A DNA stretch of 64,000 nucleotides, from the NCBI GenBank assembly GCA_000004695.1, contig CM000152.2, positions 2,400,001 through 2,464,000 of the forward strand. The letters run 5' to 3'. Both the position numbers and the translations under genes were made by a program. Origin of the DNA: Dictyostelium discoideum (taxonomy: Eukaryota). Positions 1 to 64,000 of this stretch are shown here, one piece after another; position 1 is the stretch's first letter; every line of letters begins with the position of its first letter. Below the pieces are notes generated by a model. That model was not told where the DNA came from. It searched no databases and saw only the letters and a program-made list of their open reading frames with translations.

Positions 1-1
1 A

Positions 2-394
2 AGCCTTCCTTCATTGGTAACTTTGGTCAAATTAGCCTCTTGTAAGAATCCTTCCAATGATGATATCTACAATGATGCTATGGATTTCATGGAAAAAGAG
101 TTTTTAGATCTCAAAGTTGGCGTTAATATCATACGTGATATCGATGGTACTCAACATGTTCTCCTCTCTGATAATGCTGGTATTATCAATGGTGAATTGG
201 TTCGTAATGGTTTGGTTAGTGTCGATCGTTCAACTAAATTACCCTCAATTCAACAACTTCAAGATGAAGAACAAAAAGCTAAATCAAAGAGATTAGGTGT
301 TTGGAGATTCGGTGATATCGATAGTGATGATGAAGATGATAAACCACGTTCAAATTTCAAAGGTAAAGGTGGTAAACCAATTTCAAAAAAATAA
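2..394 (+). CDS. C-terminal fragment of a Tudor-SN / staphylococcal-nuclease-domain protein (SND1-like). The 5' part lies left of the window
   Basis: The open frame runs from the window edge to TAA at 392-394. The C-terminus ...KAKSKRLGVWRFGDIDSDDEDD resembles the SN-like C-terminal end of SND1/p100 (R-L-N-x-W-R-Y-G-D followed by an acidic tail). The first in-frame ATG at 14 is probably internal. Confidence 0.55.
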   Translation, partial: SLPSLVTLVKLASCKNPSNDDIYNDAMDFMEKEFLDLKVGVNIIRDIDGTQHVLLSDNAGIINGELVRNGLVSVDRSTKLPSIQQLQDEEQKAKSKRLGVWRFGDIDSDDEDDKPRSNFKGKGGKPISKK

Positions 395-1059
395 TTATAA
401 TAATTTATAAATTTTCTTTTTATTTAAATAAATAAATAAATAAATAAAAAAGGATAAAAATAAAAATAAAAAGAATTAGCATATAAAAATAAAAAATAAA
501 AATAAAAAACAATTTTTTAAAATAAATAATAAATTCAAATAATTTGTTTAAATTAAAATGAAAAAAAAATAAAGGTTTTAAGACCTTCAAAGTAAATAAA
601 TTATAAATATAAAATAATTAGTTAGTATTTTATTAATTTTATATTTATTACTACATTTTATATTTATAATTTATTTGAAAAAAATAAAATTTTAAAAAAT
701 AAAATGATTACATTAATGTAATTCACCTAATTCTCTTAAAACTGATTTGTTTTAATTATTTTAAATTTTGATATTAATTTTTCTTCCATTTTCAATTAAA
801 ATCTAAAAAAAAATTTTATCGTTAGATATTTTCATTCTAGACTATTTTTTATTTTTATTTTTTTTTTTTTTTTTTTAATGTGATTATTGAAAATATCGAG
901 TGACCCAATATTGAATTTTCTGTGAAATTATTTTGTTTAAATTTTTCATCCTATTGGTAATTTTTTATAAAAAAAAAAAAAAAAATTATAATAATAAATA
1001 GAATATTTATAATAACTCCCATTAAATCTTTTAATTTTCGGGCATTTAAAATCCTAATT

Positions 1060-1089
<30 letters not shown>

Positions 1090-1096
<7 letters not shown>

Positions 1097-1215
1097 TGGA
1101 AAATATCAACTTCGCGCCATATTTGTAAGGAAATAAAAAAGCCTAAAAAAAAATTGTGGAAGATATCAACATCGCGCCATATCGAAAGGAAAATATAGAA
1201 GCGTAAAAAAAAGCC
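1090..1215. repeat. Two tandem copies, about 59 bp apart, of a GC-containing element (attgtggaaRatatcaacWtcgcgccatat) in the intergenic region upstream of the HMG-box gene
   Basis: Copy 1 is at about 1094-1122 and copy 2 at about 1153-1181, with 29/31 identity. Each copy is followed by gcctaaaaaaa. It is the only CG-rich sequence in an otherwise poly-A/T region. Confidence 0.7.
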
Positions 1216-1538
1216 TAAAAAAATAAGATCCCAGTAAAAAAAAAATAAAAAAAAAAAATAAAAAAAAAATAAAAAAAAAACAATTATTTTTTGATCGCTA
1301 AAAAAAAAAAAACAAATAAACAAATAAAAATAAATTAAAAAGGATTAAAAATTAATAATTTTCTCTTTTTGTGGTATTACCTTATTTATTTTTTTATTTT
1401 TTTTATTTTTATTTTTGTTTTTTTTTTAATTATTTTTTTAATTTTTTTTTTTTTGAATTTTTTTTTTTTTTGAATGCTTATTGTTTCAATTTAATAAAAT
1501 TCTTCAATAAAGATCTTCCCTCCTCTTCAAGAAACATA

Positions 1539-2075
1539 ATGAATGCGAACAATAGTAACAATAATATTAATAACAATAATCCATTTAGTAATAATATAAT
1601 ACAACCGATATCACAAATTGAGAACTTTCAATTACCAACCTCATTAACCAATGCCTTTGAAGAAGATACCGACAGTGACATGGCATTAGATAGTGATGAT
1701 GATTTTGATGACCTTGAAAATTATGACCTAAGTGATGATAATGATGATAATGATTACAATAATAATAATAATAATAATAATAGTAATAATAATGAAATAA
1801 ATGATGAAGATTCTGATAGCGATCAAAATAATTATAACAACAATTCAAATTCTAAATCAAAATTAAAATTATCAAAATCATCAACTGAACCAAAAGAAAA
1901 GAAACCACCAAATGCTTTCATTTTATTTACAATGGATAAAAGAAAAGAATTAAGAACAAATAATCCAGAATTAACAAATGCGATGGTTTCGTCATTACTT
2001 GGTAAAGAATGGAAAGAGTTACATCCAAGTGAAAAGAAGAAATATGTTGAAAAAGCAGCCACTTTTAAAAAATGA
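1539..2075 (+). CDS. HMG-box DNA-binding protein with an N-terminal Asn-rich and acidic region and a C-terminal HMG box
   Basis: ATG at 1539 is the first ATG after poly-A/T. The C-terminal KPPNAFILFTMDKRKELRTNNPELTNAMVSSLLGKEWKELHPSEKKKYVEKAATFKK is a canonical HMG box (KRP-x-SAY-x-F..., W-K-x-L-x-x-E-K-x-Y). Stop at 2073-2075. The longer ORF-track call from 1371 runs through poly-Phe from a T-tract and is rejected. Confidence 0.7.
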   Translation: MNANNSNNNINNNNPFSNNIIQPISQIENFQLPTSLTNAFEEDTDSDMALDSDDDFDDLENYDLSDDNDDNDYNNNNNNNNSNNNEINDEDSDSDQNNYNNNSNSKSKLKLSKSSTEPKEKKPPNAFILFTMDKRKELRTNNPELTNAMVSSLLGKEWKELHPSEKKKYVEKAATFKK

Positions 2076-2243
2076 TAATAAAATATTGGAAAAGGAAAAA
2101 GAAAAAAAAAAAAAAAAACCAAGTAAAATACTATAGTAAAAATAAAACAAAAACATGTGTACATAATATATCATATTTTATAAATATAAAGACTTTATTA
2201 TTATTATTTTATAATTTTTTTAATTTCTATTTTTTTATTTATT

Positions 2244-2279
<36 letters not shown>

Positions 2280-2322
2280 CAATTTTATTAAATTAATTAA
2301 AATAATTATTTGAATATATCTT

Positions 2323-3099
2323 TTATTTTGCAAATTTCTTTTTTCTTTCTTCAACTGATAATGATGATGAACCATTAGTAGTGTTAACAGCAGTAGTAGT
2401 TGATTTTGTTGGTGGTGAAGAAAGTCCGAATTTCTTTTTTCTATCAACAATTTCATTGACTGAACCATAGATTTCCTCTTTTTTATTAACATGAATTTTA
2501 GATTTTTGTACTTTCACTTTAGTTTCTGGTAGGGGTGGTGGTGATGTGATTGAAATTGGTGCAGTTCCAAATTTTAATAGTCTTTTTCTTTTCTCTTCTT
2601 CTAATGCTGCTGCTGTTGGTATTTTATTTTTTGATGATGGTGATGATGATGATGATGATGATGTTGTTGTTGTTGTTGTTGCACTTGTTGCTGATGCTGA
2701 TGCTGTTGCACCACCACCACCTTGTGTAAATTTATTTAATCTATGAATTCTTCTTTCTTCTTCTGTCATTGTTGATACATCTATATTATTTTCATTAGCA
2801 TTAGTTTGTGGTTTTGCTGCTGTTGCTGCAGTTGTATTTTGTGTTGGTGTGGTTGTTGTAGTGGTGGTTGTTGGTATATTAGTTTTTGTCGATTCATTTG
2901 CCACAACCGTTGATGTGGAATCTGTTTTTTGTGTTGTTGATGTAATTGATGATGGAGAGGATGTACCATTTTTATTTATATGTTCCAATAATCTAGTTTG
3001 TAACTCTGCTTTCTTTCCTTTTGTATCTAATCCAAAATTTGAGAGTTCCTTTTGTAACTCTTTAACATTCATTTTTTCAACGTCTTCTTTGCTTAACAT
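2323..3099 (-). CDS. SAP-domain protein, SARNP/CIP29/Tho1-like (mRNA export factor family)
   Basis: The N-terminal MLSKEDVEKMNVKELQKELSNFGLDTKGKKAELQTRLLEH is a textbook SAP motif. The C-terminal half has repeated E-E-R-x-x-R-x-x-K-F(G/T/A) motifs (ERRIHRLNKFTQ, EEKRKRLLKFG, EERKKKFAK) like the RAERFG repeats of SARNP/Tho1. Single exon. Confidence 0.7.
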   Translation of the reverse strand: MLSKEDVEKMNVKELQKELSNFGLDTKGKKAELQTRLLEHINKNGTSSPSSITSTTQKTDSTSTVVANESTKTNIPTTTTTTTTPTQNTTAATAAKPQTNANENNIDVSTMTEEERRIHRLNKFTQGGGGATASASATSATTTTTTSSSSSSSPSSKNKIPTAAALEEEKRKRLLKFGTAPISITSPPPLPETKVKVQKSKIHVNKKEEIYGSVNEIVDRKKKFGLSSPPTKSTTTAVNTTNGSSSLSVEERKKKFAK

Positions 3100-4401
3100 T
3101 TTATTTTATGATATATATATATATAAAAAATATATTTTTAAATATTTTAAAAAAAAAAAAGTAAAAAGTAAAAAGGGAAAAAAAAAAAAAAAAAACTATA
3201 AAGACCAAAAAAGGTGCTCTGTTAATTTCAAATTTTTTTATAAATTTTGAAAAAAAAAAAAATAAAAAAAAAAATAAAAAAATAAAATTAAAAAAAATAA
3301 AAAAAAAAAAAAAAAATTGTGAACTGGAAAAAAAAAAAAAAATGTGAACAATTCAGTTCATTTGGTAATTAATCTTTTTATTTTTTTATTTTTTTTTTTG
3401 AAAAAATTTTGGAATTAAACAACTCTAATAATAGTAATAATAAAAAATTCAAAAAAAAAAAAAAAAAAAAGAAAACATTCAATAAATCTAAAAAAAAAAA
3501 AAAAAAAAAAAAAAAATTAAAAAAAACTAAAAAAAAAAAAAAAATAATAAAAAAAAATAAAAATAAAAATAATAATAATAAATTAATAAAATAATAATAA
3601 TAAATTAATATAAATCTAATTCAAATAATTAAATCATTGATTTATCTCTTTTGGATCTAATATTTCGAATTTATTTTATTAAGTCTTTTAAAATAATTTT
3701 ATTTTGCAGTTAAAAAAAAAAGTTTTTTTGGATAACTGCAAAAAAAAAAATATAAAAAATAAAAAAAAAAAATTAAAAAAAAAAAATAAAAATAAAAAAA
3801 AGATTTAAATCCAAAATTTAAATTTTCTTTTCGAGATTCTTTTATTGATTTTTTTTCTTTTTTTTTTTTTTTCCAAACCAACACTTATTTTTGTGCTTAT
3901 TTTTTTTGACCGTTGAGATCTGAACAATTAATTTTTTTTTTTTTTTTTTTTGATTTTGTTTAGAAAAAATATTTTTTAAAATAATTTTTTTTATGATTTT
4001 GTTTAGAAAAAAAAAAAATAAAAATATTTTTTAAAAAAAAAAAAAATTAAAATATTTTTTTAAAAAAAAAAAAAAAGATATTTATAAAAAAAAAAAAAAA
4101 AAAAGTTTTAATTTTTTAAAGATACATATTGTTGTCAGTCCTTTGCCAACTTATTTTTCAAATTTAAATTTTCTTGATTATTCTCTCAGCAAGCCCCCAT
4201 TTTTTTTTTGTGAGTTTTGAAATTTTTCATTTTTTTTTTTTTTTTTTTTTTTAAAAAATTTAAACTGGTGATTATGCACCTTTTTTTCATTGCTTTTATG
4301 ATTTTATAGATATTTTCTTGTGCATAAAATCATGTTTTTTAATTATTACGAGTGGATCTAAAAAAAAAAAAAATTCAAAAAAAAAAAAAAAAAAAAGATA
4401 A

Positions 4402-4436
<35 letters not shown>

Positions 4437-4850
4437 ATTATTTTATTTATTTTTTTTTTTTTAAAATTTTTCCACTTTTCTTTTTTATTTTTAATTTTTT
4501 TTTTTTTTCTTTTTTCTTTAATTTTTTTACTTTGTATCGCAACGGAAGGTCAGTTTTATTATTTTTGTTATAAACATCAAAATTTTATTTTTTTAAATTT
4601 TTTTATTTTTATTTTTTAAAATTTTTTTTTTATTTCTTGTCTCATTTTTATTTTATAGTTTTTAAAAAAATTTTATCATTATCATTAAAAATCTTTTATC
4701 GATAAAATAAAATTTATTTTTTGAAAAAAAATAAAATTTTAATAATAAGGTAAATCATCGATCTTTGATTTTTTCTTTTTTTAGTTTTTGGACATCTATC
4801 CCCATTTTTAAATCTTTTATAAATTTAATTAATTTCAAATTTTTTTTTTT

Positions 4851-4884
<34 letters not shown>

Positions 4885-5180
4885 TCAATTAAAATATAGA
4901 TTTTTTTAAAAAAATCATTAAATTGTATGTATCTCTCACACCTTTTTTTTTTTTTTTTTTTTTTTTATTTTTATTTTTTTTTTTTCAATTTTCGGCGAAA
5001 TCGTAAAAACCAAATCACAAATGGTGATTGAAAAAAAAAATAAAAAAAAACAAATTAATTAATTTAAAATTTTTTTTTATTTTCTAAAATTTTTATTTTT
5101 TTTTTTTCTAAAAGGCAGAGCGAAGAAAAAAAAAAAAAAAAAAAAAAAAAACCCCCCGGAACCCCTAAAAAAAAAAAAAA

Positions 5181-5210
<30 letters not shown>

Positions 5211-5217
<7 letters not shown>

Positions 5218-5532
5218 ATCTCCCCGTCCCCAAAAAAAACGAAAATTTTTCAAATATCCCATTGTCAACAATTTCAATTACTGAAATAAAATCCAAAGAT
5301 ATTATCAATGACCTACAAGCTCAATCAGACAAATTAAGAGATGGATTTTCAAATATAAAAAAAGGACTTGGAGTTGAAAAAAACTTTAATATATTCCCCA
5401 GCAACACCACATTCTCAGAAAAAGTACTTTTCGCCAACAATTTAATTTATTTATTAAAATTAACTTGGAATTCGTTGGCAAAATTACAACATTATCAAAG
5501 TGACACTAATCCATTATTTTCAATTGATAATG

Positions 5533-5601
<69 letters not shown>

Positions 5602-6140
5602 GTAATGATGAAACCTCTATCTCTTGCCAATATCTTTCAATGTTTGAAGATTTAGATAATTTAAATCCAACTAAAGAAAATATGATTTTATTTACAAATA
5701 AATTAAAAGAAACTTTAAATAAGTTCATTCCAAAGAATCCAATCAACTATAAAATTATTATCGACCATCTCACTACTATGGATGATATTAATGCTGCAAA
5801 GACCCTCCCACCAGTTCCAAATACAAGTTTACATGAATTCGATCAACAATACCATATCATTGCATTCGATCAATCACTTAGAGTTTACTATAACAATATG
5901 TTTTATTCAAAATTATTAGGATTAAATCAATTTGATATTAAAAATAGTTTCAACTCTTTTAAATTAACATCACTTCAACAATCAATCACAAATTCCTTAA
6001 AATGGTTAGAATCAGAATTCAATCAAATTAATTTAAATAATAGTTTTAATCAAAAAAATTTATTGGGTATTTCAATTTGTAATAATTTGGGTAGAGAGTT
6101 AATTAACTTAAATGGACCTAATAAAACTCAATCAAATAAT

Positions 6141-6238
<98 letters not shown>

Positions 6239-9200
6239 TGGTGATAATAATAATAATAGATCAATTACATCACAAATACAAACACCACCAACAACACCAC
6301 AAAAGCAAACTATACCAACAACACCAACAACACCAACAACACCAACAACACCACAAACAAGACCTAGAACACCACCAACAACACCACAAACTAGATCTAG
6401 AACAACACCACCAACACCACCAACACCACCACAAACTAGATCTAGAACACCACCAACAACACCACCACCACAAACTAGATCTAGAACACCACCAACAACA
6501 CCACCACCACAAACTAGATCAAAAACAGCAACAATAACAACAACAACAACAACAACAACAACCACTAAAACACCACCAACAACACCACAAAAACAAACAC
6601 CAACCCCACAAAAACAAACACCACCAACCCCACAAAAACAAACACCACCAACAACACCACAAAAACAAAAAGCACCAACAACACCACAAAAACAAAAAGC
6701 ACCAACAACACCACAAAAACAAATAGCACCAACAACACCACAAAAACAAATAGCACCAACAACACCACAAAAACAAACAGCACCAACAACACCACAAAAA
6801 CAAACAGCACCAACAACACCACAAAAACAAACACCACAAAGAAAAACACCTAGAAAAAAGAAAACTCCACTAAGACCAATAATAAAAAAGAAAACTTTGG
6901 CAGAAATTATGGAAACAGAGAGACCAAAATTTGGTGAAACTGAAGATGACTTAATTCAAAATATACAACACACTGAAAGACCACCATCATTATCTTTATC
7001 ACTTCAAGGTAAACAATTACCAATTCCATTTAATTTAGATGAAGAAACTTTAAGTATTACTAGTAAACTTTCAAATTATTCCTTAAAATCACCAAATAGA
7101 AATAATTCAAATAATTCAAATAATAATAAAATAGATAAATCAAATGATACAATTAATAATAATAATAATACAAATAATATAAATAATATAAATGATAAAA
7201 ATAATAAGAGTAATAGTAATATTAAAAAAGTTGATAGTAAACCATTAAATAAGAGTGGTGATATTAGAAGCTTTTTCTCAAAAGTGAATAAAGATAGTTT
7301 AATTAGTAGTGCATCTAATGATAGTGACGATGAAATTCAACTTGTTAATATTAAAAGTCCAAATAAAAAGAGAACAAGAAGATCAGCTTTATTTGATGAT
7401 GATGATGATGATGATGATAATAATAATAATTTAAATGATATTGATAAAAGCACAAATGGCTTACTTGAAGTGAAGAGTGAAGATAGTGTAGAAATTTTAA
7501 ATAAACCATCAAGTGGTATTATTACTAGATCAAGAATCAATCAAAACTTAGATGAGTTTATGGAGAAAACTAAAGAAATTTCACCATCTCCTTCACCTAA
7601 AGCAAGTCCAAGTAAAGTTTCCAAATCTCCAACAAAATCAGTTAAACCATTTGAATTACCAAAACCAAATACTACTACTACAACCACCACAACTTCAAAT
7701 AATAAATCACCAAAGAAAAAGACAACAACCACTACAACTACAACTAGTAATTCAAATATAAAAGGATCAACACCAACTACTCCAAGTAAGAAATTAAGAA
7801 ATAGTTACGAGGATGATGATGATGATTATAATGAAGAAGATGATTTTTATTTTGAAGATAGATTTGATAATATAAATGATGAAGCAATAGCATCAGCATT
7901 GGCAGAGGATGAATTAGAAGAAGAGTTTTATCTTTCAAATTTCGAAGATAATAGTGAAAATAGCGAAGATGAAGATATGGAAGATATTGATCTTTCAGTA
8001 TTCAATCCAAAAGATGGTATACTTAACCTTCCACAACCAAAGAAAACAACAACTACAACAACTACAACAACAACAACAACAACAACAACAACAGGATCAA
8101 TGAATAGATTTAGTTTTAATGGTATGGCTGGTGGTGCAGATGATGATGATGACGACGACGATGATTATAATGATGACGATGATGATGAGTATCAAGGACC
8201 ACGTGATATTTCAGAACCGCATGTTGAATTGAATTCAAAAGATTCTAAAAAATCTGAAAAAGAAGATCATCTATTCAATATTCATAATAACTTTATAGAT
8301 GAATATCAAAAGATTCTCGCTGATGAACGTTTCTTTTCAAAGGATGACAATAATAATAATAATAATATCAATAGTAGTAAAATCAAAGCACTAGCAGAGA
8401 TTAAAACCCAAGTAGCACCAAAGAAAGGTGGAAAATGTAATTTTATGAACAACAATAGAGTAAATCCAGTTCCTCATAGAACACTTGATGAATTAAGAAA
8501 GAGAACAAGAATTCAAAGAGGTCAAACAGGTGAAGATTTATACAGAGAATTAGAGAATGAGAAAAACAAAACTCATGACAGTGATGATAGTGACGACAGT
8601 GACGACGATAGTGACGATGACCAAGTGGATGACAATGATAGTGAATTCAATGTTAAAGTTGTAAATGATAATAGATACTATGACAGAATCACAGCCATTG
8701 GTAATAATGCAGCTGTTGCACCAGCACCACCAAAAGATCCAGTGGTGGTACCACATCAAAAAGGTAAGAGAGTCAATTATTACAAGAGAATTACAATCAC
8801 TCCTCCTGGTCAACCAATGTCAATCATGGAGATGAAAGCTCTCAAATATATCGAGACTAGAAGAAAAGCAATAGCATTTGCAAGAAAGAAGAACCAAGAA
8901 TTGATCAATACACCATTCTTCACCAATATAACACAAGAGAATCCAGGTAGATACAATGCATTCGGTATCAATGAATATCAACTCAGAAGATTGGATTACT
9001 ATTGGGAAGTACTTCAAAGAAATGGTCTATTCACTCATGAATCTTTCCGTTATATTGCAAATGAATTGGGACTCAAATTTGAAACCATTCAAACCTGTCT
9101 CAAGAGTAGACGTGCAACTTATGCTGCTCATATCAACGAATTTCGTATTAATCATAAACCAATCACTTTAATGAGAAAAGATCAATTGGTTCATGAAATT

Positions 9201-9344
9201 CAAAAAAGAGGTGGTATTGCTTATATCTGTATTCCAAAATATACACTTCTCGATAGATTAAGAGATCTTTTAAAAAGAAATATTAATGCTGGCTCAACAA
9301 ATGTAACTTTAAATAATAGATTAGTTGCTGAATACACTCTTTGA
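5211..9344 (+). CDS. Large (1377 aa) low-complexity, probably nuclear protein with poly-Asn tracts, a Pro/Thr repeat array and acidic D/E runs. The C-terminal ~150 aa are a conserved-looking globular domain of unknown type (possibly HTH-like)
   Basis: Continuous ORF from ATG 5211, which follows a long poly-A tract, to TGA 9342-9344. The repeat array at 6290-6840 encodes (TPPTTPQTRSR)n and (PTTPQKQ[KTI]A)n. The C-terminus ...NAFGINEYQLRRLDYYWEVLQRNGLFTHESFRYIANELGLKFETIQTCLKSRRATYAA is non-repetitive. Confidence 0.6.
6290..6840 (+). repeat. Coding minisatellite: imperfect 27-33-nt units encoding Pro/Thr-rich repeats with about 20 S/T-P motifs, about 12 of them TPQK
   Basis: Direct reading: acaccacaaaaacaaa[ct]agcaccaacaac is repeated about 9 times at 6650-6830. 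accaccaccacaaactagatctagaacacc is repeated about 4 times at 6400-6510. Confidence 0.85.
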
Positions 9345-9347
9345 AAG

Positions 9348-9386
<39 letters not shown>

Positions 9387-9778
9387 AAAAAAAAAAAAAA
9401 ATAAAAAGTAATAATAAATAAATAATTAAATAATTAAAAAAAAAAAAAATAAAAAAAAAAAAAATAATAAATAAACTATTAAAAATTTATCACAATTAAA
9501 AAAATAAAACATTTTTAATTTAATTTTTTTTTATTTTATTTTATTTTATTTTATTTTATTATTTAATTTTACTATTAGGAATCAAAATTGGAAATATAAA
9601 ATCCTAATACTAAAATCAAAAAAAAAAAAATAAAATAAAATAAATAAACAATTACTATTATTTATTTATTTTATTTTATTTTATTTTTTTTATTTTTTTT
9701 TTATTTATTTTAAATTATTTAATTTTGATTGTTTTCAGGGGGGTGTGAAAATAATAAATAAATTCTAAAAATAGGAAT

Positions 9779-9824
<46 letters not shown>

Positions 9825-10612
9825 ACCACCTTTGGAAATTAATTTATTTATATCCACAAGAAATGATCATTTAAGTGGGAAGAAAAGTAAGAAATTCTGT
9901 TTATTTTTTTTTTTTTGTTTTTTTTTTTTTTTTTTTTTCTCAAAAATTTCCCAAAAAAAATAAAAAATAAAAAATAATAATAGTAATAATAATAATAATG
10001 ATAATAATTCCAAATACTAATTTATTTTGAGTATTGTTTTAATATTTTAACTACAAATATCTAAACGAAAAAAATTTAAATTTTAAAAATAAAAAAAAAA
10101 AAACTAACGAACATTTTTTTTTTTATTTTTTTGAATTTTTTTTTGCCGCTCTGAAAAAATTCAAATTCAAATTTTTTTTCGACGTTAAAAACAACTAATT
10201 TTTTTTTTCAAAAAGTAAAAATCCAAAATGAAAAAAAAATTGTGTGTGTTGTTTTACTTTAGTGCGAGAAAAATTTGAAAAATTTCAAAAAGTCAAAAAT
10301 ATTTAAAGTTTTTTTTTTTATTTCATTATTCTCCATATCACACAAAAACAGTTTAAAGTATAATTTTTAATGTAAGTCGACTTTTTTTTTTTTTTGATAA
10401 CAACTAAATTATACACTCTTTAATTTTATTACATTATTATTATTTAAATTTCTATATTAAAAAAAAAAAAAAAAAGAAAAAAATAATAAAAATTACAGTC
10501 ATATTTATATTTTTAAACCAAACAATTTATTAATATATAATTTTTTTTATTTATATATTTAAAAAATAAATAGTATTCATTACCAATTTTTTTCAATAAA
10601 TAAATTTTAAAA

Positions 10613-11077
10613 ATGTCAGAAACCAAACCAGCCTCATCCAAACCAGCCGCTGCTGCCAAACCAAAGAAAGTCATTCCACGTGTAAGCAGAACAGGTGAAC
10701 CAAAGAGCAAACCAGAATCACGTTCAGCTCGTGCCGGTATCACTTTCCCAGTATCTCGTGTTGATAGATTATTACGTGAAGGTAGATTCGCTCCACGTGT
10801 TGAAAGTACCGCACCAGTCTATTTAGCTGCCGTCCTTGAATATTTAGTATTTGAAATTTTAGAGTTAGCTCACAATACTTGTTCAATCAGTAAAAAGACC
10901 CGTATCACACCACAACACATCAACTGGGCCGTCGGTAATGATCTTGAATTAAATTCTCTCTTCCAACACGTTACCATCGCCTACGGTGGTGTTTTACCAA
11001 CTCCACAACAATCCACCGGTGAAAAGAAGAAGAAACCATCAAAGAAAGCAGCTGAAGGTTCATCTCAAATCTATTAA
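10613..11077 (+). CDS. H2AX: Histone H2A variant H2AX
   Basis: Histone H2A fold: [54 protein letters not shown]...[34 protein letters not shown]. The extended C-tail ends ...SSQIY, an SQ-x-hydrophobic motif as in H2AX. Lys/Ala/Pro-rich N-terminal extension. Single exon. Confidence 0.88.
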
Positions 11078-11088
11078 GGTGTTTTTTT

Positions 11089-11128
<40 letters not shown>

Positions 11129-11508
11129 CAAATGTACATAATAATCATTCCGCATATATAAAAAAAAAAAAAAAAATTGAATATCATAGTAAAATATCAT
11201 ATTTAATTTTTAAATAATTTAAGTATGTGTGTTGTTTATTTTATACAATTGATTAATAATAATATCAACTGTTTTTATAACAAAAGGTTTTTTTCAAAAC
11301 CACCACAAAAAAACAAATTTAAATTTCATAGCTTATATAAATATTCTATCTTTTTTTATTTTAAAATTAAAACTTGTAAAATTATCATTTTCACAAAAAA
11401 AAGAGGTAATACCACAAAAATTTTTAAAATATTTTTTTTTTATTTTTTTATTTTTTTTTTTTGAAAAGTTTCAATGTTTTATTTTTTTTAATTGTTAATT
11501 TAAATGTG

Positions 11509-12162
11509 ATGGGAATTAAGTTTAACTTGTATCAAATAATATTTAAAATATTATTAAATGGTTTTTCAAAAAAACAAAAAGATCTTTATGAAAATTCAAC
11601 AACCAATGGAGGTAGTGAGTTTAATGATGAGATTATTGAAGAATTTAGTAGTCAAGAGTTAAAAGAGAGAGGTCAATTAAAACAAAAGGATAAATCAACA
11701 CCATCATCATCAACAAATATTGAAAGCCTACAATTACTTCAAAATATACTAATTTCAAATGAATTTATATGGGAATGGGAAGATTTTTTTCAATTTTTAA
11801 ATTCAACAGAATATGAAAGTAATCATCACAACTACCATAACAATAATATTATTGAAACAAGAAATAGTTCAAATAAATTTTATATTTTAACATTTAAAGA
11901 AGAGTTACAAATTGAATTATTAAATTGGTTTCTTGTATTATTAAATAGCTTTGATAGTGAAAATACTCCATCAACTATTTTAGTGATACCAAAATTATCT
12001 TTAAAGAATTGGTTATTGAATACCTATATTCAAGATTTAATAGGATACAGTACATACTCTTCAAATCATTTTATTAGTTTTATCGTTGATTCATTACTTT
12101 CAACAATCGATTTTCATTTGGATATTAGTATAAATCAAAATTATGAAAATAGAAAACTATCC

Positions 12163-12223
<61 letters not shown>

Positions 12224-14036
12224 TTAATAATATTAATAATGATAATAATAATCAATCATTCAATCTATATTATCCATTTACAACTTTTTATAAAAAAGAT
12301 ATAGATGATGAAATTAATTTTGTAATTGATAGTATGAATAATTCAATAACTAAAAAAGAGAAAGATCAACAACAACAAGAGCATCAAGAACCATTTAATT
12401 CGTATCTAAAGGGTTTTATTAAATCACAGTTTCAAAATAAATGGTGTGGTAGTTTATTGACACCATACAAAGCATTACAACAACAACAACAACAATCAAT
12501 TGGTAATCAAGATATAGAGGGCATTAATAATGATCAAATAATCGATTTGATGAATGATGATCAAGATGAAGATGAAAGTTTTAATCAGCATTTACAAGAT
12601 TGGTCAATTCAATTCCAAACATTATTACCAGAATTCACTAATTTCACAGAGAAAGAGGGTATCACAGATAGTAGTCACCTATTCAATCCTTTTACATTTT
12701 CTCAAACTGATCAAAATTCATTAAGTCAGGGCAGTCAATCAAATAAATCACAAGAAAACAATGAAAATCATTCAAAAACAATCATATCAAAAGCAGCAAC
12801 GATAACAACAGCAGAGATAGCAACATCTAAAACAAAAGATCAGAAAGAAAAAATTAAAGCAACATCAAAAACAACAACAACAACAACAACAACAACTACA
12901 ACAACAGCAACAACATCATCGAAACAATTGGAGAATGAAGAGATATCAAGTATTTTAGCAATTCATTCATTTTTCACAAGTGGTGAAGCATTAAAATCAA
13001 TATCTATGGTAACAAACTTTGATGAAGATAATTTTGATCCTTTAACTCAAAATTCATCAACAAATGTATCTTCCATATCATCCTTAATAAAACCATTGCT
13101 ATCAATATCAAATATAAATGAAGCCATTAGATTATTAGAGGTACACACTTACACAGAGGATAAATTTATATCATTTTTCAAAGAGATTATATCTTTAGAT
13201 TTTAGTTATTTATCAATTTATCAATATTTTTCATTACTAATTTTACCTAAAGTAATTATAATAATTATTATAAATATTTCAATTAGGTTAAATATTTTAA
13301 TAACATTTACTAATTTCATTTTTTTTTTTTTTTAAATAATAATAATAAAAAGATTAGAGAATTAAAAGAAATAGGTAGAGGTATGGTTGATTTATTGACA
13401 GAATGTTTCTTAAAACATCAATCAGCTTTTATTCAATCGATAATGGTCCCTTTAATTTTGGAGAGACCAACAGAGTTTCAAAATCACCATTTAAATTTAG
13501 TAAAGAAATTAATATCACACAAAGATATTTCATTGGATATTAAAACTCAATTCTTTTCAGCTTTAGTATCTTCAACACTCAATCAAACACAATTCACTTG
13601 GAATCAAAATATAATCTCTGTTTTCTCTACTCTTATTGGTTTAAAATTAGTTTTAAATGAAAAAGTAGGTATTATAATATTATTACTTTTATTATTATTA
13701 TTATTATTATTTATTTATTTACATTACTAAAATAATTCTATTTTTAGATTATTACAGATTTTATAGATAATTTATTATTACAATCAAAATTATTATCAAA
13801 AGATTCAAATTTCTTTAATCTAGTACACAGGTTTATGAGTTCTTATATTAAAAATGTAAATATTTTAATTTTTAATTTATTATTTTTCCTAAATTATTCT
13901 TTTTTTTACTAATTTTATCTTTTTTTAATCTTAGTTAAAGCAATTTGAAAATAAACTTAATCAAGTCGTTTCAAATATAGATTTACCAACTGCAAAAGCT
14001 TTAGTTGCAATATTAAGTAAAATAAAATCTAGTTGA
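11509..14036 (+). CDS. Hypothetical protein, 4 exons (11509..13251, 13353..13664, 13748..13855, 13935..14036). No recognisable domain
   Basis: The long ORF continues in frame across three short AT-rich introns with GTAATT/GTAGGT/GTAAAT donors and ...tag/ttag acceptors. Each read-through gives poly-I/L junk. Stop at TGA 14034-14036. The start is uncertain: the first in-frame ATG is at 11509 and the ORF-track start at 11461 is TTG. Confidence 0.5.
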
Positions 14037-14161
14037 AAAAAAAAAATAAAAAAAAAAATGAAATAAAAAAACACTTTTTTTTTTTATTAGTTATAAATAT
14101 ATATATATTTGATTTTTATTATGGATCCTTTAGAAACAAACAAAAAAAAAAAATAATAATC

Positions 14162-15887
<1,726 letters not shown>

Positions 15888-16615
15888 TTTTTTTCAATTT
15901 AAAAAATTAATAATATAATAATTAAAAATTTATATTTAAAATTTTTAAAAAATTATTAATAAAATATAAAAAAAAAAAATGTATTGTTTGATTAGTTATC
16001 TACAACATTTAATGAGGAAAGAAAAAATAAATTAAAAAAAAAAAATAAAAAAAAGTAAAAAATATAAAAAATAAATAAAAAAAAGGGGTTTGTGTGGTGT
16101 GAATGTGTTGTGTGCTTGATTTATGGAAATTACACACAAAATAATAAATCCAATTAAATTAAAAATCAATATAATTTTTTTTTTTTTTTTTTTAAACTTA
16201 AATAGTATAGAGAAATCATAATATAGTTTTTTGGATTTACTTTTTTATGTATTTTTAGTTTTTTATTTAATTATTTATTTTATTTATTATTTTATTTTTT
16301 TTATACAGTTTTTATATTTTATTATTTTTATTTTTTTTTTTTTCTTTTTTTTTTTTCTTTTTTTTTTATTTTTTTTTTTTTTTTTTATATATGTGATTTT
16401 GAATTTGTTTACTTATTTATTATTGTTACTTATTATTACAAAGCTTTATACAGTATATGTGTTTTTTATATTTTTTTTTTTTCTAATCTTTTTTTTATAT
16501 ATTATGACAAGGAAAAAAAAGAAATAAAAAAAGAGTAATATTATTTTTAAGATTATTATGATTATGATTATGAGTATTATATGTTATATAAATCGATCGG
16601 AGAAAGAAATATTAT

Positions 16616-16653
<38 letters not shown>

Positions 16654-16667
16654 ATTATTTGATTTGA

Positions 16668-17530
16668 TTATTGATCTTCATCAATGTACAATTCAGAATC
16701 ATTAGAGTTAAACAAAGAACTATGATGTTGTTTGCTATGGTTATTTTTATAAGTAGTGGAGGATTTAATTGGAGAAGAGTTAACTAATGGACTATTTTGA
16801 CAACTATTATTTAAACTACGACTAGAGGTGGCACCAGAGTAATAGTCTGAACTTGAATTTCTCTTTTTTCTAATTTCAAGATCCATTTGAATATCAAGTG
16901 ATGGTGAATTCAAAATTGAAGGAGATGAAGCTGACAAAGAAGATGAAGAAGTATGTGGGTCAATTGCAGAGAGTGATCTTTTTCTACCACCATTGCTAAT
17001 TGATATTTCATCAGAGAAAATTCTGGAATATAATTTTGAAGGGCTGGCAGAAGAGAGTATTAATGGAGAACCCAAAGTTGGAACGAATCCAGATGATGAT
17101 GATAATGGTGAGAGAGCACTGGAAGCTGGTGAAGCGCAATTTGAAGAGGAACCTTTTCTATTACCTTTTTGTGGTAATACCCATGGATCAACATTTTGTT
17201 TTAATCTCCAAAAGCCATTTTGTTTAAATTTATCCATACCAGATTCAAAAATATTTTTACTATGACTTAACATATCTTGGATTTGTTTATGCCAGTTGTC
17301 AGACTTTTTCTTGTTTAAGCATAGGATATCCCAATGGCCAGTCATAAAATCATATACATCAGTTTTTAATGAAAAGAATTGTTTATCTGGCATTTCATTA
17401 TGGAGAGTAAAGAATACAACACGCATTATACTTGCCCATGTTGGTGATTTAATTAATACTTCTGGTTGTCCTCTTAAACATAATAAACATTCATTTAATG
17501 TACATTGTATTGAATTATTATTATTATTGC

Positions 17531-17564
<34 letters not shown>

Positions 17565-17866
17565 TGATGAAAATAAGGTTGGTGAAGAACCACTATTAAT
17601 ATTTGGTGAGCTAATGGTACAAGATTTAAATGCACTGTTTAATGATGCAGATGACACATTTGGTGATGTTGATAATAAATTGGAATAACTTGTTGATGGT
17701 GAAATAGGGTTACCATTATAGTTATGAAATTTAATTGAATTATTATTATTATTATTATTATTATTATTTATATTATTATTATTATTATTATTATTTATAT
17801 TATTATTATTATTATTATTTATATTATTTATATTATTAATATTATTATTATTATTATTATTAAATA

Positions 17867-17904
<38 letters not shown>

Positions 17905-18257
17905 GTATTTTTATTTTTTGAAAAAGTTGGTGGTGATGAAGGAACTGAATGTGATGGCGATGAAGATAATATTGAACCAAAAGCATCAGAGGAGCTTCCT
18001 AAGAGAACGTCAGAAGAATTGGAAAGTGGTGAGGATGGAATCAAAGAATTCTTTGAAGAACCAAAAGAAAAGACCGTTGGAATTGGTGCTTCATTTGGAA
18101 CCTCTGGAAACAATGGGGAAGATGGCTTACTAATTGAATTCTGATTGATATTGCTACTTAGGATTGAATTATTTAAAGAGGACGATAATAAGGTTCTACT
18201 TGGAGATGAAGGAACAAAGTCAAATTCGTTATTATTATTATTATTATTATTATTATA

Positions 18258-18356
<99 letters not shown>

Positions 18357-18608
18357 ATTTTTAATTGACGAGATTATTGGTCTTGTAGTACTTAAAGATG
18401 GCAAAGAAGAAGATAATAAATTTGTGGTTGAATTGGATTTAGCAGTTTTTTTGAATGGAGAATCATTTGTATTTCCAATTCCATTTCCATTATGGTGTAA
18501 AATTCCACCAAATAAATTTGGACTTCCAACCAATATATTACTACCACTATTTTTAAAATTAAATAAAACTTGTGGTGCCAATTCTTCAATATTTTCTATA
18601 ATTTCCAT
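16668..18608 (-). CDS. Asn/Ser-rich hypothetical protein (646 aa) with a Cys-containing globular region near the C-terminal third
   Basis: Continuous ORF starting at ATG 18608. The globular block is CTLNECLLCLRGQPEVLIKSPTWASIMRVVFFTLHNEMPDKQFFSLKTDVYDFMTGHWDILCLNKKKSDNWHKQIQDMLSHSKNIFESGMDKFKQNGFWRLKQ and the rest is low complexity. Confidence 0.5.
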
Positions 18609-18779
18609 CTTTATTTTGGTTTTTTATTTTTTAAAAAAAAAAAAATTTTGGTTTGATTATTTTTTTATTTTTTAATTTTTTATTTTTTAATTTTTTTTTT
18701 TTTTTTTTATGAAAAAATTATTTGGAATTTTTAAATTAAATCTCTGTTTTGTATATCTTTATTTGGTACTATGAGTGGA

Positions 18780-18819
<40 letters not shown>

Positions 18820-19710
18820 TTAATATTATTTTTTATAAAAAAAAAAAAAAAAAAAAAATGATGTGTGGTTGAAAAAAAAAAAAAAAAATAAAAAAAAAAT
18901 AAAAAAAAAAAACTAAATTTTTTATATCTATAATTGATTCAATGGGGTAAAAAAAAAAAAAAAAAAATTAAAAAAATAACTATTAACTTTTTTTTTTTTT
19001 AATTTTTTTTTTTAAACAATTTTTTTTTTTTGTCGATTGTTTTTTTTTTTGTAGTTTTTTTTAATTTGGGGCTATTTTTGATTAAAATTTTCTTTTCAAT
19101 TTCAAAAGAAAAAAAAAAAAAAAAAAAAAAAAATAGTTGTGTGAAATCACCCACATATATTAAAAAAAAAAAAAAATAAAATAAAAAAAATTATTAAAAT
19201 TCTAAAAAAAAATTATTAAAATCCTAAAAAAAAAAAATAAATATAAAAATTACCTTTTGTTTTTAAAAAAAAAAAAAAAATAAAATAAAAAAATAGTTTT
19301 GTTGAATGGAGTGTTTATTTACGGGTGTGAGATATGCGAGTTGTTAAAAATAATATTTTCTAGGGTGGGCGTTTTTGGAATTGATGGAAAATAATTTCAA
19401 AAAAAAAAAAAATAGAAAGAGGTAAAAAAAAATAAAATAAAATAACAAACTAAAGTGACATTGGTTTTGGTGAAAAACTTTAAAGAAAAAAAAAAAAGAA
19501 ATAAAAAAAAAAATAAAATAAAATAAAATTAAGATAAAAAAAAATATGTTGATGGAAATAAAAAATAACGATAATAACTGGGTATTTATATGTATTTATT
19601 ATTTTATTTTATTTTTTTTGTAAAAATAATTGGAAAATTTTTATTTGGTAAAAAATAATACACGTATAAAAAGTAAAGATACGAGGATGATAAATAAACA
19701 ATAATAATAA

Positions 19711-19795
<85 letters not shown>

Positions 19796-20449
19796 AAAAT
19801 AATAAAAATAATAATAATATCAAAAATACTATAATTTAGGGATGATGGTGATGATGATAATTACTAGTATTATTTTTTGTCTGAATAAATAGGACGACGT
19901 TTATTGTTATTTGTACAAATATTGTTGTGATTTATGTTTATCTGTGTTGTTGGGTTTTTGGTGTTTTTAAAAGTTTAAAAAAAAAAAAAGAAAAAAAAAA
20001 AAGTGAATAAAAAAAAAAATAATAAAAAATAATAAAAAAAAAAATGAAATTAAAATAATGATAGTAGATATATATATGTATATAAATACATTGAAATAAC
20101 GAATAAATTAGTGTGGTGGGTGGTAATGTGTGGTCATTTTAATTGAAAGGGTGGGAAAAAAAAAAAATAATAATAATAAAAAAAAATTAAAAAATTAAAA
20201 AAAAAACAATTATTCAAAGTGATTCACAATAAAAAGAGGTTGTTAAGTTTAATTTACTGAAATACCATTCGTTTGGCTAGTGTGGTGTGAGTGTGGGTGT
20301 GGGTGTTTTTTTTTTTTTTTTTTTGTTATTTTTTTAATATTATTATTATTATTATTATTATTATTTTGATTCTTAGTGTTAAATTGGACAGATTAATGCA
20401 ATTATTCTTCGCAGAGTGGTTTAAGAAATTTTAATACACTGCAATTAAT

Positions 20450-20494
<45 letters not shown>

Positions 20495-20938
20495 CCATTT
20501 TTTTTTTTTTTTTTTTTTTTTATTCATTTATTTATTTATTTATTTATTTTATTTTATTTTTTAATTTTTTAATTTTTTTGGTTTCACAATGCACATAAAT
20601 AGATATATACATGAGTGAGTGGTTATATCAAAAGATACAGTTGGATGTGTTTTAATAAAATTTGCAAGATGTGGGTTTTTTTTTTTTAAAATTTTTTTTT
20701 TTTTTTTTTCTTTTAAATCTATCCAGAGCAAAAATGAATGATTTTTAAAACAATAATAAAAAAATCATTTATTGTTTTTATCGCCAATATTGAAACAATG
20801 TCCTAACAAGAATATCAAACGATTGGTTGAAAATAAAACACTAATAAAGTAAAGAGGAAAAAAAAAAAAAAAAAAAAAAAAAAACATGAAAAAAGATAAA
20901 AATAAAAACAAGACGAGCGAAAAAAAAAAAAAAACTAC

Positions 20939-20970
<32 letters not shown>

Positions 20971-21582
20971 AAAAATAAAAATAAAAATACTTATTGAATA
21001 AAAAAATAAAAAAATAAAAAAAATAGCTATTATAAAACTTACTTTTTTAAAATAAAATTAAACCAAATGTTTTCTTATTTACAGGTATTTTTAAATAGAA
21101 TGAAAAAATAAAAAAAAAATAATATACAAAACTAATTAATGATGATCAAAAACAAGTTGAATGATTGGTTGATTAAGAAGGTTGTGATTTATTATATAAT
21201 ACAGAGGGGTTGTTTTTTTTTTTTTTAAATTCACACCTTTTAATTTTTTTTTTTTTTTAAAAATTTTTTTTTTTTTTTTTTAATTTTAAAAAAGAGACAG
21301 GTTGAGCTTTCGTTTATTAATTCTGATAATAATAAAAATAATAATTTTCGTTTAAATTTATTGAGGGAATGTTTATTGGGTGGGGTGCATTAAAAAAAAA
21401 TAATAGAATGGCTCTTTTTTGAAAGAAGAAAAAAAAAAAAAAAAAAAAAAAGGTAACACACGAAATTTAACAAAAAAGAAAAAAATAAAATAAAATAAAA
21501 ATAAAAAATAATTAAAAAAAAAAAAAAAACTTTTTTTTTAATAATTGTATCTTAATGATCAGATTTTAATTGTAAATTACCA

Positions 21583-21613
<31 letters not shown>

Positions 21614-22067
21614 TTAAAAAAAAAAAAAAAATAAAAATAATTTTGATTTTTTGTGGCAATCAAAAAATATCGTGTGATTTCTTCTACTTTTGAGAATCTT
21701 TATGCCTATTGGCAAATTTTTTTTTTTTCGTTGAATTTTTTTTTTTATTATAATAAAATATTACTATATATGTAATTAATTAAAAATAGTAAAAGAAAAA
21801 ATTGAATATAGGGGTAGTTCAATATAATAAAATAAAAAAAAAAAAAAGAATAATTATATATAACAAAAAATTAATATTTGCAAAAAAGATATTTTACTAT
21901 TTTTCAAATTTTTTTATTTTCATTGTACAATCAAAAACAATGGGATTAATAGTAAGTGTTTAAAATTTTTTTTTTTTTTTAAATGGCAAGTATATTTTTT
22001 GAAAATGGAAAAAAAGAATTTTTTAAGATATTTTTTAATCAATTTTAATTTTTTTTATTTTTTTTTT

Positions 22068-22101
<34 letters not shown>

Positions 22102-22270
22102 AAAATTGTTTATTTATAGGGGCTGTAAATCACAAGGAGAGGGGGGGTCATAAAAATAACCAATCAGTGAACTAGCACTGAAAAATGGGTATTTATGCAT
22201 TCAATTTCGCTTAATCAATAAAAGATTTTTTTTTTATTTTATTACCTAAATAATAAATTACCTTAAAAAG

Positions 22271-22311
<41 letters not shown>

Positions 22312-22794
22312 TTATATTTCTAATTTTATTTTTATTATTTTTTTTTTTTTTTTTTAAATTTAAATTTTTATTTCTAATTTTATTCATCAAAAAAAAAATA
22401 AAAAAAACAAAATCTTTTATATTTCTCAACAGTTCTTTAAATAAACCAGTGATAATTAAATAATATTAAAATTATTTAATTAAAATAAAATATAATAGGT
22501 TTTAACCAAATTAGCCACTATTGTAAAGTGAGCTCAACGTGGCTCACTATACCATTATTGTTGTTTAAACCATAAAAAAAAAAAAAAAAAAATAAAAAAT
22601 AAAAAAAAAAAAAACTATTTTAAGAATTTCGCCATAGTAAATTTACAAAAAAAAAAAATCTCAAAATGATCATCTTTTTTTTTTTTTTTTTTTTAAAATT
22701 TATTTTCTATTTAATTTTTTTATTTTTAATTTTTATTTATTTTTTGTTTTATGTGCTTTGAAAAATAGTCACAAAAATAAACCATTTGTCGAAA

Positions 22795-22829
<35 letters not shown>

Positions 22830-22868
22830 TTATTTTATTTTATACTTAAAAAATTTGACATTTAGTGG

Positions 22869-22910
<42 letters not shown>

Positions 22911-23187
22911 TTTTAAAAAAAATATTTTTAATTATTTTTTTAAGTTTTTATTTACATTTTTATTCGAATTTTTTAAAAAAGAAATAAATAATAAATCTCC
23001 GAATAAACAAAATACTTTTTGAATGTAATAAATGAAGAATTCTTTTATCTTAATAAACACCAATTTCAAATTTGTATTCAAATATTAAATTTCTTTTTTC
23101 AAAAAAAATAATAAAATAAAAAAATAAAATTTTAAAAATAAAAAAATAAAACAATATTGCAAATAAATAATTTATTCTTATTTATTG

Positions 23188-23225
<38 letters not shown>

Positions 23226-23418
23226 ATTCAAACAAAAATAACTTTAATGTTTGAGAATAACCGACATCCATATTTGATTTTACACCCATCTATGTTATTA
23301 TCCAATTTTATATTTTGAGAAAAAAAAATAAAAAAAAAATAATAATATTGTGATCTAAGGTTTTCATAATTTTATTTTTTGAAAAAAAAAATTCTTTGTA
23401 TATTTTTGGAGAATTCCA

Positions 23419-23465
<47 letters not shown>

Positions 23466-24410
23466 ATAAATTTTTTGTGGAGGTTATTTTAAATATTATA
23501 TGATAATAGTTATTCCTTTAAAATCGCTTTTTTTTTTTTGAATTTTTTTTAAATTTTTTTTTTTTTTTTTTTTTGAATTTTAATTTTATTAAAAGTAATG
23601 GACCCAATAATTTGAGGATATTTTCAATCATTTTGATTATTAAATTTTTTTTTTTAAAAATTTTATTTTTTTTTATTTTTTTTTTTTTTTAAACACCCAC
23701 AAATCAAAAAAAAAAAAAAGAATTAAAATTATAAACGGCGAGAATTTATTGGGTTAAAATAATATCCAATTGACAATTTACTTTTAAACTAAAAAAGGAG
23801 TGGCTTTTTATAAATAAATTTTTTTGGGGAATCTCATTTTTTAAGCTAACTTATTATAACCAATTAAGGTAAAAACAAGAATGGGGCTTTGCACAACTAC
23901 CACCAATTTCAATTATTTTTTTTATTATATCACAAACAAAATTAACCATCACATCTGTTGCATACAATTTTTTTTTTATTATAATAATTTTCTTTAATTT
24001 TAAAATAATTTTTTTCCATACAAATTGATGAGAATTTTTTTTTTTTTTTTTTTTTTATTGTCGAAAAAAGATTGGTTATCACAAAAACACAGATTTATTT
24101 TTATATACACTTAAATTCAGATCACATTTTCTTTTTATGTACATTTTCAAAATAATATATATATATAATATTTTTCAGTAAAATATCATCTTCAATAAAA
24201 TTTAATATTATTTCTAAAATTTTTTAATTTTTTTTTTTTTTTTATTTTATTTTTTTTTTTTCTATTTTATACTTTTTTTTTTTAATTTTTTTTTTTTTAT
24301 TATTATAAATTAAATTAAATTTTTCTTTTCTATTCAATTTTTTTATTTATATCCATTTTTTTTTTTATTATTTAATAAAAAAATAAAATTATTTAATTAA
24401 AAAAAAAAAA

Positions 24411-24447
<37 letters not shown>

Positions 24448-24451
<4 letters not shown>

Positions 24452-24744
24452 AAAACACATTGTCAAAAATATTAAATTTTGAAAATAAAAATATAAACTG
24501 TAATAATAGTAATAATAATAATAATTATAAAAATAATAATAAAAATATTAATAATAGTTATAATAATTATAATAATATTTGTTTAGCAGACATAAAATCC
24601 GAAGTAGATTATTATTCATATAATAACAAACCAAACCTAAGGGTTTTAACAAGCTCCCCCTTACCACAGTATTCTCCAAAGAATACAACACCTTTATCTT
24701 CTCCATCTGATTGCCCAAATGATAAACTATTATTATCATATTTA

Positions 24745-24838
<94 letters not shown>

Positions 24839-25319
24839 GTAATAATTACAGTAATAATAATAATTTAAAATTCCAAAATGTAAATAATGATTTATTAAAT
24901 AGTAGTACAAATACAACACCAACCAAAATTCCAATAAATCTTTTTTTAAATCCTCTAATAAATGTAAATGAAAATTGTCCAACTAAATCTCTAGATGATG
25001 AACCTGTAAAAAAGAAATTAAAACCAGATTTTAAACCAGATGTAAATATTAAATATATTCAATTTGAATTTGATCAAACTCCTTTATTTATTGCATCATT
25101 TCATAATAATACTCAAAGTTTAAGAAATATGATTCATGTTGGTACTGATCTAAATCATCAATGTAGAAAAAAAGGTTGGTCTCCATTGATGTATGCTGCT
25201 CAAGAAAATAATTTTGAAATTATTGATCAAATATTATCAACAGGGTAAATATAATAATTATAATAATAAAAAAAAAAAAAAAAATATATATATTAATTAT
25301 TTATTAATTTAATTTTTAA

Positions 25320-25364
<45 letters not shown>

Positions 25365-26058
25365 GTTATTATTAGATGTACAAAAATTGATGCAGTTAAT
25401 TTAGAAGGTAATACAGCATTATATATTGCATGTTTAAATTCAAAAGTTAAAATTGTAAATAGATTATTAATTTCAGGATCAAATGTAAATATTCAAAATA
25501 AAGTTGGTTGTACACCATTAATGATATCTTCATCAATTGGAAATAAAGAAATTATTAAATTACTAATATCATATGGTGCTCAAGTTAATAAAACTGATAA
25601 TCATGGTTATAATGCATTAATGTATTGTTTAATCTACGGTTACAATTTAAAAAATTTAACAAATTATTGTAATGGTACTACTATCAACGAAACTGATAAT
25701 ATTAATATTAATAAAACCAAAATTATAAATATCTTAATTAAACAAGGTTCAAAATTAAACCAAATTTCAAAAGATGAATGGACACCACTAAAATTAGCAA
25801 TTAAACATTGTTTAAACATTGATTCAATTAAACCATTAATACACAATTGTAACTCTTTCAATGATGAATCATTTATTGACTCTCAAGGTTGGACTCCAAT
25901 TAAAATAGCAATAAGATATTCACCAATCAATATCATAGATTTCATATTATCATCTTATCCAAATTATATAAATCAAAAAAATGATTTACTAGATTATTTT
26001 AAATTAGCAATACAATTTAGATCAATTGAAGTATTCATTTATCTATATAATTTATTTT

Positions 26059-26105
<47 letters not shown>

Positions 26106-26258
26106 TGTAATAATAATTTTAAAGATATTTTTAACAAAAAAGATATCGATTTTTTAAATTCATTAGCTAATGAATATAGTAATAATAGTAATAATATAAA
26201 TTGTAATAATAGTGACACTTTTAAAATACAAGAGTATTTAAATAAACTTTTAGAATAA
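24448..26258 (+). CDS. Ankyrin-repeat protein, 2 exons (24448..25244, 25376..26258)
   Basis: Exon 1 ends ...IIDQILSTG with donor GTAAAT at 25245. The 131-bp intron contains (ATT)n and the acceptor is ...attag at 25374-25375. Exon 2 has several ANK repeats (G-TPLM-A---G---IIKLLISYGAQVN). N-terminal poly-Asn. Confidence 0.7.
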
Positions 26259-26330
26259 ATTAAAATTTTAATGAATAAAACTTTTATTTAAAATGTGTAT
26301 TTAAATATTCTATTATTATTATTAAATTGT

Positions 26331-26935
26331 TTAAATATATTCATAACTAAGATTATCACTACTTGAAGTATCGTTCCATTGAATTGCAAATAAACTTGTA
26401 CCAACAAAATATTGTTCAATATTTGAGACTGAAATGAATTGATCACCAAATTGATAATTTGATAAATAGTTATCAATTAAAGGATATGTTGTAAATGTTG
26501 GAACTATATGATAATCTGATTGAAAATTACCTTGAATATGTAATGAGGTAAAAGTTGAAGAAGAATCGAAAACATTATCAAAACAACTATTTGGATCATT
26601 TGAAGCACAAATTGAAGCACTACAAAGTTGAGAATTAAAGAAATCATTAAAATTACCATTAAAACTAACCAATGAATATAAAAGACGATTCTTATCGATT
26701 CTATCACTTGTACTATAGGTAAAAGTACATGAAAAACCATTATTTTCACTAATTATAGTTTTATTAACTTGATTTTCACTAATTAAAAATGGTATAATAG
26801 TTGCATTAATACTAGTTGGTGTCTTGACATCATTTAAATTAACACCATCACCATCATATTGTTTAAATGGTTTATAATTAACAAAATCTATTGCTTCAAT
26901 ACCTGAATTAATTTTATTATTTGATGAAGACGACT

Positions 26936-26970
<35 letters not shown>

Positions 26971-28066
26971 GGATCTTTTGGTAATTTACCAACTAATAAT
27001 TTATTTGCAGGTTTTGTAGTTGGATTTTGAAAAGTATTAATGAAATTACCATTAGAATAAATACCAGAACCACTGATTGCACTAGTTGCACCAATATTTG
27101 CAGCTAAAACATTTGCATTGTAAAGTTTTGACCAAGATTCTTGAATACCACGTGCATATGCATAATTTACATTTACCCATTGAGTAGAGTAAACTAAATT
27201 ATGAATTCCATACTTTTGAATTAAAGTTTTTTGTGGTTCTTCAAATAAAATATCGAAACAAATAAACATACCAAATGTAACATTGAAATTTGTTGAAAAT
27301 ATAACTGGATCAGGTGGTGATGATGGATTAAAATATGGTTCACTATATAAATGAGATTTATGATATTTAGCTAATAATTCACCTTTCTCTGAGAATGCAA
27401 CTTGTGTATTATATTGAAATCTACCATCAGCTGGACAATTATTATTATTATCATTATTATTAATTGATGTACTATTATCACAATATTGTACATCACCCAT
27501 ATCCGCTACCAATACAATTGAATTTTGAATTGCAATACAACTTAAACTTTGTAAAATAGTTCTATTATCGAAATCCTCATTATTACATGGTATAATCTTA
27601 ACAATGATTGATTAATTGATTGATAGATTGATTGATTATGGTTGATTAATATCAATTATATTATTAAGGTCATTAAAAATGTAAAAAATAAAAAAATAAA
27701 ACAACATACTGGTTGTGAAGATTGATGTGGATCTGGTATAACTTCAAGATATGGTAATACTTGATCTCTTGTTGCAAATGCATTACCTAATAAACCATAC
27801 TCTGGGAATACTATAATTTGTGCTCCTTGACTTTTTGCTATTTGTACATATGAATTATATCGTTTAACATTTGCTAAAACATATTTAATTGGTGTTTCAT
27901 TTGGATCTTTAAAATTATATTCTGGTGGTGTATACTCTAATACTGCTCCAATATAGTAATCATCATCATCATTATTACCTTTTACAAATCCTAAAAGTGT
28001 CAAAATTATAATGAATATTAAAAAAACAACAAAAAATAATTGTTGTTTAGATTTTTTAATATTCAT
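26331..28066 (-). CDS. Secreted carbon-nitrogen hydrolase of the biotinidase/vanin (pantetheinase) family, 2 exons (28066..27710, 27596..26331)
   Basis: N-terminal signal peptide MNIKKSKQQLFFVVFLIFIIILTLLG. IVFPEYGL (catalytic Glu region) is in exon 1 and FGMFICFDILFEEP (catalytic Cys) is in exon 2. The donor GTATGT follows ...HQSSQP and the 113-bp intron ends ...gttaag. Confidence 0.72.
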
Positions 28067-28510
28067 ATTTTTTTTATTATTTTAAATTATTTATTTGTAA
28101 ATAATATATATATATATATATAATTGTATAAAAAAATAAAAAAAAAAAGAGAGTGAAAATAAAAAAAAAAATAAAAATTTTATTAAATTGCGATATGGCA
28201 GTCCCAGAATTTAAGAAAAATAAAAAATTAAAAAAAAATTAAAAAAATTAAAAAAATTAAAAATAAAAAAAATATTTTAAAAATATATTAAATAAACAAA
28301 AAAGAAAATGGTTTAAAACTGACTTTAAGAACAGTAATAATTTTGAATATTGACATTTAAAATTATTACTGGATACTTTTTTTTTTCATACAAAAGATTG
28401 TAAATGATATTAAATTTAAATTTTAAACCAATTAATTACTGTATACTAAAACCACCACGTAAAATTTTTTTTTGAAAATTAATTTTTATTATGGTTTTTT
28501 TTTAAAGATT

Positions 28511-29375
28511 TTATCTTGCTTTAACTTTCTTTTTATCTTCTAAGAAATAAATTTCAGATAATGGTACAGTTGGATATTTCTCTTCAATTAAATCAACAAG
28601 TTCCTCACCAAAATCTCCTTGAATATCGATATCTTCAGAATTTGGATTTGAGATTGATTTAACAACAGAACAACCACAACTAAATTTCTTTGCCATAACT
28701 TTAGCTGCATCTGATAATTTTATACCATATAATTCTAAACCTGTAATCTTTGTAACATGTTTTCTCTTATTTCTTTGATTAACTTCAATGATAATTTGTG
28801 GTTTAACTTCTTTTTTCTTTTTTGATACTTTTTCTTTTTCTTTTTCTTCACCAGTAGCTTCTTTTGATTCTGATTTACCAGCATCAACATGACTAACTTC
28901 TTTTGAATCATCAACAATCTTTAAATCTTTTAATTTCTCTTCTGTATTTTCTGTTGATGTAGTTGTTGTTGTTGTTGTATCTGTAGTAGTAGTAGTAGCA
29001 GTAGTATTTGATGAATCTTTACCTGATGCTGTATTTTTATTATTATTTGGATGTGGTCCATTCTCTTTTAAACATTGTTTTGCTGATGGTCCATATTCGC
29101 AATATTCAGTTGGTAAAGAACAAACTATTCATTTTATAAATTAATAATCCACCATTATCATTATCATTATAATTGTAATAAAGATAATAATAATAAAATA
29201 AAATAATCGAAATCAAATAACAATAACAATTATCACCATTAAAAAAAAAAAAAAAAAAGAAAATTTATATTAGAAAAATAATTTTAATAAAATTTTATAA
29301 TTTATTCAATTTACTTTTGCAATATTCTACAACAACTATTGGCTGTGATGGTGTTGATGACTCTGTATCACTCAT
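28511..29375 (-). CDS. Density-regulated protein DENR / Tma22 (SUI1-domain translation reinitiation factor), 2 exons (29375..29315, 29124..28511)
   Basis: Exon 1 encodes MSDTESSTPSQPIVVVEYCK with donor GTAAAT. Exon 2 begins (I)CSLPTEYCEYGPSAKQCLKENGP, the conserved DENR Cys motif. The C-terminus QRNKRKHVTKITGLELYGIKLSDAAKVMAKKFSCGCSVVK... is a SUI1 domain. The ORF track shows only the terminal 61 aa because no ATG/TTG/GTG precedes them in frame. Confidence 0.72.
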
Positions 29376-29650
29376 TTTTATATGAATTTATATGTATATA
29401 TATGTTTATGTGTTGTTCAAAAAAAAAAAATAAAAAAAAAAATGGGAAATGAAATTTTGAAAAATTTTTAAAAAAATAAAAAAAAAAAATAAAAAAAAAG
29501 TGGGAGATAATTAAAATTTTTAAACGAAATTTGTGAAACTAAAATTAAAAAATTAATTTTTAAAATATGAAATCTTTTTTTTTTTTTTTTTTTATGAAAA
29601 CCAACTACTAATCTTATACTAATAACCTCCCCACAACAATTTATTTACAA

Positions 29651-29772
29651 CTATTTCTGATGATCAAAAGAATCTAATATTTGTTTTTTGAATAAATCTA
29701 TTGAATCACAAACTAATTTCTTTGATTCTTGAATCGATATTAAATCTTTATTATTATTACAATTTTTACAAA

Positions 29773-29833
<61 letters not shown>

Positions 29834-30584
29834 TTTTTTATTTAATTCTTCTATAATTTCAATTAATTCTAAATTTAGAAATATCATTATTGTATTAGTA
29901 AAAAAAAATAATAATAATAATTATAAAATTAATTTTTAAATAAATACCATTTTTGGAATAAAATAAATAAGTATTATTTATTGATAAAGGTGATTTTAAC
30001 CATAAATGTTTTGCAGTTTGATCATTTTGATTTGGTAAATTATAATCAGCACCTTTTTGAATTAACAATTCAATACAATTCATGTGATTATTGATGATTG
30101 CAATATGTAATGCAGTCTCACCAAATTTAGATTGTTGATTAATATCAATGAATGGGTTATTTAATAAAATCTTTAAACAATTTATTGAACCATTTAAACA
30201 TGCTAAATACAATGGAGTTTCACCACGATGATCACTTGAATTTATAATTTTTTTAATGATTTCAGAATTACCATTTGTATTATTACTACTACTATAGTTT
30301 GTTGCATGTTCTAATATGACATTGATTGGTAAATGCTTACCTTCTAAACATGCCCAATGTAATGGTGTCATTAATTCATTGTCACGAATTGTTGATAAAT
30401 CAAAATCAGCTCCTAATATCTTTATTAAATATCTTGTTATTGCTTCATTTCCACCTGAACATGCTAAATGTAAATAACTCTCACCATGATCACCCCTTAC
30501 TTTTTTTAATGTTTCAATATCTGTACTTTTTACAATTGATAAGTGTGAAAATTTAATTGCTGCTATTACATTTGCGTCCATCAT
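29651..30584 (-). CDS. Ankyrin-repeat protein, probably 2 exons (30584..29948, 29868..29651)
   Basis: ANK repeats (G-TPLHWACLEG..., GETPLYLACLNG..., GETALHIAIINNH...). The C-terminal part is either read-through junk or, after a GTATTT donor and ...aaatttag acceptor, joins the Asn-rich exon ending ...KKQILDSFDHQK. That splice is low-confidence. Confidence 0.55.
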
Positions 30585-30591
30585 TAATTTT

Positions 30592-30635
<44 letters not shown>

Positions 30636-31036
30636 CCAAAAACAAAAAAAATAGCCAAACAAAAAAAAAAAAAAAAATTAAAAAAATTAAAAATCATACT
30701 TTTTTTTTTAAGTGGTAATCAAATTTACAAAAGTAGATTTTTTATTTGTCTTTGGAACTAAACTACTATAAATTTTTTTTTTTTTTGGGTGGTGGGGTTG
30801 TTAAAAATATATAAAATTATTTAAAAGAAAGGATTCTATACAAAAATTGAACCCGAGTTAATTTTGATGTTCAAAGATTAATGCAATATTAGTGGCCAAT
30901 AAAAAAAATATATTTTTGGATTAAAAAGAAAAACTGGGTGCAAAAAACCTTTTTAACAATATACGTCATTTTAAATTTTAAAAAAAAAAAATCAAAAAGG
31001 TGGGATTTTTCCACTTTTTAGTTTCGTCACTTGACG

Positions 31037-31067
<31 letters not shown>

Positions 31068-31374
31068 ATATTTGATTTCAGTTTTTCCTCGTGGAAAAAA
31101 AAAAAAAAAAAAAAAAAATAACTGATGTTTTTGTCATACTCAAAACACAGGTCGCAAAAAATCTAATTTTTTTTTTTTTTATTATTTTAATTTTAATTTT
31201 TTAATGATTTGCTTTTTTTTTTTTTTTTTTTATTTTTTATTTTATTTTTTTTTTTTTACTTTTTTATTTTAATTCTAATAACCAACAACAATAAAAGTTT
31301 TTTCTTTTTTTTTTTTTTTTTTTAGTTATTTGATATTAAATATATAAAAAAACAAAAAAAATAAAAAAATAAAA

Positions 31375-32326
31375 ATGTCATCATTTGAACAAATTGCAAC
31401 TTATTTAAATAGTTTAAATGAAACTACACAAAAAATTCAATCTAAAAAATCAACCATTAATTCATCAAGGGACACTGTTGAATTTAGAGGGACAATAAAA
31501 TCTGTAACTAATCGAAAAATTAAAAAAAAATAAAAAAAAAATAAAAAAAAAATAAATAAAAAAAATTTTAACTAATCAAAATAATTTTTTTTTTTTTTCC
31601 TATTTTTAATTTTTCTATTTTTAATTTTTTATTTTTTTTATTTAATTTTATCCTTAGGATATCGAAAATGGTAAAACACTTATAAATAATATAAAACAAC
31701 AATTATCAGGATTTTCAAGAGCAGATAGAGTTAAAGTAAATAAATTAACAGGTCAATTCAATGAATTGACAAAACAATTTGAAAAAGAGAGTACAGAAAT
31801 TATAAATTTACAATTAAGAAATGCAATTGGTTCAGGTGGTAGATCAGCATCATTATCAATAAATAATAGAGATGCATCAAGTAGATCAGGTTCATTAGCA
31901 GGTAGAATACATCCAGTTCATAATAATAATAATTTTAATAATAATAATAAAGGTTATAATAATAATGATGATGATGAAATTAAATTACAAACATTGGAAA
32001 TTACATTATCAAATGCAGAACCAGTTGAGGAATTAATTTTACAAGAATATAATACAGAAGTTCAAACATTAGTTAAAGATTTAACAATGTTAAAAGAGAT
32101 TTCAAATGATTTACATTTATTAACAACAGAACAACGTGCACCATTAGAACAAGCAAGTAAAAATGTTGATATGGTTGAAATGAATGTTTCTCAAGGTAAT
32201 CAAGAATTAGTAAAAGCAAATCAGTATGCTTGTAGTGCTCGTAAGAAAGTCGTAATAATTGTAATTTTAGTTTTAATAGTCATTGGTTTAGTCGTAGGTT
32301 TATGTGTTGGTTTGGTTAAAAAATAA
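31375..32326 (+). CDS. Syntaxin-type Q-SNARE with a C-terminal TM anchor, 2 exons (31375..31503, 31658..32326)
   Basis: Exon 1 is MSSFEQIATYLNSL...GTIKS with donor GTAACT. Exon 2 has a SNARE motif ...TEQRAPLEQASKNVDMVEMNVSQGNQELVKANQY followed by KKVVIIVILVLIVIGLVVGLCVGLVKK (tail anchor). Confidence 0.7.
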
Positions 32327-32365
32327 AAAAAAAATAAAAAATAAAAAATAAATTATTAAAATAAA

Positions 32366-32409
<44 letters not shown>

Positions 32410-32593
32410 GGTTGTGTGTGTTAAAATTAAAGTGATTCAAAATAAATTTTTTTTTTTATATTTATTTTATAATAATTAATCCAAATAAAAAAAAAAAAAA
32501 AAAAAAAAAAAATCTATAAAACTTTTTTTCAAATAAAAATGGAATTTGGGGGTTGCAATACTTTCAATAAAAAAAAAATAAAAAATAAAAAAA

Positions 32594-32626
<33 letters not shown>

Positions 32627-33795
32627 TTTTTTTTTTTAACTTTTTTTGAATGAAAAAATAAAAAAAATAATAATAATAATAAATAATCACCCCTGTAAAC
32701 TACTTATAACCATTTTAGTGTGAATTTTTTCAAAACCCTAAAATCCAGAAATTTAGGAAAAATTAAAAAAAAAAAAAAAATCAACTATCAAGATCTTTTT
32801 TTTTTTTTTTTTTTTTTTTTTTTAGTATAGATCATTTATCCTTTTCTTATAAATTTATTTATTATTATAGTATGTAATGATCTAAAAAATCGAATATAGT
32901 AAATCAAAATTAATAAAAGAATAAAATAGAAAATCATTGTATTTTTTACTTTATTTTATTATAATAGTAATAAATATAGATATATATATATATTTTTTTT
33001 TTTTTTGTAAAGAAAAATAATAAATTTATAAATAAAATAAAATGAAATAAAATAAAATAGTAATAGAAATTATAATAATAATAATGTTACAAAAAATATA
33101 TATATATATATTTTTAAATAGACACATGATGTCACATATAATTTCTATAATAAAACCATATTTTAAATAATAATTTTAAAAAATAAATATAATCAATAAT
33201 TAAATACAAAAGAGGAAATATGTTTATACATATATATCTGATTGGTTTTAAATTAATAATAATAACGCTACACTACACCTCACCACTCTCATATAGATAC
33301 ATAGATTTAAATTGTACAATTCACTCACACATTAATAAAATAATAAAAAAATAAATAAATAAATAAATTAAAAATATTTATGTACCCCTACAATCACATA
33401 TTGTTTTTTTTTTTTTTTTTTTTTTTTTTTATTATTTTTAAGTTATCCAAAAAATAAATCAAAAAAAAAAAACTAAACACAATTCTTATTATTTTTTTCC
33501 TTTTTATTTTTATAAATATACAATTTACTAATAATTTTATATCTATATTAGAATATTATTTTTTGTAATATAGCTTCAAATTATTTATTTTATTATTTTT
33601 ATTTTCTTTAAATTACACAAATTAAAAAAAAAAAAAACAAACCAAAAAAAAAAAAAACAAACCAAAAAAAAATAATAATAAAACATAACCAAAACAAAAC
33701 AAACAAACAACAACAATAACAACACAGATAAAAAAAACAAACCAAAAAAAAAAAAAAAAATTAAAAAATTAAAAAGAAGAGAATAAAAAAAAAAA

Positions 33796-36700
33796 ATGCA
33801 ACCCAAAGATTATATGAGTAGTTCTCATGCCAATTGGGAAAATATACAAATTGATGTAAGTAGAAAAAAAAAAAAAAAAAAAAGTAATCCAAATCAAATT
33901 CCAACCCATATAAATTTTTTATCCTTCTTTTTTTATATCCCCTTTTTTTTTTTTATTAATTAATTAATTAATTAAAAATAAATAGTCATTTACAAGTTGG
34001 ATTAATCAACATTTATCAGAGAGAGGCCTATCAGTTAAAGATTTATCAGTAGATTTTCAAGATGGAGTATTATTGTTAAATTTATTAGAGATATTATCAG
34101 GTAAAAAGATTGCAAGATATGTTAGATCACCAAAGTTTTTACAACATAAAATTGATAACATTATGATTGCATTCAATTTCATGGAGAAAGCATTTGACAT
34201 CAAAGTTTTTGGTTGTAATGCAAAAGATATAGTAGATGGTAATTTAAAACAAACTATGGGTGTAATCTTTCTTTTAATTCAAAAGATTAAAGTTAATTTA
34301 CATTTAGATCATTTACAAGAACAACAAGGTGAAACAACTGGTACAACAACAACAATAACATCTACAAATACTACAACAACACCAACAAAACCAAGATTCT
34401 ACAGAGCTAGTATGCAAGTAAATGCCGCAAATAGATTCTCTCATATCTCTCCAAACAAAGATCAATCATCTTCAACAGTAGCAACAACAACAACAACAAG
34501 TACTTCTGTAGTACAACCACAACCACAACCAACTACAGCCACCCCAACAACAACAACAGCAACCACTTTAACACCACCAGTTGCATCTCAACAACCAGTA
34601 TCGACAGCGCCAGCCACAGTAACACCATCAACAGTTATACCAACAGTTACACCATTGAATACCACCACCACCACCACCACCGCTACATCTACCTCAACTA
34701 ATGTACCAACAGCAACAACAAATGTACCACCAACAGCAACAACAACAACAACAGGAACAAGAATTTCCCCAACAACAGGTGTATCAGTTAGTACGATTAG
34801 AAGTAAATTTTTATTTGAAGGTGGTACAGGTAATACAACAGGTGGTAATGAAAAATATAATACATACTCACCAGGTAGTGGTAATACTAGTGGTGTTGTT
34901 GGACCATCAACATCATCATCATTAAATATATCATCAGAAAGAGTATTAAAAAGAACAGAATCAGGTTATCTTATTTCTGGTGGATTATCATTAAGTGGTA
35001 GTGGTAGTGGTGGTATTCATGAACCATTACAACGTACAGTTAGTTTAATTGAAATTAAATTAAATGATCATCAAAGTAAATTCTACGATTTGAAAAAGAT
35101 AATTTTCATGCAATCGGTTATTCGTGGTTATTTAGTGAGATCTAAATGGAGAAATGTATTAGAGAAATATAAACAACATTTAAATGAATATAAAAAACAT
35201 TTTATGAATAATAAAAAGGCATATCGTGGATTAATACGTGTTCAAGCAATAGTTAAAGGAAAGATTCAAAGAAAGAAACTCTTTAAAATGTTCCCACTTT
35301 ATCGTAGAAATGAAATTGTCAAAGAGATTCTCTCCACAGAGGACAAGTATGTAACGTCGTTGGCTATGGTGACAACCCACTATTTGAAGCCAAGTGAAGC
35401 TTTTCTATCGACTCAACAAGTTCGTAGTATTTTCTCACAGATTGAGATCATCCATCGTTACAATAGTTTAATTTTGGAGAAATTAGTATCGAGAAATAAG
35501 ATTTGGTATTCGTCAGGTCAAAAGATTGGCGATATTTTCATAGAAATGTCTGCTTTCTTAAAGGTGTACACCATCTATGTAAACAATTACAATAACTCTA
35601 TCCAAACGATTACCGAGTGTATGGAGATACCAAAGTTTGCATCGCTTTTGGAAAAGAATCGTAACCAATTCGGCTTGGATTTATCTGCATTCTTAATTGC
35701 ACCAATTCAACGTATTCCTCGTTATATTCTATTATTACAAGATTTGTTGAAAAATACTAAAGAGTCACATCCAGATCACCAAGATCTTTCATTGGCTTTA
35801 AAGAAAATGAAAGATGTTGCTGAATATGTCAATGAAAAGAAGAGAGAGGCTGAGAATCTTAATCAAGTATTAACCATTCAATCTTCATTAACTGGTAAAT
35901 TCAATAATTTAGCTGAACCACATAGAAGATATGTTAAAAAGGGTACTTTAATTTCAAATGATAAAATTCATCTTTACTTTTTATTCAATGATTTATTAGT
36001 TAAAACAGAGAATAAAATCGTTAGCAAAATTCGTGACTCTGCTCGTTTATCAAATAATAATTCAAGTGATAAAAATTCAAAATCAACTTTTCATTCACCA
36101 AAAGAAATCATTAATGAAGGTAAATCAAAATATTTAAATTCTTACTTTTTAGCTGGTTCTTCATTAGTTGATTCAAATCCTGATGGTTTCACTTTTCAAA
36201 TTATTGGTGTTGGTGATGCAAATGAATTAAATAGTCAAATCAATAATCAAATCAATAATCAAAATAATAATCAAAATAATAACCAAAATAATAATCTAAA
36301 TAATAATAATGATGATTCACCAATTTTATCATTTTCACCATTTTCTTCATCATTCGCTTCAACAATTACAAATAGTTTAAGTTCTATTGGTAATAGTAAT
36401 AATGTAAATAATAATAATAATACCTCTTCAAATAGTGGTTTTGTAAATAGTAGTAATAATAATATAAATATTGTAAATAGTAATGGATCATCACCATTAA
36501 CAAATAGTGGTCATGGTTTAAATAGTTCATTTGGTATTAGTAGTAATAATAATAATAATTTAACAATGCCAACTACATCAATTCAATTAGAAGCATTATC
36601 ATTAAATGAGAAAATGACATGGATGGGTGAATTGGATGAATGTATTTTTCAACTTTTAGAGAAATCAAAAAGTAAAAAGAGATCATTGATAACTGATGCT

Positions 36701-39152
36701 GATGAGTTAACAACAGTACCATTTGATATATCAGTTGTAAAAGATTCAGAATTTTCAAATGTTTTAGAAAAGAAACATAGTGAAATCTCTTGGAGATCAA
36801 AGAAATTCTATTTAAAGAATACTCATCTCTATTATCATCGTTATTCGTCAACTGAATCTCCAAAAGAACCAACTAAAATCAAATGTATCAATTTAATACT
36901 TTGTTCAGTTAAATTGGCTCAAGTAGTTGATCATCCACATTGTTTCCAATTGATTACTCCATCAAGAATTTACTTTTTCAGTTGTGAAGATTCAACTGTA
37001 CTATTCCAATGGATCTCTTTAATTAGATTATCAATTAAAAAGAAATTGGAATCTTTGAAAGATGAAAATAATAATATTAATAATTTCACAAGTATCGCTA
37101 GTGCTACCTCTCCAACTTCTTCAAGTAGCAATACTACTCCAATAGTTGTACCAATAGCTTCTCATTCAAATGCTACAGGTTCTTTATCTGCTTCATTGGG
37201 TAGTTCTTTCTTAAATCAACAACAAAGATCTTTAGAACAACAACAACATTTAAATACTTCAAATTCAAATTTAACTCCATTAGCTTTATCTTCACAGGTA
37301 TTATATCATATTAATAATTTTATATCTACATCTACATCTACATCTGCATCACAATCACAATCACAATCACCATCACCTTCACCTTCACACTCTATCAATC
37401 AAAAACAAAAAATTCGAAAACTATCATTTTATCAAAGTAGGTCAAATACTCTCATTAATATCAATAATGATGAAGATAGACTGAATTCTTTTCCAACTTC
37501 TACTCTATCTGTTTCTTGTCTTTTAAATAATGATAACCATGGTAATAATGATTTTGATGGTAAATCCTTCACCAATAATATTGATATTACCACCACCACA
37601 ACTACAAATGATGATAATAATAATAATACTACTACTACACAAGTCAAAAAGGGGAAGGATTTATCTTGTTCAAAAGAATTAAACTGTTCTATTAGTCATG
37701 ATGACAATAGCAAAGGTAGTAGTGGTTACGGTAATAATAGTTGTGGTGATAATATTAATAATGATGAAAGTTTGGCACAAAAAAATTTTAATTCTATAAT
37801 ATCTTTTTTTTTAAGCACAAAAAAATTCATTAAATCTCCTAAAAGGACTATCTCTACTTCTTTCCTTTTTTCTTAAAAAAATTCTATTTATATCTTTCCT
37901 TTCTTTGTAAAAATGTATTTTTTTTTTTTCTTTTTTTGGTAAATCTATTTTTTATTTTTTTTTTATTTTTTTTATTTTTTATTTTTTATTTTATGTGTGT
38001 GTGTGAATTGAAATCATTTTAATTTGAATAATATTAATATTAATTTATCTTTTTTATAAAAAAATAATTAAGGATTCAATATTAAATATTCCAGGTAATA
38101 ATAATTGTGCAGAATGTGGAGCATCAGATCCATCATGGGTTTCAATTAATTATGGTGTTGTAGTTTGCTTAGATTGTTCATCAATTCATAAGAATTTACC
38201 AGAAGGTAATGTAAAATCAGTTAGATCGTTATCAGTTGCATTCTCTGATATCGTTAAAAAACAAGAAGGTAATATCAAAGCAAATAATAAATATGAAAAG
38301 AATATTCCATCAGGTTTAACAAAACCAAATCCAAAAGATTCTTATGAAATTAAATTATCTTGGATAAAAGCAAAATATATTAATAATAATAATAATAATA
38401 ATAACTCTCAAAATGGAGATTCAACAACACCAACACCAACACCAACTTCAACTACAATTCATGTAAATAATGATTCTACACCTACTTCACCAAATTTAAA
38501 TTCACAATCATCACCACCACCAACAGCAACAACAACACAAACTGAAAATGTAAAATTAGATAATGGTAGATCATCACCAACACCAACACCAACACAAACT
38601 GAAAATAATAATAATAATGTATTAACACCAACAACAACAACAACAAATACTACTACTTCAACTACAACTGGTAGTAGACCAACAACACCAACAATATTAA
38701 ATAATGAAGAAGAACATATTCAAGGAATAAATTTAAAGGATAGTACTGATACATCAAATGGAAAAGGAACATGGAGTCGTGGTAGTTCACATGCAATCAC
38801 TGAAAGAAAAACAAGTTTCTTGGATAAACCACGTGTTCCAGTTAAGAAAGAACATCAAGGTTATTTATTTAAAACAAGTTCTCCAACTTCAAATAATTCA
38901 AGTGATTGGAAGAAATATTTATTCGTTTACAAGAATGACGTTTTAACTTATTATAAAGTTTCAAAGAAAAATAAAAGAAAAGAAAAAGGTATCATTGATT
39001 TATTCCATTCAGTTAAACAAGAAAGTAGACCAAAACAAAAATATTCCTTTACTCTTGTAACCTCTCAAAGATTATATTTCTTGGCTTCTGAAACTGAAGA
39101 AGAAATGAAAATTTGGTTAGATGTTTTATCTTCTCATACAACTCATTAAAAA
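33796..39152 (+). CDS. gxcDD: Multidomain Rac-GEF with CH domain, IQ motif, DH (RhoGEF), PH, ArfGAP zinc finger and C-terminal PH. The architecture matches Dictyostelium GxcDD. At least 3 exons (33796..33855, 33986..~37730, ~38095..39152)
   Basis: Exon 1 is MQPKDYMSSSHANWENIQID with donor GTAAGT. Exon 2 begins SFTSWINQHLSERGLSVKD... (CH domain), then the IQ-like IIFMQSVIRGYLVRSKWRNV and the DH domain (EIVKEILSTEDKYVTSLAMV...LLQDLLKNT) and PH. The 3' exon encodes CAECGASDPSWVSINYGVVVCLDCSSIHKNL (ArfGAP CX2CX16CX2C) and a terminal PH domain (GYLFKTSS...KKYLFVYKNDVLTYYK...KIWLDVL). The exon 2/3 junction is ambiguous (see findings). Without splicing the ArfGAP and PH domains are lost. Confidence 0.7.
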
Positions 39153-39524
39153 AATAAAAATAAAAATTAAAATTAAAAATCAAAATCAAAATTAAAATCA
39201 AAATCAAAATAAATAATTAAAATATTAAATTTAAAACTAGTTTCTTTTTTTTTTTTTTTATTATTTTTTTTATTTCTATTTTCAGATAATAGTTTATTTA
39301 AATAACGACGTTTTGAATTTTAATATCTTTTTATAATTTAAATATCTTTGCAAATGTTTTAATTAGGTGTTAAAAATAAAAAATAAAAATAAAAAAAGTA
39401 ATCATTGGGTGTAAAAATAGTTTTTTTTTTTTTTTTTTTTTTTCAAACATAAAAGAAATATTATTATTATATGGTTAAAAATAATAAAATAAAATATTAA
39501 GGATTTAAAAAACCTATTTCAAAA

Positions 39525-40220
39525 ATGGATAATAATAAAAAAATTAGAGCAATTATTACTGGTGCAAGTGGAATGATTGGTGAAGGTGTTGTACAAAATG
39601 CAATTGAAAGTGATGAAGTTGAAAAGATATTAATTGTTGGTAGAAGAGAATCTGGATTTAAGAATGAAAAAGTTAAAGAAATTTTACATAATGATTTTTT
39701 AGATTTAACAAATATTCAAAATGAATTCATTGGATATAATTCAGTATACTTTTGTGCTGGTGTTTCATCAGTTGGATTGAATAGAGAAACTTATGAAAAA
39801 TTAACAGTTGATATGCCAATGGAAATGTTAAAAAAATTTGAAATTGTAAATAATATGAAATCAAAGGATGATAATGATTGTACATTCATTTATATAACAT
39901 CGGCATTAACAAATTCCGATTCTTGGTTAATGTGGTCACAAGTTAAAGCAAAAGCAGAGAATCAAATTATATCTTCAAATTTCAATAAAACATTTGCATT
40001 CCGCCCAGCATGGATACAACCAAATATACCAGGTTTAAAAAATGCATATAAAACCTATAAATACATAAGTTGGATGTATCCAATTGGCCGATCAATCACT
40101 CAAAATGGATTTGTTACTTTAAGAGAGTTAAGCAGAGCAATGATACATGCTTCAATAAATGGTTATAATTCAAATATAATTCATGGTAGTGATATGGTTA
40201 AATTATCTCTAATTAAATAA
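39525..40220 (+). CDS. NAD(P)-binding Rossmann-fold protein (atypical short-chain dehydrogenase / NmrA-like), paralog A
   Basis: The N-terminal KIRAIITGASGMIGEGVVQ is a G-x-x-G-x-x-G dinucleotide-binding motif. Single exon, 231 aa. Confidence 0.65.
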   Translation: MDNNKKIRAIITGASGMIGEGVVQNAIESDEVEKILIVGRRESGFKNEKVKEILHNDFLDLTNIQNEFIGYNSVYFCAGVSSVGLNRETYEKLTVDMPMEMLKKFEIVNNMKSKDDNDCTFIYITSALTNSDSWLMWSQVKAKAENQIISSNFNKTFAFRPAWIQPNIPGLKNAYKTYKYISWMYPIGRSITQNGFVTLRELSRAMIHASINGYNSNIIHGSDMVKLSLIK

Positions 40221-40245
40221 TAATAAAAATAAAAATAATAATAAT

Positions 40246-40283
<38 letters not shown>

Positions 40284-40623
40284 GATTTTGATTTTGATGG
40301 GTTTTGAAAAATTTATCACCCCACACTCACCACAGGGGTTAAATTTGTAATTTGCCAAACAAAAATAATTAAATTAAATTAAATTGAAAAAAAATGAAAA
40401 AAATTAAATTAAAAAAAGAAGGAAAAAAAAAAAACAAAAAAAAAAAAATTGAATATAAATACAATTTTTTTTAATTATTTTGATTATTAAATTAAAAATT
40501 TTTTTAACAAAATTCCAACCAAATAAAAAGTTCCCTTAATGAATTTTTTCAAAAAATTATGTAGGATTTTGTTTTTTTTTTGTTTTAAATATTGGTTAAA
40601 AAAAAAAAAAGTAAACCCGGGAA

Positions 40624-40691
<68 letters not shown>

Positions 40692-41421
40692 GAATGAAAT
40701 AATTAGAACTGATAGTGATTTTAACCAAAGTATTACACTTCAAGAATTAATTGCAGATTTAAAAAATAAAAAAGCCAAAAATCCAGTTGGAACTGCTGTA
40801 GCTGTTTTTAGAGATGCTGACAAAAATAAAAATGGCAAATTAAGTAAGTTTTAAAATAATTGGAATTGTTTAAAAAAAAATAAATAAATAAATAAATAAA
40901 TAATTAATATTAAATATTGATTTTTTAAATATAGCATATGAAGAAATAAGAAACTGGGCTATTACTAAAAACTCAAATGCTATTAATGATGCTCTTACCA
41001 AAGAAGTAAACGAAATTCTCTCACCAATGGATAAAGATAATGATGGTAATTTAACCGCTGGTGAAATGCTTGATTATTTTGTTAAACAAGGTTTAAAATT
41101 AAATGGTAAATAATAAATATTATAGTTGAATAAAAAAAAAAAAAAATTATTACTAATTTATATATATTTATATGTATATATTAAAAATATCAGATGCATG
41201 CGAAATGATCAAATCATATTTTGAACAAGTCGATAAAGATTCTGATGGTATTTTAACTGTTTGCGAACTTAAAAAGGTAATTTTAATTTAATTTTATTAC
41301 TACTATTATTTATTATTATTATTATTATTAATTATTTTAATATATTAATTTAATTTAATTTTTTTTTTTTTTTTTTAATTTTTAGTTCATTGGCGCTGAT
41401 TTACAAGTACCATCACAATAA
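40692..41421 (+). CDS. EF-hand Ca2+-binding protein, at least 4 coding exons (40692..40849, 40928..41100, 41191..41276, 41385..41421). The 5' end and start codon are not resolved
   Basis: Three EF-hand loops are encoded: DADKNKNGKLS, DKDNDGNLTAGE and DKDSDGILTVCE. The exons are separated by short introns with GTAAGT, GTAAAT and GTAATT donors and ...tatag/...atcag/...tttag acceptors, and the phases fit (1,1,0). A stop lies in frame immediately before 40692, so the ATG must be in an upstream mini-exon that I could not identify. Confidence 0.5.
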
Positions 41422-41694
41422 TGTTTTTATTATTATTTTTTTTTTTTTACTTTTGGACTTTATTTTTCTAAAATTAAATAATTATTAAAAATAAAAGTCT
41501 GATGTTTGATTACTCCAATAAACGCAACATGATGAAACTTATTTTTTCATTTGAATTAGCTGTAAAAAAAAAAATAAAAAAAAAAAGCAATTATTAGGTG
41601 TCAACCACAACTGTCCTAAAAAAAAATAAAAAAAAAATAAAATTAAAAATAAATTTTTTTTTTTTTTAGAACAAAATGGAATAAATAAATAGAA

Positions 41695-42513
41695 ATGAAT
41701 TTTTTAAAAAAAAGATATTTTATAATAATTTTAATCATATCATACATTATATATTTAAATAATATTGAAATAGAAGATAATATATTCAATATGGAGAATA
41801 ATCAAATTAATAACAATAACAATAATAGTAATAATAAAATTAGAGCAATTATTACTGGTGCAAGTGGAATGATTGGTGAAGGTGTTGTACAAAATGCAAT
41901 TGAAAGTGATGAAGTTGAAAAGATATTAATTGTTGGTAGAAGAGAATCTGGATTTAAGAATGAAAAAGTTAAAGAAATTTTACATAATGATCTTTCAAAT
42001 TTAACAAATATTCAAAATGAATTCATTGGATATAATTCAGTATACTTTTGTGCTGGTATATCGTCAGTTGGTGTTGATAATGAAACTTATCATAAAATAT
42101 CCTATGATATGCCAATGGAAATGTTAAGAAAAGTTGAACTTGTAAATAATATAAAATCAAAGGATGATAATAACTTTACCTTCATTTATGTTACAGGTAG
42201 TGGAACAAATGAAAACTCTTGGTCAAATTGGGCACGTGTAAAAGCTAAAACTGAAAATCATATTATAGCATCCAATTTCAATAAAACATTTGCATTCCGT
42301 CCTGGTTTCATTCAACCAAATATACCAGGTTTAAAAAATGCCTACAAAATGTATAAATATATTGGTTGGTTATATCCAATTGGTCGTTCAATCTCTCAAA
42401 ATGGATTCATTACACTAAGAGAAATAAGTCAAGCAATGGTAAAAGCTTCAACAAATGGTTATAAATCAAATATAATTAATGGTAGTGATATTGTTAAATT
42501 AGCTCGTTCATAA
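41695..42513 (+). CDS. NAD(P)-binding Rossmann-fold protein, paralog B. An N-terminal extension carries a hydrophobic segment and an Asn tract. Alternative start at ATG 41791
   Basis: About 75-80% amino-acid identity with paralog A over about 225 aa. The first ~230 nt of the shared region are almost identical at the DNA level. In-frame ATG at 41695 precedes FIIILIISYIIYL. Confidence 0.65.
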   Translation: MNFLKKRYFIIILIISYIIYLNNIEIEDNIFNMENNQINNNNNNSNNKIRAIITGASGMIGEGVVQNAIESDEVEKILIVGRRESGFKNEKVKEILHNDLSNLTNIQNEFIGYNSVYFCAGISSVGVDNETYHKISYDMPMEMLRKVELVNNIKSKDDNNFTFIYVTGSGTNENSWSNWARVKAKTENHIIASNFNKTFAFRPGFIQPNIPGLKNAYKMYKYIGWLYPIGRSISQNGFITLREISQAMVKASTNGYKSNIINGSDIVKLARS

Positions 42514-42572
42514 ATAAAATATTTGTATTTTTAAAATTAATTTAAAATTATTGTTTTTTTTATTTTATTTAT

Positions 42573-43616
42573 TTAATTATTAAAACTTTCTAAAATCAAA
42601 TCAACATTTAAATTATTTTTTTCAATATAATTTGAAAATATAATTTGAAATGATTCTAATAAATTATTATTGATAATATTATTTGTATTTTCTTTTTGTT
42701 GTTTATCATTTAAAAATAATTTTGAAAAGGTATCAAAAGAGTTTTCTTCTTTTTCTTTTTCTTTTTCTTTTTCTTTTTCTTCTTCTTTTTTATTTAAATC
42801 ATTTATTAAATTTAATCTAAAAGTTAAATTTTCTAAATAATTTAAATCTCTTTTAATTAAATGATTATAAAATTGTCTTTTAAAATTATTTTTAGAAATA
42901 TCAATTGATTGTAATAAAAGTTTTTCACAATTTGATTGAAGATTATAAACAATTGATGTAAAAAGTTGGAATAATAAAAAGAAACAATCTTTAATTTCGT
43001 TTTCATTTTCATCACCATCTTTTTCATTATCATTTGTTTGATTTACTTTTTTATCCAATTCTTGGTTTTCTTTTTCATTTTCATTTTCATTTTCATTTTC
43101 ATTTTCATTTTCATTTTCATTTTCTTTTTGTTTTTCTTTTTCTTCTTTTCTTAAATTTGAAATTGATTGTTGATCAATTGGTTTTCTATCAATATCATAT
43201 TGATTTTTTATTAATTCTTTAATTAATTCCTTTTTATTATTACAAATTCTAAGATCTTTTGTAGTTGTAGTGATATTTTTTAATTTATTTTTAATATCAC
43301 CATTAAAAAGTGCAAAATAATATCTTAAATCTTCTGTCATTTGGTAGAGTTCAAATATATTTGGCATCATGTCTTCATTAACTAATGAATATAATGGTGA
43401 TAACATTTCTTTGAAAAGTTGAAAAACCATTGAAAATGTTTCATTTATTAATTTATTTTCATTGTTTTGTTGTTGTTGTTGGGTTATGTTAAATTGTTTA
43501 AAAAGTAATTCTACTATTTTTGAAGTATCATTAATAAATGATTCCCTTTGTTCAATTTCATTTTCAATAATGCCTGAAATAGAAAATGTTTCACTAGTTT
43601 CGAGCATTCTATCCAT
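42573..43616 (-). CDS. Hypothetical acidic coiled-coil-like protein with (EN)n and (EK)n repeats
   Basis: Continuous 347-aa ORF from ATG 43616. Contains ENENENENENENEKEN and [14 protein letters not shown]. No identifiable domain. Confidence 0.45.
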   Translation of the reverse strand: MDRMLETSETFSISGIIENEIEQRESFINDTSKIVELLFKQFNITQQQQQNNENKLINETFSMVFQLFKEMLSPLYSLVNEDMMPNIFELYQMTEDLRYYFALFNGDIKNKLKNITTTTKDLRICNNKKELIKELIKNQYDIDRKPIDQQSISNLRKEEKEKQKENENENENENENENENEKENQELDKKVNQTNDNEKDGDENENEIKDCFFLLFQLFTSIVYNLQSNCEKLLLQSIDISKNNFKRQFYNHLIKRDLNYLENLTFRLNLINDLNKKEEEKEKEKEKEKEENSFDTFSKLFLNDKQQKENTNNIINNNLLESFQIIFSNYIEKNNLNVDLILESFNN

Positions 43617-43913
43617 TTTTTTTTGTTTTGTTTGAATGATAATTATAATTCGTTTTTTAGAAAATAAAATTTTTTTTTTTTTTTTTTTTTTTTAATTAAA
43701 ATTTTTAAAAAATAATTTTGGAAATAGGATTTAAATAATAAGGGTATTAATATTAGATTTGAAAAATTGTTGGTTTCAAATAAAATAAAATATTTTCTAT
43801 TGTTTTGGAAATATTAATGTAGTTTATATACAAATAAAAAATTTTTTTTATACCATAAATTGACAAAAGTATAAAATTAAGTTTAGCTAAAAAAATTTTA
43901 TTACATCAAAAAT

Positions 43914-43986
43914 GCCTGGATGGCTCAGTAGGCAGAGCGAGCGGCTGTTAACCGCTAGGTCCATGGTTCGATCCCATGTCTAGGCG
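43914..43986 (+). tRNA. tRNA-Asn (anticodon GTT)
   Basis: Cloverleaf read by eye. Acceptor GCCTGGA/TCTAGGC, D-arm GCTC..GAGC, anticodon stem AGCGG/CCGCT with loop CTGTTAA (GTT), T-arm CATGG-TTCGATC-CCATG. Followed by T5 at 43991-43995. Confidence 0.9.
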
Positions 43987-44000
43987 ATACTTTTTAAATG

Positions 44001-44020
44001 CTCTTAATTAGATTAAGAGT
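44001..44020 (+). promoter_or_regulatory. External B box (ex-B) downstream of tRNA-Asn: hairpin ctcttaat-tag-attaagag followed by AGTTCGATCCCC
   Basis: GTTCGATCC matches the Pol III B-box consensus and duplicates the tRNA's own T-loop. It lies about 22-34 bp past the tRNA 3' end, the position described for Dictyostelium ex-B boxes. Confidence 0.55.
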
Positions 44021-45056
44021 TCGATCCCCTTTACCAACATATCATTACATTTGTCGACAAATAATAATAAAAAACCCACATTTGCTGTTATAATGGTTGC
44101 AAAATTGACTTGAGTTTGATGATATTGAATTTTTATTACTTTTATTATAATTTTTTTTCATATTTGTTTAATTCCCCCTCTTTATTAGTGTATTTTTTTT
44201 AAAAAATTTTAATGTTAAGTTTTCTCTAACCACTAAATATAGAATTTAATATCTAGAAAAAAAATAAAAGAAAAATATGAAAAAAGAAAAGAAATGGAAA
44301 AAAATAATAAAAAACTTTGCAAAAGATATGCTATTTTTTAAAAATCGATCGAATTTTATTTAGAATTTTGAAATTTCATTTGATTTTGTTCAAATAAAAG
44401 TAAATTATTTTTGTAATTAGTTTGTTATTGTAATAATCCTGAATTTAAAGGAAAAAAAAAAAAAAAAAAAATTGTTGGTATAATTATTAAAAATGGAAAA
44501 ATTTATTCGACCAAAACCATACCAGATGTAAAATTTTTTTGTATTCAGTTTATGCCAACCAAATCCAAAAAACAAATTATTTATGTGGGGAAATAAATTT
44601 AAAGAAAATTCAAATTAAATCAATGAGTCCAAATTTTATGGAATTATTAAATAATTGTAGAGATGGATGCAAATAATTATTAAACTTGTAATCAAATTTA
44701 TTATTAATAATATATTATAATTATTTTTCCCAATTAATTACTTTTGGAATTTGTCTATAAAAAAAAAAAAAAAAAAAAACCTGCTATCCATTTTTTTATT
44801 TAATTAGCTTTTATTGCTATTAAAAAATTAATTTAATATTTTTAATACTTTATCATAGACTGATGATTTTTTTTCATGTTTACTTTATAAAAAAAATAAA
44901 AAAAAATAAAGACAAGACTTCACATCAGTGACAGTAGCTACCCAATATTAAAATGGTATGTAGCATAAACTCTTTTTCTATGCAACCTCCCCTTATTTTT
45001 TATATCTTTTTTTTTTTTAACAACTTTTTATTTTTATTTAGTTTTGATCCCAATTT

Positions 45057-45356
45057 AGTATAGATAAATAGAGCACTCAAAAATACACAAAATGATATAA
45101 AATATAAAAAAAATGAATGGTCATTAAGTTTTTTTTTATTTTATTTTTTTTATTTTATTTTTTTATTTTATTTTTTATATTATTTTTTTTTTTTACTAAA
45201 TAATTATTTTTACAATTTAATTATTTATCATCTATTTTTTGTAATTATTTTTTTATTTTCAAAAACAACGAGCAGGGAATATTTTTTAATAAAAATATAG
45301 ATTTAAAAAAAAAAACAGAACTTTACATTAATTTTAAGTGCTCTATTTATCTAGAT
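45057..45356. repeat. About 22-bp inverted repeat (tagataaatagagcact[c/t]aaaa) whose arms flank about 245 bp of AT-rich DNA
   Basis: 45061-45083 is tagataaatagagcactcaaaaa. The reverse complement of 45334-45356 is tagataaatagagcacttaaaat, with 17 contiguous identical bases plus 4 more. Confidence 0.7.
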
Positions 45357-45626
45357 TATATAAAAAATATTGTCCTTGATTTCTTTCGTAATTTCAAAGG
45401 TTTTTAATAACCAATGGATTGTATGAAGCTACTTTTCAAATAAAAAAAAATCCTATTTTAGGAAAAAAAAATTTTATTTTTTTTTATTTTTTATTTTTTT
45501 TTTTTTTATTTTTATTTTTTTTTTATTTTTATTTTTTATTTTTTTTTTAAATATAACTTCACACCAACTATCATAGGAAAAAAAACATTTAGATAATAAA
45601 AGAAAAAAAAAAAAATTAAAACTACA

Positions 45627-45896
45627 ATGAATATAATAAAATCAAAAACAGGAAATTTCAAATTTATTTCAAGAATAGGAATTTTAAATTATAAAAGGTG
45701 TTTTACTACAGTTAAAACTCCTCAACCATTGGAACCTCACGAACATCCAAAACCAATGGAACCCAATGAATTTGACCCAAAACCAGATGATCCACCTAGA
45801 AATCCTGATCCATCTCCATTTCCAAATGAAGTTCCAAAACCTAAACCATCAGATTTCCCAATACCTGATGAATTATATCCACAACCAATTGTTTAA
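45627..45896 (+). CDS. Small Pro-rich protein (89 aa) with an N-terminal amphipathic, basic presequence-like segment
   Basis: ATG 45627 follows poly-A. MNIIKSKTGNFKFISRIGILNYKRCF is followed by PxP-rich repeats. Low confidence that it is a real gene. Confidence 0.35.
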   Translation: MNIIKSKTGNFKFISRIGILNYKRCFTTVKTPQPLEPHEHPKPMEPNEFDPKPDDPPRNPDPSPFPNEVPKPKPSDFPIPDELYPQPIV

Positions 45897-46019
45897 AATA
45901 TAAATATTAAAAAAATAAATAAATTAATAAATAAAAAAAAGAATTAATTTTAATAAATAATTTGTATACATATATTTTTATTATTATTATTATTTTTATA
46001 ATTATTATTATTTTAAAAT

Positions 46020-48760
46020 TTATTTATTCTTTTTTAAAGTTCTTTGTTTATCAGCATGTTCAACTAATTTCTCTTCAACAAATAAACCTTTTCTTTTACG
46101 TATCATATTCATATATTGTCTAGCTATATTATTACCCAAACTTGCGATATTTACACCATTATCTTCGAGTTCTTCTTCAGTGGTTGGTTCATAGTAAGGA
46201 TCTTGTTCAATAGTTTCCCAATAATTATCAAAGAACAATTGAGTACTAGCGGCACCCGAAGTTTTTATCATAATTTGTTGAGAGAAACCAAAACTTTCAA
46301 CTACAGGTAAACGTGCTTGAATACAAAAGATTTGAGTACCCTCTTTAACACCCTCCTTTTGAATTTGAGCTCTTCTAGAGGATAAAACTGAATACATTTT
46401 ACCAAGAGCGGTTGAAGTTACTTGAATTTCACAAAGATAAAGCGCTTCCATTAAACGTTGTGGTTTAATTTGGAATGCCATTCTACAACCTTCTTTAACT
46501 GTTGAGATCATTTGACCTGATAATGGACCATAAGAATCTGAATTTTGTTGATCACCCTCCTCACGTATTATATCTATATCCTCAACGATTAAACAAACTC
46601 CCATCATAGGTTCATCACATAATGGACCTGCAATAGTTGCCAATTGAAATCCTGATACAATTGAATTATCCAATTCACTAATTCTTTTAAATTTATCATC
46701 ACCATCTAATAATTTTATTGATCCAACTTCTGAATTTGAATTTTCTTCCTCTTGAATCTCTTCTTCTTCTATTTCTTTTTCATCTTCATCTTCTTCATCT
46801 TCTTTTTCTTCTTCTTCTTTTTCTTCTTCTTCTTCTTTAATTTCTTCTTTTTCTTGTTGTTGTTGTTTTTGTAATTTTTTTAATTTCTTTTGAATACCTC
46901 TTTGTAAAGAATGTTTCCAATAAGGTGATAAATTATAACCAGGAATATGATTTAATAATAAATTTGGACCAATATGTCTTGGACCAAATGACCAAATATT
47001 TTTAATTTCATTTTTCCAATCACCACCAGATTTTTCTAATTCCTCTTCCAATTCTTTTTGGAAATCTTCTCTTTCTGCTTGTTCAGCTTCTCTCTTTGTA
47101 ATTTTATTATCTGATAATTCTTTATTGGTATTCTTACCACCCAAGAAAAGATCTCTAAGTTGTTGTGAACGTTGTTCAATTAAATTTGTAATATTCTTTG
47201 GTAATGGAATTGCACGTATTTTTACTGATACTTTTTTATTTGCTGTTTTAACTGTAATAATCTCTTTAAGTGGTGGTGATTGCTGACCACTATTATTTGT
47301 TGTTGTTGCTGTTGCTGCTGCTGTTGTAGATGACGATGATGTAATTGTTGATGAGGTAGTTGGTGTAGTTATTGTTGGTGTTATAATAGTTTCTCTAAAT
47401 GGTACAATTGGTGAAGAAACATGAACATTAATTTTTGCAAATGATTCTTTAAGATCACGAATACAACGTTCTAAATGTAATTCACCAGATGCTACAATAA
47501 CATGTTCACCAGTTTCTTGAACGTAAACTTCAACCAATGGATCGGCTTGATTTAAAAGTTTTAAACCATGTAAAAGTTTTGGTAAATCAGAGATATTCTC
47601 TGGTTCCAATGCAACCTTTACAATTGGTGATGAAACAAACATCATATTTGAAATTGGTGGACACATTAAACTACTAGAGATGGTTGCACTCTTTAATACT
47701 AAATTACCAACACCACCACCAACACCACAAACATTACCTGCTGGTACTTTATCGATTGGTTCTAAACTACTACCCATCAATAGGTAGAGATGAGTTATCT
47801 CCACTTTATAAACATCATGTGTTGGATTCATCGGATCATAACGTGGTCCCATAACATAAATAGTTTTACCTTTTTTTAATACACCACTAAATACTCTTAC
47901 AACTGCAATAAACTCTTCATCATTATTATTAGCTTTAATTGGTCCTGTTGGTATTGTTGATAAATCTAATGGTTTTGCTGTTGATGTTATTGGTGATGAT
48001 GGTGATGTAGTTGTTGTTTTTGTTGTTGTTGTTGAATCATTTGTAGTTGATGGTGCTGAACTAATAAACATATTATCAATTTTAAGTATATCTTTTTCAT
48101 CTTGATGAAGTTGTTGTTGTCTATTTTGTGAAGGTACAGCAGATGGTTGTACTCTTCTTGGTGGTACAGGTCTATGAATTGTTGAAGTTTGAACACCACC
48201 ACGTTTATTATGTGCAAAAACTTTTGCAACATAAGCAACAATTTCACAATCATCTGATGAATTACATGTAATTGTATCATATAGTAATTGTTTTTGTTTT
48301 TCTATTAATTCAACATTTGATTGATTTGATGATGATGATGATGATGATGATGAAGTTGATAATGATTTTGAAGGTTTAAATATTTTTTCCATTCTTCTAG
48401 CTTGACCTTCAATTGGATCTGGTAATTTATCACAAACCATTGATAAAACTGCCTCTGATAATGGTAACCATGCATGTAAAACTGATTTCAATACAATTTT
48501 TTGATCTTTTGATGCCAAATCTCTTGCACCAACAGTTATATTTAAAACACTAATCATTTTATCCAATCTATCTCTATCAATCCATTCTGGTGTACCAACA
48601 ATAGTTTTTACAACTTCCCAAACACTATTTAAAATGAATGTTACAAACATTGGCATTAAATTACCTTTTGGTGATTTATAAATTTTTTTCTCTTTTGGAT
48701 GATAATAATACTCACCCCATAAACATTTTTCTAAAATTTCTTTTTTAATTCCAGTTTCTA

Positions 48761-48797
<37 letters not shown>

Positions 48798-49616
48798 TAA
48801 TCAATTATTAAAATAAAAAAAATGATAAAAATGATAAAAATGATAAAATTTTAACTTACTTTTATAACATAAATCAATAAATTGTTTAATTGTAAAACCC
48901 CAACCATCAAAAGCAGTTGTGAAAGCTACATTACCTTTTTGAGGTGAAAAATAATATTCAGTACCAATATTTTCATTAAAATTTAAATTTGAATCATCAG
49001 AGGATTCAATGTAATCCTCAGAGGATTCTTTTAGAATGATCTCTTCAGATGTTAATGTACCAGTGATTACATTAACTTGTTCAATTATTTTTGATAGATG
49101 TTGATAAGCTTCCAATGGGGTCATATGTAACTCGAGTATTAAACGATCAATTTTATTTAATACTAAACATGGTTTAACTTTTTCTTGATAAGCTTGTTTC
49201 AATACTGCATGAGTTTGTATACAAACACCTTCGACTGCATCAACCAATACTAATGCACCATCTGTAATTCTAACTGCTGTTGAAACTTCACTTGAAAAAT
49301 CCACATGTCCTGGTGAATCAATTAAATTAATTAAAAATGATTCTTTATCATTTGATGACGATGATGATGATGGTTGTTGAAATAATAATGAAATTGCACT
49401 TGCTTTCATTGTAATTTCTCTTTCTTGTTCATCTTCTAGAAAATCTAAATATCTTAATTTACCAGCCATCTCTGGTGAAATGATACCATTGCTACTGATT
49501 AAACAATCGGATAATGTGGTTTTACCATGATCAACATGTGCCAACACACATATATTTCTAATGTTTTTAGTATGATCTTGTAATGATGCTAATAGATTTG
49601 GTGAAATAGACGGCAT
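46020..49616 (-). CDS. efl1: Elongation factor-like GTPase 1 (EFL1/Ria1, 60S ribosome maturation), 2 exons (49616..48860, 48757..46020)
   Basis: N-terminus [47 protein letters not shown]...[15 protein letters not shown]...LVLNKIDRL (G1-G4 motifs). Exon 1 ends ...DLCYK+a at donor GTAAGT and the 102-bp intron ends ...ttag. Exon 2 carries the EFL1-specific acidic insertion ([24 protein letters not shown]) and the EF2-like domains IV/V. Confidence 0.85.
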
Positions 49617-50296
49617 CTTTTTTATTTATTTGATTTAATTTATTTCGAAATAAATAAAAAAAAAAAATAAAAAAAAAAAAAGAAAATTTTATTACAAAAA
49701 AAAAAAAAAAAAAAACTAGACGAAATGAAAAAAAATAAAAAATAAAAAAAATAAAAATAAAAAAAAATAAAAATGAAAAAAATCAATAGTTTTTTTTTTA
49801 TGAGAAATTAAACAAAAATATAAATAAAAAAAAGGTGGGATGGTAATGATTTATTAAAAATGATATTAAATAATTTAAATTCTATTAAAATAAAAATTGT
49901 TGTTATTTGATTTTTTTTTCTTTTTTTTTTTTTTTTTTGGAAATCCCTTAATAATTTATTTATTAAAAATTAATTGATAAAATAAATAAGAAAAAAGCTA
50001 AAAATGTCAATTTAAAATTATAAAGTATCATTATAAATAAATACAATCTTAAAAATTCAAACAAAATAATGAATCATTTATAATTGTTTTAAAGTTTTTT
50101 TTTTGTTTTTTTTGTTGTTGTTTTTGTTTGTAGTAGGAATGGTTTAGTTGTTTTTTGTTTTGTTGTTGAAGCAAAAAAACTCGAGTTGGAACTTCAAAGA
50201 ATTGAAAAAATGATTTAAAAATTTTTGTTTCACCAAGATTTTAAAAACTTTTAAAATCGGCGCCAAAAATGAATAAAAAAATATTTTTTTCAACAA

Positions 50297-50368
50297 GTTT
50301 CGATAGCTCAGTGGAAGAGCAAGCGACTGCAAATCGTTAGGTCGCCAGTTCAATCCTGGTTCGGAACT
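50297..50368 (+). tRNA. tRNA-Cys (anticodon GCA)
   Basis: Acceptor GTTTCGA/TCGGAAC, D-arm GCTC-AGTGGAA-GAGC, anticodon stem AGCGA/TCGTT with loop CTGCAAA (GCA), T-arm GCCAG-TTCAATC-CTGGT. Followed by T6 at 50372-50377. Confidence 0.88.
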
Positions 50369-50404
50369 TTCTTTTTTGTATCCCAATTTTCCGAACTTCG
50401 TAAA

Positions 50405-52792
50405 TTTTTTAATGTAAACCAGGCCCAGATGGAATTCCAAACTTATTCTACATAACACACAAAGAAAAACTAGCTCCAATACTGGCCTCAGCATTCAACG
50501 ACACTCTAAGAAATCCTCATCTAATTAGCAAAAATTACAAAGAAGGCCTCATTATCACGATACCTAAAAAGGGAGACCCCGAACTAATCAAAAACAGAAG
50601 ACCAATTACACTGGCTAACTGTATATATAAAATCCACTCAAAACTAATAAACAATAGAATAATCCCAATACTAACGAAAGTGATCAACCACAATCAAAAA
50701 GGTTTCGTACCAGGCAGATTCATTCTAGATAATATCATATCAATGAACGAATTAATCAACTATTGTAATGATAAAAGAATTAACGGAATAATTACACTAT
50801 ATGATTTCGAAAAAGCCTTTGACTCGATCTCACACGGTTCAATACTCAGATCACTACAACACATCAACATTCCAACCAATATAATCAACCTGATAATGAA
50901 TCTACTCACCAAATCTGAAGCAAGAATTGAAATTAATGGTAGAACTACTATACCCTTTGAGATCAAAAGAGGAGTTAAACAAGGAGATCCACTATCACCC
51001 ACCCTGTTCGTCCTTGTAATAGAGGCTTTAGCTAGAAAAATTTTACAAGATGACCGAATTACTGGCCTTCCTCTAAACAACAGCAACCACAGAGAGAAAT
51101 TCCAAAGCTTTGCAGACGACTCGGCTTCAATGGTCCCAGACTCTCAACAACTTGAATTAGTACTACAACACTTCAATTCATTTTGCAAAGCCACTTCCTC
51201 AAAACTAAACATCGACAAATCTTCATCAATTCTTATAGGCAACCCAGACAATACCAACCAAAGAATTCCAATATCTACAAATCCAGAAAGATACTTGGGA
51301 TACTTCTTCACAGGCAAAGGGATAACAAGAAAAATGCCAGAAATATTAAACACAATAAGATCATCCTTAGTACTATGGAAAACCACTGACTCAACAATCA
51401 AAACCAAAACCAACATCCTCAAAGCATTCGCACTCTCTAAATTAACCTACTATTCATATGTAGAGAACTTTAAGGAAGAGGAATTAAACCAAATCAATAA
51501 ATTAGTCGAATGGTTTTTATCGGCACCAAACAACAAAAATGCTAGTGGATTTCAAGTTATTAATTTAATGAGAACCAAAAGAGCAAGATACCCACTAAAA
51601 GTAGGAGGCTGGAACATTTGGAATATAGAATTGAGACAACTGGCGCAGAAACTTTGGATCATAAACCAGTTCATCCTAGCACTAGAAACCAAACAAACAA
51701 ACTCATCTCATCACAAAAGCTGGGAATATCAGATCCAAAAAAACAAATTCACATCCAGATACCTAAAAGAAAACTTAGACGAATGGAACAAAATAAGAAT
51801 AAAAAAAGCAATCTTCAACAATAATCTCACATCCATAAAAAACGAAAATGGACAACCACTTTCACTGGCAGAATGGTATACCACAATTCAAGACCAAAAT
51901 CCAACCATCCCTAAAACGGAATTCCAATCATCTCTAAACTTAAGAGGCTACAGCTATAATCAACTCTTCAACAACATACTGAAGATAAAAGACCCTAAAA
52001 CAAGAGACACAATGTTTAGATTCCATGCCAGATGCCTTCCAATAAACTACCTTCACAACAAACAATGCCCACTCTGCAAAGAAGATATGAGCAAAGACCC
52101 ATACGGTCACCTGTTCTTCTCATGCAAGAAAACAAAACAATTCATAAAAATAAATAAACTCAAAAATTTCATCTATATTACCACAGGCAAAGGTAAAAAC
52201 TGGCACCATACAAGAATTAGGCAAAATAACAATTTCATTAATAGAATAACTCCAAAATTATCACCGACAGCCAAAAAAGATCAAGAAGTGAATGCAGATT
52301 ACGCCAACCACAGATTCCACAAAGAATACTTTGAATGGAACTATAAAGCAATAGACTATGATCTAACCAGATCATTCGCATATAGAAACCTAATGGCCCT
52401 TATCCTCCACAACATTTGGATTTGGATTTGCAATCAAATATACAGTGAAGATCCTTTAACAAATGAATCACTATCATACAGCTCCCTTCTAAAGAAATGG
52501 CACAAATTGGCCACTCTAGAATACATCAAAAAAGCAAAAGATCTGAAAAACTTATCAGCAAAAGACCATAATAACTTCAAAGATCCTAAGATCCTTCTCA
52601 CTTCAACGATCAAGCTAAGAAAAACAACAGCTAATTACTATTGTATTCCAGAATCATCTCTCCCAAATATTATATCTTTTGATCAATTCATATGATTAAA
52701 ATAACCCTTCAGCTTAAATGATAAGCCTTTAAATAAATATTAAATAAAACTCGTATTAACACAGATGGACATATATCAATCTTGTTAATCCA

Positions 52793-52826
<34 letters not shown>
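50405..52826 (+). mobile_element. 5'-truncated non-LTR (LINE-like) retrotransposon in the TRE3 configuration: about 40 bp downstream of tRNA-Cys, same orientation, poly(A) tail
   Basis: Open frame from 50413 to TGA 52695 encodes the RT domain (PGPDGIPNLFY..., GFVPGRF, KAFDSISH, QGDPLSP, FADD) and a C-terminal CCHC-like CPLCKEDMSKDPYGHLFFSC. There is no ORF1 and no apurinic endonuclease domain upstream, so it is 5'-truncated. A27 at 52800-52826 marks the 3' end. The boundaries are approximate. Confidence 0.8.
50413..52695 (+). pseudogene. Truncated ORF2 (reverse transcriptase plus zinc knuckle) of the retrotransposon
   Basis: As above. It lacks a start codon and the N-terminal endonuclease. 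The ORF-track start at 50680 is a GTG inside the RT domain. Confidence 0.75.
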
Positions 52827-52828
<2 letters not shown>

Positions 52829-53261
52829 AATAAAGGAACACACAATTAATATTATATGAATGCTGTAAAGAGTGAATCAAAACTAACTTTATTTTTTTCA
52901 TTTTTTTCAGTTTTTATAATTTTCGAGTTTTCATTATTTTCGGCCGAGGAGTTTCGAACGAAAACTCTAAAACATATAAAAACTAAATAAATTAATTATT
53001 ATTTTAATTATTATTGTTTAATTCATTACAATTTTTTTTTAATAAAATATTTATTTGTCAATGGAGATCTTTACTTTTTTAGGAAAACATACAAACAATA
53101 ATAGATTTTTTAATATATTTTTCAATGCATTCACCCAAATTATATTACTTTTTTTAATAAAAATATATTTTTAATTACATAATCAATGATATTTAGTTTT
53201 GTTTTTACTTTAATATTATTTATTTATTTATTTATTTGATTATTTATTATTTAATTATTAA

Positions 53262-55518
53262 TTAATTTTTTGGAGGAATTGCTAATGATAAAATTGAAGG
53301 ATGAACATTTACAATTGCTTTTTGGAAATTTTCAGTACCAAATAGATTTGAACATTCTTGAATCTTTTGATATAAATAAGTTGAGAGATCAATAGTAGTA
53401 AGTGGATCAACTTGAAAGATATGATCGGATTGAATTTGAACGCCACTAACTTCATCTCCATCATTGCAATAGATATCATCATGTGTGATATCAGAGATAT
53501 CAGCTCTTATACCAACTACATTTGTAATGATTTCACCAATTTGTGGATAAACCTCTTCTCTTGGAATTGCCAAAAGATTTGAAAGACCAATTGCAATTAG
53601 TTTTCTTTGATCACTTGAACTTGTTGAATCAATTTTATCAAAATAAATTTCAAAGAATTGTTGTAAAAGTTGAGATTTATTTTGTGGCATTTCTTTAATT
53701 TTACTTTGACCATCATCGTCATCGTCATCATCATCATTGTTATCATTATTAAAATTTGAAGGATCATAATATTCACCATCTTTATCTAATAACTCCAATG
53801 GATAACGATCAAATAATTGAAAGAATGATAAAGGATTCATTGTCATAATTCTTGAAAATATTGAAAAGTATTCAATTAATACCAAAGTACTCGTTTCTTT
53901 ACGACTAATGATTAATGATAAAATTTTGAATAAACATTGTTCAATTAAGAGTGTTATAGAATCTTGAGGATTTGGTACGACTTGAATGATTCTCATTATT
54001 GCACTTACTATGAGTTCAGTGTATTCTTCACCTAGATCACCAATGATATCGTATAGGGTTGAGGATAATTCAGCACCATAAATTTTGAGGAAATCAATTT
54101 GACCCAATAATAAATAAGTATCCAAAATTTTGAAACAAATTTCTGAATTCTCCAATGACTGAGCAATGATTGTAAACCAATGTTTAAACATTTGAATCAA
54201 TGGTTGTTGAGGTTGTGATAAAGTTGGTACCAACACCATGGTTCTATACCAAAGCTCCAAACCATCCTCCAAGAGGTAAACTTTCTCATCTTCTTGAGAG
54301 ATTGAAAACTCAATGATTGGGAAGAGTAAAGAGTAGAAATCAGCAGGATCACTATTTAAAGCTTGTAAAAAGAATGCAAATGAACGTAACACTGCACTCT
54401 TTACAATTGGTTGTTCCTTACCGCCATTCCAAAGATGTTGAAACAATTGTAAGATCACTGTTGAGAATGGTTTGATGCTTTCATTGAATTTAACGAAAAT
54501 CGAGGCTAAAGCAGAGAGTAAATTTGATTTTGTGGTTTCGTTAGTGGATCTTGAGAATAAACCAATTACAGATTCCAAGGTTTCTTTTAGATAAGGTTGG
54601 TAGGAATGATGATCGAAATTGAAATCATCGATATAGGCCTTCAACGCGTCCAATGCTGTCAAGGCGATAACAATATCGGAATTCTTTAAAAACTCTAATA
54701 AAAGTTTAACAACACTCTCTTTATATTGATCGGGTATTTTACCCACCCAATAACTGACCAACCAAAGGATACGACGTTTAATAATCTTAAATCTTTCATC
54801 TGCACTATGTAACTCTGGTACGAAAATCGATATAAACACTTGTGAAAAGTTTACAATATCCATTAGATCATGGTACCCCAACCCAATGGTCATATAACAT
54901 GCCTCCTTTAGACAAATCTTCTCGCTGGTTAACTCTGTATTGAACGATGGTGATGTCACAAACTCCAACATTGACACGACGATCGACACTGAATCTTGGT
55001 GGAAATGTCTCATCAAGAGTATGAATAGATTGTAAGCCGATGGTTTCAATTCGTATACTGAATCGTTGACTTGTAACTCTTGAATATACTCCTCGGGTGA
55101 ATCTTCCCATCTTTCAACCTCTTCTCTATTTATAATTAAATAATGTGATACCAATGCCTTCAACAATTCACTTAACAACTCTTTATTAAAGAATTGTTTA
55201 ATAGTTTGTTGTGCAATTTGAATCGATCCATTACCATTTATCTTTCCACCTGATTTTATTGCTAAATTACTAATACTCTGCTTCTCATCTGTCTCTGAAT
55301 CTAAATAATCACCTTGATACGATGAACAATCAATTACCTGCTTTAAAAAGTTTAAACTTTGTGTCATCACTGATTGATAATCCTCTGTCGTATTCCATTC
55401 AATCTTTAATTCATCATGTGGATTATAATATAAACATTGACCAGCAAAAAATCTTAAACTTGGTAATAATAAATTTATAAATGTTAATGGGTTTTGAAGT
55501 TGTGATTTAATAATTGTC

Positions 55519-55583
<65 letters not shown>

Positions 55584-56643
55584 TTTTGTTGTTAGTATAT
55601 CTTTTTTTTACTACCACTACTATTTACTATTAATGCTTACTTTTTGATTAATATATATAAATTTATCAACTAATTCTAATATTTTTGGATTTGTAACTCT
55701 TGTTCTAAGTTTTAAAATCTCTGGTAAACCTGTAAATATATCTGAAAAGTATTGACAAATCTCTGGTGAATTTTGATAATCTGTATAACCATATTCAACA
55801 ACTCTTCTTAAAATTTTAGATACATAATATACCAATATAAAAAATGATTCATGTTGTGCTAAATTACCACCTTCTATCATTAATTCTATTAATCTTTTAA
55901 CACCACTTCTCCAAATTTGAATAAAATAATTAAATATTGTATTTGAAAACTAGTTTATTTAATAAAATATATATAGTTAGAAAACTTGTATATAAATATA
56001 TATTGTATAGTAATAAATAAAAAATAAATACATACTTGACTAAAGAAAGTTCTATCAATAACAAATCTTCTTGAAGCTAATTCTTTAACAACAAATTTAA
56101 TAGTTTTTAGAGATACAATTTTAATTTGTTCACTTGATGATTTTTCAAATAATTCTAATAAATTTGTTAAAAGGTTTGGCCAATTTGAAGGAAAATCAAC
56201 TCTAGCCATTGTACCAATTACTCCTGCTAATATATCAACTCCATTTTTACATGTTTCATTTGGATTATTTAATAATAACAATACTCTATTTCTATAATCT
56301 TGTTTTTCTTCCTCTGAAAATAAAGTATTATCTCTAAAAATATATATATATATTAATTAATTGAAAATGTTACCAAATGATAATGATAATAATAATAATA
56401 ATAAATTAAAAATATATATATTATTTACTTTCTTCTCCAATTATTTGTAATTATATTTTTAAATAATACTATTGAAAGGTTTCTTATTGATTTATCAATT
56501 GATTGATCGCCAAAGATTTCTAATAAAATCGATGAGAAACCTTTTTCTCTTGTTAATAATTGTACTTGAGATTCTGCTTGTACTCTAGTATGATCACTTG
56601 ATAATGTTGCTTGTAATAATTGTGCAACTATCTCTTTATTCAT
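53262..56643 (-). CDS. Importin-11 (importin-beta family nuclear transport receptor), 4 exons (56643..56429, 56329..56036, 55950..55641, 55517..53262)
   Basis: Exon 1 MNKEIVAQLLQATLSSDHTRVQAESQVQLLTREKGFSSILLEIFGDQSIDKSIRNLSIVLFKNIITNNWRRK matches the importin-N domain of IPO11 (…NVRWLAVLYFKHGIDRYWRR). Three introns of 99, 85 and 123 bp have GTAAAT, GTATGT and GTAAGC donors and ...tttag/...ctag/...attag acceptors. Phases 2, 0, 0 are all consistent. Total about 1025 aa. Confidence 0.8.
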
Positions 56644-57118
56644 TATGTAGTTGAGAGTTGGGGTGTGTTCTTTTTTTACTTTTTTACTAATTTTTTTACT
56701 TTTTTTTTTTTTTTTCTTTTTTTCTATTTCTATTTCTTTTCTTTATAATTTCTTTTCTTTTATTTACTTTTTTATTTTTTTCTTTATTTTCTTAATCTAA
56801 AAACATATAAATAATTAGTGGCTAATTGTACAATGCAAAAGTTCAAAAAAAATAAAAAAAATAAAAAAAAATTTATTTAGCAGACCGTCCAAAAACATTA
56901 AAAATTTTCAAATATAATTTTTTATTTTTTATTTTTTTTTTTATTTTATTTTTTTTTTTTTTTATTAATATAATATTTTAAATATGATAAATGGTTATAT
57001 CTTGCTTACCAAGGTATTTATATATTTTTATCCCAAAATGCATTTTCCATTTTTTTCCATTTTTTTTTTATTAGGTTCGTTTGCCTTTAAAAAGAATATA
57101 AAAAAATGTTCCCATTGA

Positions 57119-57173
<55 letters not shown>

Positions 57174-57401
57174 TTTAAATTTCCAATTAATCTATTTTGT
57201 TTTTTTTTTTTTTTTTTTTATTTCCCAACTTATACAAATAAACGACAAATTATTTTAAAAACAAAAAATGAAATTAATTTTTTTATTTTTTATTTTTTTT
57301 TTATTTTTTTATTTTCCTAAAAAAAAGCATTTTGAAATTTTTAAAAAAATCTTTTTTTTTTTCAAACACAACTTTAATAAACTTTTACCAATATAAATAC
57401 A

Positions 57402-57754
57402 ATGACAAATAGAATTTTCGTAGCCCGTATTCCATGGTCAATTTGCAAAATTGCATTAAAAACTCATTTTTCTAAATTTGGACCAGTTTCAGATGGTTAT
57501 GTCGTTTTAGTAAGTAAAATTTCCATTAGTTAAAAAAAAAAAAAAAAAAAGAAAAATTCAAATATTGTTTGAAATAGAACTATAAATATATTAATAAAAT
57601 TTCATTTTAATAGGATCGTATTACTAAAAGATCAAAAGGTTTTGGTTTTGTTACTTTTGATAATGCAGAATCAGCCCAAAATGCTGTAAATAGTGTACAT
57701 GAAATGGATGGAAGACAATTAGTAGTTAACTTAGCATTTGGTAAGTTTAATTAA
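57402..57754 (+). CDS. Small RRM-domain RNA-binding protein, 2 exons (57402..57509, 57614..57754)
   Basis: Exon 1 is MTNRIFVARIPWSICKIALKTHFSKFGPVSDGYVVL with donor GTAAGT. Exon 2 is DRITKRSKGFGFVTFDNAESAQNAVNSVHEMDGRQLVVNLAFGKFN*, where KGFGFVTF is the RNP-1 motif. A strong GTAAGT also sits at 57741, so a third exon is possible. Confidence 0.6.
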
Positions 57755-58046
57755 TTAAAATTCAAAATTTGTCAATAATAATAAAAATAATAATAATAAT
57801 AAAAATAAAAGTAAAAATAAAAAAAAATCAAACCTTATTAACCCTTTTTTTTTTTTATATCTTTTATATAGATAAACTTAAAACTAATTAATAATAATAA
57901 TAATAATAATAATAAACCAATATAAAATATATATAAAATAGTAATAAAGAATTGTAAAATTTCTAAACCAAAACTATTCTTTTTCTATTCTTTTTTTTTA
58001 TTTTTATTTTATTTTATTTTTTGATCATACTTTTTTTTATTTACAT

Positions 58047-58141
58047 TTATACAAGAGGTTGGAATGGTGATTTATCAGTTGGTGTATCAGGTTCTTTATT
58101 GACTTTTCCTGTTATCATCTTTGATAAATAGAGATGTTAGT

Positions 58142-58178
<37 letters not shown>

Positions 58179-58217
58179 AAAAAAACAAACATAGGTGTGT
58201 TGGGGGGAAGAAAGAAG

Positions 58218-58251
<34 letters not shown>

Positions 58252-58484
58252 AAAACACATACTCCTTCTTGGATTTTCATTAAACAATCTCTACCAACCA
58301 TAACTAATTGTACAACTTTAGTTGGATCTCTTTCAAATCTATTTTGTTCAAATTCTTTACGTGTACTTTCTTTTAAAACAGAGCTCCATAATATACCTTG
58401 TTCATTTGGATGATTAAAATGTCTGATGGTTCGTAAAATATCTCTATATAATCTAATTGCTTCTCTTTTTCCTGTTGTTGCCAT
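58047..58484 (-). CDS. LYR-motif (Complex1_LYR / LYRM family) protein, 2 exons (58484..58263, 58118..58047)
   Basis: N-terminus MATTGKREAIRLYRDILRTIRHFN... has L-Y-R and downstream F motifs typical of the LYRM/ISD11 family. The frame runs into poly-Phe from a T37 tract unless spliced at GTATGT (58262) to the first AG (58119-58120), which gives ...KIQEG-MITGKVNKEPDTPTDKSPFQPLV* for 96 aa total. Confidence 0.55.
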
Positions 58485-59164
58485 TTATTTTTTTTTTTTT
58501 TTTATTTTTTTTTTTTTTTTTGTTTTTTTATTTTAAATTTTGTTTTTTTTAAAAAAGAAAATATTGGTTTCGCTAAAATGAAAATAAAAAAAAAAAAAAA
58601 AAAATATTTTAAAATTGTGAAAATAAAAAAAAAAAAAAAAAATAAATAAATGAAAATAAAAAAAAAAAAAAAAAAAAAACCTTTTTACTTCTTAAAAAAA
58701 AAAAAAGAATTACATTGTTTGTAAAATTTTCTGGAAATTAAATTATTTAATAATTTCCTTTTATTGACAGGAAAACCTTTTTTTTTTAATTTTGTTTTTT
58801 TTTTTAATTAATTAAAAAAAAAAAAAAAAAATAAAAATCAAAAAAAAAAAAAAAAAATTGTTGAGTTTTTTTTAAATTCTTTTTTATTTTTTTTTTTTTT
58901 TTTTTTTAATTTCATTTTTTTTTTTTTTTTTATTTATTTATTGAAAATTTAACTATACAAACACCATAGTGGCATACTACGGTTTCTTTCATTGTATAAT
59001 AAAACACAACTTCATTCAAAACACATTAATAAAAAAAATAAAATAAAAAATTGACATAATAGTAAAGAACATATAAGTAATACTATTAAACATATAAATA
59101 ATAAAAATAAAACACTACAAAAAAGAAAAAATAAAAAAAAATAAAAAAAAATAAAAATAAAATT

Positions 59165-59195
<31 letters not shown>

Positions 59196-59289
59196 AAAAA
59201 AAACAATAAAATAAACCACTTCTAAAATAATTTAAAAATAACTGTACATTTCACCTATAAATAGATAATTTAAACATAAAAATAAATAT

Positions 59290-59355
59290 CAACAACAAAA
59301 CAAAAAAAAACAAAAAACAAAAAACAAAAAACAAAAAACAAAAAACAAAAAACAA
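59290..59355 (+). repeat. (ACAAAAA)n heptanucleotide microsatellite, about 9 copies, in the 5' leader of the MYST gene
   Basis: caaaaaacaaaaaacaaaaaac... lies directly upstream of ATG 59375. Confidence 0.85.
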
Positions 59356-59371
59356 AAACAAATAAATATAA

Positions 59372-61348
<1,977 letters not shown>

Positions 61349-61692
61349 ATAATAAAGATTTTTTTTTTTTTTTTTCAATTAAAAAATAATGTATTTAAAT
61401 ACATTTATTTATATATTTATTTTCTTTTATTATTGTTTATTAATCAAATCATTTCAAAAGTTAAAGTTTTTAGGGGGAATAGCTCCACAATTCAAAATTT
61501 TCCCTCTTTTTTTTTTTTTTTAATTTTTTTCAAAATATTTTTTTTTTATTTTTTAAATTTTAATTTTTTTTTTTTTTTCTTTTCTCAAACAAATAAACAA
61601 ACAAATTAACAAATAAACAAATAAACAAATAACTTTATAAGAATAAAATACATACATACATACATATAAGCAAATAAATAAATAATAACAAT

Positions 61693-64000
<2,308 letters not shown>

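Follow-up and report, generated by a model that had tools for sequence, protein, structure and literature searches.

A tandemly duplicated, conserved CGCGCC-containing element upstream of an HMG-box gene in Dictyostelium discoideum as a candidate two-part regulatory module

The intergenic region upstream of an HMG-box gene on chromosome 3 of Dictyostelium discoideum contains a duplicated element with a CGCGCC core, which is real, evolutionarily conserved and duplicated in one lineage. It was analyzed within a 64,000-nucleotide stretch of that chromosome, hereafter the window, together with the orthologous regions of related genomes. The element is probably an ordinary regulatory site, and our preferred reading, to which we assign a rough probability of 0.55 on the strength of sequence comparison, is that it is a regulatory module of the HMG-box transcription-factor gene (1539-2075), situated distally upstream and composed of two adjacent short protein-binding sites, here termed half A and half B. 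As such, the feature adds an example to a familiar class and does not represent a new kind of system.

By alignment, the window is near-identical to the region at ~2.48 Mb of CM142509.1 in assembly GCA_054883475.1, and the locus is anchored through the h2AX primers (DDB_G0279667, PMC2995078), which find exact matches at 10613 and 11077. The h2AX coding sequence (10613-11077) is followed after ~200 nt by a match to the histone 3' UTR stem-loop (RF00032, Rfam) at 11281-11326 on the + strand, which scores 34.5 bits where the gathering score is 34. The 1.15-kb intergenic region (395-1538) is bounded on one side by the 3' end of a Tudor-SN/SNase gene (Q54WH0; + strand, stop codon at 392-394) and on the other by the HMG-box gene (+ strand, ATG at 1539), which is followed by a SAP-domain gene on the - strand. 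The HMG-box gene, the presumed target of the element, is placed between Q54WH0 and h2AX, and its identifier is assigned only from this position near DDB_G0279667; a literature search with the candidate identifiers DDB_G0279659 and DDB_G0279661 found no paper, and the exact protein sequence has no entry in the protein cluster collection. The 178-aa product combines a long N-terminal half rich in Asn/Asp with a C-terminal HMG box, whose best matches (E 1e-16 to 1e-9) and best solved relatives are SRY/SOX proteins and not chromatin HMGB proteins. Hence, the argument of a first-pass annotation of this DNA, that a chromatin HMG-box gene is a plausible S-phase target, is weak. The box contains a PPNAF motif and ends after 58 of the 69 Pfam positions, and no orthologues of the gene were found outside the D. 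discoideum complex, D. citrinum and D. firmibasis. The transcription start site is likely to lie at the T-runs of 1380-1475, which would put the element about 300-400 bp upstream of it.

The degenerate 30-mer ATTGTGGAARATATCAACWTCGCGCCATAT matches the + strand with 0 mismatches at 1093-1122 and 1153-1182; no further copies with up to 3 mismatches occur in the 64 kb, and dinucleotide shuffles yielded matches in 0/100 cases, which confirms the duplicated CGCGCC element reported by the first-pass annotation. Its dimensions need adjustment. The copies are identical at 28/30 positions, or at 29/31 when a shared preceding A is counted, which upholds the identity given for a "31-bp" element, although the pattern as written has 30 letters and the true duplicated unit spans ~60 bp. 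The reported separation of 59 bp is near the start-to-start period, which is 60 bp, with a gap of 30 bp between copies; the reported location about 350 bp upstream of the HMG-box gene is replaced by copy starts 446 and 386 bp upstream of its ATG. The description of the surroundings as more than 90% A/T is roughly right, given that the intergenic region has 14% G+C and the flanking 60-nt windows 3-18%; the element region itself reaches 23-33%. TCGCGCC is present at just these two sites in the window (0.02 expected), CGCG at three sites, i.e., one besides the two copies, and SGCGCS likewise at three, two of which are these copies.

Each unit consists of a 30-nt core and a homologous, far more diverged 3' tail of the form AAGGAAA...AAGC[CG]T followed by an A-run, all described here on the + strand. 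The core of unit 1, ATTGTGGAAAATATCAACTTCGCGCCATAT (1093-1122), contains half A as TTGTGGAAAATATCAAC (1094-1110), the older module, and half B as TTCGCGCCATA (1111-1121), with the E2F-like TCGCGCCA at 1112-1119, and is followed by the tail TTGTAAGGAAATAAAAAAGCCT and its A-run (1123-1152). In unit 2, the core ATTGTGGAAGATATCAACATCGCGCCATAT (1153-1182) contains half A as TTGTGGAAGATATCAAC (1154-1170) and half B as ATCGCGCCATA (1171-1181; TCGCGCCA at 1172-1179); the tail CGAAAGGAAAATATAGAAGCGT with its A-run is succeeded by a third partial GCCT plus A-run at 1213-1223, the whole occupying 1183-1223. The head-to-tail order of the copies, the period of 60, the alignable tails, the A-run before each unit and the differing number of units in related lineages together identify a tandem duplication. 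The poly(A) run before unit 1 (1065-1092) is shorter by 5-6 nt in the corresponding locus of GCA_054883475.1 (L001, 2533-2555), which is identical apart from this, a difference which reflects either polymorphism or homopolymer assembly uncertainty. An apparent degenerate third copy at ~885-915 (TTGAAAATATCGAG...) was rejected, since its local alignment score was reached by 103 of 300 block shuffles; the shared AAAATATC is treated as chance on this ground and because the same 8-mer is found 19 times in the window. On the - strand, ATGGCGCGAAGTTGA is a 4-codon ORF, the + strand of the unit has no ATG, and a splice-donor-like GTAAGG in copy 1 is absent from copy 2.

The orthologous intergenic regions of seven genomes, located through the flanking proteins, allow the history of the element to be followed: the AX4-like assembly introduced above (L001), D. 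discoideum FIR (L004) and FIW (L013), D. cf. discoideum FIZ (L011), D. citrinum FIV (L003) and FIU (L012), and D. firmibasis (L002). The Tudor-SN, HMG and SAP genes have the same order in all seven, and the element lies 310-580 bp 5' of the HMG ATG throughout. Over aligned columns, intergenic identity to the window is 0.92 in FIR and FIW, 0.83 in FIZ, 0.70 in D. citrinum and 0.67 in D. firmibasis. In Polysphondylium violaceum and an environmental dictyostelid contig, Tudor-SN is followed by a PRELI gene, so that the gene order no longer matches and the region cannot be compared there.

There is one unit in D. firmibasis and in each of the two D. citrinum strains, two in the AX4-type genome, FIR and FIW, and three partial ones in FIZ. 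AX4-type copy 2 is identical to copy 1 of both FIR and FIW (ATTGTGGAAGATATCAACATCGCGCCATAT), and this sequence is taken to be ancestral. Two changes are private to AX4-type copy 1: G>A at 1102, and A>T at 1111, which creates the TT of TTCGCGCC; all other aligned copies, including that of D. citrinum, have G and A, and both states are thus read as derived. Copy 2 of FIR and FIW, ATTGTTGGGGATACAAACATCGCGCCATAT, has five changes, all within the first half, such that half A is lost (TTGTTGGGGATACAAAC) and half B kept. FIZ has one full unit, a second, TTTTGGAATATTATATCGCGCCATAT, in which B is kept and A decayed, and a third, ATTGAGGGAGATATTGGCAT, in which A is kept (ATTGAGGGAGATAT) and CGCGCC lost. 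Both D. citrinum strains have the unit ATTGTGGAAGATATCAACATCGCGTCATTA, with the core CGCGTC and the half-B variant ATCGCGTCATT, and a half A that agrees with TTGTGGAAGATATCAAC at 17/17 positions; D. firmibasis has TTTGAGGAAGATGTGAATATTCCAACAATC, in which half A is recognisable at about 13/17, and its region lacks CGCG, with no SGCGCS in 6.5 kb. Half B in the form ATCGCGCCATA is thus seen in no genome outside the D. discoideum complex, and each of the four genomes within the complex has it exactly twice.

The two halves and the tails differ in their variability. Across six non-redundant units of the D. discoideum complex, variable columns number 1/11 in half B, 10/17 in half A and 19/24 in the tails; Fisher's test of half B against the tails gives p ~1.5e-4, a value to be read with boundaries set post hoc and about three independent lineages. 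TCGCGCCA is intact in all eight copies of the four genomes of the complex. Further, the element is the longest exact intergenic block common to D. discoideum and D. citrinum (28-32 nt, with 10 G/C), the next being 19-26 nt (814-839) and all others at most 12 nt, which makes a cis-regulatory role likely and bears out the earlier proposal that the element is more constrained than its flanks. Between the AX4-type genome and FIR, however, the two 30-mers differ at 7/60 positions, no better than the 8% intergenic background, so that constraint can be claimed with confidence within the complex only for half B and, for half A, only across species. Two other stretches of this intergenic region also stand out. 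The second-longest conserved non-coding block, TTTTATCGTTAGATATTTTCATTCTA (814-839, +), is matched at 26/26 positions in FIU and 19/19 in FIV and partially in D. firmibasis. On its 3' side come a long T-run (845-877) and a partly conserved stretch (880-930), and the block could represent an additional regulatory site or a start site missing from the annotation. Additionally, TTATAATAACTCCCATTAAATCTTTTAATTTT (1007-1038, +) is identical in FIZ, and its first 15 nt are shared exactly with D. firmibasis, with which the window has no other exact block in this region of 11 nt or more and 3 or more G/C in common.

These patterns are consistent with a history in which half A (TTGTGGAAGATATCAAC) would be the ancestral site, single in D. 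firmibasis and D. citrinum, beside which half B (ATCGCGCCATA) would have arisen or been perfected. A tandem duplication of the ~60-bp unit would then have taken place in the common ancestor of the D. discoideum complex, with unequal exchange between the A-runs on either side as its probable mechanism. Selection may since have maintained both B sites and no fewer than one A site, while the tails and the second, redundant A site drifted. The duplication itself is neither very recent nor ancient, since it predates lineages whose intergenic regions differ by 8-17% and is absent from D. citrinum and D. firmibasis. Its presence in all four genomes of the complex at that divergence agrees with the first-pass annotation in speaking against very recent slippage.

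A purely neutral account, in which the units are a functionless tandem duplication, i.e., a G/C-rich relic between A-runs that was multiplied by slippage or unequal exchange and looks conserved through close kinship, is unlikely but has several observations on its side. The A-runs beside every unit and the third partial GCCT/A-run mark slippage-prone DNA; the number of units varies, from one in D. citrinum through two in AX4, FIR and FIW to three partial ones in FIZ; half A of copy 2 has changed at five positions in FIR and FIW; and the differences between the AX4-type and FIR 30-mers equal the background rate. However, D. citrinum is close to saturation in this region (0.70, with many gaps) and nevertheless retains the 28-32-nt exact block with its 10 G/C, half B is invariant in 8/8 copies next to tails that vary in 19/24 columns, and the composition of this 86% A/T DNA leads one to expect that unconstrained CpG-containing G/C runs would decay. 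The loss of the second A site in two lineages with both B sites kept is what would be expected of independent selected sites and not of neutral DNA. Considerably less probable still is the notion that the 30-mer derives from a transposable element or other dispersed repeat, a reading which is unsupported: it has only the two local copies in 64 kb at up to 3 mismatches, none outside the orthologous position in ~70 kb of compared loci, and none in the retroelement ORF region of the window; it occupies the same syntenic position in three species, and a 21-mer from it had 0 matches in the metagenome collection.

An equally improbable alternative is that the units encode small non-coding RNAs or serve as promoter elements of such genes. 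The 11-nt motif of Class I RNAs is CCTTACAGCAA, and the - strand of each unit, which ends in at least 9 T, holds CCTTACAAATA (8/11 to that motif). Upstream lies a DUSE-like TCCCATTAA (1017-1025, +, within the block at 1007-1038; 7/8 to [AT]CCCA[CT]AA), and at 1090 a TGTG-box-like AAATTGTG, which differs from AAATGTG by one inserted T. [quoted passage not shown] Neither copy 2 nor the D. citrinum unit has the CCTTAC motif. Neither strand of 400-1600 has an Rfam match at E up to 10, there is no match to Class I RNA (RF01414) at the gathering score in the whole window, nor to any other Rfam family at that score in this region, and neither the single units nor the two together fold better than shuffles on either strand (z -0.6 to +1.7). 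A Class I RNA gene was accordingly rejected on account of the motif mismatches, the wrong spacing and the lack of an RNA body, no Class I stem or 11-nt motif following the element. A second DUSE-like sequence, TCCCAGTAA, is found at 1227-1235, with no non-coding RNA detected nearby.

If the element is a regulatory module as we favor, the factor that would read half B is most likely an E2F/DP heterodimer, given that TCGCGCCA belongs to the TSGCGCSA type of E2F core; we take it to be the inner 8-mer core of the classical DHFR E2F site TTTCGCGCCAAA. This is the best single candidate, albeit a tentative one resting on motif resemblance. The E2F-only core has been given as NNSGCGSN and the family consensus as GCGSSAAA (PMC4862756). 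An SGCGS core is present in both copies, as ATCGCGCC on the + strand and as ATGGCGCG on the - strand, and GCGCCATA agrees with GCGSSAAA at 7/8 positions. The 7/8 match to TTTCGCGC reported earlier holds for copy 1, but only through its derived TT; the other copies, as ATCGCGCC, agree with TTTSSCGC at 6/8, and no copy has the full TTTSSCGC or GCGSSAAA, exact matches to TTTSSCGC being found in the window only at 10142 and 50260, outside the element. The former, TTTGCCGC (10142-10149, +), lies ~470 bp upstream of the h2AX start codon. The latter, TTTGGCGCC (50259-50267, -), has a GGCGCC core, as does no other exact E2F-consensus site of the window, and lies 30 nt upstream of a tRNA-Cys (50296-50369), just 3' of which is a reverse-transcriptase ORF (50680-52695; Pfam RVT_1), a context typical of a tRNA-targeted retroelement. 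Classical S-phase genes, sought as positive controls for E2F sites, are limited to h2AX in the window.

The fuller form of this idea, in which the CGCGCC core is an E2F/DP site, the HMG-box gene is under RblA/E2F S-phase control and the duplication was kept for two cooperating sites, is possible though doubtful. Dictyostelium does have E2F (DDB_G0284129), DP (DDB_G0276799) and RblA, as the first-pass annotation held, and RblA represses S-phase and mitotic genes (PMC3386910); moreover, the two B sites are kept in all four genomes of the complex even where half A decays. On the other hand, the core at the orthologous position, present in 8/8 copies of the complex, reads CGCGTC in the two D. citrinum strains, which breaks SGCGS on both strands, and is absent from D. 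firmibasis; the TT of TTCGCGCC is found in one copy only; the invariant flank is CATA as opposed to the AAA preferred by E2F; the site is far from the likely start site; and the SRY/SOX affinity of the HMG box weakens the argument from chromatin proteins. The earlier suggestion of an RblA-regulated target finds no support in the table of RblA-repressed genes (Strasser et al. 2012, Table S2, PMC3386910; gene sheet apparently complete), which has no DDB_G02796xx or DDB_G02797xx identifier, h2AX included, and in which the sole HMG entry is ctf4, a comparison that depends on the position-based identifier of our gene. The same paper contains no E2F motif analysis and defines no Dictyostelium site. 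The earlier E2F/Rb interpretation is thus partly supported: SGCGS on both strands speaks for it, the lack of core conservation in the sister species and the absence of any E2F resemblance in half A do not, and the E2F reading stands as a candidate.

Factors other than E2F could in principle read half B, though we regard this as distinctly less likely; these would be a MADS-box protein (SrfA/Mef2A), through CCATAT as a half CArG box, or an undescribed CGCG-binding factor. Copy 1 offers CCATATTTGT, which agrees with CC(W)6GG at 9/10 positions, and FIZ unit 2 offers CCATATATGA, 9/10 to CCATATATGG, a motif enriched in the accessible chromatin of multicellular stages (PMC8094536); more generally, the invariance of half B runs through CCATA, beyond what E2F would need. 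However, copy 2 reads CCATATCGAA (6/10 to CC(W)6GG) or CCATATCGTA, which is no CArG box, the full palindrome is found in no copy, and a MADS-box reader leaves the invariance of TCGCG unexplained. B-box/TFIIIC, the CAMTA CGCG-box, MCB/SCB, YY1-like GCCAT and CDE/CHR were also compared by eye and none fits all copies, the consensus sequences CGCGAA and ACGCGT being taken from PMC4862756.

Placed beside known systems, the element resembles homotypic site clusters, which arise by lineage-specific tandem duplication of transcription-factor sites. Here, too, a ~60-bp unit is repeated head to tail between A-runs, the copy number varies among close species, and redundant parts decay while one of each is kept; there is no difference, only an ordinary process in a particularly clean form. 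Short G/C-containing elements are known from A/T-rich Dictyostelium promoters, including the G-box/CAE bound by GBF and the TTGA repeats bound by STATa. The present element resembles them as a short G/C island in 86% A/T DNA a few hundred bp 5' of an ATG and as a direct-orientation repeat, but differs in that it fits none of their motifs, half A containing GATATC and TTGTGG with neither a G-box nor a TTGA direct repeat. Compared with E2F/DP sites (TTTSSCGC/GCGSSAAA, e.g., the histone-cluster GCGCGAAA and the DHFR site), it is alike in having SGCGS on both strands, A/T-rich flanks and two sites 5' of a gene whose product is a nuclear DNA-binding protein, in an organism with E2F, DP and an Rb orthologue. 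It differs in that no copy has the full T-run/A-run flank (CAT or CTT on one side, ATA on the other), in its fusion to an older conserved half of no E2F likeness, in its lack of conservation in the sister species, and in its distance of ~300-400 bp from the presumed start site.

A further evolutionary reading of the element would be that, in the D. discoideum complex alone, an E2F/DP-type site was gained beside an older conserved element and subsequently doubled, wiring a SOX/MATA-like HMG gene to RblA/E2F. We consider this improbable, but if true it would be a datable rewiring of the cell-cycle regulon between very close social amoebae, with half-sites visibly partitioned among units, and the HMG orthologue of D. 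citrinum and D. firmibasis would lie outside the RblA/E2F network. If E2F/DP does read half B, the HMG gene would have a lineage-specific, doubled E2F input. More generally, if functional, the module would be a compact two-part element, and a comparison of seven close genomes would trace how it was born, duplicated and in part lost. It would also be convenient for reporter dissection, in an organism in which few factor-site pairs are defined in promoters, and would provide one concrete candidate sequence for what Dictyostelium E2F/DP binds.

Follow-up and report, generated by a model that had tools for sequence, protein, structure and literature searches.

Location, neighbours and composition of the spacer

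The stretch of Dictyostelium discoideum DNA analysed here (the window, 64,000 nts, from the first letter of which all positions are counted) contains a pair of divergent genes separated by a long interval. Chromosome coordinates were fixed by the published positions of DDB_G0279673, DDB_G0279675 and DDB_G0279699.

16668-18608, − strand: left flanking gene, DDB_G0279673 (ASH2L-like winged-helix protein)
18609-24447, no strand: divergent spacer, corresponding to D. discoideum AX4 chr3:2,418,609-2,424,447
24448-26258, + strand: right flanking gene, encoding an ankyrin-repeat protein

Measured between coding-like stretches, the coding-free gap is 5773 nts long and is the largest in the 64-kb window. 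Because the next largest gap is only 2063 nts (followed by 1908, 1662 and 1620 nts) and the median is 686 nts, the spacer is a clear length outlier. A first-pass annotation had described a gene-free divergent spacer of 5.8 kb, unusually long for the window, and this description holds, no gene being called in five assemblies. The range it gave for all other spacers (0.1-1.5 kb) was slightly too low. The gap is confirmed as a genuine stretch without protein-coding genes on D. discoideum chromosome 3.

The GC content is 0.147 in the spacer and 0.224 across the window. A/T runs of at least 10 nts (n = 74) cover 1269 nts of the spacer, and TRF reports (A)n and (T)n together with an (AAT)40 array at 19700-19819. 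The first-pass annotation had also pointed to isolated GC-richer islands. The sequences it quoted lie where it placed them, but the islands are not isolated, as about 24 patches that reach 30% GC or more in windows of 40 nts (patch GC 0.25-0.34) occur between 18.7 and 24.0 kb.

Coding sequence is absent from the spacer. The longest ORF is a low-complexity frame of 78 aa, in agreement with the earlier claim that no ORF longer than 80 codons survives scrutiny. The best codon-usage log-odds score, 23.5, belongs to the (AAT)n tract, whereas real exons score 110-1048, and straight translation meets 159 stops per 1946 codons on the + strand and 135 on the − strand. A conserved same-phase open frame with coding codon usage was not found in any of the five taxa compared below. 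Searches of the AX4 spacer, the orthologous intervals and the spacer of Tieghemostelium lacteum revealed no tRNA genes and, with the Rfam 15 covariance models, nothing at gathering score; even at a threshold of E ≤ 10, the Rfam matches in AX4, D. firmibasis and T. lacteum are at chance level only (E = 0.22-8.8).

Conservation across species and the origin of the interval

The length of the spacer, its synteny and its islands are all conserved. AX4 was compared with four related taxa, namely a second D. discoideum lineage, D. citrinum, D. dimigraforme and D. firmibasis, in which the orthologous intervals measure 5764, 5076, 5591 and 5727 nts. Since the interval is kept at 5.1-5.8 kb, its length is not a product of chance. 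No gene is called within it in the second D. discoideum assembly or the four related taxa. Conserved patches, defined as complex sequence with at least 90% identity in 20-nt windows in at least two of the three distant species, cover 1608 of the 5839 nts of the spacer (28%). The complex islands, about 1.6 kb in total, show 85-98% identity, and the homopolymer and microsatellite filler 63-73%, with 23-42% gaps. In ordinary nearby spacers the conserved-patch fraction is 0.09-0.62 per 250-nt bin; hence the spacer is long but not unusually dense in conserved sequence, 28% being no higher than in its neighbours. All five islands of the first-pass annotation are conserved in at least two of the three distant species, and one is deleted in D. 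citrinum.

In T. lacteum, a divergent winged-helix/ankyrin pair likewise flanks a spacer, of 3489 nts and with a single 65-aa ORF; the neighbouring spacers are mostly 0.1-0.6 kb and the second longest is 2.1 kb. The pairing of the two genes predates the divergence of dictyostelid groups 3 and 4. In D. purpureum, the 2.2 kb upstream of the orthologue contains G/T boxes and two other motifs in common with the 19.1-20.3 kb region. The two regions share 5.0 11-mers per kb, as compared to 0-1.6 for other spacers, a count that is reached by 9 of 300 Markov shuffles.

These comparisons bear on what the interval could be. A small peptide gene or a set of micro-exons might have escaped annotation, and two candidates can be proposed. 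At 21941-22120, an ATG followed by a GTAAGT intron (ATGGGATTAATA, then GTAAGT ... ATAG) resembles a Dictyostelium first exon and intron, but neither the donor nor the downstream exon is kept in D. citrinum or D. dimigraforme. A 38-aa ORF starting with MGLC (23881-23997) begins at an ATG that is conserved, and no stop interrupts it for 38-44 codons in any of the five taxa, yet its frame differs between species although its nucleotides are conserved, and stops are rare in any frame because the sequence is T-rich. Codon-usage scores are at background, and none of 16 small ORFs from the gap is present in a collection of 15 billion proteins. A hidden protein-coding gene is thus very improbable. The decayed mobile element suggested by the first-pass annotation, or else a pseudogene, with the GC-richer islands as its remains, fares just as poorly. 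Such an origin could draw on the (AAT)n and (GAT)n triplet repeats, which are typical of Dictyostelium coding sequence, and on the + strand of the 19.1-20.4 kb region, which is purine-rich like a coding strand. Against this, the interval is syntenic and of similar length in five taxa, where it carries the same islands, and the arrangement recurs in T. lacteum. The search for terminal or interspersed repeats, which covered the 64-kb window together with some 200 kb of loci, returned low-complexity sequence only, and no ORF remnant was found in any species. Neither terminal repeats, element ORFs nor presence/absence differences, as a remnant of DIRS, Skipper, DGLT-A, TRE, DDT or thug would show, mark the interval, which is collinear in the five taxa. 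Moreover, sequence change is slower in the islands than around them, contrary to what neutral decay would produce. We consider such an origin hardly credible.

Conserved patches, lncRNA DDB_G3973649 and G/T boxes

The left and central parts of the spacer contain the following features (islands are numbered as in the first-pass annotation).

18745-18789, 18846-18886, 18921-18949, 19018-19038 and 19064-19090, − strand: putative promoter-proximal patches of DDB_G0279673, recognized by conservation; 18846-18886 contains an invariant ATGATGTGTGGTTG and 19018-19038 is TTGTCGATT
19137-20240, + strand: lncRNA DDB_G3973649 (CUFF_315_1 / CUFF_2369_1; Rosengarten et al. 2017, Files S4 and S6)
19310-19336, no strand: core of island 1 (19300-19385), AGTGTTTATTTACGGGTGTGAGATATG
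19700-19819, no strand: (AAT)40 microsatellite inside the lncRNA (TRF score 203)
19841-19980, no strand: island 2, conserved, with a perfect 14-nt palindrome TATTTGTACAAATA at 19908-19921
20045-20146, no strand: island 3, conserved, with TATAAATACATTGAAATAACGAATAA and then G/T box 1 GTGTGGTGGGTGGTAATGTGTGG (20111-20133)
20200-20316, no strand: conserved island including island 4, with G/T box 2 GTGTGGTGTGAGTGTGGGTGTGGGTG (20280-20305)
20571-20755, no strand: island 5 and a neighbouring patch, with AAGATGTGGGT at 20666-20676
21555-23526: scattered short central patches, e.g., 21555-21591, 21636-21684, 21912-21938, 22242-22270, 23240-23282 and 23507-23526

The patches between 18745 and 19090 lie 140-480 nts upstream of the DDB_G0279673 ATG (18608) and show 85-98% identity to D. 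citrinum, D. dimigraforme and D. firmibasis, with the single exception of 19018-19038 in D. dimigraforme (0.71). They would serve as the promoter of this gene. The core of island 1 keeps an identity of 93% in D. dimigraforme and of 89% in D. firmibasis, and it is the one deleted in D. citrinum. Identity over 19893-19980 is 0.95 in D. citrinum, 0.92 in D. dimigraforme and 0.69 in D. firmibasis; all five taxa share an unchanged palindrome core, TTGTACAAATATTGTTGT, but in D. firmibasis the 14-mer is without its first bases. Island 3 is kept in the five taxa, and its AACGAATAA with the G/T box, as well as TATAAATACATT(T)GAA, recur upstream of the D. purpureum orthologue. Identity reaches 90-95% over 20200-20283; G/T box 2 is found in all taxa with variable length, and its 11-mers recur in the D. 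purpureum upstream region. The patches of 20571-20755 are 82-93% identical in at least two of the three distant species. The GC-richest island (22098-22217) is poorly conserved except for ACCAATCA and a G/C homopolymer run.

The lncRNA DDB_G3973649 is already published from RNA-seq data as a single-exon model of 1103 nts on the + strand (chr3:2,419,137-2,420,240; PMC5295588). It is divergent to DDB_G0279673 and covers islands 1, 2 and 3 (19300-19385, 19840-19960 and 20100-20160). Its expression correlates with DDB_G0279673 (Spearman 0.526) and hardly with DDB_G0279675 (0.068), the published neighbour table passing over the ankyrin gene (PMC5295588). Intergenic lncRNAs were defined in that study as models of at least 200 nts, fully intergenic and without a tiling path to a neighbouring gene (PMC5295588); DDB_G3973649 has the length required, and its coordinates fall inside 18609-24447. 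Within 19137-20240 there is no ORF longer than 60 aa and no conserved frame, and in codon usage the (AAT)n tract alone has a positive score. The earlier suggestion of a spliced or non-coding transcript gains support as to a non-coding transcript in the left part but not as to spliced exons, the model having one exon and no frame that is open or conserved in the five taxa. Identity is 63-71% in the 5′ half and 76-87% in the 3′ half, where nucleotides are kept regardless of reading frame, and a conserved AATAAA (20228-20233) lies just 5′ of the model end. The (AAT)40 site differs in length and unit between species: D. dimigraforme has an expanded triplet tract of roughly 300-400 nts, and in D. 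firmibasis (GAT)n adjoins the site. The lncRNA itself could be the functional product, which counts against a cis-regulatory reading of the spacer.

The consensus of the GBF element is (T/G)G(T/G)G(T/G)G(T/G) (PMC2257962). Three matches are found in 20115-20133 (box 1) and five overlapping ones in 20292-20306 (box 2), so that, by motif match, the spacer contains paired GBF half-sites in conserved boxes. The conserved G/T boxes are those at 18862, 20111-20133 and 20280-20305. GBF-type heptamers number 62 in the window (25 ± 6 expected), 18 of them inside the spacer, which makes up 9% of the window. Since the heptamers overlap each other, this count is inflated, and an enrichment of only about 2-fold is left when clusters are counted instead. 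The T. lacteum locus shows no enrichment (21 found, 18.6 expected). The islands may bind transcription factors, GBF or others, every such assignment resting on motif matches in AT-rich DNA. Among the options of the first-pass annotation, that of regulatory modules gains support by inference, with all five islands conserved, two of them carrying paired GBF-type boxes, and similar boxes in D. purpureum.

The block upstream of the ankyrin gene and the function of the spacer

Three further features lie next to the ankyrin gene.

23695-23702, + strand: DUSE-like motif ACCCACAA, read on the − strand as a CA-rich / G-box TGTGGGTGT
23725-24206, no strand: non-coding block of about 480 nts, the most conserved element, 240-720 nts upstream of the ankyrin ATG
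24207-24447, + strand: low-complexity leader adjoining the ankyrin start codon

The block is absent from the list of islands in the first-pass annotation. Its identity between AX4 and the other four taxa is 0.88-0.98, at or above that of the flanking coding genes (0.84-0.97), with a mean column identity of 88% and an invariant segment at 24052-24113. Its one ORF shifts frame between species. Two observations count against a regulatory explanation of the spacer: binding-site footprints are typically shorter than an unbroken 480-nt stretch at about 90% identity, and a conserved DUSE-like motif, which belongs to the promoters of ncRNA genes, stands ahead of the block. This motif is the sole strict [AT]CCCA[CT]AA match in the non-coding sequence of the window. 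It reads ACCCACAA in three taxa, TCCCACAA in D. dimigraforme and ACCCAAAA in D. firmibasis, and is flanked by a poorly conserved T-run and A-run. In the leader, identity to the three distant species is 0.71-0.74 with 20-28% gaps, as against 2% gaps with the second D. discoideum lineage; the usual T-runs are followed by an A-run before the ATG. The leader likely comprises the core promoter and 5′UTR.

Neither the block nor the conserved half of the lncRNA carries an RNA-structure signal. With RNAalifold, five closely related sequences gave no covariation for the 3′ half of the lncRNA (term +1.19; double changes at 0 of 51 predicted pairs) or for the block (term +4.2; a double change at 1 of 85 predicted pairs). 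This bears on the possibility that the islands act as RNA, the interval being mainly an lncRNA locus in which DDB_G3973649, perhaps with other low-abundance transcripts, regulates DDB_G0279673 or other genes. A documented 1.1-kb transcript over three of the five islands, co-expressed with its divergent neighbour and with a conserved 3′ half and AATAAA, argues for it. However, conservation is poor in the 5′ half and at the annotated start that it contains, the conserved patches extend far past the transcript, and the interval holds a single model of a kind whose median maximum is 1 RPKM (PMC5295588). The correlation between divergent neighbours is not general according to the authors of the lncRNA study (PMC5295588). 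We regard this reading as possible but unlikely. A related proposal sees in the block an ncRNA gene that is missing from the annotation and controlled by the DUSE at 23695. Its product would be a Pol III RNA of about 50 nts, terminating at the T5 run near 23812, or else a longer RNA made by Pol II. DUSE is reported about 60 nts upstream of ncRNA genes, and the strict match stands in AT-rich non-coding DNA, is kept in all five taxa and is followed about 30 nts on by an A/T-rich TATA-like stretch, with strong conservation beginning just downstream in a block that is conserved at the coding level though non-coding. Conversely, about 0.17 DUSE matches are expected by chance in the spacer (a rough composition-based estimate), and a CA-rich / G-box site can be read in the motif as well. 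The block has no match to an Rfam family in any species, in four taxa the putative 59-nt RNA shows no gain in folding over shuffled sequences (z −0.9 to +0.6), and no lncRNA model was reported at the block in rRNA-depleted RNA-seq (PMC5295588). Class I/II RNAs, of 42-65 nts, carry an 11-12-nt motif CCTTACAGC(A/C)AA next to a 5′/3′ terminal stem; neither CCTTACAGCAA nor the partial motif CCTTA[CT]AG occurs in the window, and the candidate 59-mer lacks a terminal stem. Such a gene is improbable; lying outside Rfam and Class I/II, it would act through its primary sequence and not a stable fold, an equally doubtful prospect.

The published lncRNA and the islands conserved across species argue for a regulatory spacer as opposed to a hidden gene or a dead transposon. 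Our preferred explanation, with a probability of roughly 60%, is an old cis-regulatory spacer with a divergent lncRNA, shared by the ASH2L-like winged-helix/ankyrin pair. Selection would keep the short complex islands, while the A/T homopolymers and microsatellites between them would change freely. Besides a putative proximal promoter of DDB_G0279673, the left third carries the unspliced 1.1-kb lncRNA, transcribed in the opposite direction and co-expressed with this gene. The conserved 3′ half of the lncRNA overlaps a putative module of paired GBF-type G/T boxes, a TATA-like box and the palindrome. The block on the right most likely acts at the DNA level as an upstream control region of the ankyrin gene. 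The assignment of individual islands to one or the other gene is putative.

Several known systems resemble parts of this arrangement. DDB_G3973649 is one of 621 models of Rosengarten et al. 2017 (PMC5295588), unspliced and without an ORF, and is GC-richer than random intergenic DNA, as described there for lncRNAs (17% vs 13%). Unlike for these models, the spacer is five times as long as the transcript, and most conserved sequence, including the best block, lies outside it. Among the GBF response elements and CA-rich elements of post-aggregative Dictyostelium promoters, those of sigN (PMC2257962) similarly are closely spaced paired sites between divergent genes. In the spacer, the G/T boxes are conserved in five taxa and echoed in D. 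purpureum, but the nearest ATG is 1.5-1.7 kb away, the boxes fall within an lncRNA or at its end, and they are not enriched in T. lacteum. With DUSE-dependent ncRNA genes (Class I/II, spliceosomal snRNAs) the right end shares a conserved [AT]CCCA[CT]AA and conserved sequence within about 30-60 nts, whereas the block has no Class I motif or stem, snRNA/snoRNA match, stable fold or reported transcript. Animal genomes contain conserved non-coding elements around regulator genes, in so-called gene deserts. The spacer is about 100 times smaller in scale, and its conservation at the sequence level is shown within the D. discoideum clade. By analogy, it may be likened to such deserts, as a long gene-free interval beside the gene of a putative DNA-binding/chromatin protein, with mosaic conservation and with gene order and spacer length retained over a long evolutionary distance.

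The gene-free spacer and its neighbours

The spacer at window positions 18609-24447 separates two divergently oriented genes, DDB_G0279673 (-) and a gene (+) with one 131-nt intron, whose product is an ankyrin-repeat protein. In DDB_G0279673, the ASH2L-like winged-helix domain PF21198 is sub-threshold (E 2.5e-4), and it is above the cut-off in the P. violaceum orthologue. Because three gene positions in the supplements of PMC5295588 equal the window ORF coordinates plus 2,400,000, the spacer corresponds to chr3:2,418,609-2,424,447.

Genes placing the locus on chromosome 3 (from the PMC5295588 supplements)
chr3:2,416,668-2,418,608, - strand, DDB_G0279673 (left flank)
chr3:2,426,331-2,428,066, - strand, DDB_G0279675 (window 26331..28066, the vanin-like neighbour)
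chr3:2,459,375-2,461,348, + strand, DDB_G0279699

The first-pass annotation described a long gene-free divergent spacer, which proved correct, the feature being both real and conserved. Coding-like stretches lie 5773 nt apart across it, while the next largest gaps measure 2063, 1908, 1662 and 1620 nt (median 686 nt), so the spacer is a clear length outlier; it is indeed the longest, but the range of 0.1-1.5 kb proposed for the other spacers was slightly low. Its GC content is 14.7%, compared with 22.4% for the window, and it holds 74 A/T runs of at least 10 nt and tandem arrays (TRF) of (A)n, (T)n and (AAT)40. The longest ORF is 78 aa and all ORFs are of low complexity. With a codon-usage log-odds trained on the long ORFs of the window, the best spacer score was 23.5, for an (AAT)n tract, versus 110-1048 for real exons, and straight translation of 1946 codons gave 159 and 135 stops for the two strands. 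ARAGORN found no tRNA in the spacer and Rfam no match even at E<=10; the same two tools found no ncRNA family in the four orthologous loci or in the T. lacteum spacer.

Several observations concern the surrounding genes. The H2A-type ORF at 10613..11077 is identical to D. discoideum AX4 H2AX (Q54WG6), and a histone 3′-UTR stem-loop (RF00032; 34.5 bits, gathering score 34) lies about 200 nt downstream of this gene, at 11281-11326 (+). A published antisense RNA model, CUFF_2368_1 (chr3:2,416,110-2,416,766, window 16110-16766, +), overlaps the 3′ end of DDB_G0279673 and correlates with it at 0.67. The lncRNA table of Rosengarten et al. gives DDB_G0279675 as the right-hand neighbour, skipping the ankyrin gene (24448-26258, +), which may be absent from their gene set or filtered as unexpressed. 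Only the two D. discoideum lineages have an annotated DENR/SUI1 gene (window 28067-29300; 8774-9634 in the diverged lineage locus), placed between the vanin-like gene and the 283-aa ankyrin gene. The corresponding site in D. citrinum, D. dimigraforme and D. firmibasis is a spacer of about 0.5 kb, and window 28067-29066 does not align to them (identity at most 0.08), which suggests a lineage-specific insertion or loss. Genes for tRNA-Asn(GTT) and tRNA-Cys(GCA) lie at 43913-43987 (+), within the 1.9-kb spacer 43692-45599, and at 50296-50369 (+), respectively.

Synteny and age of the spacer

Homology searches with the 646-aa flank protein returned no close orthologues, and the candidate P0048 was rejected as a non-syntenic, low-complexity match. 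Syntenic loci were obtained via orthologues of the vanin-like neighbour and of the H2AX cluster. The ankyrin and winged-helix genes are divergent neighbours in the diverged D. discoideum lineage, D. citrinum, D. dimigraforme and D. firmibasis, with gene-free intervals of 5764, 5076, 5591 and 5727 nt, respectively. Comparison with D. citrinum and the other relatives, as the first-pass annotation had proposed, thus finds the interval syntenic and gene-free at 5.1-5.8 kb, and the orthologous intervals contain neither a credible ORF nor an Rfam match in any species. A second D. discoideum assembly, in which no gene is called in the interval, differs from AX4 almost only by homopolymer lengths, most apparent SNPs being alignment slippage, and is therefore uninformative on constraint.

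In the group 3 species T. lacteum, the winged-helix orthologue (37-57% identity to the D. discoideum protein by tblastn, E 4e-48) again lies opposite a divergent ankyrin gene, across a spacer of 3489 nt with one 65-aa ORF. The other spacers of that locus are mostly 0.1-0.6 kb, the next longest being 2.1 kb. The shared divergent pair and long empty spacer indicate that the arrangement is old. The two spacers share 36 k-mers (Markov null 16.8 +/- 5.5), but these are not collinear and hence were not counted as evidence. Contigs end 2.2 kb (D. purpureum) and 0.46 kb (P. violaceum) upstream of the winged-helix orthologue, a hint that assembly of the spacer is difficult there too.

Mosaic conservation and the left-hand module

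Conservation was derived from a five-way MAFFT alignment (AX4, the diverged D. discoideum lineage, D. citrinum, D. dimigraforme and D. firmibasis) and pairwise global alignments, and its pattern is a mosaic.

Identity of AX4 to D. citrinum, D. dimigraforme and D. firmibasis
18609-19060, 0.85-0.87
19061-19850, 0.63-0.71, with 27-42% gaps
19851-20450, 0.76-0.87
20451-23700, 0.67-0.73
23733-24195, 0.88-0.92
24196-24447, 0.71-0.74
three flanking genes, for comparison, 0.84-0.91

Complex patches counted as conserved, whose 20-nt windows are at least 90% identical in two or more of the three distant species (the last three of the five taxa), occupy 1608 of the 5839 nt. Their density in ordinary nearby spacers is similar or higher (0.09-0.62 per 250-nt bin); the spacer is thus unusual by its length, not by its density of conserved sequence. 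Five GC-richer islands singled out in the first-pass annotation (19300-19385, 19840-19960, 20100-20160, 20275-20315 and 20590-20665) were found at their coordinates with the sequences quoted. They are not isolated, since the spacer has about 24 similar patches, and each of the five is conserved in two or more of the three distant species. The first multiple alignment had left 19300-19385 and 20590-20665 unconserved, a result overturned by pairwise realignment, which found them conserved in two of these species. D. citrinum carries a deletion of the 19300-19385 core, and 20275-20315 persists as a G/T-rich tract whose length varies. Conservation is among the lowest in the GC-richest island, 22098-22217.

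Two sequence peculiarities were seen along the way. A G7 run in AX4 (22141-22147) corresponds to C7-C9 runs adjoining TAAATCACA in D. dimigraforme and D. firmibasis, and a C11 run lies about 0.95 kb upstream of the winged-helix orthologue in D. purpureum; such G/C homopolymers are striking in DNA of 85% A+T. The heptamer TTGTCGA occurs five times in the window, three of them in the spacer (19030-19036, 22786-22792 and 24058-24064), and two conserved copies lie 422 nt from one flanking start codon and 384 nt from the other.

Three explanations had been offered for the islands: exons of a spliced or non-coding transcript, a decayed mobile element, or regulatory modules. Spliced or otherwise hidden exons find no support, as no open frame is conserved and, in an exact look-up of 18 window ORFs in the protein collection, none was present, including all 16 small ORFs of the gap. 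A candidate mini-gene at 21941-22175 (MGLI plus an intron, ATG...GTAAGT) has a second exon that is not conserved and a splice donor lost in two species; a hairpin at 22527-22548 is likewise not conserved. The collinearity of the interval in five taxa speaks against a mobile element or pseudogene, as do the islands, which evolve more slowly than their surroundings. Repeat searches, and blastn of the spacer against itself, the rest of the window and the other loci, returned low-complexity matches only.

A non-coding transcript does account for the left part, where the published lncRNA DDB_G3973649 (chr3:2,419,137-2,420,240, + strand, 1103 nt, one exon; Rosengarten et al. 2017, PMC5295588, Files S4 and S6) covers three of the islands. 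In window terms it spans 19137-20240, running on the strand opposite to DDB_G0279673 from a start 529 nt away from the ATG of that gene, and a conserved AATAAA (20228-20233) stands just before its end. It correlates with DDB_G0279673 at a Spearman coefficient of 0.526 and with DDB_G0279675 at 0.068 (PMC5295588). The 5′ half, with the (AAT)40 array, is fast-evolving, while the conserved 3′ half yielded no consensus fold and no compensatory change. Files S4 and S6 contain no second lncRNA model in the spacer, and the miRNA catalogue of Liao et al. 2018 (supplement) has no entry at its coordinates.

The regulatory explanation agrees with the conservation of the islands and with their motifs. [quoted passage not shown] Heptamers of this type number 62 in the window, against 25 +/- 6 in shuffles, and 18 of them fall in the spacer, in about nine clusters.

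GBF-type matches in the left-hand part of the spacer
18858-18871, invariant ATGATGTGTGGTTG
20115-20133
20292-20306

Upstream of the D. purpureum orthologue, a stretch of 2.2 kb holds similar G/T boxes, together with AACGAATAA adjoining a G/T box and TATAAATACATT(T)GAA. Region 18609-20800 shares 5.0 11-mers per kb with this upstream sequence, compared with 0-1.6 per kb for other D. discoideum spacers; 9 of 300 Markov shuffles attain the number observed for 18609-20800. The T. lacteum locus is not enriched in GBF-type heptamers. A perfect 14-nt palindrome lies at 19908-19921, its core TTGTACAAATATTGTTGT invariant in five taxa. By their sequence, the G/T boxes, the sharing with D. purpureum and the palindrome fit a putative cis-regulatory module.

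The right-hand block and the reading of the spacer

The best-conserved element, 23725-24206, lies outside the five islands, with a mean column identity of 88% and an invariant stretch at 24052-24113. Just upstream, between a poorly conserved T-run and A-run, is ACCCACAA (23695-23702), the sole strict DUSE match in the non-coding sequence of the window, which reads ACCCACAA, TCCCACAA or ACCCAAAA across the five taxa. The block contains three putative transcription-factor motifs that are kept in four or five taxa: a CArG-like CC(A/T)6GG and the cores TAACGG and TTATC. AX4 alone has AAACGG at 23733-23740, where the other four taxa have TAACGG, and alone has CTAAAAAAGG at 23789-23798, where they have CC(A/T)6GG. 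An nhmmer search with a profile of the block found no copy elsewhere, covering the remainder of the window and the D. purpureum loci, and two metagenome scans with its invariant motifs gave 0 matches.

The main alternative for the block is an ncRNA gene driven by the DUSE, an element located about 60 nt upstream of Dictyostelium ncRNA genes; the presence of the DUSE-like motif in five taxa just ahead of the best-conserved sequence speaks for it. However, the block has no Rfam match, the Class I motif is absent, and in four taxa the predicted fold of the putative 59-nt product is no better than that of shuffled sequences. The covariation term is positive, with a double change in 1 of 85 predicted pairs, and published rRNA-depleted data hold no lncRNA model at the block. 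Nor does it appear to be coding, as its sole ORF (MGLC..., 23881-23997) is frame-shifted between species while the nucleotides are unchanged. On the other strand, the DUSE-like motif also reads as a CA-rich / G-box site. Given this reading, the factor-like motifs and the evidence against an RNA gene and against coding, we take the block to be a candidate control region upstream of the ankyrin gene, whose core promoter and leader would then lie in the poorly conserved T-run/A-run stretch 24207-24447.

Dictyostelium genomes are compact, and cis-regulatory elements are hard to find in their very AT-rich non-coding DNA. The median spacer in the window is about 0.7 kb, and the one between the winged-helix and ankyrin genes has stayed long in dictyostelids of both group 3 and group 4. 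With close relatives that have recently become available (D. citrinum, D. dimigraforme and D. firmibasis), conserved islands can be split cleanly from fast-changing filler. The result is a short list of elements, open to testing, that may control a putative chromatin/DNA-binding regulator, its divergent lncRNA and the ankyrin gene. We read the whole as a long regulatory spacer with a divergent lncRNA, with a probability of about 0.6, the main uncertainty being that some conserved parts may act as RNA.

The value of the locus lies in a worked example and in promoter dissection, and current understanding is unchanged. The nature of the spacer is ordinary for eukaryotic genomes and its divergent lncRNA was already known from published work. 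Three observations are new: gene pair and spacer length are conserved as far back as T. lacteum, the conserved islands have been mapped, and a block conserved at coding level is accompanied by a DUSE-like element.

What the first reader, a model, noticed from the sequence alone, without database searches (positions are those of the whole stretch)
33796..39152. GxcDD-type CH-IQ-DH-PH-ArfGAP-PH gene: the ArfGAP and PH exon is recovered only by inferring a 364-bp intron with near-duplicate donor and exon-start sequences
Unspliced, the ORF stops at 37876 after junk (KKFIKSPKRTISTSFLFS*), and a separate open frame at 38073-39149 encodes a textbook ArfGAP C4 finger plus PH domain. The only phase-compatible junction I found is donor G|GTAATAATAGTTGTG at 37731 and acceptor ...ttccag|GTAATAATAATTGTG at 38094, giving ...SSGYG-NNNCAECGASDPSW.... 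The 15 nt at the start of the intron and at the start of the next exon differ at one position, which makes alternative splicing or annotation slippage plausible. Total length about 1620 aa.
Basis: partly seen in the sequence, partly recalled or inferred. Interest (0 to 1): 0.5.

Follow-up and report, generated by a model that had tools for sequence, protein, structure and literature searches.

The report
gxcDD gene: published splice junction doubtful

Summary
The sequence facts are correct. ATG is at 33796 and the stop at 37874-37876. GT is at 37731 and AG at 38094, giving a 364-nt gap. The 15-mers differ at one base. The product is 1619 aa with CH, two IQ, DH, PH, ArfGAP-like and PH domains.

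- The junction is not the only phase-compatible one.
- The "junk" tail is not junk.

Against Dictyostelium firmibasis:
- The ORF stays open for 192 versus 165 codons and ends at the same stop.
- The last 102 nt are 95% identical, and all five differences are synonymous.
- Similarity collapses after the stop and resumes exactly at 38073. DSILNIP has two differences, both synonymous.

In Tieghemostelium lacteum an unambiguous phase-0 intron (Q|GTATGT...TAG|ENPLNDP) sits at the position of window 37298/38072.

Best reading: the conserved intron is 37298-38072.
- Spliced, it gives about 1482 aa and keeps the family motif ILNIPGNxxC.
- Retained, it gives a 1316-aa GEF-only protein with a conserved tail.

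No transcript data could be reached, so this remains an inference. RT-PCR would settle it.

The parts
33796..33855 (+). Exon 1, encoding MQPKDYMSSSHANWENIQID (20 codons).
   Evidence: ATG and frame read from the sequence. The published forward primer ATGCAACCCAAAGATTATATG matches at 33796. The D. firmibasis model has an identical exon 1.
33856..33985 (+). Intron 1: 130 nt, GTAAGTAG...AAATAG, phase 0, GC 15%.
   Evidence: The homologous intron in D. firmibasis is GTAAGTAA...AACAG, and its interior is poorly conserved with indels.
33986..37297 (+). Core of exon 2. CH domain to about 34285. IQ-like motifs at 35093-35176 and 35219-35308. DH/RhoGEF domain at 35315-35833. PH region. PH domain at 36746-37039. 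Low-complexity linker ending ...LTPLALSSQ.
   Evidence: Pfam hits. Coordinates computed. dN/dS is 0.12 against D. firmibasis.
37298..37299 (+). Proposed conserved splice donor CAG|GTATTATAT, phase 0.
   Evidence: It is homologous in position to the T. lacteum donor CAG|GTATGT after ...SPLNAQ. It lies in a 53-nt run (37275-37327) of perfect identity with D. firmibasis, the third longest of 625 runs in the gene.
37298..37876 (+). Coding extension read when the 37298 donor is not used: 192 codons plus TAA (37874-37876). It includes the conserved stretch INQKQKIRKLSFYQSRSNTLININNDEDRL.
   Evidence: Open in both species (192 vs 165 codons) and ending at the same stop. dN/dS is 0.38. The chance of no stop in 192 codons at this composition is 2e-7. 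GC is 22-29%, exon-like.
37731..37732 (+).
   Evidence: It lies in a poorly conserved stretch next to an 18-nt indel. Its identical run is only 8 nt, rank 164 of 625.
37775..37876 (+). Conserved C-terminal tail AQKNFNSIISFFLSTKKFIKSPKRTISTSFLFS plus stop.
   Evidence: 97/102 identical to D. firmibasis. The 5 differences (37798, 37816, 37864, 37870, 37873) are all at codon position 3 and synonymous, and the stop is conserved. p is about 4e-4. There is no Rfam hit and no significant RNA fold.
37877..38072 (+). Truly non-coding intron core: AT-rich (GC 11%), with a (TG)6 repeat at 37994-38005. It ends in the proposed acceptor aattaag|G (AG at 38071-72).
   Evidence: 37877-38057 is 38% identical to D. 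firmibasis counting gap columns, with 46-nt and 7-nt indels. All three frames contain stops.
38073..38094 (+). DSILNIP and the first base of the Gly codon.
   Evidence: 19/21 identical to D. firmibasis, and both differences are synonymous. Co-linear with T. lacteum GAA AAT CCA TTA AAT GAT CCA directly after its acceptor. T. lacteum has no AG at the equivalent of 38094. Matches the family motif. pLDDT is about 87 in the model.
38095..39149 (+). Rest of the last exon. ArfGAP-like domain with C4 finger at 38106-38177 and Lys in place of the Arg finger at 38190-38192. Low-complexity linker. PH domain at 38850-39137. TAA at 39147-39149.
   Evidence: Pfam ArfGap and PH. Fold match to centaurin alpha-1 and ACAP1, TM 0.82-0.84. 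Published primers match at 38106 and 39129.

Best explanation
The locus is the known D. discoideum gene gxcDD, a multidomain Rac-GEF with domain order CH, IQ, IQ, DH, PH, PH, ArfGAP-like, PH.

The intron that joins the GEF half to the ArfGAP-PH half is most likely the phase-0 intron 37298-38072 (CAG|GTATTA...TTAAG|GAT, 775 nt).

- Spliced: the product reads ...LTPLALSSQ|DSILNIPGNNNCAECG..., about 1482 aa and 165 kDa. This keeps the N-terminal ArfGAP motif.
- Not spliced: translation runs on for 192 codons to TAA at 37874. This gives a 1316-aa (146 kDa) GEF-only protein that lacks ArfGAP-PH and ends in a conserved basic/hydrophobic tail.

Shown here: the sequence, the domains, cross-species conservation, the intron position in orthologues, and the synonymous-only substitution pattern.

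Inferred: that both RNAs exist in D. discoideum, that the weak donor sets their ratio, and that the tail has a function. I guess membrane or kinase-site related (RKLSF, KRTIS), but this is not tested.
For: 1. Identity.

2. Acceptor at 38072.
- Conservation with D. firmibasis is 38% (gap columns counted) in 37877-38057 and 10/15 in 38058-38072.
- It then jumps to 19/21 in 38073-38093, where both differences are synonymous.
P at -5 is present in 58% of homologues and L/I at -9 in 59% (alignment).
- The T. lacteum exon starts ENPLNDPTNKVC directly after TAG|, in the same register. Its downstream frame opens only there.
- The AlphaFold model places residues 1-10 at pLDDT about 87 and aligns over 105/106 columns with centaurin alpha-1.

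3. Donor at 37298.
- It is the only consensus-like phase-0 GT.
- It is at the homologous position to the T. lacteum donor Q|GTATGT.
- It is centred in a 53-nt run of perfect identity, rank 3 of 625, within a linker that is otherwise 68% identical.

4. Read-through coding.
- The ORF is open in both species and ends at a shared stop, with dN/dS 0.38.
- The tail has 5/5 synonymous differences, p about 4e-4.
- The chance of no stop in 192 codons is 2e-7.
- The block has no RNA family hit or significant fold.
Against: - No transcript or peptide evidence could be obtained. The D. discoideum protein is absent from the searchable collections.
- A 775-nt intron with 77% A+T is atypical. The D. discoideum row of the table in PMC2483917 reads 89.13, 103, 142.85 and 158.36, which I take to be %AT, median, mean and SD of intron length.
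- GTATTA departs from GTAAGT at positions +4 to +6.
- The published 1619-aa model may have had curator or EST support that I cannot see.
- The D. firmibasis annotation used MAKER with Trinity transcripts (PMC11193728). It uses a third intron, 6660-6861, which keeps most of the extension in a long form. If that model is transcript-derived, the extension is not strictly specific to the short isoform there.
- Pfam alone favours DSILNIPG by only 2.9 bits.
- The T. lacteum read-through tail is not significantly similar to the D. discoideum tail.
- Only one close species supports the tail.
Confidence: 0.55

Rival explanations
1. The reader's junction, which is also the published one (37730^38095, 364-nt intron), is the real and major junction in D. 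discoideum. On this view DSILNIP is intronic there, and its conservation reflects 3' splice-site or branch-region constraint.
For: - The sites are canonical GT-AG and phase-compatible, and they give exactly the published 1619 aa.
- The intron length and A+T content (84%) are closer to typical values.
- An equivalent GT and the CCAG|GT acceptor also exist in D. firmibasis.
- The extension up to 37730 is clearly coding.
Against: - It removes the conserved [LIV]Lx[IL]P part of the ArfGAP domain, costing 7.1 bits.
- The acceptor AG is simply the CCA GGT (Pro-Gly) codons and is absent in T. lacteum.
- The donor lies in a poorly conserved, indel-flanked stretch.
- The last 21 nt of intron 1 are much less conserved than DSILNIP.
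- The paper did not test the junction.
- A retained-intron product is still needed to explain the conserved tail.
Confidence: 0.3
2. The conserved block 37775-37876 is a non-coding element, such as a splicing regulator, an intronic RNA or a protein-binding site. On this view the open frame is incidental and no short protein is made.
For: - The block is more conserved (95%) than the neighbouring coding linker.
- Two other long perfect-identity runs in the extension (37431-37485 and 37817-37863) show no synonymous change at all. This hints at constraint at the nucleotide level.
- There is no AATAAA between the stop and 38072.
Against: - All 5 substitutions are third-position and synonymous in the exon-2 frame (p about 4e-4).
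- The stop is conserved, and similarity collapses right after it.
- The matching reverse-strand frame (the one that would put all five differences at third codon positions) contains a stop, as read from the sequence.
- There is no Rfam family above threshold (best hit is 20 bits against a gathering score of 50), and the fold z-score is -1.15.
Confidence: 0.1
3. The near-identical 15-mers at the intron start and the exon start mark an intron born by tandem duplication of an AGGT-containing segment, or they cause splice or annotation slippage.
For: The 16-mer occurs three times in the window with up to 2 mismatches, against 0.27 expected from shuffles. All three copies are in this gene. D. firmibasis keeps 12/15 similarity between its two sites (read).
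Against: - The similarity extends only 1 nt to the left, so the second duplicated flank that the model requires is missing.
- The shared part is GGT AAT AAT (Gly-Asn-Asn). GTAATAATA occurs 28 times in the window.
- Only one register gives GT...AG, so there is no room for slippage (sequence).
- The orthologous intron in T. lacteum lies elsewhere.
Confidence: 0.05
4. There are two independent genes, a GEF gene ending at 37876 and a separate ArfGAP-PH gene.
For: The unspliced ORF ends in a conserved stop, followed by an AT-rich spacer.
Against: - The ArfGAP-PH frame has no in-frame ATG before the PH domain.
- A. subglobosum has one continuous ORF through both halves.
- The T. lacteum and S. polycarpum proteins are fused.
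- An antibody to ArfGAP-PH detects GxcDD, and the signal is lost in a knockout that also removes the GEF part (PMC1914345).
Confidence: 0.01

Closest known systems
GxcDD of Dictyostelium discoideum as published (Mondal et al. 2007, PMC1914345)
   Same: It is the same gene. The primers match exactly.
   Different: The comparative evidence here argues that the published junction clips the ArfGAP N-terminus. It also argues that the 144 residues before that junction belong to an alternative, ArfGAP-less product with a conserved tail. The computed mass is 179,744 Da against the 179,652 stated in the paper. This small difference is unexplained.
Tieghemostelium lacteum orthologue KYQ90529.1 (locus L002)
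   Same: The architecture is the same. It has a single intron between PH2 and ArfGAP in phase 0 after Gln. The exon restarts [DE]xxLNxPxNxxC, co-linear with window 38073 onwards. It also has Lys in place of the Arg finger.
   Different: Its intron is 266 nt with a strong donor, GTATGT. The read-through ORF is only 31 codons, and its tail is not significantly similar.
Dictyostelium firmibasis KAK5582495.1 (locus L001)
   Same: The locus is syntenic (SNARE gene, gxcDD, epimerase-like gene). Nucleotide identity is about 85% in coding sequence. It has the same donor context, the same tail and stop, and the same DSILNIPG.
   Different: Its deposited model uses a 202-nt intron (6660-6861). That intron removes the tail and adds VVTFFLSIILLYNINLIWKIKK. 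This stretch cannot be coding in D. discoideum, which has a TGA at 38025 and frame-breaking indels.
Centaurin alpha-1 (ADAP1), ACAP and ASAP ArfGAP-PH proteins
   Same: They share the ArfGAP zinc-finger fold (TM 0.82-0.84, 37-39% identity) followed by a PH domain, and the N-terminal LxxxPGNxxC motif.
   Different: The catalytic Arg is replaced by Lys, so GAP activity is doubtful (PMC2797641). The domain is fused to a Dbl-type GEF, which those proteins lack.
Alternative C-termini produced by intron retention (a general eukaryotic mechanism)
   Same: An unspliced intron is read in frame to an internal stop, which replaces the downstream domains.
   Different: Here the retained part is long (192 codons), exon-like in composition and under purifying selection. 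That is unlike the usual non-productive retention.

Membership tests
gxcDD gene of D. discoideum (PMC1914345) | Published gene-specific primers are present in the right order and orientation. | tested here: met
   Three of four primers match exactly, at 33796(+), 38106(+) and 39129(-). The fourth (ACTATTGTAATGGATGAT) was not found as an exact match.
gxcDD gene of D. discoideum (PMC1914345) | A 1619-residue product, a 4860-nt CDS, and domain order CH, 2 IQ, DH, PH, PH, ArfGAP, PH. | tested here: met
Pfam domains appear at the published coordinates. Direct sequence comparison was not possible because the protein is not in the collections.
ArfGAP domain (PF01412) | A CX2CX16CX2C zinc finger and a domain score above the gathering cut-off. 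| tested here: met
   CAECGASDPSWVSINYGVVVCLDC at 38106-38177. Scores are 70.8-80.7 bits against a cut-off of 28.7. The fold matches centaurin alpha-1 and ACAP1.
ArfGAP domain (PF01412) | A catalytic arginine finger four residues after the last Cys (CX4R). | tested here: not met
   The sequence is CSSIHK, with Lys (AAG) at 38190-38192. PMC2797641 makes the same observation. The change is shared by D. firmibasis, T. lacteum and A. subglobosum, while S. polycarpum has Arg.
ArfGAP domain (PF01412) | The N-terminal motif [LIV]Lx[LIV]P(G)NxxC preceding the finger. | tested here: met
It is met only if 38073-38094 is exonic (ILNIPGNNNC).
Dbl-type RhoGEF (DH-PH) | A full-length DH domain followed by a PH domain. 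| tested here: inconclusive
   DH matches profile positions 1-180 of 180 with E = 7e-49. The DH-adjacent PH (664-910 in the paper) gives only a sub-threshold PH_alsin hit at 875-913. Pfam PH matched two stretches, but only the C-terminal one (1521-1616) was located. PH 941-1038 is taken from the paper.
   It is not unique, however: there are 82 compatible pairs.
   The T. lacteum intron is at Q|E in phase 0, equivalent to window 37298/38072, and it has no AG at the equivalent of 38094. A. subglobosum has no intron here.
   No D. discoideum cDNA or RNA-seq data were reachable. The junction 28-mer (37297^38073) and 34-mer (37730^38095) are absent from metagenome contigs.
Protein-coding retained intron / alternative C-terminus | The read-through frame is open and under purifying selection in related species. 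| tested here: met
   192 and 165 codons, the same stop, dN/dS 0.38, and 5/5 synonymous differences in the tail. Only one species pair is informative.
Protein-coding retained intron / alternative C-terminus | The unspliced mRNA is exported and translated. | not testable with these tools
   Needs RNA-seq, polysome profiling or mass spectrometry.
Intron created by tandem duplication of an AGGT segment | Both duplicated flanks are present (intron start similar to next exon start, and intron end similar to previous exon end). | tested here: not met
   Only the first pair is similar (15/16). The leftward extension is 1 nt.

The most novel reading that the evidence does not exclude
gxcDD encodes two conserved proteins from one transcript unit by regulated use of a weak donor at 37298.
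- One is a GEF-plus-ArfGAP-like form of about 1482 aa.
- The other is a GEF-only form of 1316 aa. Its 192-residue alternative C-terminus, including a 33-residue invariant basic/hydrophobic tail, lies entirely within the 'intron'.

On this reading the published 1619-aa GxcDD is a chimera of the two forms and may not exist in the cell.
Probability: 0.45. Interest if true: 0.45.

Novelty: already known. Interest (0 to 1): 0.3.

Why it matters
GxcDD has been studied as a 1619-aa protein. Constructs, antibodies and domain-interaction models (CH binding to ArfGAP-PH, autoinhibition) all rest on that model.

If the real junction is 37297^38073, three things follow:
- The ArfGAP-PH construct (residues 1269-1619) lacks seven residues of the ArfGAP N-terminal motif.
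- The long protein is about 137 residues shorter than published.
- A second, ArfGAP-less isoform that the ArfGAP-PH antibody cannot detect has been overlooked.

Functional, conserved alternative protein isoforms seem uncommon in Dictyostelium (my own understanding, not checked here). A clear example in a Rac/Arf signalling scaffold would therefore interest that field. It is also a caution about propagating D. discoideum gene models to new genomes. A single RT-PCR would decide the question.

Tried and rejected
1. Exact look-up of the 1619-aa model: not in the collection.
2. Two word-indexed homology searches found nothing. One was swamped by low-complexity words and the other had no candidates. 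Orthologues came only from the representative search.
3. P0003 (S. polycarpum) has no contig on record.
4. I tried to derive a Dictyostelium splice-site matrix from the window by ORF joining. It gave only 7 ambiguous candidate pairs, so it was abandoned. Splice-site strength was therefore judged only against GTAAGT, from general knowledge.
5. T. lacteum read-through tail against the D. discoideum tail: not significant (1055/5000 and 3225/5000 shuffles scored at least as well). I therefore do not claim deep conservation of the tail.
6. Pfam alone separates the two junctions by only 2.9 bits once the context is matched. The 8.7-bit gap seen was mostly a composition correction.
7. RNA-gene or RNA-structure explanations for the conserved block: Rfam gave only snoZ256 at 20 bits against a gathering score of 50, and the fold z-score is -1.15.
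8. No polyadenylation signal (AATAAA or ATTAAA) lies between the stop and 38072. Intron retention is therefore more likely than intronic polyadenylation.
9. The junction 28-mer and 34-mer for the two models are absent from metagenome contigs.
10. Tandem-duplication origin of the intron: rejected.
11. The D. firmibasis deposited intron as a guide: rejected for D. discoideum. Its acceptor region is not alignable in frame and contains a stop in D. discoideum.

Full report
**What is in the sequence.**
  - The ATG is at 33796.
  - A 130-nt first intron runs from 33856 to 33985 (GTAAGT...TAG).
  - A long ORF ends ...KKFIKSPKRTISTSFLFS* at 37874-37876.
  - A second open frame carries a C4 zinc finger and a PH domain and ends at 39149.
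- Joining G(37730) to GT(38095) removes 364 nt. This gives ...SSGYG-NNNCAECG... and a 4860-nt CDS of 1619 codons.
- The first 15 nt of that intron and of the next exon differ at one position.
- Pfam finds CH, RhoGEF (full length), PH, ArfGap and PH.
- Two IQ-like motifs lie at residues 395 and 439.

**Identity.**
- Three primers published for gxcDD match the window exactly, at 33796, 38106 and 39129 (PMC1914345).
- That paper describes a 1619-residue protein on chromosome 3 with the same domain coordinates.
- I could not compare sequences directly. The D. discoideum protein is absent from the searchable collections.
- The computed mass (179,744 Da) differs from the stated 179,652 by 92 Da.
- The paper never tested this junction.

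**The junction is not unique.**
- Enumeration gives 82 stop-free GT/GC...AG combinations.
- Only two acceptors keep the first cysteine of the finger.
- AG at 38093-94 is phase 1.
  - AG at 38071-72 is phase 0 and would keep DSILNIPG.
- Phase-1 donors include 37731 (ACG|GTAATA) and 37716 (AAG|GTAGTA).
- The only consensus-like phase-0 donor is 37298 (CAG|GTATTA).

**Orthologues.** The representative search returned four orthologues. Genomic loci were retrieved for three of them: L001, L002 and L003.
- Dictyostelium firmibasis, KAK5582495.1.
- Tieghemostelium lacteum, KYQ90529.1.
- Synstelium polycarpum, from EukProt.
- Acytostelium subglobosum, XP_012751963.1.

In A. subglobosum the GEF, PH, ArfGAP and PH domains lie in one uninterrupted ORF. 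This excludes a two-gene reading.

**Evidence that DSILNIPG is exon.**
- Conservation against D. firmibasis changes sharply along the interval.
  - 37877-38057 is 38% identical counting gap columns.
  - 38058-38072 is 10/15 identical.
  - 38073-38093 is 19/21 identical with no indel, and both differences are third-position synonymous in the exon-3 frame.
- By contrast, the last 20 nt or so of intron 1 are poorly conserved and contain indels.
- In 136 ArfGAP homologues the residues before the first Cys have clear preferences.
  - N at -3 in 98%.
  - G at -4 in 50%.
  - P at -5 in 58%.
  - L/I/V at -6 in 53%.
  - L/I at -9 in 59%.
- ILNIPGNNNC fits all of these.
- An HMM built from these homologues scores the two junctions 113.5 and 106.4 bits. 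Pfam alone gives 80.7 and 77.8.
- An AlphaFold model of 38073-38390 has mean pLDDT 89.7, and about 87 for residues 1-10. It aligns over 105 of 106 columns with centaurin alpha-1.
- T. lacteum gives the strongest single piece of evidence.
  - Its only intron in this region is ...SLSPLNAQ|GTATGTCAT...TATTTAG|GAAAATCCATTAAATGATCCA.
  - It is in phase 0, and the downstream frame opens exactly at the acceptor.
  - Its codons GAA AAT CCA TTA AAT GAT CCA ACT AAT AAA GTT TGT line up one for one with window GAT TCA ATA TTA AAT ATT CCA GGT AAT AAT AAT TGT.
T. lacteum (CCA ACT) does not have it.

**Evidence for the donor at 37298.**
- It is the position homologous to the T. lacteum donor. Compare ...NLTPLALS-SQ|DSILNIPGN with ...NGAPLSLSPLNAQ|ENPLNDPTN.
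- In D. firmibasis the site and its surroundings are identical over 53 nt (37275-37327). This is the third-longest perfect run of 625 across the whole gene. It sits in a linker that is otherwise about 68% identical.
- The 37731 site sits next to an 18-nt indel, in an 8-nt run that ranks 164th.

**The 'junk' is coding.**
- From 37298 the exon-2 frame stays open for 192 codons in D. discoideum and 165 in D. firmibasis.
- Both ORFs end at the same TAA, and dN/dS is 0.38.
- The chance of no stop in 192 codons at this composition is about 2e-7. The other two frames carry 5 and 42 stops.
- The last 33 codons, AQKNFNSIISFFLSTKKFIKSPKRTISTSFLFS, are identical in protein.
- Their 5 nucleotide differences are all third-position and synonymous, with p about 4e-4.
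- Similarity collapses directly after the stop.
- GC content is 22-29% here, against 11% in 37877-38072.
- There is no Rfam family above threshold, no significant RNA fold, and no open matching reverse frame (sequence).

**Most likely mechanism.**
- A weak phase-0 donor embedded in coding sequence (CAG|GTATTA) is either used or ignored.
- If used, 775 nt are removed and the GEF half is fused to an ArfGAP-like and PH module with an intact N-terminal motif. The product is about 1482 aa and 165 kDa.
- If ignored, the ribosome reads on to TAA at 37874. It makes a 1316-aa GEF-only protein with its own conserved tail.
- No AATAAA or ATTAAA lies between that stop and 38072. Retention therefore seems more likely than intronic polyadenylation.
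- The conservation and the intron homology are shown. The existence, ratio and function of the two RNAs in D. discoideum are inferred.

**Caveats.**
- I found no transcript evidence.
- A 775-nt, 77% A+T intron is unusual for this genome (PMC2483917 table row).
- The D. firmibasis model was built by MAKER from Trinity transcripts and the D. discoideum proteome (PMC11193728).
  - It uses a third intron (6660-6861) that keeps DSILNIPG but also keeps most of the extension.
  - Its extra residues (VVTFFLSIILLYNINLIWKIKK) cannot be coding in D. discoideum, which has a TGA at 38025 and 46- and 7-nt indels.
  - If that model is transcript-derived, splicing in this region may be heterogeneous.
- The T. 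lacteum read-through tail (31 codons...FNFLFSKKSKRISI*) looks similar in composition. It is not significantly similar by a shuffle test.
- Support for the tail therefore rests on one species pair.

**The near-duplicate 15-mers.**
- They are real: 3 hits with up to 2 mismatches against 0.27 expected.
- The shared part is Gly-Asn-Asn codons, and GTAATAATA occurs 28 times in the window.
- The similarity extends only 1 nt to the left.
- Only one register gives GT...AG.
- I see no evidence for a duplication-born intron or for slippage.

**ArfGAP status.**
- The finger and the fold are canonical.
- The arginine finger of CX2CX16CX2CX4R is Lys (38190-38192), as noted in PMC2797641.
- The module works like an ArfGAP-fold Arf- or lipid-binding unit and probably not like an active GAP.

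**Verdict.** This is a known gene, correctly recognised. However, it is probably not the conserved junction, and the dismissed tail is probably a real alternative C-terminus. The finding is of modest interest and can be tested directly by RT-PCR.

Noticed in passing
L001:6660-6861 (D. firmibasis KAK5582495.1): The deposited D. firmibasis model splices G|GTAATGATG...ATGAAG|TT. This removes the conserved tail and adds VVTFFLSIILLYNINLIWKIKK, a stretch that is not conserved or open in D. discoideum. The model is probably wrong, or represents a minor isoform.
   Followed up: partly
window 37431-37485 and 37817-37863: These are perfect-identity runs of 55 nt and 47 nt with D. firmibasis inside the read-through extension, ranks 2 and 5 in the whole gene. 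They show no synonymous change at all, which is more than protein constraint alone predicts. The first encodes KLSFYQSRSNTLININNDED.
   Followed up: no
window 38190-38192: The ArfGAP arginine finger is Lys in D. discoideum, D. firmibasis, T. lacteum and A. subglobosum, but Arg in S. polycarpum (CSAIHRHL) and in P0006. The loss is therefore not universal among the retrieved homologues.
   Followed up: partly
L002:4716-4811 (T. lacteum intron): The first 93 nt of the T. lacteum intron read in frame as VCHKKPRPKSLPPTPKPFNFLFSKKSKRISI, followed by a TAA stop at 4809-4811. The peptide is basic and hydrophobic like the D. discoideum tail, but not significantly similar by a shuffle test.
   Followed up: yes
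window 37994-38005: A (TG)6 microsatellite lies within a 46-nt stretch of the intron core that is absent from D. firmibasis.
   Followed up: no
window 33778-33824: A 47-nt run of perfect identity with D. firmibasis spans the last 18 nt of the A-rich 5' leader and the first 29 nt of the CDS. It ranks joint fifth among the identical runs in the gene.
   Followed up: no
window 10613-11077 and 11281-11326: A histone H2A ORF (Pfam Histone and Histone_H2A_C) is followed about 200 nt downstream by an Rfam histone 3' UTR stem-loop hit just above threshold (34.5 bits against 34).
   Followed up: partly
window 43913-43987 and 50296-50369: tRNA-Asn(GTT) and tRNA-Cys(GCA) genes, found by both ARAGORN and Rfam.
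   Followed up: no
window 31766-32326 and 39525-40220; L001 489-1401 and 8381-10385: Synteny is conserved: a SNARE/syntaxin gene upstream and an NAD-binding epimerase-like gene downstream. D. firmibasis has two tandem epimerase-like genes. I did not check for a second copy in the window.
   Followed up: no
whole gene model: The computed mass of the 1619-aa model is 179,744 Da, against 179,652 in the paper. One of the four published knockout primers (ACTATTGTAATGGATGAT) has no exact match in the window. Possible causes are strain differences (AX2 versus reference), a typo, or a different mass table.
   Followed up: no

Follow-up and report, generated by a model that had tools for sequence, protein, structure and literature searches.

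Recurrent, lineage-specific interlocus gene conversion very probably homogenises the 5′ ~220 bp of two old tandem paralogs in Dictyostelium discoideum AX4 and in related genomes. The two genes, here called A and B, lie 2.3 kb apart on the forward strand of the analysed window, a 64,000-nucleotide stretch of contig CM000152.2 (assembly GCA_000004695.1), and all coordinates below are counted from its first letter. Copy A (DDB_G0294567, 39525..40220) is an intronless coding sequence of 231 aa, an exact match to XP_001134566 / Q1ZXH6, and encodes a TIP30-like atypical SDR-fold NAD(P)-binding protein without an N-terminal extension. Copy B (DDB_G0279683, 41695..42513) is likewise intronless and has a curated model of 272 aa (XP_641598); a newer automatic annotation gives a 240-aa model (KAM9949442) from an alternative start at M33 (ATG 41791-41793), which is homologous to the ATG of A. 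The proteins are 79.4% identical over 223 aa, in agreement with the value of about 78% proposed in an earlier note on this DNA. No third copy that could have acted as donor turned up when the window was searched, only A and B being present, and homology above the AT-rich background in blastn spans only ~39529 to ~40274, which indicates that the flanks were not co-homogenised. In the literature, we found no paper on gene conversion at this locus, and nothing on the two gene IDs beyond a single paper.

The A/B alignment of AX4 contains no indels anywhere. In its true register, at an offset of 2296, positions 39540-39695 equal 41836-41991 over 156 bp without exception; three mismatches follow at 39696, 39700 and 39702, all of them nonsynonymous (F-L-D in A, L-S-N in B), then comes a second exact block of 59 bp (39703-39761 and 41999-42057), and the remainder from 39762 to the stop codon shows 96 mismatches over 456 bp, that is, 78.9% identity. 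The homogenised tract, which we interpret as converted, thus covers 39540..39761 in A, encoding β1 (TGASGMIG) through β4 and 'CAG', and 41836..42057 in B, with 3 of 222 positions differing between the two. The diverged 3′ segments extend over 39762..40217 in A, from the helix after β4 to the C-terminus with the WxxVK helix included, and over 42058..42510 in B, and their differences are packed most densely around 39894-39932 in A and 42190-42228 in B. An exact run of at least 156 bp was obtained in none of 100,000 permutations, and the maximum chi-square method places the breakpoint at 39762. Uniformly spread differences, which according to the earlier note would speak against a mosaic, are contradicted by a hypergeometric P of 6.4e-15 for no more than 3 of the 99 mismatches falling within the first 222 bp, and the per-segment dN/dS comparison that it recommended gives dS = 0 in the 5′ segment (0 changes at 44 synonymous sites, NG86) versus dS = 0.53, with dN = 0.18, in the 3′ segment.

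The mosaic described in that note is therefore real, but its coordinates were 2-6 nt off. Taken literally, 39543-39701 against 41837-41995 (offset 2294) yields 118 mismatches, which is noise; the identity that includes synonymous sites extends over 156 bp instead of 159 bp, the block in which identity resumes after the mismatch patch measures 59 bp and not 57, and the downstream DNA has diverged by 21% rather than by about 25%. On its 5′ side the homogenised tract is bounded by an Asn-rich codon repeat (AAT/AAC) at 41797..41835, which joins the extension and M33 of B to the Rossmann domain and has its counterpart in A at 39531-39539. In an alignment of the 5′ ends, the length of this repeat varies between copies and between strains, and the Asn-rich linker is disordered in the AF2 model (pLDDT <50 at residues 41-45).

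Both copies are syntenic in eight genomes representing at least four species, namely D. citrinum, D. dimigraforme, D. firmibasis and five further assemblies of the D. discoideum complex, and no genome among the eight carries one or three copies, which settles the question, raised earlier, of whether orthologous species have one copy or two. The A/B duplication took place before D. discoideum, D. citrinum, D. dimigraforme and D. firmibasis separated. In the 3′ segment, A-A and B-B divergence between species is 10-15% and A-B divergence is 18-25%; the NJ tree groups orthologs together and supports the A|B split with 100% bootstrap. Within a genome, the 5′ segments of A and B differ by 0-8%, compared to 5-11% for orthologs between species. 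The 5′ trees, which rest on few sites of a short segment (216 nt), pair paralogs by species with bootstraps of 94 for D. dimigraforme, 87 for D. citrinum, 98 for FIY and 82 for the D. discoideum complex, and give the A|B split 0% bootstrap; in D. firmibasis, where the paralogs differ by 7.9%, the pairing bootstrap is only 48%. The segment trees leave the root of the four species ambiguous. Site patterns point in the same direction: in the 5′ segment, fixed sites that are paralog-specific number 2 and species-specific sites common to both paralogs number 17, compared to 24 and 9 in the 3′ segment (Fisher P = 2.8e-5), and private states present in both paralogs versus only one number 16:20 in the former and 9:116 in the latter.

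The extent of the tract also differs between lineages. In FIY, A and B are 100% identical throughout the tract, including the three positions that differ in AX4, and both copies carry a private GAT>AAT change; in D. dimigraforme, B has A-type residues (VSSVGL) past the usual tract boundary. The private substitutions that each lineage carries in both copies argue that conversion is recurrent and lineage-specific, and the differing tract extents argue that the events were independent. The contrast between the orthologous 3′ tree and the by-species 5′ tree bears out the earlier proposal that conversion is limited to the 5′ (Rossmann, TGxxGxxG) part of the gene, whereas the single recent event envisaged there gives way to recurrent and independent events in each lineage. 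No signature of GC-biased conversion was detected, as the tract has the lower GC3 (0.07-0.15, compared to 0.14-0.25 downstream of it); such a signature is frequent in gene conversion but does not define it.

We infer that the mechanism itself is non-reciprocal homologous recombination between A and B, which would have acted independently in each lineage. The homogenised stretch reaches from the Asn-codon repeat to the end of strand β4 and corresponds to the dinucleotide-binding core, and the remaining ~456 bp have escaped homogenisation and evolve orthologously, with faster amino-acid divergence between the paralogs. In FIY, the transfer probably ran from A to B, given a B copy with an A-type island and the private change. 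The 3′ boundary is presumably held by sequence divergence and/or selection. As a separate observation, the boundary common to most species could partly reflect one ancestral mosaic instead of repeated termination at that place.

Three other explanations of the mosaic were considered. In one of them there was no conversion at all, and the 5′ segment of old paralogs never diverged under far stronger purifying selection that extends to synonymous sites, for example owing to an embedded RNA or DNA element or to translational constraints near the start. This segment does encode the most conserved part of the fold, and orthologs show about half as much dS there (0.11-0.26) as downstream (0.39-0.56); but constraint cannot generate derived states that are species-specific and present in both paralogs, as seen at 17 sites and in every lineage, nor can it generate a by-species tree, and it predicts the reverse order of divergence from the one found, in which orthologs are 5-11% apart and the AX4 paralogs differ only at the island described below. 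We therefore consider it highly improbable. Apart from this question, the lower dS within the tract leaves room for some contribution of added constraint or reduced mutation input to its similarity. It is somewhat less far-fetched, but still improbable, that reciprocal unequal crossing-over within the 5′ homology produced a hybrid gene in a one-copy or three-copy array that later returned to two copies. The A-B spacer is structurally unstable, ranging from 475 to 2032 bp, and deletions of the EF-hand gene that lies in it differ by strain, both of which would suit such a history. It would, however, take at least two rearrangements per event, in four lineages and always back to exactly two copies whose A-type and B-type 3′ halves and flanks are intact, and one-copy or three-copy intermediates are missing among the eight genomes; the retained island and the short overwrite in FIY are also easier to reconcile with short non-reciprocal tracts.

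AT-rich Dictyostelium assemblies are known to be at risk from near-identical repeats, and when the AX4 reference was built, reads of one paralog might have been collapsed onto the other or wrongly polished to match it. No support for such an artefact was found, and we give it practically no weight. The independent assemblies of FIW, FIR and FIZ contain this tract too, again with the three island differences, a further D. discoideum assembly encodes proteins identical to A and B (KAM9949440, KAM9949442), and other species carry tracts that are homologous but lineage-specific. Since the mosaic is repeated in independently assembled genomes, assembly collapse, which the earlier note had named as a potential refutation, is ruled out, and recurrent gene conversion is the reading followed here.

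The island is the one place in the tract where the paralogs have kept their own states. It occupies 39696..39704 in A (TTT TTA GAT, F-L-D), in the loop directly after β3, and 41992..42000 in B (CTT TCA AAT, L-S-N; residues L100-S101-N102). The A type matches the bacterial consensus, with bacterial homologs mostly showing D/N-F-x-D at this position, and the B type is the derived state. Within the tract, fixed A|B differences are confined to core alignment positions 150 and 154 (F-L in A, L-S in B). What had been described as a 9-bp mismatch patch is indeed present and can now be refined to an ancient paralog-specific island, kept in seven of the eight genomes and overwritten by the A type only in FIY; private states common to both paralogs flank it on both sides in all four species. 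Retention in itself suggests that the island is under selection, with converted alleles disfavoured there; alternatively, patchy mismatch repair or a barrier effect of the clustered mismatches may have preserved it. From general knowledge of SDRs and from the AF2 model, we place the island at the spot that touches the cofactor's adenine in SDR-fold enzymes. In a possible reading that we hold tentatively and do not favour, homogenisation and divergent selection are engaged in a tug-of-war that is settled at two codons; this would account for an island kept paralog-specific throughout the history of at least four species although tracts repeatedly sweep across both of its flanks.

The second feature that separates the two copies is the N-terminal extension of B (MNFLKKRYFIIILIISYIIYLNNIEIEDNIFN, 41695..41790), whose 32 codons resemble a signal anchor or a transmembrane helix. 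The earlier note correctly recognised in B an in-frame hydrophobic extension (FIIILIISYIIYL) that is absent from A. Its ATG, frame and length (99 nt including M33) are kept in all eight genomes, and copy A is without it everywhere. Within it, KKR is followed by the hydrophobic stretch YFIIILIISYIIYL, with Kyte-Doolittle hydropathy of 2.96 in a 13-residue window and 1.88 in a 19-residue window; substitutions in the hydrophobic core are I/V or synonymous only, and residues 2-40 of B are predicted to be helical (AF2). Compared to six other genomes, the extension shows 91-99% nucleotide identity without indels, and the 120 nt upstream of it show 61-70% between species; judged by these identities, it is conserved like coding sequence, far above the upstream DNA. 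Hyper-conservation at the nucleotide level was considered and rejected, as a divergence of 2-9% is not exceptional against the 6.5-7.4% by which other B copies differ from that of AX4 in the 5′ segment of the same gene. The conserved helix is probably translated and membrane-anchoring, and the conservation of its frame in 8/8 genomes supports the idea that the two proteins may differ in localisation. The B gene is designated a 'putative transmembrane protein' in a table reproduced in the supplement of PMC7078664. Upstream of A in D. citrinum there is a suggestive remnant of the extension (ATATCATATCATATT versus AATCATATCATACATT), to which tblastn aligns B from residue 3; no such remnant was seen upstream of A in other species.

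The spacer between the copies contains an EF-hand gene on the same strand, with exons 2-5 at 40693-40843, 40935-41105, 41194-41276 and 41386-41421 and three GT-AG introns between them. Three EF-hand loops are visible (DADKNKNGKL, DKDNDGNL and DKDSDGIL), and the Pfam models EF-hand_1 (56.7 bits), EF-hand_6 (56.4), EF-hand_7 (56.0) and EF-hand_5 (51.3) all score above their cutoffs. The earlier note was right about the gene and its place between the copies but counted four exons, whereas five are annotated: exon 1 in AX4 (40539..40571, MNFFKKLCRIL) needs a non-canonical TT donor, and exons 1-5 when spliced reproduce the annotated EF-hand protein P0061 exactly. An alternative in-frame exon 1 with the donor GTAAAC is present at 40539-40610. 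In D. citrinum, D. dimigraforme and strain FIZ, the gene has an ancestral exon 1, M[AS]L[YH]EISQKI[NS]DD[IV], whose relic in AX4 (about 40530-40570) is without ATG, contains an in-frame TAG and overlaps the annotated exon in another frame. In other strains the gene is partly deleted, in the strain-dependent way mentioned above. From the sequence comparison, the AX4 gene appears to have lost its ancestral exon 1 and to be decaying within the species complex; with regard to D. firmibasis, it was either inserted after that species split off or lost there. The likeness between 'MNFLKK' in B and 'MNFFKK' in the AX4 EF-hand model is a coincidence, because MNFFKK arises where the low-complexity DNA of the ancestral exon 1 (LYEISQKI) is read out of frame.

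Both A and B belong to an enzyme family that is rich in bacterial members. The Pfam Epimerase model PF01370 scores 28.5 and 28.7 bits against a cutoff of 20.9, PF13460 (NAD_binding_10) scores 25.8 and 26.7 bits, just under its threshold of 27.2, and a search of NCBIfam returned no meaningful family. The TGASGMIG (TGxxGxxG) motif is present and its Gly residues are invariant in the family. The AF2 model has a mean pLDDT of 90.4 and the alternating β/α order of Rossmann-type elements, and its top fold matches are TIP30 and other SDRs. TIP30 / HTATIP2 (PDB 2bka, 2fmu) and PA4017 (2a35) are the best PDB matches both in sequence (E = 1e-5) and in fold (Foldseek E = 2e-11, TM 0.76 normalised to target), and share with A and B a single-domain Rossmann fold of ~220-240 aa with TGxxGxxG, but identity is only about 16% and the Tyr of the TIP30 Y-x-x-V-K aligns with a Trp in the A/B family. 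That Trp is invariant in an alignment of 14 sequences and present in at least 90% of 49 sequences; as W-x-x-V-K stands in place of the catalytic YxxxK motif, which is absent, the family is filed as atypical.

At least 579 relatives exist in bacterial genomes, the best of them in Pedobacter, Mucilaginibacter, Chitinophaga, Larkinella and Dyadobacter. These proteins, mainly from soil Bacteroidota, are uncharacterised NAD(P)-binding proteins that some sources call 'YbjT (DUF2867 family)' or 'nucleoside-diphosphate-sugar epimerase', with 35-47% full-length identity to A and B and the same invariant residues. The Dictyostelium copies differ from them by a 7-residue insertion (VNNxKSK) and an Asn-rich N-terminus, and B also by its hydrophobic N-terminal helix. 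Because the enzyme family otherwise looks bacterial, the gene is a candidate for horizontal transfer from a bacterium to the amoeba, followed by duplication and divergence; no paper on horizontal transfer of this family was found in the literature.

Partial interlocus conversion is known from the 5′ tract of the human G-gamma/A-gamma globin genes, from RHD/RHCE and from the red/green opsins, and the locus described here is a well-supported new example of that phenomenon. Like the classical cases, it has a sharp-edged tract, identical at synonymous sites, inside diverged tandem paralogs, with grouping by species within the tract and by orthology outside it and a simple-sequence repeat at one edge. 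Unlike them, it involves an intronless and apparently bacterial-derived enzyme gene pair in an amoebozoan with about 22% GC, its tract is short (222 bp) and free of a GC-bias signature, and a two-site paralog-specific island survives within the tract in at least four species. In the same group of organisms, the tgrB1/tgrB2 kin-recognition cluster shows mosaicism and intermingled paralogs, and conversion has been proposed to generate diversity there under diversifying selection (bioRxiv 10.1101/2025.10.22.684067); in the two-gene array of A and B, conversion instead keeps a conserved cofactor-binding module uniform.

Several consequences follow for work on these genes. The 5′ 222 bp are not paralog-specific and short RNA-seq reads will multi-map there, and the amplicon used for qRT-PCR of DDB_G0279683 (PMC7078664) falls in sequence that DDB_G0294567 shares at 100% identity. 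Two points for gene-model correction are suggested, namely the long N-terminus of B, on the grounds of its conservation, and the non-canonical first intron of the EF-hand gene in AX4. With eight genomes and a clear breakpoint, the pair is a compact and unusually well-resolved natural case of partial concerted evolution. Dictyostelium is not known to possess Spo11, and its ectopic recombination has been little studied; the locus could serve there for work on tract length, on homology barriers and on selection against conversion. If the tug-of-war at the island is real, the A and B enzymes would differ functionally in cofactor handling, and a recently acquired Bacteroidota-like gene would have been duplicated and split into two forms with a common, concertedly evolving cofactor module, A being soluble and B membrane-anchored and induced by Gram-positive bacteria.

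Copies A (39525-40220) and B (41695-42513) are tandem paralogs encoding TIP30-like NAD(P)-binding proteins with an SDR fold, and they match exactly the D. discoideum AX4 proteins of DDB_G0294567 (Q1ZXH6, 231 aa) and DDB_G0279683 (Q54WF5, 272 aa), respectively. These are the only two copies in the window, which has a GC content of approximately 20% with homopolymer runs and Asn-rich ORFs, and their homology rises above this AT-rich background from about the start codon of A to about 55 bp beyond the stop codons. In both proteins, Pfam Epimerase (PF01370) scores above threshold and NAD_binding_10 just under it; human TIP30/HTATIP2 is the top sequence match in PDB (E = 1e-5), and the closest folds are TIP30 (2bka, 2fmu) and PA4017 (2a35). 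The SDR motif YxxxK is replaced by W-x-x-V-K (39933-39947 in A, 42229-42243 in B), with Trp at the position of the catalytic Tyr. This Trp is invariant in an alignment of 14 sequences and nearly invariant in 49, bacterial members included; the residue of TIP30 that aligns with it is Tyr.

In AX4, the two copies align without indels at an offset of 2296 and form a mosaic. Positions 39540-39695 and 41836-41991 are identical (156 bp), the copies then differ at 39696, 39700, and 39702 of A, and 39703-39761 is again identical to 41999-42057 (59 bp), after which 96 of the 456 bp from 39762 to the stop codon differ. The three mismatches within this tract are all nonsynonymous and occupy adjacent codons (F-L-D in A, L-S-N in B), forming a paralog-specific island. 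Finding no more than 3 of the 99 differences within the first 222 bp has a hypergeometric P of 6e-15, an exact run of at least 156 bp was seen in none of 100,000 permutations, and maximum chi-square placed the breakpoint at 39762. The per-segment dN/dS comparison suggested by the earlier note gave, by the Nei-Gojobori method, a dS of 0 in the 5' segment (0 changes at 44 synonymous sites) versus 0.53 in the 3' segment (dN = 0.18, omega = 0.34). The mosaic described in that note is therefore real, but its intervals were out of register, since an offset of 2294 yields 118 mismatches in 159 positions. On its 5' side, the edge of the tract falls at an AAT/AAC (Asn) codon repeat whose length varies between copies and strains, and on its 3' side at the start of approximately 21% divergence.

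Both copies were also recovered from D. firmibasis (L001), D. citrinum (L002), D. dimigraforme (L006), D. discoideum FIW (L004) and FIR (L005), and D. cf. discoideum FIY (L003) and FIZ (L007), with conserved order and flanks (on the upstream side a large RhoGEF/ArfGAP gene, on the downstream side a gene on the minus strand). A gap-free core alignment of the 666 nt common to all 16 sequences was split into 5' (216 nt, window 39546-39761) and 3' (450 nt, 39762-40211) segments. In the 3' segment, orthologs of different species diverge by 10-15% and paralogs by 18-25%, and the tree separates A from B with 100% bootstrap. In the 5' segment, orthologs of different species are 5-11% apart, and A and B within one genome differ by 0% (FIY), 1.4% (AX4 and FIW), 1.9% (FIZ), 2.8% (D. 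dimigraforme), 3.2% (FIR), 5.6% (D. citrinum), and 7.9% (D. firmibasis). The 5' neighbor-joining tree pairs paralogs by species (bootstrap 94 for D. dimigraforme, 87 for D. citrinum, 98 for FIY, 82 for the D. discoideum complex, and 48 for D. firmibasis), with 0% for the A|B split. Across the four species, the ratio of fixed paralog-specific sites to species-specific sites common to both paralogs is 2:17 in the 5' segment versus 24:9 in the 3' segment (Fisher P = 2.8e-5), and private states are carried by both paralogs or by one only in ratios of 16:20 and 9:116, respectively. Ortholog dS is 0.11-0.26 in the 5' segment, about half of that in the 3' segment (0.39-0.56), although site numbers are small.

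Such a pattern could in principle reflect strong purifying selection on the 5' half or collapse of the two copies during assembly. However, purifying selection is unable to make lineage-private substitutions common to both copies, and assembly collapse, an artefact that the earlier note named as one that would refute it, would not recur in independent assemblies as the pattern does here. With these two explanations ruled out, recurrent, lineage-specific interlocus gene conversion is the strongly supported explanation; the contrast between the by-species 5' tree and the A|B 3' tree upholds the conversion confined to the 5' half that had been proposed from AX4, and extends it to repeated events. 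Differing tract extents indicate that these events were independent: in FIY, A and B are 100% identical across the tract, island included, and share a private GAT>AAT, pointing to transfer from A to B, and copy B of D. dimigraforme has A-type residues (VSSVGL) approximately 20 nt past the usual boundary. GC3 is lower within the tract than 3' of it and thus gives no hint of GC-biased conversion. In the 3' segment, omega is 0.26-0.37 between paralogs, two to three times that between orthologs (0.10-0.17), which is consistent with functional divergence of A and B in this segment; such divergence would both make selection act against conversion and leave less of the homology that conversion needs, which may explain why conversion is confined to the 5' part.

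Across the tract, fixed A|B differences are confined to core positions 150 and 154 (39696/39700 in A, 41992/41996 in B), within the island, which reads F-L in A and L-S in B in seven of the eight genomes. Private substitutions shared by both copies flank it on both sides in all four species: at core positions 138 and 165 in D. discoideum, 32, 74, 89, 104 and 167 in D. citrinum, 68, 92, 95, 137 and 182, 190 in D. dimigraforme, and 11, 20 and 202 in D. firmibasis. As the tract past the island is just 59 bp, it seems improbable that four lineages each converted this piece by itself, and selection that purges alleles with a converted island is, by a small margin, our favored explanation. The A-type island is close to the bacterial consensus D/N-F-x-D, and the B-type is the derived one. 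AlphaFold models B with a mean pLDDT of 90.4 and places the island (L100-S101-N102) directly past strand beta3 (residues 92-96); the tract ends at G121/I122, directly past beta4 and 'CAG'. We take this island position to be where, in SDR folds, an acidic and then a hydrophobic residue touch the cofactor adenine.

The in-frame hydrophobic extension noticed earlier in B only holds up across the clade: from the ATG at 41695, 99 nt lead to M33, with ATG, frame, and length kept in all eight genomes, and A starts at the M33 homolog in every genome. Newer automatic annotation of D. discoideum begins B at M33 (240 aa). Against AX4, six other genomes show 91-99% identity and no indels in the extension, its hydrophobic core shows I/V exchanges or synonymous changes only, and the 120 nt upstream of it are 61-70% identical between species. 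The extension carries a basic KKR ahead of YFIIILIISYIIYL (Kyte-Doolittle 1.88 over 19 residues), and AlphaFold models it as a helix that a disordered poly-Asn linker connects to the Rossmann domain. DDB_G0279683 has been tabulated as a 'putative transmembrane protein' (PMC7078664). Translation of B from 41695 and its anchoring in a membrane are both probable. Upstream of A in D. citrinum (L002 5938-6000), ATATCATATCATATT resembles part of the B extension, AATCATATCATACATT, without an ATG; tblastn aligned B there from residue 3, and no such remnant was found upstream of A in the other species. It may be a relic of an ancestral duplicate with the extension or of lineage-specific B-to-A conversion. 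In FIY, copy A has a frameshift in an A-run between ATG and KIRAIITG (L003 5939-5980), so that the annotated model begins inside the glycine motif; the frameshift either pseudogenises the copy or is an assembly error in the homopolymer.

The genomes differ in the length of the A-B spacer (475 to 2032 bp). Its EF-hand gene was described in the earlier note as having four exons; these were found (40693-40843, 40935-41105, 41194-41276, and 41386-41421, with GT-AG introns and EF-hands above Pfam thresholds), but the annotated AX4 protein (P0061, 157 aa) starts with a further exon 1 (40539-40571, MNFFKKLCRIL) with donor TT, not GT; an alternative in-frame exon 1 (40539-40610) has donor GTAAAC. A different exon 1, encoding M[AS]L[YH]EISQKI[NS]DD[IV], is common to D. 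citrinum, D. dimigraforme, and FIZ, and the homologous AX4 DNA (within 40530-40692) lacks the ATG and contains an in-frame TAG. Exons 1-2 are absent from FIY, FIW keeps part of exon 2 only, FIR keeps exon 4 only, and the D. firmibasis spacer shows no trace of the gene. Together with the only four protein database homologs, all from this locus, these deletions and exon-1 defects suggest a young, lineage-restricted gene that is decaying in the D. discoideum complex. An early, obsolete AX4 protein (P0005, 370 aa, UPI00004E2C38; 39525-41421) joins A as far as 'HGSDM' to exons 2-5 of the EF-hand gene, and a similar fusion is annotated in FIY (P0014, 301 aa). The near-identical starts at 40539-40556 (MNFFKK) and 41695-41712 (MNFLKK), ATGAATTTTTT[C/A]AAAAAA, were rejected as kinship and represent a low-complexity coincidence, the EF-hand version being out-of-frame ancestral exon 1. 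EF-hand intron 1 contains a T homopolymer of approximately 63 nt (40627-40689), and further long T runs flank copy A (39421-39444 and 40248-40276).

Outside the D. discoideum clade, the protein search returned no eukaryotic homologs of A and B; the next matches are bacterial (35-47% identity) and lie in compact bacterial gene neighbourhoods. Bacterial genomes contain at least 579 relatives, and the best matches come from soil Bacteroidota (Pedobacter, Mucilaginibacter, Chitinophaga, Larkinella, and Dyadobacter, 38-47% identity). Since the Dictyostelium genes are also intronless, horizontal acquisition by the clade ancestor is a good candidate for their origin.

B, and not A, is listed among the genes induced by exposure to B. 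subtilis (PMC7078664). However, the qRT-PCR primers that this study published for its marker B7 (DDB_G0279683) match A and B perfectly, and their 111-bp amplicon lies entirely inside the tract (39547-39657 in A, 41843-41953 in B), so the assay is unable to tell the paralogs apart; in RNA-seq, short reads of this region would likewise multi-map. Recurrent partial gene conversion is a known process that will not surprise specialists, but this gene pair was previously undescribed, and it makes a neat system for study that has practical bearing on paralog-specific assays and on gene models.

Follow-up and report, generated by a model that had tools for sequence, protein, structure and literature searches.

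The 64,000-nt stretch of Dictyostelium discoideum DNA analysed here (the window) carries a tRNA-Cys gene with a retrotransposon fragment close behind it. We asked which element this is, how it came to lie there, and how its missing target-site duplication (TSD) and the segment that follows its poly(A) tail are to be read. TRE3 elements, and the fact that they favour positions downstream of tRNA genes, have been in the literature since the 1990s; in D. discoideum about 61% of tRNA genes are accompanied by a TRE, and an annotated reference genome exists. The element is thus already known, and the copy is of little importance by itself; what it adds is a dated polymorphism, an exact truncation point and an atypical insertion without a TSD. 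We find it very probable that this is an ordinary, recent, dead-on-arrival TRE3-A copy, inserted downstream of tRNA-Cys(GCA) in the orientation of the tRNA gene.

The tRNA-Cys locus and the truncated element

The importin product at the locus was 100% identical to DDB_G0279693, which identified both the organism and the locus, namely the gap between this importin-11-like gene and an EFL1-like GTPase gene, two convergent genes. An insertion in this gap is probably neutral. The tRNA-Cys(GCA) gene, the Pol III target, lies on the + strand at 50297-50368, where Rfam matched its tRNA family (RF00005) with 61.4 bits and E=4.8e-12; ARAGORN called the gene at 50296-50369, so that the tRNA-Cys of the initial annotation is borne out. 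Its internal B box, GTTCAATCC, lies at 50348-50356 (+). Directly 3' of the gene we read a T-run from the sequence, TTCTTTTTT (50369-50377, +), which is presumed from general Pol III biology to be the Pol III terminator. An Rfam scan of 49500-53600 at E≤1 returned the tRNA and no other RNA family.

The host flank further downstream has a motif, ATTTTCCGAACTTCGTA (50386-50402, +), that is kept in three of the comparison loci (L007, L008 and L009) and partly in a fourth (L005). Its reverse complement, GTTCGGAA, is B-box-like, and the motif stands where sister species have canonical external B boxes (GGTTCGATTCC in L006 and, close by, GTTCGAATC in L005). Judging from these sequences, it may play an ex-B box role. 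The 16 nt that directly precede the element, AATTTTTTAATGTAAA (50403-50418, +), still belong to the host flank and are unlike those of the empty-site strains.

The 5'-truncated TRE3-A-type non-LTR retrotransposon occupies 50419-52826 on the + strand, with 2,379 bp of unique sequence followed by poly(A). Homology to full-length copies sets in sharply between 50418 and 50419, exactly 50 bp past the 3' end of tRNA-Cys. The same orientation had been recognized in the initial annotation, but its distance of about 40 bp was too short. [quoted passage not shown] Full-length copies span about 5,227 bp; the present one covers roughly positions 2849-5227, or the 3' 45%. Unlike an intact TRE3-A, it lacks the first ~2.85 kb (about 2,848 bp, comprising the 5' UTR, ORF1 and the endonuclease domain) and a recognisable TSD. 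The full-length relatives do have ORF1 and a putative endonuclease domain, in agreement with the 5' truncation that had been proposed.

As initially described, the reverse transcriptase (RT) frame opens at 50413 without a start codon. It follows a TAA at 50410-50412 and runs for 760 codons without a stop to a TGA at 52693-52695; the first start codon is codon 111. TGT AAA, the final two codons of the 16-nt host flank, lengthen the element's reading frame by accident. The RT domain (50560-51303, +) is complete, matching positions 1-203 of the 205 in Pfam RVT_1 (E=6.9e-34) with residues 50-297 of the 760-aa frame, and the translation contains the catalytic FADD motif (51109-51120, +) and, by pattern match, a C-terminal CCHC zinc finger, CPLCKEDMSKDPYGHLFFSC, of the form CX2CX10HX4C (52066-52125, +). 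TRE ORF2 proteins are described as having an APE-RT-ZF layout (PMC5006619). The 3' UTR (52696-52797, +) aligns base for base with other copies up to ...CCAATATT. The poly(A) tail follows at 52798-52826 (+) as A29, with three A's fewer in L003, the other assembly of the locus; the tail had been noticed before, but was given as A27 at 52800-52826, whereas it begins two A's earlier. With the 5' UTR (and whatever promoter it may hold) and ORF1 gone along with the endonuclease domain, the copy cannot move by itself.

Presence and absence across isolates and species

The element is present at the locus in L003, a second assembly of the same lineage, where gene callers annotated a 650-aa product at the element site. 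The empty site anticipated in other strains was found in all six remaining genomes compared (L004-L009), which represent two other D. discoideum isolates, D. cf. discoideum, D. citrinum, D. dimigraforme and D. firmibasis. An identical tRNA-Cys gene stands at the orthologous site in L003-L009. Because six of these genomes keep the gene without the element, tRNA-Cys is the target and not a part of the element, which rules out the latter possibility raised at the outset.

Host exons differ from those of the empty-site isolates by 2.5-2.7%. When the tRNA-to-importin spacer was aligned against L004-L009, a nucleotide-exact empty site was not recovered; alignable sequence was limited to the tRNA, the TTCCGAACTTCGTA motif and the 100-150 bp nearest the importin gene.

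By blastn, the copy was 99.5% identical to a full-length relative (L001 4904-7308) and 98.7-99.5% identical to four further copies, with only 2 private substitutions in 2,381 bp. The insertion arose on the line leading to the sequenced laboratory strain, once this had split from the other sequenced D. discoideum isolates, and it is only its very recent date that has left the RT and zinc-finger frame intact. The polymorphism, with the element in the laboratory lineage but in neither of two wild-type D. discoideum assemblies nor any of four related species, agrees with recent TRE3-A activity.

The missing duplication and the 3' flank

By analogy with published TREs and L1-type elements, the element's RNA-protein complex would have been attracted by the Pol III transcription machinery assembled on the tRNA gene, a step in which the B box and TFIIIC take part for TRE3. 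The ORF2 endonuclease would then nick the DNA and reverse transcription begin at the poly(A) tail, in what is called target-primed reverse transcription (TPRT). Either cDNA synthesis or the joining of the 5' end would have halted about 2.85 kb short of the 5' end. Such a course resembles that of 5'-truncated mammalian L1 copies, which are likewise dead on arrival through incomplete TPRT and keep the 3' end and poly(A). Unlike the TRE3 copy, mammalian L1 does not target Pol III genes and usually has TSDs of 7-20 bp, none of which was seen here.

That no TSD could be identified had been stated initially, and a search at both junctions agreed, the longest adjoining repeat being TAAA (4 bp). Exact k-mers of at least 7 nt common to the 50-bp 5' flank and the 300 bp from the poly(A) were A/T-only 7-9-mers, none of which adjoined both junctions. 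TSDs in three other copies examined measured 11-15 bp. The absence of a TSD is a property of this single insertion event and not of the element's sequence family, and the copy could interest work on the mechanics of TRE3 integration.

After the poly(A) comes a lineage-specific flank of about 205 bp (52827-53031). It is not TRE3 sequence, being absent after the poly(A) in other copies, and it has no counterpart in the empty-site genomes, so that the original target sequence is not reconstructable. Within it lies an imperfect inverted repeat with arms of about 23-26 nt (52909-52931 and 52959-52984) around a GC-rich core (52937-52960). Folded as DNA, the inverted repeat reached -13.4 kcal/mol (z=-4.0), and none of 200 shuffles was as good. 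The GC-rich hairpin block noted earlier at 52920-52970 is present and forms the centre of this longer repeat; it had been left undecided between the element and the importin flank. As the DNA after the poly(A) of other copies is unrelated, the block does not belong to the element. Its core is unique both in the window and in the 10 comparison loci, and blastn of the block against all loci matched the same locus in L003 and nothing else. Exact-match scans of metagenome and prokaryote collections, which hold no Dictyostelium genomes and therefore say little, gave no match to the core. A suspected resemblance to the Dictyostelium class I RNA motif was unsupported, since the Rfam scan returned the tRNA only and no upstream element was seen. 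We also rejected a 3' transduction as unsupported, there being no second poly(A) after the 205-bp segment.

These features raise the question of whether the same element arrived otherwise than by clean, endonuclease-dependent TPRT. It could have integrated with a deletion of target sequence or at a pre-existing break, been copied at the DNA level together with the ~205-bp flank, or been followed by a later insertion or rearrangement beside the poly(A). Such copying, by gene conversion or in break repair, would have used another TRE3-A locus as its source and carried foreign flank along. A TSD of at most 4 bp, compared with 11-15 bp in other copies, fits such an arrival, as do the 205 bp past the poly(A) and the 16 bp that precede the element, which lack counterparts in the empty-site genomes. 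However, the AT-rich spacer cannot be aligned even among the empty-site isolates, whose exons have diverged by 2.5-2.7%, and the missing counterpart is therefore weak evidence. Imperfect direct repeats, AATTTTTT and TTTTTTAAT, flank the whole of the TRE3 and the 205-bp block, but A/T-only repeats of 8-9 nt are expected by chance at 14-20% GC. TPRT typically leaves a poly(A) tail and a sharp 5' truncation, both of which the copy has. Overall, we consider such an arrival unlikely, and favour ordinary TPRT.

The sequences around the TRE3 can also be joined, as TGTAAA plus 52827-53031 make up a 211-bp unit with TGTAA...TTACA ends. Skipper-2 (DGLT-P), an LTR retrotransposon, likewise integrates downstream of tRNA genes, and its LTR of 208 bp is close to the unit in size; unlike Skipper-2, the unit has no flanking TSD of 4-6 bp. 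A published survey listed no solo Skipper-2 LTRs in AX4 (PMC5006619, Table 1). On both counts we rejected the unit as a solo LTR, keeping that reading at low probability. More broadly, the missing TSD and the ~205-bp segment with its inverted repeat could mean that the TRE3-A landed inside an uncatalogued small element downstream of the tRNA, either this 211-bp TGTAA...TTACA unit of Skipper-2-LTR size or one of foldback type, or that the TRE3 and its 3' flank had been copied together from another locus by break repair. We regard this explanation as rather improbable.

Subfamily assignment and unrelated origins

The initial annotation had placed the copy among the TRE3-kind, tRNA-targeted LINEs in head-to-tail arrangement. 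This assignment was supported by its 99.5% identity to the 3' part of full-length two-ORF elements and by a second copy of the family (L002), which follows tRNA-Thr(TGT) at a distance of about 83 bp, shares its orientation and is bounded by a TSD of 14-15 bp. A better match to a non-TRE family (DDT, DIRS or another LINE) was looked for, and the best matches belonged to the TRE3-type family.

The full-length relatives extend for about 5,227 bp, from an A-run/CCGTACC start to ...CCAATATT (L001 2056-7282; L002 12777-17993). ORF1 encodes 416 aa and overlaps with ORF2, which lies in the -1 frame and, in L001, stays open past the ORF1 stop codon. A -1 frameshift has been published for TRE3-A (PMC5911963). 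The N-terminus of ORF2 matches the whole Exo_endo_phos profile with E=0.0013 and 18.9 bits, below the Pfam gathering score of 24.5, and is followed by the RT. As in TRE3-A, the RT and zinc finger stand in ORF2, and the relatives probably have the APE-RT-ZF layout. Published consensus lengths are 5,229 bp for TRE3-A, 5,279 bp for TRE3-B and 4,734 bp for TRE3-C (PMC5006619, Table 1). The protein cluster of the copy's family was the largest among the matches, with 79 members versus 13 in the next TRE3-like family; TRE3-A is the most abundant TRE3 (PMC5911963, PMC5006619). Compared with these descriptions, full-length size, ORF layout and copy abundance point indirectly to TRE3-A (formerly Tdd-3). 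Annotation names in the cluster were all "hypothetical protein" or "Reverse transcriptase domain-containing" and named no subfamily, a paper with dictyBase product names covers other genes only, and a literature search for the matching DDB_G IDs found no such names. P0002 (DDB_G0285835) was rejected as the product of this locus; it is another copy of the element, apparently on another chromosome, since its contig differs from that of the importin gene.

Could the copy be a TRE3-B, -C or -D instead? The only named GenBank protein recovered, "pol" AAD43057.1, comes from a different family, whose ORF2 is about 45% identical to that of the copy, longer (1,275 aa) and endowed with a clear Exo_endo_phos domain. 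In L010 a member of that family, with an A17 tail and a TSD of 12 bp, follows tRNA-Asn after 63 bp and has its orientation, the same integration behaviour as that of the present copy. A copy of the family measures 4,976 bp, too long for TRE3-C, and by elimination we take the AAD43057.1 family to be the other 5.2-5.3 kb family, TRE3-B. The relatives' ~5,227 bp fit 5,229 bp and neither of the other two consensus lengths, TRE3-D is represented by no more than a partial consensus of 1,559 bp, and the copy's family forms the largest cluster. Assignment to one of these three subfamilies is accordingly improbable, and TRE3-A remains our choice.

It is very improbable that the 760-codon RT frame is a domesticated host gene. 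The frame is open, its FADD and CCHC motifs are intact, and a 650-aa product has been annotated in the second assembly. However, the presence/absence polymorphism argues against a host gene, the frame being absent at the locus from all other isolates and species compared. Moreover, the 2 private substitutions relative to mobile copies indicate that the frame is open through youth and not selection, and it has neither the promoter-bearing 5' end nor a start before codon 111.

Finally, L010 also holds a family with a 454-aa ORF1 that is 35% identical to the copy and lies against the orientation of a tRNA-Asn gene, about 50 bp upstream of it, which is TRE5 behaviour. TRE5-A (DRE) likewise targets tRNA genes and has a related L1-clade ORF2 (35% identity); unlike the copy, which is downstream and in the same orientation, it integrates some 50 bp upstream of tRNA genes and against their orientation, and has a modular 5' UTR. 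Although all dictyostelid TRE ORF2 proteins are related and TRE5-like families match the frame at 35-38% identity, the chance that a TRE5-type or other non-TRE LINE landed near the tRNA by accident is negligible, as the nearest relatives are 99-100% identical, their family lies downstream of tRNAs in the same orientation, and the TRE5-like family of L010 is clearly distinct. Outside D. discoideum, a D. purpureum homologue of the frame was 63% identical; the D. purpureum genome is reported to carry TRE3-like TREs only.

The insertion behind tRNA-Cys and its anatomy

A 702-aa importin open reading frame on the minus strand (53262-55370) matched DDB_G0279693 of D. discoideum AX4, a protein with IBN_N and TPR_IPO11 domains, at 100% identity, and an EFL1-type GTPase gene borders the other side of the region. 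The element therefore lies between two D. discoideum genes, in a spacer of 3.6 kb. In this species the nuclear genome is very AT-rich; the GC content was 14% in the spacer upstream of the tRNA gene versus 34% in the element.

The tRNA-Cys reported in the initial annotation was called as tRNA-Cys(GCA) by both ARAGORN and Rfam (61.4 bits, E=4.8e-12) at 50297-50368 (+), with its internal B box, GTTCAATCC, at 50348-50356. No canonical forward external B box was found within its 50-bp flank. A conserved motif, ATTTTCCGAACTTCGTA (50386-50402, including TTCCGAACTTCG at 50389-50400), lies 18-34 bp beyond the gene. It is kept in all D. discoideum isolates and D. cf. discoideum, and partly in D. dimigraforme, the spacer around it being otherwise unalignable across these genomes. 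Read as its reverse complement, GTTCGGAA, the motif is B-box-like and repeats the 3' acceptor end of the tRNA. In D. firmibasis and D. dimigraforme, canonical external B boxes stand in the place of TTCCGAACTTCG.

The retrotransposon starts 50 bp after the tRNA gene, in the same orientation. A stretch of 760 codons without a stop opens at 50413, as first described, directly after a TAA (50410-50412), and runs on the plus strand to a TGA at 52693-52695. It encodes a complete Pfam RVT_1 domain (E=6.9e-34), a FADD catalytic motif (51109-51120) and a zinc finger CX2CX10HX4C (52066-52125). The A run at 52798-52826 is 29 nt long, two more than initially counted.

In a protein search, D. discoideum proteins matched at about 100% identity; the best match was a 1,059-aa product whose cluster has 79 members. 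The DNA coding for this product (locus L001) holds a full-length element, in which ORF1 has 416 aa and ORF2, lying in the -1 frame, continues through the ORF1 stop without interruption. The ORF2 N-terminus covers the entire Exo_endo_phos profile, although as a weak match (E=0.0013), and the RT follows. Full-length copies extend from a short A-run and CCGTACCGC to ...CCAATATT over about 5,227 bp (2056-7282 in L001; 12777-17993 in a second locus, L002). Window positions 50419-52823 were 99.5% identical to L001 4904-7308, and the homology starts sharply at 50419; the two 'codons' before it (50413-50418) belong to the host. The window copy retains approximately positions 2849-5227 of the full-length element plus the tail, and is without about 2,848 bp of the 5' end, comprising the 5' UTR, ORF1 and the endonuclease, which bears out the proposed 5' truncation. 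Its 3' end is intact, with a poly(A) tail, and its 5' truncation is sharp.

Upstream of tRNA-Cys, a segment of about 180 bp (50017-50200), partly GT-rich (TTGTTGTTGTTTTTG...), occurs only in the window and in a second assembly of the same lineage, and is missing from other D. discoideum isolates. The window has a second tRNA gene, tRNA-Asn(GTT), at 43913-43987 (+), near which no TRE-related coding sequence was found; TRE3- and TRE5-like ORF2 proteins matched 50419-52692 only (tblastn, whole window). A tRNA-Asn(GTT) is also present in five of six loci without the insertion (L004, L005, L006, L007 and L009), the L006 copy lying on the opposite strand.

Family and subfamily

[quoted passage not shown] The same family behaves as TRE3 at the independent locus L002, where a 5'-truncated copy starts about 83 bp after tRNA-Thr(TGT) in the same orientation, past a canonical external B box, with a 14-15 bp target-site duplication (TSD). 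The TRE3-type LINE of the initial annotation thus stands. The subfamily is very probably TRE3-A, an indirect call drawn from the measured length (about 5,227 bp), an ORF overlap in the -1 frame and the top abundance among matches rather than from alignment to a named TRE3-A reference. Dd_TRE3-A has 5,229 bp and 67 copies lying 14-228 bp from tRNA genes (PMC5006619, Table 1), and the -1 overlap has been published for it (PMC5911963); TRE3-B has 5,279 bp, TRE3-C 4,734 bp and TRE3-D a partial consensus of 1,559 bp (PMC5006619, Table 1).

The GenBank 'pol' AAD43057.1 belongs to the next family, which is 45% identical. A copy of this family in locus L010 is 4,976 bp long, lies 63 bp behind a tRNA-Asn and has a 12-bp TSD; since this exceeds the TRE3-C length, the family is TRE3-B by elimination. 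A third family, 35% identical with a 454-aa ORF1, lies about 50 bp upstream of the same tRNA-Asn in opposite orientation. For TRE5 elements, the published position is about 50 bp upstream of tRNA genes in opposite orientation (PMC5911963), and this placement is TRE5-A behaviour. A D. purpureum homologue was 63% identical; that genome is reported to hold TRE3-like TREs only (PMC5006619).

The L010 tRNA-Asn is occupied on both sides, by the TRE5-A-like element upstream and the TRE3-B-like element downstream. In its 5' region (L010 2330-3400), the TRE5-A-like element has an approximately 200-bp unit repeated more than five times head-to-tail. TRE3-A copies also form head-to-tail tandems (L001 1-7307; L002 4801-10187), with the newer copy inserted just after the earlier copy's poly(A) and flanked by a TSD of its own (in L001 this is ATAATGCATAA, about 11 bp).

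Filled and empty sites

We compared the orthologous importin-EFL1 interval across seven other assemblies. The second assembly of the window's lineage (L003, GCA_054883475.1) carries the identical insertion with a poly(A) three A's shorter. The insertion is absent from two D. discoideum isolates (L007 and L008), which answers the empty-site question raised earlier, and from D. cf. discoideum (L009), D. citrinum (L004), D. dimigraforme (L005) and D. firmibasis (L006). It is therefore a lineage-specific polymorphism. No TRE sequence was found in these six empty-site spacers (0.7-1.8 kb), and a tRNA-Cys(GCA) of identical sequence stands at this position, equally oriented, in all six genomes, so the tRNA gene is the element's target rather than a piece of it, as first proposed.

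When compared with five other copies over 2,381 bp, the window copy carries 2 private substitutions, whereas the empty-site isolates are 2.5-2.7% different from the window in host exons. The insertion is thus much younger than the isolate split, and its frame is still intact because it is young. The isolates L007 (GCA_054859355.1) and L008 (GCA_054859385.1), both labelled D. discoideum, show their 2.5-2.7% difference in the importin exons (window 53262-55370), and their intergenic DNA is largely unalignable to the window, a divergence deep for one species.

The original observation is confirmed and its interpretation supported. The anatomy, the placement and orientation relative to a Pol III gene and the presence/absence polymorphism were observed directly. 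By the TRE and L1-type literature, the Pol III transcription complex would recruit the element via the B box and TFIIIC, the ORF2 endonuclease would nick the target DNA, the poly(A) tail would serve to prime reverse transcription, and the truncation would come from early termination or from joining at the 5' end. The element is of a known kind and behaves as published, in a reference organism that is well studied and annotated.

Junctions and the adjacent hairpin segment

The sole loose ends are the absent TSD and the origin of an adjacent 205-bp segment. As in the initial annotation, no TSD was found at the window copy, the longest repeat touching both junctions being TAAA; three other copies examined had TSDs of 11-15 bp. 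No empty-site genome has a counterpart of the 16 nt that precede the element or of the roughly 205 bp that follow the poly(A) (52827-53031, with the hairpin); this absence is weak evidence because the spacer is unalignable even among those genomes. The longer segment occurs only in the window's lineage. The locus may have undergone a target-site deletion or been rearranged later, or the copy may have entered a small element that is not recognised.

The TGTAAA left of the element and 52827-53031 together make a 211-bp unit with ends TGTAA...TTACA, bracketed by AATTTTTT(TTT)AAT. In size it is near the 208-bp Dd_Skipper-2 LTR, and Skipper-2 too integrates downstream of tRNA genes. However, the unit has no short TSD, and solo Skipper-2 LTRs were absent from the published survey (PMC5006619); a Skipper-2-like LTR is unlikely.

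The hairpin block is not TRE3 sequence, since unrelated DNA follows the other copies. It matched no Rfam family, and its core was found nowhere else in the window, in 10 loci or in metagenome and prokaryote collections, which hold no Dictyostelium genomes. The GC-rich block noticed initially (core 52937-52960) lies in the middle of an imperfect inverted repeat that is longer than the block (52909-52931/52959-52984), whose fold of -13.4 kcal/mol (z=-4.0) beat 200 of 200 shuffles.
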